This document shows positions 1 through 30,161 of a stretch of 30,161 nucleotides of DNA, in pieces. The notes below the pieces were generated by a model. It did not search any database. It had not been told where the DNA came from and saw nothing but the letters and a program-made list of their open reading frames with translations. The stretch comes from Pseudomonadota bacterium (GTDB lineage Bacteria > UBA10199 > 2-02-FULL-44-16 > JAAZCA01), in assembly GCA_043798915.1 (NCBI GenBank), contig JAZDOG010000005.1, forward strand, positions 1 to 30,161, in the 5' to 3' direction. Numbering within the stretch: the first letter of the stretch is position 1; every line of letters starts with the position of its first letter. A program made the position numbers and the translations under genes.

Positions 1-437
1 GAAAAAGTCCTTGAGACTTGCAGGCCTTATACCGCCGCAGGGTTGTCCATTGGGCGCGCAGTGAAGGGACCGCAAGGGTCCCGTAACGAAGCGCCGTGGG
101 CAACCCGTCGCATCATCCTCGCAGGGAGGAGAGTTACCCACAGAGCCCCATCCATCCGCCCGCCCAGCTACGCTTGGGGGCTCGCGGACGGACGGATGAG
201 ACTCTATGGATAACTCCCCTCGCATGGAATGAAAACAGTGTGCCGAGAATAGATGGCGGCGGTATCGGTTCGTATCCTTGCCCTATAAGCGCTTTCGCAT
301 TTGGGGACCCGGCGTATTACTGATCGCCGATCGCCTGACATCACGACTTTGCCGTTGTCGTGCGAAGATTCACGATATGGCTTGATTTAAAGGACTTGCG
401 GGCGATATAGAATGCCGCTGTCAGGAGGAGGCATGCC

Positions 438-1706
438 ATGAAGGTACTTGTCATAGGTGGAGGGGGGCGCGAGCATGCTCTCGTGTGGAAACTCGCGGCA
501 TCGAAGAGGGTCACGAAGCTCTGGTGCGCGCCGGGCAATGCGGGGATCGCCGAGTTTGCGGAGTGCTTGCCCCTGGCCGCGGATGACGTCGCGGGCCTTC
601 TCGATTTTGCGCGCAAGAACCGCGTCGACCTGACCGTCGTCGGCCCCGAGTCGCCGCTGGCGCTCGGGATCAGCGATTCATTCAGGAGGGTGGGGCTTAA
701 AGTTTTCGGCCCGAGCAGGGAGGCGGCCGCCCTCGAGAGCTCCAAGGTCTTTGCAAAGGATTTCTGCAACCGCTACCGCATCCCGACTGCGCAGTCCGAG
801 ACATTCAGCGATGCCGAGGCTGCGATCGCACACATCCGCACGCATCCTCTCCCTCTGGTTGTCAAGGCGGACGGGCTCGCCTCCGGCAAGGGCGTGGTGA
901 TCTGCAAAAGCGCCGAGGAGGCGGAGGCCGCAGTGTCGGACATGCTCGTCTCCCGCTGCTTCGGCGATGCCGGGCGAAAGGTCGTGATAGAGGAATTCCT
1001 CGAAGGCGAGGAGGTCTCGTTCATCGCCATCTGCGACGGAAACCATGTGCTGCCGATGGCGGGTTCGCAGGACCACAAGGCGGCATACGACGGCGATAAG
1101 GGGCCCAACACCGGGGGCATGGGCGCGATCTCCCCAGCAAAGATATTGACCAACGACCTCGCCAGCCTCGTGATGGAGCGCGTCATGATTCCTGCGTCGC
1201 GCGGGATGGTGACAGAGGGGATGCCGTTTGTCGGCGCGCTCTACGCCGGCCTGATGATAAAGGACGGAGAGCCCAGGCTCCTCGAGTTCAACGTTCGCTT
1301 CGGCGATCCAGAAACCCAGGCCCTGATGATGAGGCTCAAGACCGATCTCGTCGATGTGCTGGATGCCGCGGTGTGCGGCGCGCTCGATCGCATCTTTCTT
1401 GAGTGGGACCGGCGGCCAGCGGCCTGCGTGGTCATGGCCTCGCGCGGCTATCCGGGCAAGTATGAAAAGGGAAGGGTGATCCGGGGAATTTCCGAGGCGG
1501 GGAGCATCAAGGATGTGGTCGTCTTCCACGCGGGGACGAAGCGGGTTGGGGGAGATGTGGTCACGGACGGAGGCCGCGTGCTGGGCGTGACGGCTCTGGG
1601 CGATGACATGCAATCGGCGCTCAACAGCGCATACGAGGCGGTTGAAATCATCCGCTGGGATGGCGCGCATTATAGAAAAGACATAGGACACAGGGCGCTG
1701 TTGTGA
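438..1706 (+). CDS. purD: Phosphoribosylamine--glycine ligase
   Basis: MKVLVIGGGGREHAL, VGPESPLALGI, KADGLASGKGV, QDHK...GPNTGGMGA, EFNVRFGDPETQ, FHAGT and GGRVL motifs; SD AGGAGG upstream. Confidence 0.98.
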   Translation: MKVLVIGGGGREHALVWKLAASKRVTKLWCAPGNAGIAEFAECLPLAADDVAGLLDFARKNRVDLTVVGPESPLALGISDSFRRVGLKVFGPSREAAALESSKVFAKDFCNRYRIPTAQSETFSDAEAAIAHIRTHPLPLVVKADGLASGKGVVICKSAEEAEAAVSDMLVSRCFGDAGRKVVIEEFLEGEEVSFIAICDGNHVLPMAGSQDHKAAYDGDKGPNTGGMGAISPAKILTNDLASLVMERVMIPASRGMVTEGMPFVGALYAGLMIKDGEPRLLEFNVRFGDPETQALMMRLKTDLVDVLDAAVCGALDRIFLEWDRRPAACVVMASRGYPGKYEKGRVIRGISEAGSIKDVVVFHAGTKRVGGDVVTDGGRVLGVTALGDDMQSALNSAYEAVEIIRWDGAHYRKDIGHRALL

Positions 1707-1732
1707 GAAGAGGACTGCTGTCTGATGCCGTT

Positions 1733-1825
1733 TTCCCTCTCCCTTGAGGGGAGAGGGTCAGGGTGAGGGTGACAGTGGAAATCTGATCACCCTCCCTCCG
1801 ACTCCCTCCCCTCAAGGGAGGGAGA
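1733..1825. repeat. REP-like inverted doublet (CCCTCTCCC-N4-GGGAGAGGG / CCCTCACCC family)
   Basis: Two hairpin units in inverted orientation between purD and purE; 20 bp (1750-1769) recur exactly at 20962-20981. Confidence 0.7.
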
Positions 1826-1849
1826 TAATAGATTACAGCGAGGTAATAA

Positions 1850-2344
1850 ATGGACAACCCGAAAGTCTTGATCGTGATCGGCAGCAAGAGCGACCTTCCG
1901 GTGATGGAGGAGGCGGCGAAGGTCCTTGCGGAGATGGGGATTTCGCATCGCATCACGATCGCCTCCGCGCATCGGACGCCGGAGAAGGCCGCGAAGCTCG
2001 CCTCCGAAGCCCGCGAAAAAGGCGTGAAGATATTGATCGCCGGCGCCGGGTTCGCCGCGCACCTGGCCGGCGCGCTCGCCGCCAACACGACGCTGCCGGT
2101 GATAGGCGTGCCGCTCCCGGCCTCCGCGCTCTCCGGCTTCGACGCCCTGCTCTCGACGGTTCAGATGCCCGCCGGCCTGCCGGTCGCCACGATGGCGGTC
2201 GGAAAGGCGGGCGCGCGCAATGCCGGGATACTCGCTGCGCAGATGCTCTCGCTCTCGGACGATAAACTGGTCGGCAGACTTTCGGACATGCGCAGGGAGA
2301 TGGCGAAGGATGTCGAGGAGGCGGACAAGGAGCTGCAGCGGTGA
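1850..2344 (+). CDS. purE: N5-carboxyaminoimidazole ribonucleotide mutase
   Basis: GSKSDLPVM, SAHRTP, AGAGFAAHLAG, PVIGVP, LLSTVQMPAGLPVAT motifs. Confidence 0.97.
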   Translation: MDNPKVLIVIGSKSDLPVMEEAAKVLAEMGISHRITIASAHRTPEKAAKLASEAREKGVKILIAGAGFAAHLAGALAANTTLPVIGVPLPASALSGFDALLSTVQMPAGLPVATMAVGKAGARNAGILAAQMLSLSDDKLVGRLSDMRREMAKDVEEADKELQR

Positions 2345-2985
2345 CCGAGATCATACGAATAGACCCCAAGGAACCCGATCAGGATGCCATCGCTCGCGCC
2401 GTGGCGTATTTGAGCGACGGCCAGGTCATAGCCTACCCGACTGAGACGATCTACGGGCTGGGCGCGGATGTCCTGAACCGAAAGGCGGTGAAGAGGATCT
2501 ACGACCTCAAGTCCCGCGACTACGGCCTGCCGATCTCCATCCTGGTCGCCGATCTCAAGATGCTCCGCCTGGTGGCGGCGGAGGTGCCCGACAGCGCGCT
2601 TGCGCTCATGCGCAAATTCTGGCCCGGCGCGCTCACGATCCTGTTTCCGGCCTCGTCCGCGATACCCAAGGGGCTCGTCACGAACACCGGCAAGGTCGGC
2701 GTGAGGATCAGCTCGCACCCGGTGGCCGCCGCGATCGTCGAGCGATTCGGCCGGCCGATCACGACCACGAGCGCAAACCTCTCCGGTTTCCCGCCGTCGC
2801 TCTCGGTCAAGCACGTTCAAAAATATTTTGCCGAAAGGCTTCCCTGCATAGTCGATGGCGGCGAGTGCGAGCCCACGCGCGGTTCGACCGTCGTCGACAT
2901 CGCCGAGGAGACGATGAGGATCGTCCGCGACGGCGCGATCCCGGCGGATGAAGTGATAAAGTGTTTCCAAAGCACGAACGGCTGA
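2341..2985 (+). CDS. tsaC: L-threonylcarbamoyladenylate synthase (YrdC/Sua5 family)
   Basis: AYPTETIYGLG, IYDLKSR, FWPGALT, TTTSANLSG, STVVD motifs; GTGA start/stop overlap with purE. Confidence 0.93.
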   Translation: MTEIIRIDPKEPDQDAIARAVAYLSDGQVIAYPTETIYGLGADVLNRKAVKRIYDLKSRDYGLPISILVADLKMLRLVAAEVPDSALALMRKFWPGALTILFPASSAIPKGLVTNTGKVGVRISSHPVAAAIVERFGRPITTTSANLSGFPPSLSVKHVQKYFAERLPCIVDGGECEPTRGSTVVDIAEETMRIVRDGAIPADEVIKCFQSTNG

Positions 2986-2991
2986 TATTCA

Positions 2992-3618
2992 ATGGAACTC
3001 ACGTCTGAATTCTTTGAATCCGTAAAACTCCTTATCAGACAGCCTGCGAAGGGCCATCGCTATGGCTCCGAGAGCCTGGCGCTCGCGGATTTCTGCCGCG
3101 TGCGCGAGGGCAGCCGCGTGGCCGAGCTCGGCTCAGGCTGCGGCGTGATTTCGCTCGTCATCGCGGCGCGCGATCATCCCCGAAACGTTGCGGTCGTGGA
3201 GATACAGGATTCGCTGCACCGGATTGCCATCGGAAATATGGAGGAGAATGATCTCGGCGGCATCGTCGGCTGCATCAATGCCGATTGGCGAAAGTTTGCG
3301 AAAGAGAATCCGCAGTCCTTCGACGCGGTCGTCGCCAATCCCCCATTCTACCGGTGCGGCTCCGGCAGGCAGAGCGACAACGCCGAGCGCGCCGCGGCGC
3401 GGCATGAGATGAACGGAACGATCGGCGATCTTGTGGCGGCCGCGCGCGAGATTCTTGTTCCTGGAGGCGGACTCTTTCTCGCGTTTCCATCCATCCGCCG
3501 CGATGAGCTGATCGCGCTCGCAGGGTCAAAGGGTTTCGCTGTTTTGAAAATTATCAGCGGCGATGAGGGAAAAAAGCTGGGCCCCAACTTCCTCGCTCAC
3601 TTCGAAAAAACGAAGTAA
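2992..3618 (+). CDS. SAM-dependent methyltransferase, tRNA1(Val) m6A37 (YfiC/TrmN6-like)
   Basis: QPAKGHRYGSES, ELGSGCGVI (motif I), NPPF, ARHE motifs. Confidence 0.8.
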   Translation: MELTSEFFESVKLLIRQPAKGHRYGSESLALADFCRVREGSRVAELGSGCGVISLVIAARDHPRNVAVVEIQDSLHRIAIGNMEENDLGGIVGCINADWRKFAKENPQSFDAVVANPPFYRCGSGRQSDNAERAAARHEMNGTIGDLVAAAREILVPGGGLFLAFPSIRRDELIALAGSKGFAVLKIISGDEGKKLGPNFLAHFEKTK

Positions 3619-3622
3619 AAAA

Positions 3623-4108
3623 TTACGCATCCCGTTTGCTTCCCCTCTCGAACCCTCTCGTCATCGCGCGCCTTGCGAGATCGCGCAGCTCAGTATCTGA
3701 AATGCGCTCCACCGATCGCTCGACGAATTCCTTCTCGTCTTCTTTGAGCGGCCTCGAGCTGGTCGCGCGCGCGGGTTGGAGGGCGGCCGGCGAAAGGGCG
3801 GGGAGCTCGCCCACCTCGAAACGGATGCCCTTCAGCGGGACGGCGGGCATCGTTCTCTTCAGCTGTTCCACCAGCGTCACCTTCATGAACGATAGCTCCT
3901 GCATCCACGGCGAGCTCTCGACCCTCACGACGAGCGTGCCGCGGTGCATCCGCGCCGGACGCGCGTGCGACGCTACTCCCTCGCCCACGATATCCTCCCA
4001 TCTGTCCATGATGCGATGGGATGCGATCCCCTCTTTGAGGCCGAGGCGATTCGTCGTCCTTCCGACTATCTGGGAGATGCCAACCGGCGCCTTTCGTTTT
4101 TCGCGCAT
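3623..4108 (-). CDS. DUF721 / DciA family protein
   Basis: WEDIVGEGVASHARP...TLVVRVESSPWMQELSF pattern. Confidence 0.8.
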   Translation of the reverse strand: MREKRKAPVGISQIVGRTTNRLGLKEGIASHRIMDRWEDIVGEGVASHARPARMHRGTLVVRVESSPWMQELSFMKVTLVEQLKRTMPAVPLKGIRFEVGELPALSPAALQPARATSSRPLKEDEKEFVERSVERISDTELRDLARRAMTRGFERGSKRDA

Positions 4109-4170
4109 ATGCCATGCCTAACACAATGGGGAAGGCCTATGCAACGGCCAGAGACGCAGGCTCTTTACGG

Positions 4171-4200
4171 TTGACAGTGGGCCCCTGTTTGGGGAATAGT
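4171..4200 (+). promoter_or_regulatory. Putative sigma-70 promoter of dksA
   Basis: Perfect TTGACA at 4171-4176, then 18 bp, then weak AATAGT. Confidence 0.45.
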
Positions 4201-4224
4201 CCCTCTTTCGATAGGGGTGATTTT

Positions 4225-4590
4225 ATGAATAAAAAAGAGGTGGCGCGCTTCAAAAAGCTCCTGCAGGAGAGGCGGCTTGCGATCGTCGCCGCGACCGAGG
4301 CCGTCAAGGAAGAGGGCATGGGGTTCGACCAGGCCGAGCTTCCGGACGAGGTCGATCTCGCCTCCACCGAAGCAGGGCAGTCGCTCAACTTGAGGCTCAG
4401 GGACAGAGAGCTCGTCCTCCTCAAGAAGATCGACAGGACCCTTGAGAAGATAGAGGAAGGCGAGTTCGGCGTCTGCGAGCGCTGCGGTGAGGAGATCGGC
4501 TTGAAGCGCCTCGAGGCGCGCCCGGTCGCCGAGATGTGCATCCGCTGCAAGGAGGAGCTCGAAAAGGTGGAGAAGGGTTTCGCTGAGTGA
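4225..4590 (+). CDS. dksA: DksA/TraR C4 zinc-finger protein
   Basis: DEVDLAS coiled-coil tip, CERC...RLEARP...CIRC; start moved to ATG 4225 after GGGGTG SD. Confidence 0.9.
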   Translation: MNKKEVARFKKLLQERRLAIVAATEAVKEEGMGFDQAELPDEVDLASTEAGQSLNLRLRDRELVLLKKIDRTLEKIEEGEFGVCERCGEEIGLKRLEARPVAEMCIRCKEELEKVEKGFAE

Positions 4591-4614
4591 TGTTTTGACT
4601 TCAATTCCGATTTC

Positions 4615-4645
4615 AAAGGCCGGCGGAAATTCGCCGGCTTTTTTT
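4615..4645 (+). terminator. Rho-independent terminator between convergent dksA and glnE
   Basis: GCCGGCG-GAAATT-CGCCGGC stem followed by a T-run, with AAA on the other side. Confidence 0.85.
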
Positions 4646-7178
4646 ATTTCTGCGAGATGGTCGCCTTGTAAATCCTGCTGACAGCCGTGCGGCGCCGGTC
4701 GAGTTCCTCCGCGAGCGCCGCTGACGATGAAAATCCCATCTGCATCGCTATATCGCCGGACGATGGATCTCCTGTGTCGAGTATGTCGGCGTAATTTCTT
4801 CTGACGAGCCTCAGGCGTGAGATGAGGCGGCGGAAGAATGCGAGGTGGCTCGAAAGCTCATCGTACAATCCGGAGTCGATGATTCCTTCGGCGGCGAGCG
4901 CCTCCACGACGTCGAAGGTGTTCTGCTTCCTGAGAGACGCAAGGCCGGCGGCGTTCATGAGCTGGTGATACTGGATTGCCGATTCGAGGTCAGCGAGTCC
5001 GCCCCTGTCGGCCTTCAGGTCGAAGCGCCCCTGGCGGTCCGCCGCCTTTTCTTTCACGGAACGCTCGCGCAGCCTCGCGATCTCCTTTGCGGCCTCTGCG
5101 CGCGCTGGAGGCTCGCGGCCATACGCGAGCCTCGCAAGTTCGGACCTCACTTCGCGGAGGAACGGTTCGTCGCCGGCGATCGCGCGGGCCTTCAAGAGCG
5201 AGAGCTTCTCCCAGATATCAGCGGACTTTGTGTGATAGTCGGAGAACGATCCGAGCGTGGCGACGAGCGTCCCGGACCTGCCGGACGGGCGAAGCTCCGA
5301 ATCGACGAGATAGGCGCGCCCGTAGCGCGTGGAGAGCGAGATCATGGATATTATGCGCTGCGCCAGCTTCGTGAAAAATTCCACGTTCGATATCGGGCGG
5401 GCGCCATCCGTCGAGCCGTCGCAGGAATAGATGAAGCAGAGGTCCAGGTCGGATCCGTAGTCGATCTCGGCGCTGCCCAGCCTTCCCATGCCTGCGATGG
5501 CGAACGACGCCTTGCTGCCATCCTCAGAGCGAGGCTCCCCGTGCTGCGACGCAAGGCGCTTGAAGGATATCTCCCACGCCGAACAGATCACGACTTCGGC
5601 GACGAGGGTGAGACGGGCAAGCAGGAGCCGGAGCCCGATCTTTCCCTCGATGTCGAGGGAGGCAAGGCGGTTTGCCTCGCGCTGTTTGAACCACGCGAGC
5701 GAGTCGGCCATCTCCTCTTCGCCGCCGGCGCGGGAGAGGTTGTCGCGTATTGCCTCCTCGAGCTCCTGCCGTTCGTAATCCGCCTCGAACAGCGCGCGGA
5801 AGAGTTTCGCGACCGCCTGCGTGTTCTTGGCCAGATCGGCCCTGAACCTTGAGGCGGCCTCGCGAAAGGATGCGTCGCGGTAGCCCATGCGCCTGGCGAG
5901 CCCCGCGAAACCAGATTCTTCGATGGGCAGCAGGTGAGTCTGCAGATCGTCGGCCGCCTGCAGCATGTTTTCCAGCCGCCTCAGGAACGAGTAGGAGGAG
6001 GCGAGGAGATTCTCGCCATAAGGGTGCATGAGCGATTCGCGCGTGAGCGCCTCGATGGCCTCGAATGTGTTCTGCCTTCTCACGGAGGGGTGGGCCCCGC
6101 CGTGCAGGATCTGGAGCGCCTGGACCAGGAATTCCGCCTCGCGTATTCCGCCGCAGCCGTGCTTGACGTCGAAGGGCCCGTGCGATGCGGCCGCGGCGTG
6201 CTCCACTTTTTCCTTCATGCCGCGCATGTGGGAGATGTCGCCGATCGAGATCGATCGGCGATAGACGAACGGTCTGATCCCTTCCACAAACCTGGCTCCG
6301 AGCGACTGGTCGCCTGCCGCGGCCCTCGCGCGTATGAGCGCCTGCCGCTCCCAGTCGTGGCCGAAGTATTCGTAGTATCTGAGCGCTGCCTCGAGCGAGT
6401 TCGCTAGCGGACCCTGCGGGCCCTCAGGGCGAAGCTCATGGTCGACCCGGAAGACGAACCCGTCGGAAGTGCCGGCCGAGAGGAGATGCGCCGTTTCGGC
6501 GGCGAGCTTGGCGTAAAATTCATGATTCGTTGTGATGCGGCCTTTCGAGTTCCTGGCGCCGCCCTCATCCGTATCATATATGAAGATGAGATCGGCGTCG
6601 GAGCTCAAGTTCAGCTCTCCGGCGCCGAGCTTGCCCAGTGCGATGATCGAGCCGCGACAGACTTCGCCTCGGCCCGCCTCACCTTGCATCGGCGTCCCCA
6701 TCTTTTGTGAGAGGGTTTCGAAGGTCCTTCTGAAGGCGGCGTCTATGAGGACGTCCGCGACGTCGCTCCACTCGGCGAGCATCGCGCGGGTCTCGATCGT
6801 CCCCTCGATATCCTCCGCCACGAGGCGCGTCATCTCGCGGTACTTGAAGCGGCGCAGCAGAGATCCAAACCCGGCGTCGTCGCGGGGGGCCTCGTGAGCG
6901 ATTGTCTCGCCGAGCTTGCCTGCCAGTTGCTGTTTGTTCTTCCTTCCCTTTGCTATGGATGCCGACATCGCGTCGGCCGAAACGGGATTTGCGATCAGCC
7001 GCGCGGCGAGCGCTGCGCTGTTGCCGAAAATGTGAAGGACCGTCCGCGCCCCTGGCGCGCCCCAGTCAAACCAGTGTTTCGATGCGCGCTCGTAGGCCTT
7101 TTCAAATCGGGAGAGGTCTGCCTTGCCCCGTTTGGGATCGGCGGATAGAGCGATGATGTCGTCAGAGCTGGTTTTCAT
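4644..7178 (-). CDS. glnE: Bifunctional glutamine synthetase adenylyltransferase/deadenylase
   Basis: Two nucleotidyltransferase motifs (GKLGAGELNLSSDADL; GRLGSAEIDYGSDLDL), RVDHELRPEG / VDSELRPSG, WERQALIRAR. Confidence 0.88.
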   Translation of the reverse strand: MKTSSDDIIALSADPKRGKADLSRFEKAYERASKHWFDWGAPGARTVLHIFGNSAALAARLIANPVSADAMSASIAKGRKNKQQLAGKLGETIAHEAPRDDAGFGSLLRRFKYREMTRLVAEDIEGTIETRAMLAEWSDVADVLIDAAFRRTFETLSQKMGTPMQGEAGRGEVCRGSIIALGKLGAGELNLSSDADLIFIYDTDEGGARNSKGRITTNHEFYAKLAAETAHLLSAGTSDGFVFRVDHELRPEGPQGPLANSLEAALRYYEYFGHDWERQALIRARAAAGDQSLGARFVEGIRPFVYRRSISIGDISHMRGMKEKVEHAAAASHGPFDVKHGCGGIREAEFLVQALQILHGGAHPSVRRQNTFEAIEALTRESLMHPYGENLLASSYSFLRRLENMLQAADDLQTHLLPIEESGFAGLARRMGYRDASFREAASRFRADLAKNTQAVAKLFRALFEADYERQELEEAIRDNLSRAGGEEEMADSLAWFKQREANRLASLDIEGKIGLRLLLARLTLVAEVVICSAWEISFKRLASQHGEPRSEDGSKASFAIAGMGRLGSAEIDYGSDLDLCFIYSCDGSTDGARPISNVEFFTKLAQRIISMISLSTRYGRAYLVDSELRPSGRSGTLVATLGSFSDYHTKSADIWEKLSLLKARAIAGDEPFLREVRSELARLAYGREPPARAEAAKEIARLRERSVKEKAADRQGRFDLKADRGGLADLESAIQYHQLMNAAGLASLRKQNTFDVVEALAAEGIIDSGLYDELSSHLAFFRRLISRLRLVRRNYADILDTGDPSSGDIAMQMGFSSSAALAEELDRRRTAVSRIYKATISQK

Positions 7179-7190
7179 AAAGTACGGAAC

Positions 7191-10124
7191 CTACTTTTGT
7201 CTGTCCAGCCAGCACAGTCCGTTCAGATGATATGGACATGTGCACTGGCCTTCCGCGCATGGCGGCACAAATTTGCCAAGTTCGAAATCCGACGCGACGA
7301 TCCGCTCGATTATGGCCCCTATGCGCCGCATCCCTTTTTCCCGCCGCTCACCATCGAAGGGCAGGATGTGCGATCGGCCGACGCTCAAAAAATGCAGCCG
7401 CGTCTGATCGATTTTTCCGGCTCCCGCCGCCTCGGCGGCGAGCCCGTAGGCGTCCATCTGGAGGTGATAGGACGCCGCGCGGCGCTCGAGCTGTCCCTCC
7501 GTTATCCTGTCTGTCTTGAAGTCGACGATCTCTTTCTCCGTCCCCGTTTCCTTGAGCCAGTCGATCTTTCCAGTGACGATGTGCGCGCCGAATTTCCAGT
7601 CGAATCTCAGCTCGCGGCGGCCGGAGGCGAGCTCTTTGAACAGCGGGTCCTTCACGAATGTCTCGAGGGGTCCTTTGAGTTCGCTGAGTGTGGCCCTGTC
7701 CGGCGGAACCTGATGCGCGAGGCACTGCTGGCGGAGGACATCCTCGATGCCGCCCTCTTCGCCGGGCGCCAGCGATTCGATCACGCCGTGGATGATCGAC
7801 CCGCGGATGTTGGCGGGTATCCCTCCGCCGCGCTTCGCGAGGATCATCTCCGCTGGCAGGCCCACCTCATATTTGAGATGATACTCCTGCGGGCAGCGGT
7901 CGAACGATTCGAGCTGCGAGACGGTGAAGGTCCGCGAGGCCTTAAGTCGCGCAGCAGCGCGCGCTGCGACTGAGGGTTCTCCGACATACGAGGGTTTCGC
8001 GTGCTCCGGTGCGCCCGCTTCGGCGCCGACAGGCGCAGCGATCTCCAAGATTTCGACGCCTTCGCCGATGAGCGGCTTCATCCACTCGTGCCACCTCCCG
8101 CCCGACTTTTCGCAATCATGCAAGGGAAGGATGAGTCTTTCCATCGCGCGCGTCGTCGCCACATAGAGGAGCCTTCGGTTCTCCGCCTCTTCCTCGGCCC
8201 GGTTCGCATCCATCATCGCCTTGTAGTTCTCGGACGGGATGAGCTGCGAAAACGGGGAGAGGGGGTCGCGCCACTTGAAACCCAGGCCCTTCCCGCGCAC
8301 GAAGACCCACGCCCCGCCGCCTTTCACCGGCCGGCGGACGAGATCGGGCAGGACCACCACCGGAAACTCGAGTCCCTTGGCCGCGTGCACCGTCATGCAT
8401 CGGACGACCTTCGCCGACTCGCCCGCGGCCGGAGGATCGCCCATCCTCGCGCTCTCCTTTCGGAGCGTCGAGATGAAATCGACGAAGGCGGCGAGCGACA
8501 ACGGGGCCTCGCGCTCGAGAGATTGTGCGAGCGTTATCAGCCGGTCGATGTTCGCCTGCCTCCCGCCCGACGGATCGATGCGAGAGCAGAATATCTCGTA
8601 GCCCGTGTCGTCGAGGACCATCGAGAGGATCTCGGATGGGGTGCGGTGAACTCCGGTGCCGTCGAGTCGCGAGAGGAGCGGCGCAGCGCTGGGGTGTCTT
8701 CGGACGGCGCCCTTGAATTTCTTTCCGTCCGGCCCGGCGAGCAGGGCGCATTCGTCGTCCGACAGGCCGATGAGCGGGGAGCGCACGAGCGCCAGGAGCG
8801 CGGTGTCGTTTTTCGGGTCGGCGGCATACGCGAGTGAAGCCAGGAGGTCGGTCACCTCCGGGCGTTCGAGCAGGTGGCGTCCGCCGAAGACGCGGAATGG
8901 TATGCCGTGCCTGCGGAACGCCGCTTCGTATTCCTCGGTGGCGGTGATCGCCTGGAAGAGGCACGCGATATCGCCGAATGCGAACGCGCCGTTTTCGACG
9001 AGGACTCCGATGTGACGGGTGATCGCCTCCGCCTCTGCCGCGCGCTGCTCTCCGACCTTTGCGTCGTCGCCGGTCCGGCACAGGAGCGCGGTGACTGCCG
9101 GCGCTCTCTCTTTCTCGCGCGCCGCCACGAGCTCCGTTCCTCCCTTGAGCGTCCTGGAAAAGCGGTTGACGAAGCCCAGTATCCCCGGCCTCGAGCGAAA
9201 ATTGTCCGAGAGATCGACGGTGCGGCCGCCCGAGCTGCGTATCAGCTCCTCGGTATCCATGAAGCAGGAGACGTTTGCGCCGCGGAAGCGATAGATCGAC
9301 TGGCGCGGATCGCCCACGATGAAGAGCCGGTTGACGGACGGATCGTGGAGGAGCGCGACCATCTTCGCCTGTATGTCGTTCGTGTCCTGATATTCGTCCA
9401 CGAGGATGTGCCTGAACCGCCTGCGGCAGGAGGCGAGGATGTCCGCGTTCGTCTCAAGGAGGCCCAGCGTGCGGATCTCGAGCTCCTGGAAATCCGCGGC
9501 GCCCATCCGGGCGAGCCTGCTCAAGAGGTCATCCTTTGCGGCGCGGTAACAGCGGGCCGCGGCATCCAGGAGTCTCTTTTCTCGTTCCTCACCGGGCCGC
9601 GGCATTTCGAATATCCGGTCGGCGTGCCAGCGAAAGCCCATCAGGTCCTCGATGAGGCCGGTGGCGTTAGGATATTCGAGTTCCTCGACCAGATGCGCCG
9701 CATGTTCGTCGCCGCCGTCGAGGAGCGCGAGGAACGACTCCTCGACCGAGCGCCGGGCGAGCAGCCGAGCGCCGTTCTCGTCGAGTATGCGGAAGGCCGG
9801 GTTTAATCCGGCAGCCGGGGCGCTCCCGCGCAGCACCCTTGCGCAGAAGGCGTGAAAGGTGCCGATCCATGCGCCGGCGAGCCTGGGCAGAAGGTTGGGC
9901 GGGAGCAGGGGCTTGAGTTTTGCCGAGAGCTCCGCGGCCGCCTTCTCGGTGAAGGTGATGGCCAGCAGCCGCTCGAGCCCGGCAGGCGTTTCCTCGACGA
10001 TCCTCATGCAGCGCTCGACGAGGACGAGCGTCTTGCCGGATCCGGCGCCTGCGATCACGGCCATCGAATCTCCGATCGACTCGATGGCGTCGTGCTGCGA
10101 ATTTGTCAGCTTGTCCCGATCCAT
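7191..10124 (-). CDS. addA: UvrD-type helicase-nuclease, AddA-like
   Basis: AGAGSGKT, AITFTEKAA, VDEYQDTN, VGDPRQSIYRFRGA, TVHAAKGLEF, LLYVATTRA and C-terminal GKIDWL..IVDFKT nuclease; start moved to MDRDKL (10124). Confidence 0.85.
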   Translation of the reverse strand: MDRDKLTNSQHDAIESIGDSMAVIAGAGSGKTLVLVERCMRIVEETPAGLERLLAITFTEKAAAELSAKLKPLLPPNLLPRLAGAWIGTFHAFCARVLRGSAPAAGLNPAFRILDENGARLLARRSVEESFLALLDGGDEHAAHLVEELEYPNATGLIEDLMGFRWHADRIFEMPRPGEEREKRLLDAAARCYRAAKDDLLSRLARMGAADFQELEIRTLGLLETNADILASCRRRFRHILVDEYQDTNDIQAKMVALLHDPSVNRLFIVGDPRQSIYRFRGANVSCFMDTEELIRSSGGRTVDLSDNFRSRPGILGFVNRFSRTLKGGTELVAAREKERAPAVTALLCRTGDDAKVGEQRAAEAEAITRHIGVLVENGAFAFGDIACLFQAITATEEYEAAFRRHGIPFRVFGGRHLLERPEVTDLLASLAYAADPKNDTALLALVRSPLIGLSDDECALLAGPDGKKFKGAVRRHPSAAPLLSRLDGTGVHRTPSEILSMVLDDTGYEIFCSRIDPSGGRQANIDRLITLAQSLEREAPLSLAAFVDFISTLRKESARMGDPPAAGESAKVVRCMTVHAAKGLEFPVVVLPDLVRRPVKGGGAWVFVRGKGLGFKWRDPLSPFSQLIPSENYKAMMDANRAEEEAENRRLLYVATTRAMERLILPLHDCEKSGGRWHEWMKPLIGEGVEILEIAAPVGAEAGAPEHAKPSYVGEPSVAARAAARLKASRTFTVSQLESFDRCPQEYHLKYEVGLPAEMILAKRGGGIPANIRGSIIHGVIESLAPGEEGGIEDVLRQQCLAHQVPPDRATLSELKGPLETFVKDPLFKELASGRRELRFDWKFGAHIVTGKIDWLKETGTEKEIVDFKTDRITEGQLERRAASYHLQMDAYGLAAEAAGAGKIDQTRLHFLSVGRSHILPFDGERREKGMRRIGAIIERIVASDFELGKFVPPCAEGQCTCPYHLNGLCWLDRQK

Positions 10125-10129
10125 AGTTT

Positions 10130-12877
10130 CTAGTTCTTCCTCCTGCACACATCGCCTAATTTGCAGTGACGCGGGCAGTCCTCTTCGGTTGTCGCGAATT
10201 TCCCCTCGCGGATCGCGGCGACGTACGCGCCGGTGTGCCGGATGGCCGCGTCGAGGATCTCGTTCCATTCATCGTCCTTGAGTATCGCATGCGATCTCTT
10301 GCTTATGGAATAATGGACGTCGTTGAAATCTTTTTTCAGGAAGCCGTGCTTCTTTTCGGCCGTCATCACGGCGAGCAGCACTCCGCCCAGCGGGACGGAG
10401 GAGGGGATGAGGAGGCGGCGCACCGCCTCGACGTAGATCGGCAGCTGGAGATGCTGCCCCCGCTCCAGATCCTTGCGGATGCTCTCGACCCTGCGGCCTG
10501 TCTTGTAGTCGACGATGAGGAAGCGCTTCGAGTCGGAGGTCAGGTCGATGCGGTCGATGCGACCCTGGAGAAGCGCCGGTTCCCCGCCATCCACAGGTAT
10601 CTTCAGCGCCGTGTCCGCGTTTTCCCCGAAGGCCCACTCGCAGCGGGAGGGGAAGAGCGGCTCCGGCAGCTCCCTCGCCTCGGAGAGCTCCGCTTCGATC
10701 ACACGGTGCACGACCTTCCTTATGCTGCGCTTCTCGAACGGGTGGAGCACCGCGGACGACTCGGCGATGAGCGAGGCGTGCTCGCGGAATGCATCGTCCG
10801 CGAGGCGCTCCACGAGCGCATCGAGCTCGCTGTCGGCTGCGCGATTTGCGACAGTGCGCCTGAAGAGATCGGAGTGGTCGCGATAGAATCTCTCGAGGAC
10901 GGTGTGGATGATCGTCCCGCGGTCCTTGGGTTTGATCTCGCGCGTCACATCCTCCGGGGCGGCCAGCCCCAGCACCGATTCGACGAAGAACATGAATGGG
11001 CACTCCGCATACCTCTGAAGGCGCGATGCGGAGAGCCTTGCCTCTGTGTAGCGGCGCCTGACCGTCGCGCGCGCCGTCTCGCCGATGATCCGGCCGTGAT
11101 ATTCCGGGTGTGAGCATTGGCCGGAGAGCCTCTCCTCCTCGATGGCCAGATGGTGAGCCATCCTGGATTCGAATTCGGGATATTCCTCCGCGAGCGCCGC
11201 TGGTATCTTCGCCGACACGGCGACGGGCGCACCCATGCCAGCGATGAAGCTCGAGGGCATCGTCTCGCTGCCGGATTCGTTTACCGCCGGCCAGGTGATG
11301 ATCGCCTCGCGGCACACCTTCGAGAGCCATGTGTGAAAGATGAAGGCGCTGCGCGCGAGCTCGATCTCGGCGGACGGAAAGACCGCGTCGAGCAGGCGAT
11401 TTGGCGATGGACCGATTTCGTCGGCCTCCGCGAAGAATATCCTCTCCCTCATCCTCGACGGATAGAGGCCGTCGATCATCTCCGGCATGAGGAGCCGCTC
11501 CATCGGGCGGGACGCGCCGCATCCGAACGGGACGATGCGGAGCGGAAACGGCGTTGCGACGGAGATGCCCGGCGGCACATCCTCATCGAGCAGGCCGTCC
11601 ACGAGTTCCAGAAACGACTCGCGCGATATCTCGCCGATCTTCAGGAAGCCGGCGCTCGTGGCGGCGGAGTGCAGCGCGGCGTCGAGCGAGACGAGAGTGG
11701 CGAAGCTGCGCGACGCCTCTCCCCGCTCCTGCGGATGAGGGAGGCTTGTCTCCCACCCGGCCGCTGGCCCGATCTTTCTGAGCTCGGCCATCGTGTGATC
11801 CGCAAACTCGGCGAGTGTGGCGCGGCGGGGGAGCGTCCCCGCAAGCGGACCCTCGAGGAGCCAGGCGAGCACGGGGGCCCGAATGGTGTGCGGGGAGCGG
11901 GCGATCAGCATCTCCCTGTCTCGCCGCCTGATCTCGGTGAGCAGCTGATTTGCTACTGAGGTGCCTTTGGGATAGCAGAGCACGGTCTCGACGGGTTCGT
12001 CGTTGGGCGATCCCTCGAGCTCGTCCGCGAGGAAGCGAATCTCCTGAAGGGGTGAGCGCACTGTGAGCACGTTGATCGTGGCCTCATGCGGTGCGATCGC
12101 GCTGAACTTCTCGTGGTCGTCGGCGATCTTGAGAAACGCGGCGATCGAATCGTCAGCAACTTTTGCGAAGAGGCGCTCCGGCTCATCGGCCGATGGGAGC
12201 GAGAATATAATCTCGGTTTTTGGCGCCGCGCCCTTGAGGAGGCTTGCGATCTCCACGACTCCGGGCTCCGGCGCGAAGAACTCGTCGAAGACGATTGCCG
12301 ACGCACCCTCGATCGCGGTGGCGTTGCCTCCCAAGAGCCTCGCGGCTGCGATCGAGTAGAGCGAACCGTGGTCCTGGACCCCAAGCTGCGCAAGCTCCTC
12401 TTCATAGCTTTCGAAGAGAACTAGGAGATCGTGCTCCTTGAGCGTCCCGCGCGTCTCGAGCATCGGGCGGAGCTTCGCCGGGGTTATGAGGTTTCGCTTG
12501 AGGGTGGCGATCGTCTCGGCCGCCTCGCGCGCGATGCCGAGCGATATCCCCTCCTTGCGGAAGTAGCGGAGCTTCTGCTTCGAGAGGAGGCGAAGGCAGA
12601 GGAGCGCCTGCTCGTGCGGCGCAAGGATCGCTTCGCGGGCGTCCGCGAGCACCCGCACGAATGCGGAGAAACTCAAAAAGATGTCGCCGATGATTGCCGA
12701 TGGCTGGCTCTCGGTCCCTTCGCCTTCGGAGAGAAACGACCTTCTGAGTTCCGAGGCAGTCCACTCGTTCGGAACGATGCAGAATGCCGGGCCGGCTTCA
12801 AGCGCGCTTCGGAGAGCCGCCAAAAGGTGTGAGGTCTTGCCGGAGCCCACCGGCCCCGTGATGAGCTTCAAGGGCAT
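10130..12877 (-). CDS. addB: AddB-like PD-(D/E)XK nuclease subunit with Fe-S cysteines
   Basis: N-terminal GPVGSGKT; LSASRLQRYAECPF; GRIDRID..IVDYKTG; LQLPIY; C-terminal CPRHCKLGDVC; directly upstream of the addA-like gene. Confidence 0.82.
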   Translation of the reverse strand: MPLKLITGPVGSGKTSHLLAALRSALEAGPAFCIVPNEWTASELRRSFLSEGEGTESQPSAIIGDIFLSFSAFVRVLADAREAILAPHEQALLCLRLLSKQKLRYFRKEGISLGIAREAAETIATLKRNLITPAKLRPMLETRGTLKEHDLLVLFESYEEELAQLGVQDHGSLYSIAAARLLGGNATAIEGASAIVFDEFFAPEPGVVEIASLLKGAAPKTEIIFSLPSADEPERLFAKVADDSIAAFLKIADDHEKFSAIAPHEATINVLTVRSPLQEIRFLADELEGSPNDEPVETVLCYPKGTSVANQLLTEIRRRDREMLIARSPHTIRAPVLAWLLEGPLAGTLPRRATLAEFADHTMAELRKIGPAAGWETSLPHPQERGEASRSFATLVSLDAALHSAATSAGFLKIGEISRESFLELVDGLLDEDVPPGISVATPFPLRIVPFGCGASRPMERLLMPEMIDGLYPSRMRERIFFAEADEIGPSPNRLLDAVFPSAEIELARSAFIFHTWLSKVCREAIITWPAVNESGSETMPSSFIAGMGAPVAVSAKIPAALAEEYPEFESRMAHHLAIEEERLSGQCSHPEYHGRIIGETARATVRRRYTEARLSASRLQRYAECPFMFFVESVLGLAAPEDVTREIKPKDRGTIIHTVLERFYRDHSDLFRRTVANRAADSELDALVERLADDAFREHASLIAESSAVLHPFEKRSIRKVVHRVIEAELSEARELPEPLFPSRCEWAFGENADTALKIPVDGGEPALLQGRIDRIDLTSDSKRFLIVDYKTGRRVESIRKDLERGQHLQLPIYVEAVRRLLIPSSVPLGGVLLAVMTAEKKHGFLKKDFNDVHYSISKRSHAILKDDEWNEILDAAIRHTGAYVAAIREGKFATTEEDCPRHCKLGDVCRRKN

Positions 12878-12938
12878 GGCCCATTCATGGCAGGGGAGTG
12901 CGATGCGGTCAAGGGGATGATATTCCGTGGCAAATGGT

Positions 12939-13382
12939 TCAGGCGGCTCTGTGATGATCGATTACATCGATGGCGAACACAGCGTTATCCCCGCTCATTG
13001 CCGCCACAAAGTCCTGGACCTTCGAGAGGCTCGGAAGGCTCCGCGCCTGTTCGTATTGAGCATAGGCGTGCCTCGTAATCTTAAGACGGCTCGCCACCTG
13101 GCTGAGGCTCAAGCCGTATTTCGCACGCTGCCGTCTCAGAAGAAAGGCCATCAGATATTTGTCGCACTCGTTTTTTTTCGCCCGCAGCACAAACCGGTCG
13201 CCCGTCATCGGAACGACTTCGACCGCGAATCCCTTGCGGTCCACGAGAAGCTCCACGGCTTCCTTGATCATGGAGTAGGCATCCTTCCGCGTCCGGCCCT
13301 GAGTGAAGACATCCAGAGCGGGAACCCCGACAGGCCAATAGCGACCTTCCTTAAAAAGATACCCTTCGAAATTGACGCACAT
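12939..13382 (-). CDS. hicB: HicB-family antitoxin with C-terminal XRE HTH
   Basis: VPALDVFTQGRTRKDAYSMIKEAVEL (HicB) plus LSLSQVASRLKITRHAYAQYE (HTH); SD GGGAGG before ATG 13382. Confidence 0.8.
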   Translation of the reverse strand: MCVNFEGYLFKEGRYWPVGVPALDVFTQGRTRKDAYSMIKEAVELLVDRKGFAVEVVPMTGDRFVLRAKKNECDKYLMAFLLRRQRAKYGLSLSQVASRLKITRHAYAQYEQARSLPSLSKVQDFVAAMSGDNAVFAIDVIDHHRAA

Positions 13383-13401
13383 CCGAACCTCCCTTGCCTT
13401 C

Positions 13402-13593
13402 TTATCCCATTCTCGGACCAGGGTTGAGCGCAGCCGTCCGAAGGATTCGCTTAGCCGTGAACTCGACGACCTCGGCATGCCGCGGAACGGCAAGAAATGT
13501 CTCGCCGTTGGTCCATAGTTCGTGGTTGCCGCCCTGCCGAAGGAACCGCCACCCCAGCTCCGACAATCGCCTGGAAAGCTCACGTCGTTTCAT
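13402..13593 (-). CDS. hicA: HicA-family mRNA interferase toxin
   Basis: 63 aa; MKRRELSRRLSELGW..RQGGNHELW..VPRH..TAKRIL. Confidence 0.88.
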   Translation of the reverse strand: MKRRELSRRLSELGWRFLRQGGNHELWTNGETFLAVPRHAEVVEFTAKRILRTAALNPGPRMG

Positions 13594-13598
13594 AGAGG

Positions 13599-13627
13599 AT
13601 TGTATATTGATTTATACCCACGCGCAA
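13599..13627 (-). promoter_or_regulatory. Sigma-70 promoter of hicAB with palindromic operator
   Basis: Minus strand TTGCGC-N17-TACAAT, ATG 5 nt downstream; GTATA-N6-TATAC inverted repeat in the spacer. Confidence 0.7.
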
Positions 13628-13660
13628 GAAAATATTCGCGCATATTTATGGACCTCAGCC

Positions 13661-13736
13661 GTGGAATCTTGAGGTTCCAATTTGGCACCTCAAGTTTTCG
13701 AGCTTGATTTAAGCAAGAGTGATGCCAACACCGACG
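13661..13736 (-). repeat. Module A copy 1: 27-bp quasi-palindrome plus sigma-54 motif
   Basis: CTTGAGGTTCCAATTTGGCACCTCAAG (13668-13694); minus-strand TTGGCATCACTCTTGCT (13712-13728). Confidence 0.8.
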
Positions 13737-13789
13737 GCGCGGTTCCCCTCCGCATGTCCTGCAACAGACAACTCCCTGGCTGGAGGTGA

Positions 13790-13925
13790 TATGGTCACGC
13801 CCTGCTCGGTAAACGCGTAAGGCAGAGCTCGTCGAGGACCGCCCCAACTTGAAATCACAAATTGTGATTTCAAGTTGTCGAATTCTTCCTGCGTCAATTG
13901 GAACATAAAGTTATCCGAGAATTTA
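13790..13925 (-). pseudogene. ORF6N-domain gene fragment
   Basis: [34 protein letters not shown] is the ORF6N core; both ends are missing. Confidence 0.8.
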
Positions 13926-14007
13926 GCGTTTAAGCAAGCAACCACATGATATTTCATTGTGTTTGCTGATATCAGAGTGATTATAGCGTTTTGCCTTTAA
14001 GCAAGAA

Positions 14008-14235
14008 TCAGGCCCAGCTTGGGACATAGCTTCGATAGCGGGTGGATGTTTGATTTGGATCGGCCACCTTGGTTTTCCCGAAATCAAGAGCTGAACTGAT
14101 GGTCTGAGAGACAATGACGGATTTCTCCACCATTATGGAAGCGCCCGTGATCCGGAAGTCCTGATGTATTAGCGCATTGGCCACGAGTTCGCGGATAACG
14201 ATTTCGGGCACAAGTTTCACTTCCTTGCGCAGGGA
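14008..14235 (-). pseudogene. Internally deleted remnant of a paralogue of the adjacent AlbA_2/ATP-binding gene
   Basis: PEIVIRELVANALIHQDFRITG...SYVPSWA* matches PEIAVRELVANALIHQDFSISG...SYVPFWA* of 14339-15787. Confidence 0.8.
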
Positions 14236-14338
14236 ACAAGGGGACGAAGGCTGGCTGGTGTCACATATACAACCCATTGATATTTAAGCATATGTCGTCA
14301 TATTTGCCTTAATAACCAGGTTTTGGATGACATAAACT

Positions 14339-15787
14339 TCACGCCCAGAAAGGCACGTAGCTGGCAGCCCGCCGTGTTCCGCTATGAAGTCGAATCAGTT
14401 TGGCGTTGATGGTTTCGTTGATAATTTTGGTGGCGACTGTGTAGCTGGATTCCTTGATGCCCATACGCCTGCGCAAAGAAGCATTGGACATTCGTCTGCC
14501 TGACACAAATTGCAAACACGCGTGTTGATAACATGCACGCACCCTCTCTTCTCGATCCATTTGTTCAAATTGCCGTGGACCATAAAGAACAGCAATTGTG
14601 CTCTCACCTGCAATACGAAAATCCGGCGCGGGCAACTGGAATATTTCGACTTGAAAGATGACCTTGTCGATGCCGCTGCCGCGCTCTTCACAGACATTCA
14701 TCCTGCGCATCAAGGCGGCAAGTGTTTCGTTGCGGGAGCGCGGCGGTTCATCGATGAAACGAAGCGTGTCGATGAGAGGAACGCCCGGATTTGATATTTC
14801 CATCCGATCTTCGAATATTTCCACCATCGGGCCCGCCCCGCTTATGCTGAAGTCCTGATGGATAAGTGCATTGGCGACAAGCTCTCTGACGGCTATCTCC
14901 GGGTACATGCGAACTTCGCTTCGCAGTGCCTGGCCGATCTGTTCGTTATGAGGGAGCTGGTCGTTGATGTAATCGATGGCACCTTCAAAACCAATGGCGT
15001 AGCCCTTGCCCCCCGTCTGTTCCTTGATGGTTTCGACGCGGCTGGCTCCGCGGTACATGATGACGCGAAGGGCCTTTCGGGCCAGCCGATAAAAATTTTT
15101 CAGGTCATCGGCAAAGAGTATTGCGCCTATATTGCTGATGCTGAATTTGTTTCCTGGCGCTGACAGGATAATTTTTTCAGCGAGCAAGCGCTCTATGATG
15201 GATTGGCGATTATCCGGCAAGGGCTGATTCATGAGCCGGAAGTAATTTGGGTAGTCAAGGAGCCGCAATACATCGTCCGATGCCGCGCCATCCAGAGCGA
15301 TGCCTTTTTCAAAAGAGGTGCGTTCAAACATGCGCCAGAGCCCGCGTTCTTTTTCCGGATGATCGTGCAACTTCTTCTTATAGCTTCCGATGCGGATATA
15401 TTCGGTCCCCTTGAAGCGCACTGGCCTGTAAGTGGCGGGCTGAACCTCAAAGAGGACCACAGCTTTATCGTCCACCGTTCCCTCGTAAAATCGGACATCG
15501 ACGCGCGGATCAAGGTGGACGAGAAGCCAATTTTCAAACGTCTCATTCCCTATCTTCAGTTCGCGCGGATGAAAAGCAGTGCCGACGATCTGTTGGGTCT
15601 TGTCATCCACACCCCAGAGAACATAAGCGCACAGTTTTCCATGCAGAGCGGCGGAGTTTGCGAGTGCCGAGACATATTCTCCGATCTCATCGGGGATGGC
15701 CTTATTGTGCTTGAATTCAACCCACTCCGTTTCGCTGGGAAGAGCGACGAGTTCACGTACGAGACTTTGCAACCGGGATGGTTCCAT
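14339..15787 (-). CDS. AlbA_2 (Schlafen-like) domain + RecG-C/HATPase_c_4-like ATP-binding domain + wHTH
   Basis: ETEWVEFK..SALANS..WGVDD; RELVANALIHQD, SNPG, RNETLA, ERGSGIDK; SD AGGAGA before ATG 15787. Confidence 0.8.
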   Translation of the reverse strand: MEPSRLQSLVRELVALPSETEWVEFKHNKAIPDEIGEYVSALANSAALHGKLCAYVLWGVDDKTQQIVGTAFHPRELKIGNETFENWLLVHLDPRVDVRFYEGTVDDKAVVLFEVQPATYRPVRFKGTEYIRIGSYKKKLHDHPEKERGLWRMFERTSFEKGIALDGAASDDVLRLLDYPNYFRLMNQPLPDNRQSIIERLLAEKIILSAPGNKFSISNIGAILFADDLKNFYRLARKALRVIMYRGASRVETIKEQTGGKGYAIGFEGAIDYINDQLPHNEQIGQALRSEVRMYPEIAVRELVANALIHQDFSISGAGPMVEIFEDRMEISNPGVPLIDTLRFIDEPPRSRNETLAALMRRMNVCEERGSGIDKVIFQVEIFQLPAPDFRIAGESTIAVLYGPRQFEQMDREERVRACYQHACLQFVSGRRMSNASLRRRMGIKESSYTVATKIINETINAKLIRLHSGTRRAASYVPFWA

Positions 15788-15798
15788 CAATGAATCTC

Positions 15799-15990
15799 CT
15801 TGAGGTTCCAATCTGGCACCTCACGTTTCCGGGTTTGATTAAAGCAAGAGTGATGCCAACCCAGACGGGGGTCATAGATAATAAATAAATCCAACGATAA
15901 TGAGGAGTTGTACTAAATCATCATTGGCAGGGATTTCCTGTTGGCTGCATCGTTTCGATGCAGCCTGCATTAAAAATGGGCAGCGGGCGG
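15799..15990 (-). promoter_or_regulatory. Module A+B copy 2: sigma-54 promoter with tandem NtrC-like enhancer boxes
   Basis: TTGGCATCACTCTTGCT (15843-15859, minus); TGCATCGTTTCGATGCA (15946-15962); TGCATTAAAAATGGGCA (15966-15982). Confidence 0.75.
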
Positions 15991-16001
15991 TATTGGCTCG
16001 G

Positions 16002-16034
16002 GCCCCGATCATTCTCCAACCCTCAGGTGTCCGC
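16002..16034. repeat. Isolated 33-bp core of repeat C
   Basis: GCCCCGATCATTCTCCAACCCTCAGGTGTCCGC is identical at 17868, 19186 and 20887. Confidence 0.9.
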
Positions 16035-16111
16035 AAAACCGTGCTTTGCGCCGATGTCAGGGCATACCCGCCCGCAGGCTTTCTTCACCCCTGGGGAGAA
16101 CATCCCCTTTT

Positions 16112-17409
16112 TCAGATCAGCTTGCAATATCGAGCCAGGACAACTGAACCAGCAGGTTCATAATAAACGACCGATCCTTCCTCTCTTTTTCTGACAAGGT
16201 GCCTGCGAAGCAGGTCTTTTACGATATTGGCGAAATCCGGTGCTGATGAAAAATTGACCTTTTTATAATCTTTCGGCCTCAAAGGTTGTTCAAGGAGCAT
16301 CAAGAGCAACCTTCTTTGCTTTTTACCCAGCTCATCCACGCAAACCAGGTTCTTTACGACGGGAGTCAACGCGTCAAAAGCCATGTTGTCTTCTACATAT
16401 TCCAATGATGGGTATTTGGTCAGGACCGTGCGCACAATCTGATCACAGACATTGAATAGAAACCTGATTTCGCCGTCGCAGTGCTTATATATTTCGCGAA
16501 TAACACCGTCACCCACCGGCAATAGACACGGTTTTCTGTCGTTTTGGGAAAGTTTGCGCGCTCGTATTTTAAGAATATCCACGGCCTCATTTTCGTTCAG
16601 CGAATCAAGAATTGTTTCAGTTCCTCTGAAATTATCAACAAGTCTCGATCCGTTCGGGTGCTGTCGGATAGCAGCATATGTTCCTTTTAATCCAGCAGCG
16701 TGATCCAAAGAGACTTGATTGAAAATAATTCATCCCGAAGCTCATTCAGTATTTGAACCAGGACATTCAGATCAACAATGTCGAGGTTATTCACAATCAC
16801 GTAAATTCCATTCATCCCCAGATCCGGCAATGCGCTTTCCAAAATTTGACGATCGATCTGGGCCAAATGGCTGATGGAGGCGCTTGTGGGAACGGCCTGA
16901 CTGATCGAACCGCCACCACCAGAAGCACCGAAACCAAACGCCTGGGCGCCGCCAGTGGGCTTGCCCACGGAAACAATCAATTCGTTGATCCATTTGTGTT
17001 GTTTCTCAACTTCTTGAGGCAGACGCTGCTCTTTCTTCTCGTAAATGTGAACCAGAGAATAAATGATGCTCGATGTAATTTTCAGCATCAAGCTTTGCGC
17101 CGTTTCGTCGGAATTGATCTGAAGTTTTTTCGTGTTTGGGATGAGGAGAGTCGGACAGTGAGTAATGTCTTTGAAACACGTTTTCGGATCGTCAAACGAG
17201 GTTACATACTGCATCACGTTGACAAATGTGGTCTTGCCCACGCCGGGATTTCCTGTAACAAGATGGACACAACCCTCCTGACCGGCAATTTGCGCTAGAT
17301 AAGAATGAACATCCTCTCGTCGACCGACGAATTTTTCCAGGCTCTCTTTTGAGGGTTCCAGCGGTTCGGTGAAAAAAGGGTTTTTTGTAAATCCCAGAGC
17401 CTCGTACAT
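16112..17409 (-). pseudogene. P-loop ATPase (AAA/STAND-like) with C-terminal wHTH, split by a 1-bp frameshift near 16690
   Basis: MYEALGFTKNPFF..FVGR..GNPGVGKTT (Walker A), IVNNLD; adding one G to CTG-GAT-TAA joins the two ORFs as WITLLGLKGTY; SD AGGAG before ATG 17409. Confidence 0.7.
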
Positions 17410-17478
17410 AAACAACTCCTTTGTTATCAATGATGTAAGCGATTTTGCAGAAATTTCTGCAAAATCGTTAATGCTTAT

Positions 17479-17680
17479 GTGGAATCTTGAGATTCCGATT
17501 TGGCGCCCCAAGTTCCCATGCTTGATTTAAGCAAGAGCGATGCCAACACCGTCGGGGGTCGTAAAAAAACAAATACCTTCAATAATAATGAAGGATTGCA
17601 TTAGACCGTCTCTGTCAGGGATTTCCGATTGGGTGCAGCATTTCGATGCAGCCTGCATCAAAAATGGGCAGCGGGCAGGT
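17479..17680 (-). promoter_or_regulatory. Module A+B copy 3: sigma-54 promoter with tandem NtrC-like boxes
   Basis: Degenerate palindrome 17486-17512; TTGGCATCGCTCTTGCT (17530-17546, minus); TGCAGCATTTCGATGCA (17634-17650); TGCATCAAAAATGGGCA (17654-17670). Confidence 0.75.
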
Positions 17681-17739
17681 GTTACTCATGGGCGACACTA
17701 TTATGGGCATATCGAGGAGGGTCGACGTGTCCGGAATTT

Positions 17740-18015
17740 GGTTGACCGATGTTAACCGCGCTGCCGGTGCGATTGGCAGCAATGCATTTATGATTTTCAA
17801 AATCTGAATTGCACACACGCAGACCAAGCCGCCACCCATCAGACATGATGGGTGGGGGCTGGATACAGCCCCGATCATTCTCCAACCCTCAGGTGTCCGC
17901 CTATGTCCCCGGATGACACGCTGGGCCCATTTTATCGTTCCGGGCTTTTGGGCGCGCGTTTCCGTTGCAATCCGCCCGGTGCGGGATTATAAATTATGCA
18001 ATTTTTTGAGGGGCC
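17740..18015. repeat. Repeat C+D copy 1 (structured repeat plus plus-strand sigma-70-like promoter)
   Basis: Aligns with 19057-19293 and 20787-21045; TTGCAA-N17-TATAAA at 17965-17993. Confidence 0.9.
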
Positions 18016-19044
18016 ATGAGAAAAACGGCAGACAGGAAAAATCACGGCGAAATTGTCATCTACAAGAGCGGCAAAAACAATGTCGTCCTTGAAGCCTATC
18101 TGCAAAAGGAAAGCGTCTGGCTCAGCCTCGACCAGATGGCCAGGCTCTTTGGCAGGGACAATTCGGTCATATCCCGTCATATCAAAAATGTCTTTGAAGA
18201 GAAGGAGTTAGGCCCCAAGTCAGTTGTTGCAAAATTTGCAACAACTGCATCGGACGGGAAGACTTATCAGGTCGATTACTATAACCTCGATGTCATCATT
18301 TCAGTGGGTTACAGAGTTAAATCTCACAGCGGTGTGCGTTTCCGAATCTGGGCGACAAAGGTCCTCAAAAATCACCTGATCAAAGGTTACACCCTCAACA
18401 AAAAACGTTTGAATGAACTTAAAGGAGATGAACTCAAGACCTTCGAGGATGCCATCACGTTTATGCGCCAGACAATTGCCTCGCGCTCGCTGTCGTCAAA
18501 AGAAGAGAGCGGCCTGCTTCAGGTCATAACTGAATACGCCTACACTTGGATCTTGCTCCAGAAATACGACAAAGATGAGTTGTCGCCGCCCAAGGCGATG
18601 CAGCTATCCGCTTATGCGCTCGATTACCCAGCCGCGTGCGAGGCCATAAATCAGCTTAAAAGTGACTTGGTCGCAAAGAAAGAAGCATCCGATCTCTTTG
18701 GCTGGGAGCGCGGCAGCGGGCTTGAAGGTATTCTTCGTGGCATCTATCAGACGTTTGGCGGGGACGAACTTTATCCAACTATTGAGGAAAAGGCCGCGCA
18801 TCTCTTATACTTCATCATCAAGGACCATCCCTTTGCCGACGGCAACAAGCGGATAGGCTCGCTTCTCTTCATCCTCTTTCTTTCGCGAAACAAGTATCTC
18901 CTGCGCAAGAACGGCGAAAAGAAAATTAACGACAACGCGCTTGTGGCCATCGCCCTGCTTGTTGCAGAGAGCAAGCCGAAGCAAAAAGACGTGATGATAC
19001 GGCTCATCATGCATTTCCTGGCAGGCCGAGCAGGGGTACGGTAA
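18016..19044 (+). CDS. RhuM-family domain fused to Fic/Doc domain
   Basis: ESVWLSLDQMARLF..YNLDVIISVGYRVKS..FRIWAT (RhuM); KDHPFADGNKRIG (Fic/Doc). Confidence 0.9.
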   Translation: MRKTADRKNHGEIVIYKSGKNNVVLEAYLQKESVWLSLDQMARLFGRDNSVISRHIKNVFEEKELGPKSVVAKFATTASDGKTYQVDYYNLDVIISVGYRVKSHSGVRFRIWATKVLKNHLIKGYTLNKKRLNELKGDELKTFEDAITFMRQTIASRSLSSKEESGLLQVITEYAYTWILLQKYDKDELSPPKAMQLSAYALDYPAACEAINQLKSDLVAKKEASDLFGWERGSGLEGILRGIYQTFGGDELYPTIEEKAAHLLYFIIKDHPFADGNKRIGSLLFILFLSRNKYLLRKNGEKKINDNALVAIALLVAESKPKQKDVMIRLIMHFLAGRAGVR

Positions 19045-19056
19045 GCCTTGTAGTAT

Positions 19057-19293
19057 GGTTAATATGTGTTAACCGGCGCTGCCGGTGCGGTTGGCAGCAA
19101 TGCATTTATGATTCTCAAAATCTGGATAGCACGTACGCAGACCAGGCCGCCACCCATCCGACATGATGGGTGAGGGCTGGTTACAGCCCCGATCATTCTC
19201 CAACCCTCAGGTGTCCGCCCGTGTCCCCGGATGACACGATGGGCGCATATTTTATCGTTCCGGCCCTTTGGACTCGCGTTTCCGTTGCAATCC
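19057..19293. repeat. Repeat C copy 2
   Basis: Closely similar to 17740-17973; lies between two convergent Fic genes. Confidence 0.9.
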
Positions 19294-19302
19294 ACGTGTC
19301 TG

Positions 19303-20454
19303 TTATTTGTCATCCGTAAAAATGTCGGTGTATTTTTTGTAGATATAGGACTGGCCATATTTCTTATCCTTATCTTTCGGGGAGAGAATGCCCATATCTA
19401 TAAAACGATTGATGACGGTTTGTGCGCCGGCGCGTGTAAAATGGGTCCACTTTTGCACAAGCGCTACATTGACGACCGGCTGTCCATATAGTCTGGGCAA
19501 CAAGAGCGCGGCGCTCTCCGCGGACCGTTTCCCAAGCTTTTGCAATTTTGCCATGTCTTCTTCACGCAAAACAGTGATCTTGCCCACAATGTCTATGGCT
19601 TCATTGGCAACCTCGATGACACCCTCGAGAAAAAAAGCAACCCAGTCCGACACCATGCCGTGCTTCTGATAACCGAGCAGCTTTTCATAATACAACTCCT
19701 GGTGTTTTTTGAAAAAAGAGGACAGGAACAGAACCGGCTTTTCAAGAAATCCCACTTTCCATAAATAGAAAGTGGTCAACATCCTGCCGGTTCTTCCATT
19801 TCCATCGAGAAATGGATGAATGGTTTCAAACTGAGCATGGATGAGCGCTGCCTTGATCAGCGTCAGCGTCGAATCATCCGTATGCATGAAGCGCTCAAGG
19901 TCATGCAATGCCCTGTTCATCTCCTCAACAGGCGGAGGAACAAAGCGGGCATTATCCGGGCGGGTACCCCCAATCCAGTTTTGACTTTTGCGAAACTCTC
20001 CAGGATCAGAAAAGTGGGTTGCTCGCGCTTGGTCCATCAGCTTTGCATGTAACTCGCGCACAAAGCGCAGAGAAATCGGGAATCCATCGTCAACCATCCG
20101 CTTCATCCCGTAATTCAGCGCCTTGATGTAATGCAAAATATCATCCACATCTTTGGGGATATTGGCGTTTACTTTTGCCTCAGCTTCGATCGCATTGATC
20201 ATCGTGGCCTGTGTTCCCTCAATCTGGCTTGAGGAGGCCGCGTCTTTTCGGAGATACATCAGGAGAAAAAAATCGGCATCGGGTAACAACTTCGTAATTC
20301 CATCCAGTTTGCCCAGCAGCCTGGTGGCCTGATCGGCCTTCTTTAAAAGATGAGCATCCCAATCAAACCCCTCTTTTGGAGGAAAAGCGTGAGGAATAAA
20401 GGCTTTAAAGCCTTGAATTTGCTCTATATTTTTACCGAGATCTATGTGTTTCAT
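19303..20454 (-). CDS. Fic family protein (N-terminal inhibitory motif, C-terminal HTH)
   Basis: SSQIEG inhibitory motif; PGEFRKSQNWIG; HPFLDGNGRTGR catalytic motif. Confidence 0.92.
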   Translation of the reverse strand: MKHIDLGKNIEQIQGFKAFIPHAFPPKEGFDWDAHLLKKADQATRLLGKLDGITKLLPDADFFLLMYLRKDAASSSQIEGTQATMINAIEAEAKVNANIPKDVDDILHYIKALNYGMKRMVDDGFPISLRFVRELHAKLMDQARATHFSDPGEFRKSQNWIGGTRPDNARFVPPPVEEMNRALHDLERFMHTDDSTLTLIKAALIHAQFETIHPFLDGNGRTGRMLTTFYLWKVGFLEKPVLFLSSFFKKHQELYYEKLLGYQKHGMVSDWVAFFLEGVIEVANEAIDIVGKITVLREEDMAKLQKLGKRSAESAALLLPRLYGQPVVNVALVQKWTHFTRAGAQTVINRFIDMGILSPKDKDKKYGQSYIYKKYTDIFTDDK

Positions 20455-20463
20455 AGTTTGAAT

Positions 20464-20535
20464 CTATCTTTTTAAAGATGTAAACAAAGTATATATGTTT
20501 GTATACATACAGTCAAGGGATGGATACAAAGATAG
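20464..20535 (-). promoter_or_regulatory. Sigma-70 promoter of the Fic gene with operator-like repeats
   Basis: Minus strand TTGACT-N17-TATACT (20516-20488); TGTAAACA/TGTATACA/TGGATACA repeats; CTATCTTT...AAAGATAG inverted repeat. Confidence 0.7.
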
Positions 20536-20546
20536 GTGACTCCAGA

Positions 20547-20765
20547 CTAGCTTCGGCGGCGCCTCTTGCGACGAAGGATGCGCGCGCTTTCGCGCTTGTC
20601 CATCCGCATCTTCTCCTGCGCGATCGCTGCCGGCCGGATCGCGTAGCTGCCGCCGATCATCACGGAGGCCATGCGCCCCTGTCTTATCTTCTTGAAGACG
20701 GCAATCCTGCTAATGCCCAGCATCTTCGCCGCTTCGGTGGTCGAAAAGAATTGCTTCATGGCCAT
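20547..20765 (-). CDS. Excisionase-like (HTH_17/MerR-type) DNA-binding protein
   Basis: FFSTTEAAKMLGISRIAVFKKIRQGRM..IGGSYAI; start at 20765 or 20759. Confidence 0.8.
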   Translation of the reverse strand: MAMKQFFSTTEAAKMLGISRIAVFKKIRQGRMASVMIGGSYAIRPAAIAQEKMRMDKRESARILRRKRRRRS

Positions 20766-20786
20766 AGCAATAGCCCCGTGCAGTTT

Positions 20787-21045
20787 GGTTAACATATGTT
20801 AACCGCGCTGAATAAGTCAACGCTGGACAGCACACACGCAGCTCAGGCTGCCACCGATCAGACATGATGGGTGAGGGCTGGTTACAGCCCCGATCATTCT
20901 CCAACCCTCAGGTGTCCGCCCGTGTCCCCGGATGACACGATGGGCGCCTATTTGAAGTAGTGGAGAGGGTCAGGGTGAGGGGGCTGTCTTTCCATTGCAA
21001 TCCGCCCGGGGCGGGATTACAAATTATGCAATTTTTTGAGGGGCG
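20787..21045. repeat. Repeat C+D copy 3
   Basis: Perfect palindrome GGTTAACATATGTTAACC, shared hairpins and 33-bp core, REP fragment at 20962-20981, D element starting at TTGCAA 20995. Confidence 0.9.
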
Positions 21046-21071
21046 GGTTTTCATTTTCCAAAGGAGCTTCC

Positions 21072-22667
21072 ATGATTGGTCATCCATTAAAAATCAGCGA
21101 TATCATGTCTGAAATGAGCAGGGGCGGTATTCGCATACCTGAAATACAAAGAGATTACGTTTGGCGGCGCAGCCAGATCGCCAAACTTCTGGATTCGATC
21201 TACAACAGATATCCCGTCGGTTCGATACTTTTATGGGATACGGCAGCGGACGATATAAAGATCCGCGAGATGGAAACAAGCATTGGCCAGGGCAAGACTT
21301 ATGATTTTATTCCAAAGATTATCCTGGACGGCCAGCAACGCATAACGTCTCTTGGAAAAGTCTTCGATTCTGCTACGGTCAAGGGCGATCGCATCCTGTT
21401 CAATGTACTGGACGAAGTTTTTGAACCATATTCCCCGCGTCATTCCTCCGATGCGCACTGGATTGACACGACCGGCCTCCTCACCAACGAATTTACAGAG
21501 CTGGATATCCTGGATCGCCTGATGGACTCAGGCGTTGTGGACAAAGGTAATCGTGAGCTGAAAAACACACTTCATGATCGGCTCAAGAAACTGTCATCTA
21601 TACGCGATTTTCAATTCCCCGTCGAAATCGTGAAAGAAGACGACCTTGAGATCATCACAGAGATATTCATCAGGGTCAATTCGGCTGGGACAAGGCTGCG
21701 CGAGGCAGAACTGGCGTTGGCGCGGCTCGCGTGGAAACTCCCCGGCAGCATCATAGGGCCATTCAGAGAAATGGAAGAACTCTGCGATGATCGGGGTTTT
21801 GACCTCGACGTGCGTTTTTTTATGAGATCTCTGGTCTCCGTGGCCACGCGCCAGAGCCGTTTTAAAGACCTCAAGGCATTTTGGTTGAGGCCGGCCAAAG
21901 ACATCGAAGATGCCTGGAAGAAAACCGAGAGGGGTCTCAAACTCGCCCTCGACTTTGTGGAAGGCAATGTTGGCATATCAGGTTCGGCGTTTTTGCCCTC
22001 TCAGGTGAGCCTGATCCCGCCATGCCTCATATTTGCGGTACGCGACCGTTTGAGCGGCGAGGAGGAGCGGATGCTCCGCCGCTGGCTGCTTATAGCTAAT
22101 GCTTTTTCAAGGTACGTAGGGGCTACGGAATCGACGCTCAACAGGGATCTTTCGATCCTGGGAAATGATTGCAGCAATGTGCAGGGACTTTATGAAACGA
22201 CTGTCAAAGACCTCAGGGCCGAGCCTCGCATTACGCCAGACGACCTCGATCGATCTGGCACGAATAATCCGTTCTTCTTCCTGAGCTATCTTGCGGTGAT
22301 GGGCCGCGATGCTGTCGACTGGTTTAAGGGTATCAAGATACGCCGCGAATCATTCTCAGAGGATCAAAATATAGAGTACCATCATATATTCCCGAAAAAA
22401 CTGCTCAACGACAAGGGAGTCGACAGATATATGCGCGACGAGATGGCAAATATAGCTTTCCTGTCGCAGAAGGCGAATCGCAAGATATTGAAGAGGCCGC
22501 CTTCTGATTATCTTGCCGAAATAGCTGAAAACGATCCGGCGCGGCTTGAAGCGCAATTTATACCAATGGATCGGACTCTTTGGGCCATGGAAAGGTTTGA
22601 CGACTTCCTCAAAGAGCGACGCAAGTTGCTATCAGCGGCTATGAATGAGGTTATTCACGGCGGGTAA
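21072..22667 (+). CDS. GmrSD-like DUF262 + HNH (DUF1524-like) putative modification-dependent restriction nuclease
   Basis: IPEIQRDYVW, ILDGQQRITSL, IFIRVNSAG; C-terminal IEYHHIFPK..MANIAFLSQKANRKI; SD AAGGAG before ATG 21072. Confidence 0.85.
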   Translation: MIGHPLKISDIMSEMSRGGIRIPEIQRDYVWRRSQIAKLLDSIYNRYPVGSILLWDTAADDIKIREMETSIGQGKTYDFIPKIILDGQQRITSLGKVFDSATVKGDRILFNVLDEVFEPYSPRHSSDAHWIDTTGLLTNEFTELDILDRLMDSGVVDKGNRELKNTLHDRLKKLSSIRDFQFPVEIVKEDDLEIITEIFIRVNSAGTRLREAELALARLAWKLPGSIIGPFREMEELCDDRGFDLDVRFFMRSLVSVATRQSRFKDLKAFWLRPAKDIEDAWKKTERGLKLALDFVEGNVGISGSAFLPSQVSLIPPCLIFAVRDRLSGEEERMLRRWLLIANAFSRYVGATESTLNRDLSILGNDCSNVQGLYETTVKDLRAEPRITPDDLDRSGTNNPFFFLSYLAVMGRDAVDWFKGIKIRRESFSEDQNIEYHHIFPKKLLNDKGVDRYMRDEMANIAFLSQKANRKILKRPPSDYLAEIAENDPARLEAQFIPMDRTLWAMERFDDFLKERRKLLSAAMNEVIHGG

Positions 22668-22763
22668 ATAGGGGCTCCGTGCTTTTTTGCTCCGTGACCG
22701 GTGGTTCAGACGTAGCTGCGATGGCACGAGAACTCATGATCGATCTGAGCCCGCGAAAATAAG

Positions 22764-23044
22764 ATGGAAAAAGAGATAACCAATCGCGCTATGGCCTTCA
22801 TCTTCGCCAACACCTGGATCTTTGCCAAGACCTATGCACAGACTGCGCCGTCGTGAAGGACAAGTTGACAAACGAGGAGATGAAACGCGAATTCGAGTGG
22901 TTCGTGATGCTTATTCGAGAGCATGGATATCAGGCAGAGTTCTAGGGCAAGGTGCATACCTATCTGAACATCGACGGCAAGAAATACTGGACCATGGGCG
23001 CGCCTCTGGAGGAAACGATCATCATCAACCGGGCGGATCTATAA
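22764..23044 (+). pseudogene. Disrupted small conserved hypothetical gene
   Basis: MEKEIT..WIFAKTYAQTAP, then a frameshift into VVKDKL..FVMLIREHGYQAEF*GKVHTYLNIDGKKYWTMGAPLEETIIINRADL*. Confidence 0.6.
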
Positions 23045-23069
23045 GACCGCCCCAGGGGGCGTTACGAGT

Positions 23070-24569
23070 TTGAAGAAGCTCTCCAAATCCAAGTATATCC
23101 TCGGCCTGCAATGCCCCAAGGCCTTATGGTTGAGCATCCATAGGCCGGAACTTCAGGCCCCGCTGGATGAGGGGACTAAGCGCATCTTCGAAATGGGTCA
23201 TCTTGTGGGCAAATACGCCCAGGCGCGTTTCCCCGGAGGGGTGCTGATCGACGAGGATCACATGCACCTCGGAGAGGCCATCCGCTCCACCGAGAAGGCT
23301 GTCGCCGCGGGCGCGACCGCGATCTTTGAGGCTACCGCGGCCTTCGGCGGCGCCCTCTGCCGCGTGGACATCCTTTTTCGGCGGGGAAAAAGGAAACGAG
23401 AATGGGACCTCTTTGAGGTCAAGTCGTCGACCGGCGTGAAAAATTACCACCTGGATGATGTTTCGTTCCAGCGGCACTGTTTTGAAAACGCCGGATACGA
23501 AATCCGCCGGACGCTCCTCATGCACGTAAACAACAAGTACGTCCGGGACGGCGCCATTGAACCAAAACGATTGCTCCACACCGAGGATGTCACGGAATTG
23601 GTTGTCGAGCGAATGGAGGGGATGGAAGATCGGATCGAAAACCTCCTGGCGGCCATCAACCAGCGGAAGAGGCCGGAGATCGCTCCAGGCGTTCAGTGCG
23701 CGTCGCCCTTTGTCTGTCTATTCTTTGAACTCTGCAACAAACGCTTCCCCTACGATATCTACGAGCTTCCCTGCGGCGGCCAGCGAGTGCCGGAGCTGGA
23801 GGACATGAACATCCGGTATCTCAAGCACATCCCGGACGATTTTCCGCTTTCGGACAGGCAACGCCGCAGCGTCCAAAGCGCCAGGAGCCGCAAGGCGGTC
23901 GTCGATACAGAGGGGATACGCGCGTTTCTTGAAACGCTCGAGTATCCGCTCTATTTCTTCGACTTTGAGACTGTTTCGTGCGCCGTGCCGCCGTTCAACC
24001 ATTCACGGCCGTACGAGTTCATCCCTTTCCAGTTTTCGCTTCACGTTCAGAAGCGAAAGGACGGCCCCGTCGAGCATCACGCCTTTCTGCACGAAAAGAA
24101 AAGCGATCCCCGAAAATCGTTGATAAGGAGCATGCTCAAGCTCTTGGGGAAAAAGGGCAGCATCGTCGCCTACAACATGTCCTTTGAGAAAACGGTCATC
24201 GGTTATTTGATCGACGACTTCCCTGAACACTCAAGGGCCCTCAAGGCCCTCCTTCGGCGGTTCAAGGATCTCAAGACGCCGTTCTCCGGCGGGCATTACG
24301 TCCACCGGGATTTTCACGGCAGCGCGTCGCTGAAGGCCGTGTTGCCGGTGCTGGCGCCGTCCCTGTCCTATGATAAGCTCGACATACGGGACGGCGGCAC
24401 GGCGAGCTTCGCATACGAAAGGTGGATAATGGGCAAGATGGCGGACAGGGAGTGGAGGGAGACGTATCGGGCCCTGCTCAAGTATTGCGAGCTCGATACG
24501 CTGGCGATGGTGGAGATCCTGAAACGATTGTACTCAGAAAAAGAAAAAGGGGACGCTTGCCGGTGTTAA
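23070..24569 (+). CDS. DUF2779-domain protein (RecB-like nuclease N-terminus + RNase H-like domain)
   Basis: LSKSKYILGLQCPKALWL, VDIL..EVKSST..DVSFQ, YFFDFET..IPFQFSLH, SLKAVLP, YCELDTLAM; TTG start. Confidence 0.82.
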   Translation: MKKLSKSKYILGLQCPKALWLSIHRPELQAPLDEGTKRIFEMGHLVGKYAQARFPGGVLIDEDHMHLGEAIRSTEKAVAAGATAIFEATAAFGGALCRVDILFRRGKRKREWDLFEVKSSTGVKNYHLDDVSFQRHCFENAGYEIRRTLLMHVNNKYVRDGAIEPKRLLHTEDVTELVVERMEGMEDRIENLLAAINQRKRPEIAPGVQCASPFVCLFFELCNKRFPYDIYELPCGGQRVPELEDMNIRYLKHIPDDFPLSDRQRRSVQSARSRKAVVDTEGIRAFLETLEYPLYFFDFETVSCAVPPFNHSRPYEFIPFQFSLHVQKRKDGPVEHHAFLHEKKSDPRKSLIRSMLKLLGKKGSIVAYNMSFEKTVIGYLIDDFPEHSRALKALLRRFKDLKTPFSGGHYVHRDFHGSASLKAVLPVLAPSLSYDKLDIRDGGTASFAYERWIMGKMADREWRETYRALLKYCELDTLAMVEILKRLYSEKEKGDACRC

Positions 24570-24714
24570 GTGGCGGAAAGCATTAAGGTCCATGAGTGTT
24601 AAAACCGCCGCTATTTTCAAGACGAATAGCCGCAGCGAGCTGGCGCGGTTCCAGGGATGAGGCTCCCCTGCGAAAAATTGCACAACATGTCAGCCGAACA
24701 AGATTCTATCCCCG

Positions 24715-25542
24715 TCAATCATTCCCCAGAATGATCGGCAGGCCGTCCTTGCCGGACCCCACCACTATGATCTTGCTGTTCTCGCTCTTGGCAAGCTCGC
24801 GCGTCGCCTCGATACCGCGGAGTTTCAGCACGGCTGGCGAGAGACCCAGGTTGACGGTCGAGTTGAAGTCGGTGATTCCCCTGGCCTCGATCCGCTTGCG
24901 CTCGGCCTCCTGCGTCTCGCGATCGAGGACGAACTTCATCTGCTCGGCCTGCTGCTCGGCCTCGAGCTTTTTCTCGATGGCGGTCGAGAGGATGGCGGGA
25001 AGCTTGACCGCCCTCAGGAGGACGCTTTCGACCAGCACCCCCCTGGCCTCCACCATCGGCTTCAGCTGATCGTACATCTGCGAGGCCAGGAGCTCGCGCT
25101 CCGCCGTGTAGAGGGCCTTGGCGTCATAGCCAGCAGTCACGCCCCGGACGACGGACCTGAGCTGGGGGTTGACGATGATGTCCTGGTAGCTCATCCCGAT
25201 GGTCTTATAGACCTGTGGCGCGAGCGCAGGATTCAAGCTGATGAGGACGGAGATATCCAGGTTGACGGTCAATCCCTCCCGCGAGGGGACGGTCGCTTCC
25301 TCCGTGATCTGCTGCGTCCGAACGCTCATCTCGTGGATCGTCAGGAACGGATTCACCGCATGGATCCCCGCCTGGAGCGGGGTCTCGTAAACGTTTCCGA
25401 AGAACTCCATGATCCCCACGTTGCCGGCAGGGATGATGACGACGCACTTGACGAGGGCAAGCAGCGCCACCAATGTCCCTATCACGATCCATTTGCTCTT
25501 CCGATACTTTGCGAACAGCGCGCTGAATTCTTCGTAAGCCAT
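24715..25542 (-). CDS. SPFH / prohibitin family membrane protein
   Basis: N-terminal TM segment, IPAGNVG, AIEKKLEAEQQAEQM, EAERKRIEARGI; start MAYEEF with SD AGGAG. Confidence 0.9.
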   Translation of the reverse strand: MAYEEFSALFAKYRKSKWIVIGTLVALLALVKCVVIIPAGNVGIMEFFGNVYETPLQAGIHAVNPFLTIHEMSVRTQQITEEATVPSREGLTVNLDISVLISLNPALAPQVYKTIGMSYQDIIVNPQLRSVVRGVTAGYDAKALYTAERELLASQMYDQLKPMVEARGVLVESVLLRAVKLPAILSTAIEKKLEAEQQAEQMKFVLDRETQEAERKRIEARGITDFNSTVNLGLSPAVLKLRGIEATRELAKSENSKIIVVGSGKDGLPIILGND

Positions 25543-25637
25543 ATCGTCTCTCCTTTTCGGGGAAGCTGCAGTGCCCCTGTGAAACCGGACACCGTTGATC
25601 CGTAAGCTACATAACTCTGGCTGAGGTGTCCAATCAA

Positions 25638-26360
25638 TTACAGAGGCAGGTCGCCAATTAACCTGTGCGTCGGAATCGCCCCGACGAGGGTTTCGAAAAA
25701 GCGGGGGACCCTGGCGTGGAAGTTGAAGGTTCTTCCGTTGACGGGATGGCGGAAGGAGATCGAAAGGGCATGCAGCGCCAGCTGCCGGTGGCGCGCGTCC
25801 TTGCCTCCGTATTTCCGATCCCCCACCACCGGGTGTCCCCGCCCGGCCAGGTGCACCCGGATCTGATGCTTGCGGCCGGTCAGGAGATCGATCTCCAGGA
25901 GGCTGTATTCCCCGGTCTCCTTGAGGACCCTGTAGACGGTGTGGGCCAGCTTCCCTTTGGCGGTATCCGGCGTGGAATAGACGACGTGGGCGCTGTTTTC
26001 CACAAGATACGTGGAGATGGTCTCCTGCGGTTTTGGCATCTTCCCGTGGACAATTGTCAGGTACTTTTTGCGCGTTTCCTCCCAATTATCCTGCAGCGCG
26101 GCCCGCGCTTCGGCCGTCTTGGCAAAGATGAGGATGCCGGAGGTGTCCTGATCGAGTCGATGGACGATGAAGACGTGGTCCCTCGACCGGACGTTTCCCT
26201 TGCGGAGGTAATCGGTGAGGATGAAGTACGCCGTTCGCTGCTTCTCCTTCTCCGTGCCGATCGTCAACAGGCCCGCGGGTTTGTTGACGATGATGATGGC
26301 CCGATCCTCGTGAAGGATCTCCAGACCCTGCAAATGGTGTCGATTTGTTTTTGGATGCAT
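25638..26360 (-). CDS. RluA-family pseudouridine synthase
   Basis: VNKPAGLL, VHRLDQDTSG, TGRKHQIRVH, GDRKYG, LALHA. Confidence 0.93.
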   Translation of the reverse strand: MHPKTNRHHLQGLEILHEDRAIIIVNKPAGLLTIGTEKEKQRTAYFILTDYLRKGNVRSRDHVFIVHRLDQDTSGILIFAKTAEARAALQDNWEETRKKYLTIVHGKMPKPQETISTYLVENSAHVVYSTPDTAKGKLAHTVYRVLKETGEYSLLEIDLLTGRKHQIRVHLAGRGHPVVGDRKYGGKDARHRQLALHALSISFRHPVNGRTFNFHARVPRFFETLVGAIPTHRLIGDLPL

Positions 26361-26414
26361 TCTGGGCAGTATTTTTCCTACTACACGAATGCTATTGGAC
26401 CGTAAAATAAAATA

Positions 26415-26792
26415 TCATTGATTTAGCGAGGTTCGACGATTTGCTCCGTGATCGGGTGTTCCCGGTTGACGAGGCAAAAGTGCCACAGGCTGTGGCACAA
26501 TTGAGTCGGAGTCGAGGTATTCCCGGAAAAAAGCAATCATCCGTTTCAGATTCCGCTCCGAAAAGCCCTTCTCTTCAGGGAATTCATTATGCAGATCGCG
26601 GGCGAGACGAGGAATCACGGCCGCTCCCCAACCCTCAACGGACTGGCGTTCATGAAGCAGGCGGCCGATGCCCCAATAGAGCACGATCATCTCTTTGTTT
26701 GCCGCAAACACTGCCCTCTGTTGGGCCGAGCGAATGCGCTCTTTGATTTCGCCGAGGAGCGACGCATACGCAGCAGGAATGATTCTCTTCAT
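26415..26792 (-). pseudogene. Truncated DUF1016/YhcG N-terminal domain
   Basis: IKERIRSAQQRA..NKEMIVLYWGIG..GWGAAVIPRLARDL..GFSERNLKRM; family-like sequence ends just after IVPQPVALLP; nuclease domain absent. Confidence 0.8.
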
Positions 26793-26804
26793 GCCCCATA
26801 ACGT

Positions 26805-27060
26805 AGCAAGAGACGTGCCAAAGCCATTTAAGGCGAGATCATTTGGAGTGCTATGAAAATATAGCGTTTTTTCAGAAGATGGACGTGATAACTTTTTGAA
26901 GGGGTGCTGCGTTTCGATGCAGACTGCATCGAAAATGGGCAGTTCGCTTCGGGAGGGCCGTTTTTTGTGGGGCTGGGAAAAGCTTGCAAACCGGCTCAAA
27001 GCGAGGCGTTGCACTACCGCCCCCGGCGGCGCATAAATTGTGAAATTTTTGAGGCGCGGG
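26805..27060. promoter_or_regulatory. Diverged copy of the sigma-54 + tandem box + D module
   Basis: TTGGCACGTCTCTTGCT (26805-26821, minus); TGCTGCGTTTCGATGCA (26905-26921); TGCATCGAAAATGGGCA (26925-26941); D-like TTGCAC..ATAAATTGTGAAATTTTTGAGG (~27009-27054). Confidence 0.7.
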
Positions 27061-27523
27061 GTTGGCTTTTATTTATCAGATTTCGGCTTTGTTAGGCCAG
27101 GCAGTTGCAAGATGAGAATCGTCCCCCTTTTCATCGATCAAATGCTCGATCCATTCTGTGTCCCCAAAACTCCCCTGCCGTCCCCCGTGCTTGAGCATTT
27201 TCCATCCCCCGCTGCTTTCATCATGTATCAGACGATCACCTTCTAATATGCATCAATACTACATCTCCACCTGTTTCACGAGCTAAAATATGCGTCAAAC
27301 ATTACACGAAAAAAATCAACAGCTTCTCATCGGTGTCATTATTTTGACGTATAGTTGGTTTTTGTTCAAATTGAGAAACACGTCATCTACGTAATCACCT
27401 AAAATGTATCGTATTTTTCAAAGGATGGACTGGCATCATTTTTGCACATTTTTGACTTCGTAGATTGAATGCTCGTTCTATGAGGAATTTTTACTACTGA
27501 GTTTTATATTGCAGGCACGAAAA

Positions 27524-30046
27524 ATGAGAGCAACACCTATAAAACATATTCAATATGCGATACCACCGGAAGCAAACACGCCTATGTACGTCTGGCATAA
27601 ATTCTTTGGTAGAAAGCCATGGAATATTGTCTCTAATTATATCGAACATTACTGTCCACAAAATGGCATCGTTATTGACCCATTCGCAGGCAGCGGTGTA
27701 ACCGTGATGGAGGCCCTGAAACTTGGACGAAAAGTAATTGCCATAGATATAAATCCAGTGGCAACTGCCATAATAAAAGCGACAATAGAACCGATTGCAA
27801 TTCAAAGAATTATAACAGGATTCAAGGCCGTCGAAAATAAAGTAAAAACTAAAATACTACAACATTATACAAGTCGTTGCCGAAAATGCGGTAAGCCCAT
27901 CCATATTACCGCAGCTGTTTATAAGCGTGTTAGGAATTCTTTGCTACTTGAAGATGTGCGGTATCAATGCCCAACATGCGGTCATAAAGCCCCTAAGAAT
28001 ACTTTACCAACCCGAGAAGACAAAAAGTTGGTGGCTGGTATACCAGCAATACTTGCATCGTCAGGATATTGGTATCCCGACAATAAACTTTATTATAATG
28101 GACGACCTTTTAAAGAGAAACAACAATACGAAAGCATAGATGAACTTTTTACACCACGGAACCTTTTGTGCCTCGCAATACTTATGGATGCAATAGAAGA
28201 TGAAGTAGATCCAAAAGTGAGATTTTTTCTCAAGATGGCGTTTTCCTCCATGGTGCATCTTTGCTCGACCATGATGCCTGTGCGCGAAACAAGGGATCTA
28301 TCCGGATGTTGGACACTGCATAGCTATTGGTATGCTAATAGATTTTTAGAACAGAATGTATGGAAAAAGTTTGAAAGCTCTGTGATGGGCAGGCAGGGTT
28401 TGGTCAAGGCTAAAGAGGAATCTAATCGATATTTTGAACATGTCCGCATAGCCAAAACAATTCATGACATATTCAGAGGTAAAGCAGACGTATTTATTGC
28501 AACAGATTCTGCACAAGGAATTCTAACGCTCCTTCAGCACAACGGACATCGTGTTCACTACTGTTTTACTGACCCCCCATATAATGCGTCCATTCAATAT
28601 GGAGAATTATGCTACATGTGGGCTTCTTGGCTTAAGATGGATGAAAATTACCTAAAAACGATGGTCGACAATGAAATAATTGAAAACTCATGTCAGAAAA
28701 AAGACTGTCAGACTTATCATGCAATGCTTCGAAGTTCTTTGACTGGTATTTACACTGTTTTGCAACCAGGCGCATTCTGTCATCTCACTTTTCACAATCC
28801 GCAGAACAAATACAGAAACATGTTATTAAACTCGGCAATGTACGCGGGCTTTGAGTTTGAAGAAGTACATCATCAGGAGGGTGCAAGGCAGTCAGCGAAA
28901 TCCTTGTTGCAGCCGTTTGGCTCTGTAACCGGTGATCTTTATTTCAGATTTCTCAGGAACATACATTCTAGCATTATAGATAATGAGGAATTGTCTGAAC
29001 AGCGGTTCGAGACAATCGTCATTCAAACAGCGCTAAAAGTTATAATCGCGAGGGGGGAACCTACGCCCTATACTTCGATTATTGAAGAAATGGATAAGGA
29101 ACTGTACAAAGAAGGTTTCTATACAGAAACATGCACGAAATTCGATGTTCAGGATGTTCTGAAAAAAGCTCTTGGTAAGTATTTAACTCTTGTAAATGCG
29201 AAGATCGGAAAAACGTTCGGAAAACTCTGGTGGCTTGCACGGAGTTCCGATTTGAGGAAAGTAAAAATTCCACTGGATGAGCGAGTGGAGGCAGTGATCG
29301 TTGATTTATTAAAACAGCATTACGAGGTGTCTTTTACTGAAGTATGGGAAAAAATTGCAACATCATTTCCTAATTCTTTAACTCCAGATACATCAAATAT
29401 ACGAAGAACCCTTGAGGAATATGCTGTACAGACTACAGCTGGAAAGTGGAGAATTAAGCCAGTTGTAAGGGAGTATGTTTCTCAACACTCAAAGATGATA
29501 TCCATGCTAGCCCAGATCGGCCGCCATCGAGGCTATAAAATTCATATTGGAATGAAAGAACAGCAAGATATTTTAAACCTAGGAGGAAGAACAACACGAT
29601 TGAGAGAACTATGCACAGAAATAAAACCAAAATTTAAAGATATATCCGACAACGCTTTAAAACATATAAACAATATTGATGTTTACTGGTATAAAAATAA
29701 CAAAATATATTATTGTTTTGAAGTCGAAAATACGACGTCAATAACAAGTGCGTTGGAGAGAGTGTCCGCTATACCATATGACACCGAAAATTTTATGGTG
29801 CTTCCAGAAGAAAGAAGAGCTAAAATTAAAGTTAAGCTTGGAATCCCGGTGTTTGCAGATGCATTTAAGAAGCATAGATGGGAAATCATTTATTACAACG
29901 GACTAATGCAAAACTATCGGGGCCTAATGAAGGACAAACGCTCGCTAGGTTCTATTATCGTCAAGTCAAGAAAGTTAGGCAGTCGCCGTTCTGCTAGATA
30001 TGAGAAACATAATGCCTATAAACACCTTATCAAGCCTATACATTGA
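27524..30046 (+). CDS. Amino (N6A/N4C) DNA methyltransferase with Zn-ribbon, fused to a putative C-terminal PD-(D/E)XK nuclease
   Basis: DPFAGSGVT (motif I), CRKC..CPTC, FTDPPY (motif IV), C-terminal IDVYW..FEVENTTSITSALER; visibly AT-rich; start uncertain (27509 TTG or 27524 ATG). Confidence 0.85.
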   Translation: MRATPIKHIQYAIPPEANTPMYVWHKFFGRKPWNIVSNYIEHYCPQNGIVIDPFAGSGVTVMEALKLGRKVIAIDINPVATAIIKATIEPIAIQRIITGFKAVENKVKTKILQHYTSRCRKCGKPIHITAAVYKRVRNSLLLEDVRYQCPTCGHKAPKNTLPTREDKKLVAGIPAILASSGYWYPDNKLYYNGRPFKEKQQYESIDELFTPRNLLCLAILMDAIEDEVDPKVRFFLKMAFSSMVHLCSTMMPVRETRDLSGCWTLHSYWYANRFLEQNVWKKFESSVMGRQGLVKAKEESNRYFEHVRIAKTIHDIFRGKADVFIATDSAQGILTLLQHNGHRVHYCFTDPPYNASIQYGELCYMWASWLKMDENYLKTMVDNEIIENSCQKKDCQTYHAMLRSSLTGIYTVLQPGAFCHLTFHNPQNKYRNMLLNSAMYAGFEFEEVHHQEGARQSAKSLLQPFGSVTGDLYFRFLRNIHSSIIDNEELSEQRFETIVIQTALKVIIARGEPTPYTSIIEEMDKELYKEGFYTETCTKFDVQDVLKKALGKYLTLVNAKIGKTFGKLWWLARSSDLRKVKIPLDERVEAVIVDLLKQHYEVSFTEVWEKIATSFPNSLTPDTSNIRRTLEEYAVQTTAGKWRIKPVVREYVSQHSKMISMLAQIGRHRGYKIHIGMKEQQDILNLGGRTTRLRELCTEIKPKFKDISDNALKHINNIDVYWYKNNKIYYCFEVENTTSITSALERVSAIPYDTENFMVLPEERRAKIKVKLGIPVFADAFKKHRWEIIYYNGLMQNYRGLMKDKRSLGSIIVKSRKLGSRRSARYEKHNAYKHLIKPIH

Positions 30047-30161
30047 AAAAAGCAATCGTGAAAAATACTCATAATTCCGGGGACACTTATTTCACGAATT
30101 GAGTCTCGCGTCCTTTGAAAATCCCCCAAAAATCCAGCGTGTGCAATTTTTCGCAGGGGAG

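Follow-up and report, generated by a model that had tools for sequence, protein, structure and literature searches.

Integron cassette arrays, and the clusters of attC sites without an integrase known as CALINs, carry unrelated cassettes between similar repeats of one orientation, and attC sites are marked by the core motifs RYYYAAC ... GTTRRRY. In pdif-type modules, 28-bp dif-like sites (11-6-11) flank the module in alternating orientation. Sigma-54 regulons can have upstream activator sites, for example NtrC-type dyads. Putative mobile promoters (PMPs; Matus-Garcia, Nijveen and van Passel 2012; commentary PMC3575422) are recognized by at least 80% identity over at least 50 nt upstream of non-paralogous genes in the same genome; they have no known mobile element attached, their mode of spread is unknown, and they are defined gene by gene, without a link to sigma-54 or defence islands (PMC3575422). 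T4-type phages have promoter-early stem-loop (PeSL) cassettes (Arbiol et al. 2010, PMC2839356), small conserved promoter units with a terminator stem-loop that lie between non-essential variable genes; it was suggested that the units recombine with one another and that modules are thereby shuffled with no dedicated recombinase, and mini-circles were physically demonstrated.

We analysed a window of 30,161 nt (contig JAZDOG010000005.1 of assembly GCA_043798915.1, positions 1 to 30,161, forward strand) in which parts of one composite module, A-B-C-D, recur in a defence island. Like PMPs, these linkers are similar sequences upstream of non-paralogous genes with no known mobile element (PMC3575422), but they would combine two promoter classes back to back, a sigma-54 type with an enhancer and a sigma-70 type, and they form a stacked array in one defence island with low-GC defence and toxin-antitoxin cargo. 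They share with PeSL cassettes a sigma-70-like promoter candidate in a small conserved unit before accessory genes; in contrast to the phage elements, they lie on a cellular chromosome and include one promoter type predicted to be sigma-54 dependent. The unrelated cassettes, the similar repeats in one orientation and the lack of a nearby integrase recall integrons and CALINs, whereas here neither an attC structure nor an attC core pair is present, the repeats lie upstream of genes and carry putative promoters, genes run in both directions, and repeat edges are ragged. We favour, with some confidence, the interpretation that the repeats are paralogous promoter-bearing intergenic linkers that express horizontally acquired genes of the island. 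The repeated stretches look like promoter units reused before many acquired genes, and not like a new integron-like capture machine.

The first-pass annotation had reported six module copies on the + strand in a single order, and a repeat search combined with self-BLASTN recovered all six at their positions, with E-values of about 1e-17 to 1e-71 within the window. The complete module occupies 17479-18015. Against it, the A element at 13661-13737 aligns with 17479-17555 at 87% identity over 77 nt (E 5e-17), and A-B at 15799-15994 aligns with 17486-17683 at 78% over 198 nt (E 4e-38). Further copies are C at 19056-19293 (89% over 238 nt, E 9e-71), C-D at 20823-21044 (82% over 222 nt, E 4e-50) and the diverged copy 6, with B at 26893-26942 (84% over 50 nt) and a diverged D at 26951-27064. 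A, B and D all have ragged edges. The modules were found in no other genome, strain, relative or collection searched. An artefact or chimera of the metagenome-assembled genome might be suspected, given its 105 contigs, an estimated contamination of 3.3%, and contig ends that lie in repeats, the right end being an exact 141 nt in common with contig C37, a length that suggests the final word size of the assembler. We consider this explanation extremely improbable: the copies have diverged from one another by 5-22% and so are not collapsed or duplicated reads, and the longest exact stretch between any two is 87 nt (the remaining pairs share at most 38 nt), shorter than the 141-nt contig overlap.

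The genes flanking the copies belong to different families by Pfam and PADLOC, as had been claimed. On the minus strand lie an HTH_31/XRE-type regulator gene (12939-13583, Pfam) downstream of the first A element; a fragment of an ORF6N gene (13712-13996, Pfam and PADLOC PDC-S05) that lacks its N-terminal third; a remnant of a HATPase_c_4 paralogue (14011-14283); the AlbA_2 (Schlafen-type) and HATPase_c_4 gene (14339-15787), which that remnant resembles at 70% over 37 aa and which has its ribosome-binding site at the left border of the second A element; and a two-gene cassette (16112-17409) comprising an AAA_16 ATPase gene (16687-17409) and a gene (16112-16708) for a 198-aa protein that matches no family. 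The RhuM-Fic/Doc gene (18016-19044, +; PADLOC PDC-S23, E 5e-131) is followed by the Fic_N-Fic gene (19303-20454, -; PADLOC SoFic, E 7.5e-110), an HTH_17 excisionase-family DNA-binding gene (20547-20765, -; likely start 20765 or 20759), a GmrSD_N-domain nuclease-like gene (21072-22667, +; PADLOC HEC-05) and, next to copy 6, a DUF1016 gene (26415-26792, -; PDC-S02). Gene remnants at the junctions were likewise borne out by the ORF6N fragment, the HATPase_c_4 remnant and the DUF1016 gene, of which only the N-terminal domain is present. A proposed hicAB pair was not, as neither HicA nor HicB was matched in Pfam scans of the window ORFs. When 425 stop-to-stop ORFs from 12.9-30.2 kb were compared all against all by BLASTP, the only pairs were module-derived ones and a single gene-remnant pair, so simple tandem duplication does not account for the array. 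The flanking genes are thus non-paralogous, as for PMPs, and the identity of the first and third A elements, which reaches the PMP threshold, lies about -68 to -150 from the start codons.

We read A as a leftward sigma-54 promoter with a leader hairpin and B as a 20-nt dyad enhancer site upstream of it, every promoter and enhancer assignment being a match to a consensus. All of these features lie on the minus strand. The predicted promoter of A1 (13661-13737) is TGGCATCACTCTTGCT at 13727-13712, followed by a leader hairpin, with no B enhancer. In A2 (15799-15876) the candidate promoter at 15858-15843 is also followed by a leader hairpin, and B2 (15880-15994) carries the dyad TGCAGGCTGCATCGAAACGATGCAG (promoter strand) 111 nt upstream of the -24 element. 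A3 (17479-17567) has its putative promoter at 17545-17530 and a leader hairpin kept through two G-U pairs in the minus-strand RNA; the dyad in B3 (17568-17683) lies 112 nt upstream of the -24 element. For copy 6, the promoter match is TGGCACGTCTCTTGCT at 26805-26820, about 13 nt from the start of the DUF1016 gene, and the dyad in B6 (26885-26950) is 108 nt upstream of its -24 element. The motif TGGNAN6TTGCW occurs five times in the window against 0.43 expected, a number reached in none of 100 shuffles. All four A-side copies (A or copy-6 sites) have the -24/-12 motif directed towards a gene; the fifth occurrence belongs to neither kind of site.

The first-pass annotation missed that B and D extend beyond the island; profile and BLAST searches of the same genome place them in genome-wide sets. 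An nhmmer profile of B found five strong and three weaker sites. Each of the eight is paired with a sigma-54 motif that lies 60-112 nt downstream in the same relative orientation (87-112 nt for the strong sites), and all share the dyad CTGCATCGAAACG(C/A)(A/T)GCAC; strict sigma-54 motif matches number 41 across the genome. The genome encodes rpoN (one PF04552 match, on contig C76) and six PF00158 activators, four of REC-AAA-HTH_8 and two of FHA-AAA-HTH_8 architecture. Hence a sigma-54 promoter with an enhancer is matched here in the -24 GG/-12 GC spacing, in rpoN together with activators, and in an upstream site at roughly 80-150 nt. The GG-N10-GC promoter match, the TGCA-rich dyad about 100 nt upstream and the REC-AAA-HTH_8 activators resemble ordinary sigma-54 regulons, but the targets here are mostly of defence or mobile-element type and not metabolic or stress operons; those listed are AlbA_2/Schlafen-type, AAA_16, DUF1016, Bro-N, ORF6N, RHS and a Y1 transposase-like gene. 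Full-text literature searches turned up no report of a defence island under sigma-54 control. In the diverged copies (copy 6 and one on contig C31) only the -24/-12 element and B are conserved, which points to functional constraint.

Selection on shared regulator and polymerase sites alone, with no copying of DNA, might also have produced the likeness. B and a sigma-54 motif do occur at otherwise unalignable promoters on contigs C92 and C17 and at C31:24812, which have the appearance of ordinary members of a regulon. We hold this explanation to be very unlikely in view of the alignment lengths: copies within the island are 78-95% identical across 77-238 nt, including the spacer between B and the promoter and the leader, and members of the D family can be aligned across 75-105 nt with 76-87% identity. 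Neither that spacer nor the leader is common to other regulon members, and the identity through them therefore speaks for copying and not convergence. So does a decayed second copy of the RhuM-Fic gene with its own D on contig C12 (22325-22589), which is followed by a further D and motif J. In the window, motif J (TTTGCTCCGTGACCGGTGGTT, 22686-22706, +) directly follows the stop codon of the GmrSD-like gene; it has an exact second occurrence at C12:22708, and its 16-nt version, TTGCTCCGTGAYCGG, has four matches in the genome. Segment x (17684-17738; no strand assigned), between B3 and C3, holds the motif CATGGGCGACACTAT, which recurs on contig C31, where it follows B, and on contig C72, where it precedes D.

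The rightward element D appears to be a sigma-70-type promoter composed of TTGCAC, a 17-nt spacer containing a GC dyad, and TATAAA. The family has 12 copies on nine contigs of this genome, all with sigma-70-type geometry; the -35 hexamer resembles TTGCAC in 11 of the 12, the -10 hexamer resembles TATAAA in all, the spacer is 17 nt in 11, and each spacer has the dyad, which lacks a T-run. In the window, D3 (17959-18014, +) consists of TTGCAA, 17 nt with the dyad, TATAAA and a ribosome-binding site, and ends at the RhuM-Fic start codon. D5 (20989-21049, +), the corresponding candidate promoter, is 95% identical to D3 over 56 nt. D6 (26951-27064, +; TTGCAC, 17 nt, CATAAA) is a generic member with no recognisable gene downstream, 81-86% identical over 71-105 nt to the copies on contigs C61, C31 and C12; both of these comparisons reach the identity by which PMPs are recognized. 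D copies lie before low-GC defence, toxin-antitoxin and other accessory genes. The genes they would drive are mutually unrelated: MNT-HEPN, a Type ISP restriction enzyme, a KAP NTPase, RhuM, RhuM-Fic, the GmrSD-like gene, a Sel1/PDZ protease and a Bro-N fragment. The nine genes placed behind a D copy outside the window have a GC content of 42-52% against a genome median of 59%.

Element C, by our reading, is non-coding, confined to the island and begins at an 18-bp palindrome of two 9-nt arms with no central spacer. All copies are on the + strand. C3 (17739-17958) is hairpin-rich and begins at a decayed palindrome; C4, with a left stub of D4 (19056-19293), breaks off after TTGCAATCC, 9 nt short of the stop codon of the SoFic gene, which converges on it; and C5 (20784-20952), which lacks about 28 nt present in C3 and C4, begins with the perfect palindrome GGTTAACATATGTTAACC (20787-20804). 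A 33-nt core is identical in all four copies, namely C3 (17868-17900), C4, C5 (20887-20919) and an isolated core at 16002-16034. Across C3, C4 and C5 the invariant run is 38 nt, a length reached in 2632 of 100000 column shuffles. Terminator-like hairpins occur at 17908-17925 and 16093-16107, but not in every copy. Several observations count against reading the repeats as promoter-bearing linkers, among them the loss of the enhancer at A1, the invariance of the 33-nt core in four of four copies, and the position of C4, with its truncated D, between two converging genes.

Could these copies be non-functional relics of one divergent intergenic region that was duplicated locally and then suffered deletions and gene replacement? 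Partial copies (A alone; A-B plus the core), the gene remnants at the junctions, and substitutions in C that look neutral in every reading frame outside the core all fit such ragged debris. D4 is truncated between converging genes, so at least C4 is not a working promoter region. We nevertheless judge this account unlikely as a whole, as both the B dyad and the sigma-54 -24/-12 element persist where the sequence between them can no longer be aligned, the D hexamers and 17-nt spacing are kept in 11 of 12 copies, and D copies precede intact, unrelated genes on nine contigs, the flanking genes not being paralogues.

The boundary of C bears on a different possibility, that a recombinase whose gene lies elsewhere inserts or excises C-D-gene units, using the 18-bp palindrome or the 33-nt core as its site, a candidate being the single large serine recombinase on contig C103, with the adjacent HTH_17 excisionase-family protein (TIGR01764, E 3.6e-8) as directionality factor. 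The left edge of C is constant within 2 nt in all three copies, with unrelated DNA further left; of the two halves of the palindrome, the one on the module side is the better preserved, a pattern also seen in hybrid att sites; the core is exact in four of four copies while its flanks differ by 7-22%; and all copies are direct repeats. A fixed left edge and a palindrome beside an excisionase-family gene fit site-specific better than general recombination. Against this, the palindrome has only three matches in the genome, all of them C copies, it is decayed where the HTH gene is absent, and it is placed 22-40 nt ahead of the HTH_17 start codon, overlapping a predicted promoter, the usual place of an autoregulatory operator. 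No recombinase was found in the window, A, B and D have ragged edges, and attC motifs are missing. Site-specific exchange of this kind is in our view distinctly unlikely.

The search for machinery was extended to the entire genome. No recombinase or transposase domain was found by Pfam in the 54 window ORFs scanned, in line with the earlier claim, and none of the window ORFs matches PF00589, as an IntI-type integrase would. In the genome as a whole, the only genes of this kind are two tyrosine recombinases of Xer size, one large serine recombinase and three genes resembling Y1 transposases, none of which is in the window; the two PF00589 matches in the genome (312-313 aa) lie on other contigs. 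The reported absence of attC was also upheld: a test for paired core motifs at 40-130 nt spacing gave no pair in the window, compared with 3.6 +/- 2.7 expected from 200 shuffles. As for a MITE or IS end, no inverted-repeat pair joins the module ends, the window has no transposase domain, and there is no Rfam match. The only palindrome is spacerless and all copies are direct, unlike Xer/dif (pdif-type) sites. A1 is cut off by a fragment of dispersed-repeat family F (13725-13784, +), which is unrelated to the module and has at least 11 copies on other contigs; the junction has 5 nt of microhomology, GACGG. The missing attC core pairs, the lack of a window recombinase and this microhomology join argue against site-specific machinery. 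Of the proposed bidirectional platform, a predicted two-way promoter region before unrelated defence-type cargo without an integrase is supported, whereas a role as a recombination platform that captures and shuffles genes is not, given these findings and the ragged edges of A, B and D.

Under the favoured reading of the repeats as promoter-bearing linkers, the leftward cassettes would each be preceded by A-B, with a sigma-54 promoter, a 5'-terminal leader hairpin and, about 90-110 nt upstream, the B dyad. B may be the binding site for one of the six enhancer-binding proteins of the genome, in which case the cassettes would be silent until that activator is switched on. The rightward cassettes would be expressed from D, a sigma-70-type promoter with a ribosome-binding site and, in the GC dyad of its spacer, a likely operator; within the island, D would be preceded by C, a structured non-coding element. 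The complete module would then be a divergent control region at which the leftward and rightward sets meet, and the other copies its partial derivatives. We infer that the promoters fire and that one activator and one repressor are in control. Linker spread and cassette swapping probably proceed by general recombination, without a dedicated site-specific enzyme; this could involve homologous recombination between linkers as well as illegitimate joins.

A more far-reaching version, which we regard as fairly unlikely, would make this an integrase-free cassette system of a small-genome uncultured bacterium. The linkers would serve both as expression plugs and as homology handles, cassettes would be swapped or looped out as circles in the manner of the PeSL mini-circles of T4-type phages, and a single enhancer-binding protein would silence at least eight sigma-54 promoters of defence, toxin and mobile-element genes until a signal arrives, which would make these genes an immune regulon gated by sigma-54 and open to induction; the actual sites of exchange or control might be the invariant 33-nt core and the palindrome that borders C.

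Defence islands turn over rapidly, and how new defence genes gain working, safely regulated promoters is poorly understood. Our results suggest that this genome draws repeatedly on a small stock of ready-made control units for incoming genes, and one of these units appears to be of the sigma-54/enhancer type, which is tightly off by default. If the sigma-54 control is real, it would suggest that defence genes which are costly or toxic (Schlafen-type, Fic, nuclease and RHS) are expressed in response to a signal. Should cassettes also be exchanged through the linkers, the phage PeSL system would have a counterpart on a chromosome.

The genome, a metagenome assembly of 2.34 Mb in 105 contigs with an estimated completeness of 97%, contributes the window as one entire contig (C47; its other contigs are named likewise, with positions after a colon). 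Core genes (purD, a Sua5-family gene, dksA, glnE and addA/addB) occupy 1–12.9 kb at 58–68% GC and are followed at 13.5–22.8 kb by a low-GC, defence-type stretch (43–57% GC). The cargo of this island includes an AlbA_2 + HATPase_c_4 gene, an AAA_16 ATPase with a 198-aa partner, an HTH_17 excisionase-family protein, a RhuM-Fic/Doc gene (PADLOC PDC-S23, E = 5e-131), a SoFic gene (PADLOC, E = 7.5e-110) and a GmrSD_N protein (HEC-05). Core-like genes (DUF2779, SPFH, pseudouridine synthase) come after the island, and a second accessory stretch begins at 26.4 kb with a DUF1016 N-terminal fragment and an 845-aa methyltransferase at ~40% GC. No tRNA or tmRNA was found in the window, so it holds no tRNA-type attachment site. 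In the gap between the GmrSD-like and DUF2779 genes (22763–23070), two short open frames, neither with a family match, look like a single gene interrupted by a stop codon or a frameshift. The SPFH/Band_7 gene at 24725–25560 is 91% identical to a sequence on C48 (2.5 kb only, with unrelated flanks), representing a paralogue or else a second strain within the bin.

Within-window repeat searches, sensitive self-BLASTN and all-against-all BLASTP confirmed the central observation of the first-pass annotation, a composite module repeated between unrelated genes. The module consists of A, a predicted leftward sigma-54 promoter with a leader hairpin; B, a dyad; x, the segment between B and C; C, a non-coding element holding a 33-nt core; and D, a predicted rightward sigma-70-type promoter. 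All copies listed in that annotation were recovered as direct and collinear repeats: A at 13661–13737 (copy 1); A-B at 15799–15994 with a 33-nt piece of C at 16002–16034 (copy 2); the complete A-B-x-C-D module at 17479–18015 (copy 3); C with a D stub at 19056–19293 (copy 4); C-D at 20784–21049 (copy 5); and a sigma-54 motif with B and a diverged D at 26805–27064 (copy 6). Identities between copies are 78–95% (E-values 5e-17 to 9e-71), and the 33-nt core is exact in all four of its copies. The longest exact stretch common to two copies is 87 nt, and because the copies diverge by 5–22%, the possibility that the repeats were generated by assembly appears extremely remote. The cargo genes also proved to be non-paralogous: among 425 stop-to-stop ORFs from 12.9–30.2 kb, the only BLASTP pairs were module-derived ones and a single genuine remnant (14011–14283, matching the AlbA_2 gene), and the cargo genes are therefore mutually unrelated. 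The hicAB pair named in the annotation was not found among the window ORFs scanned.

On the minus strand, every A copy opens with TGGCAT-N5-TTGCT. The sigma-54 pattern TGGNAN6TTGCW has five matches in the window against 0.43 expected, and five or more were reached in none of 100 shuffles; four of these matches belong to A1, A2, A3 and copy 6, and each of the four is directed toward a leftward gene. About 7 nt past the expected transcription start, A contains an 8-bp hairpin (CTTGAGGT ... ACCTCAAG), two pairs of which are, in A3, G-U on the minus-strand RNA and C-A mismatches on the opposite strand, a pattern that fits a leader hairpin. The B dyad reads CTGCATCGAAACG(C/A)(A/T)GCAC on the promoter strand. 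With an nhmmer profile, five strong B sites (three in the window, C31:16075 and C57:39637) and three weaker ones (C92:29800, C17:5791 and C31:24871) were found in the genome. All eight lie 60–112 nt upstream of a sigma-54 motif in constant relative orientation; for the strong sites the distances are 111, 112, 108, 87 and 88 nt, forming two classes about two helical turns apart. The genome encodes rpoN and six sigma-54 activators (four REC-AAA-HTH_8 and two FHA-AAA-HTH_8).

In copy 6 and in the C31 module, only the -24/-12 element and the B dyad can still be aligned. The sole persistence of these two elements matches the prediction of functional constraint; the rival account, in which the repeats are functionless duplication debris, is considered unlikely. 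Given the pairing with sigma-54 motifs, the presence of rpoN and activators in the genome and this selective conservation, B is best read as the putative enhancer of a regulon. Its candidate targets are the AlbA_2/HATPase_c_4 gene, AAA_16 with the 198-aa protein, the DUF1016 fragment, Bro-N, an RHS protein, an ORF6N protein beside an AbiEii fragment, a ComEA-like HHH_3 protein and a Y1 transposase-like gene. In A1, which stands before an HTH_31 gene, B has been lost, and A is joined at 13733–13737 through a GACGG microhomology to an unrelated dispersed-repeat fragment with at least 11 copies elsewhere.

The fifth sigma-54 motif (TGGCATCATTTTTGCA) lies on the plus strand at 27431–27446; the 845-aa methyltransferase gene of the 40% GC stretch follows ~80 nt downstream, and upstream of the motif there is no B-like dyad. 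On C31, a Y1 (IS200-like) transposase-family gene is found directly behind a sigma-54 motif with a B-like dyad (C31:24085–24895, within locus L069, C31:22001–25500), so that the defence cassettes and a possible mobility enzyme may come under shared enhancer control. Two near-perfect palindromes were also seen, one of 33 nt at 13845–13877, which recurs at C31:14662–14690, and one of 28 nt at 17440–17467 inside the private leader of the AAA_16 gene.

An nhmmer search of the genome places C in the island only, as three copies and the isolated core. Its left edge varies by no more than 2 nt among the three copies and falls on an 18-bp palindrome. Only the C5 version of this palindrome is perfect; it sits 22–40 nt upstream of the start codon of HTH_17, in overlap with a predicted minus-strand promoter. 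Decayed versions are present in C3 and C4, both of which are without an HTH_17 gene, and the palindrome does not occur elsewhere in the genome outside C. We read it as a putative HTH_17 operator; a recombination site is the less likely reading. Several hairpins are predicted in C (folding against shuffles: z = -2.98 on the plus strand and -1.83 on the minus strand), with the core forming a C/U-rich unpaired stretch flanked by hairpins; the three near-identical copies yield no usable covariation. The invariant run around the core among C3, C4 and C5 is 38 nt long, with 17 of 127 columns variable, a length reached in 2632 of 100,000 column shuffles, and the A-B sequence adjoining the exact core beside B2 has just 78% identity to the corresponding region. 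The exact core is either under constraint or a recent gene-conversion copy.

Three candidate readings of C were considered. A protein gene is rejected: synonymous-to-non-synonymous counts look neutral in all six frames, and the one frame that stays open through C3 and C4 is interrupted in C5 and, in copy 2, unrelated. For a small RNA or type I toxin-antitoxin locus, the plus strand folds somewhat better than shuffles, but no promoter is evident. For mobilisation by a Y1 transposase (IS200/IS605-like), the bases left of the three copies share no target. C4 cannot serve as a promoter region: it is placed between two converging genes, and its D breaks off 9 nt short of the SoFic stop codon. Where C is missing, in the C31 module and copy 6, a single compact divergent region is made up of the sigma-54 promoter, B and D; C therefore looks like an addition specific to copies 3–5.

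D extends beyond the island, with 12 copies on nine contigs recovered from the genome by BLASTN and nhmmer. Of these, 11 have TTGCAC, TTGCGC or TTGCAA as the -35 hexamer, 11 have a 17-nt spacer, and all 12 have a TATAAA-like -10 hexamer. Every spacer contains a GC-rich dyad whose arms vary between copies yet remain complementary. The genes after D are mutually unrelated and encode MNT-HEPN, a 1102-aa Type ISP restriction enzyme, a KAP NTPase, RhuM, a Sel1/PDZ/aspartyl-protease protein, a 130-aa protein without a known family and a Bro-N fragment; within the window they are RhuM-Fic and the GmrSD-like gene. The nine D-driven genes beyond the window have 42–52% GC against a genome median of 59% per kb, and core genes (MiaB-like, SBP_bac_5, URO-D) precede several of the D-bearing insertions. 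Upstream, similarity between D copies sets in at variable distances from the -35 hexamer; downstream, it stops at points from about +10 to +35. The edges are ragged.

Contig C12 carries a decayed D-RhuM/Fic copy in three pieces with 75–86% identity. At C12:22325–22732 (within locus L026, C12:19001–26500), the miniaturised D-RhuM/Fic unit is followed, 10 nt past its stop codon, by a second D and then by the 21-nt motif J, which is also present after the window's GmrSD-like gene; the order is that of the window island, without the C or SoFic segment. This stretch demonstrates the copying of promoter-plus-gene units from one locus to another, and a pure regulon that arose without copying is regarded as very unlikely.

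Other dispersed repeats accompany these modules. A 2.7-kb islet at C31:14456–17300 (within locus L022, C31:12001–21000) comprises Bro-N, the sigma-54/B/D module, a 130-aa gene, a second D and a Bro-N fragment, and is bounded by ~190-nt inverted repeats that are 92–93% identical. Members of this repeat family also lie on either side of a C5-methyltransferase restriction-modification cassette on C11, and single copies occur on C12, C90 and C72; no transposase was found within the C31 or C11 pair. In the window, a palindromic repeat at 1731–1828 (42-nt arms, 81% complementary) belongs to an abundant family spread across the genome (over 40 BLAST hits to other contigs), and a piece of its G-rich motif (GAGAGGGTCAGGGTGAGGG) is inserted between C5 and D5 at 20953–20988. 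A dispersed non-coding family, E, is represented at 24592–24701 (95% identical to C37:20264–20374), on C94, at C61:8389–8477 immediately behind the D-driven MNT-HEPN pair, and at C72:28270 immediately ahead of a D copy; this family may be a marker for the 3′ side of cassettes. At the contig ends, positions 1–371 are 98% identical to C46:1779–2149, and positions 30021–30161 match the end of C37 exactly over 141 nt in reverse orientation, beside two family E copies, so C47 and C37 probably join there.

The first-pass annotation had proposed an integrase-less array in which the module acts as a portable bidirectional promoter and recombination platform. The promoter part of this proposal is supported by the geometry of the sigma-54 and D motifs. 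The recombination-platform part is not: no recombinase or transposase domain was found in the 54 window ORFs scanned, no paired attC core motifs occur in the window (3.6 ± 2.7 in shuffles), and the edges are ragged. Two Xer-size tyrosine recombinases, one large serine recombinase and three Y1 transposase-like genes are encoded in the genome, all off the window's contig, and no Rfam family matched the window at the gathering threshold or at E-values up to 1. General recombination would account better than a dedicated site-specific system for the ragged edges, the microhomology junction and the decayed paralogous copies. A site-specific cassette system acting at the palindrome or the core is judged quite improbable. 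The linkers would instead have spread by homologous exchange between them and by illegitimate joins.

Searches elsewhere returned no modules. The 537-nt module is absent from 60 relatives, and the B 30-mer pattern from 92 other genomes of the class, which make up the whole phylum in the collection searched. Against these 92 genomes, a 146-nt D copy gave only four matches of 22–25 nt in three genomes (E = 2e-4 to 7e-3), which we treated as chance. Exact 24–27-base core and B patterns are absent from genome, metagenome and viral contig collections, the D pattern from the viral contig collection (the only one searched for it by pattern), and the modules have no BLASTN match in plasmid and phage collections. 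In AddB, the nearest members of the family are only 28–49% identical, too distant for synteny.

Putative mobile promoters have been defined by at least 80% identity over at least 50 nt upstream of non-paralogous genes, with their mode of spread left open (PMC3575422), and the linkers described here fall within this operational definition. They are not integron cassettes. They partly resemble the PeSL cassettes of T4-type phages (PMC2839356), which are small conserved promoter-bearing units between variable genes; PeSLs are phage elements with a terminator stem-loop, and their recombination products were demonstrated physically as mini-circles. In full-text literature searches, no report on sigma-54-controlled defence islands or on promoter linkers within defence islands was found. 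Particular to this island are a sigma-54/enhancer unit placed back to back with a sigma-70-type unit, partial copies stacked on both sides of one complete divergent module, and the predicted inclusion of B in a regulon of mostly defence, toxin and mobile-element genes. The best explanation, which we hold to be reasonably probable, is that these are reused and probably co-regulated promoter linkers from which acquired defence cassettes would be expressed.
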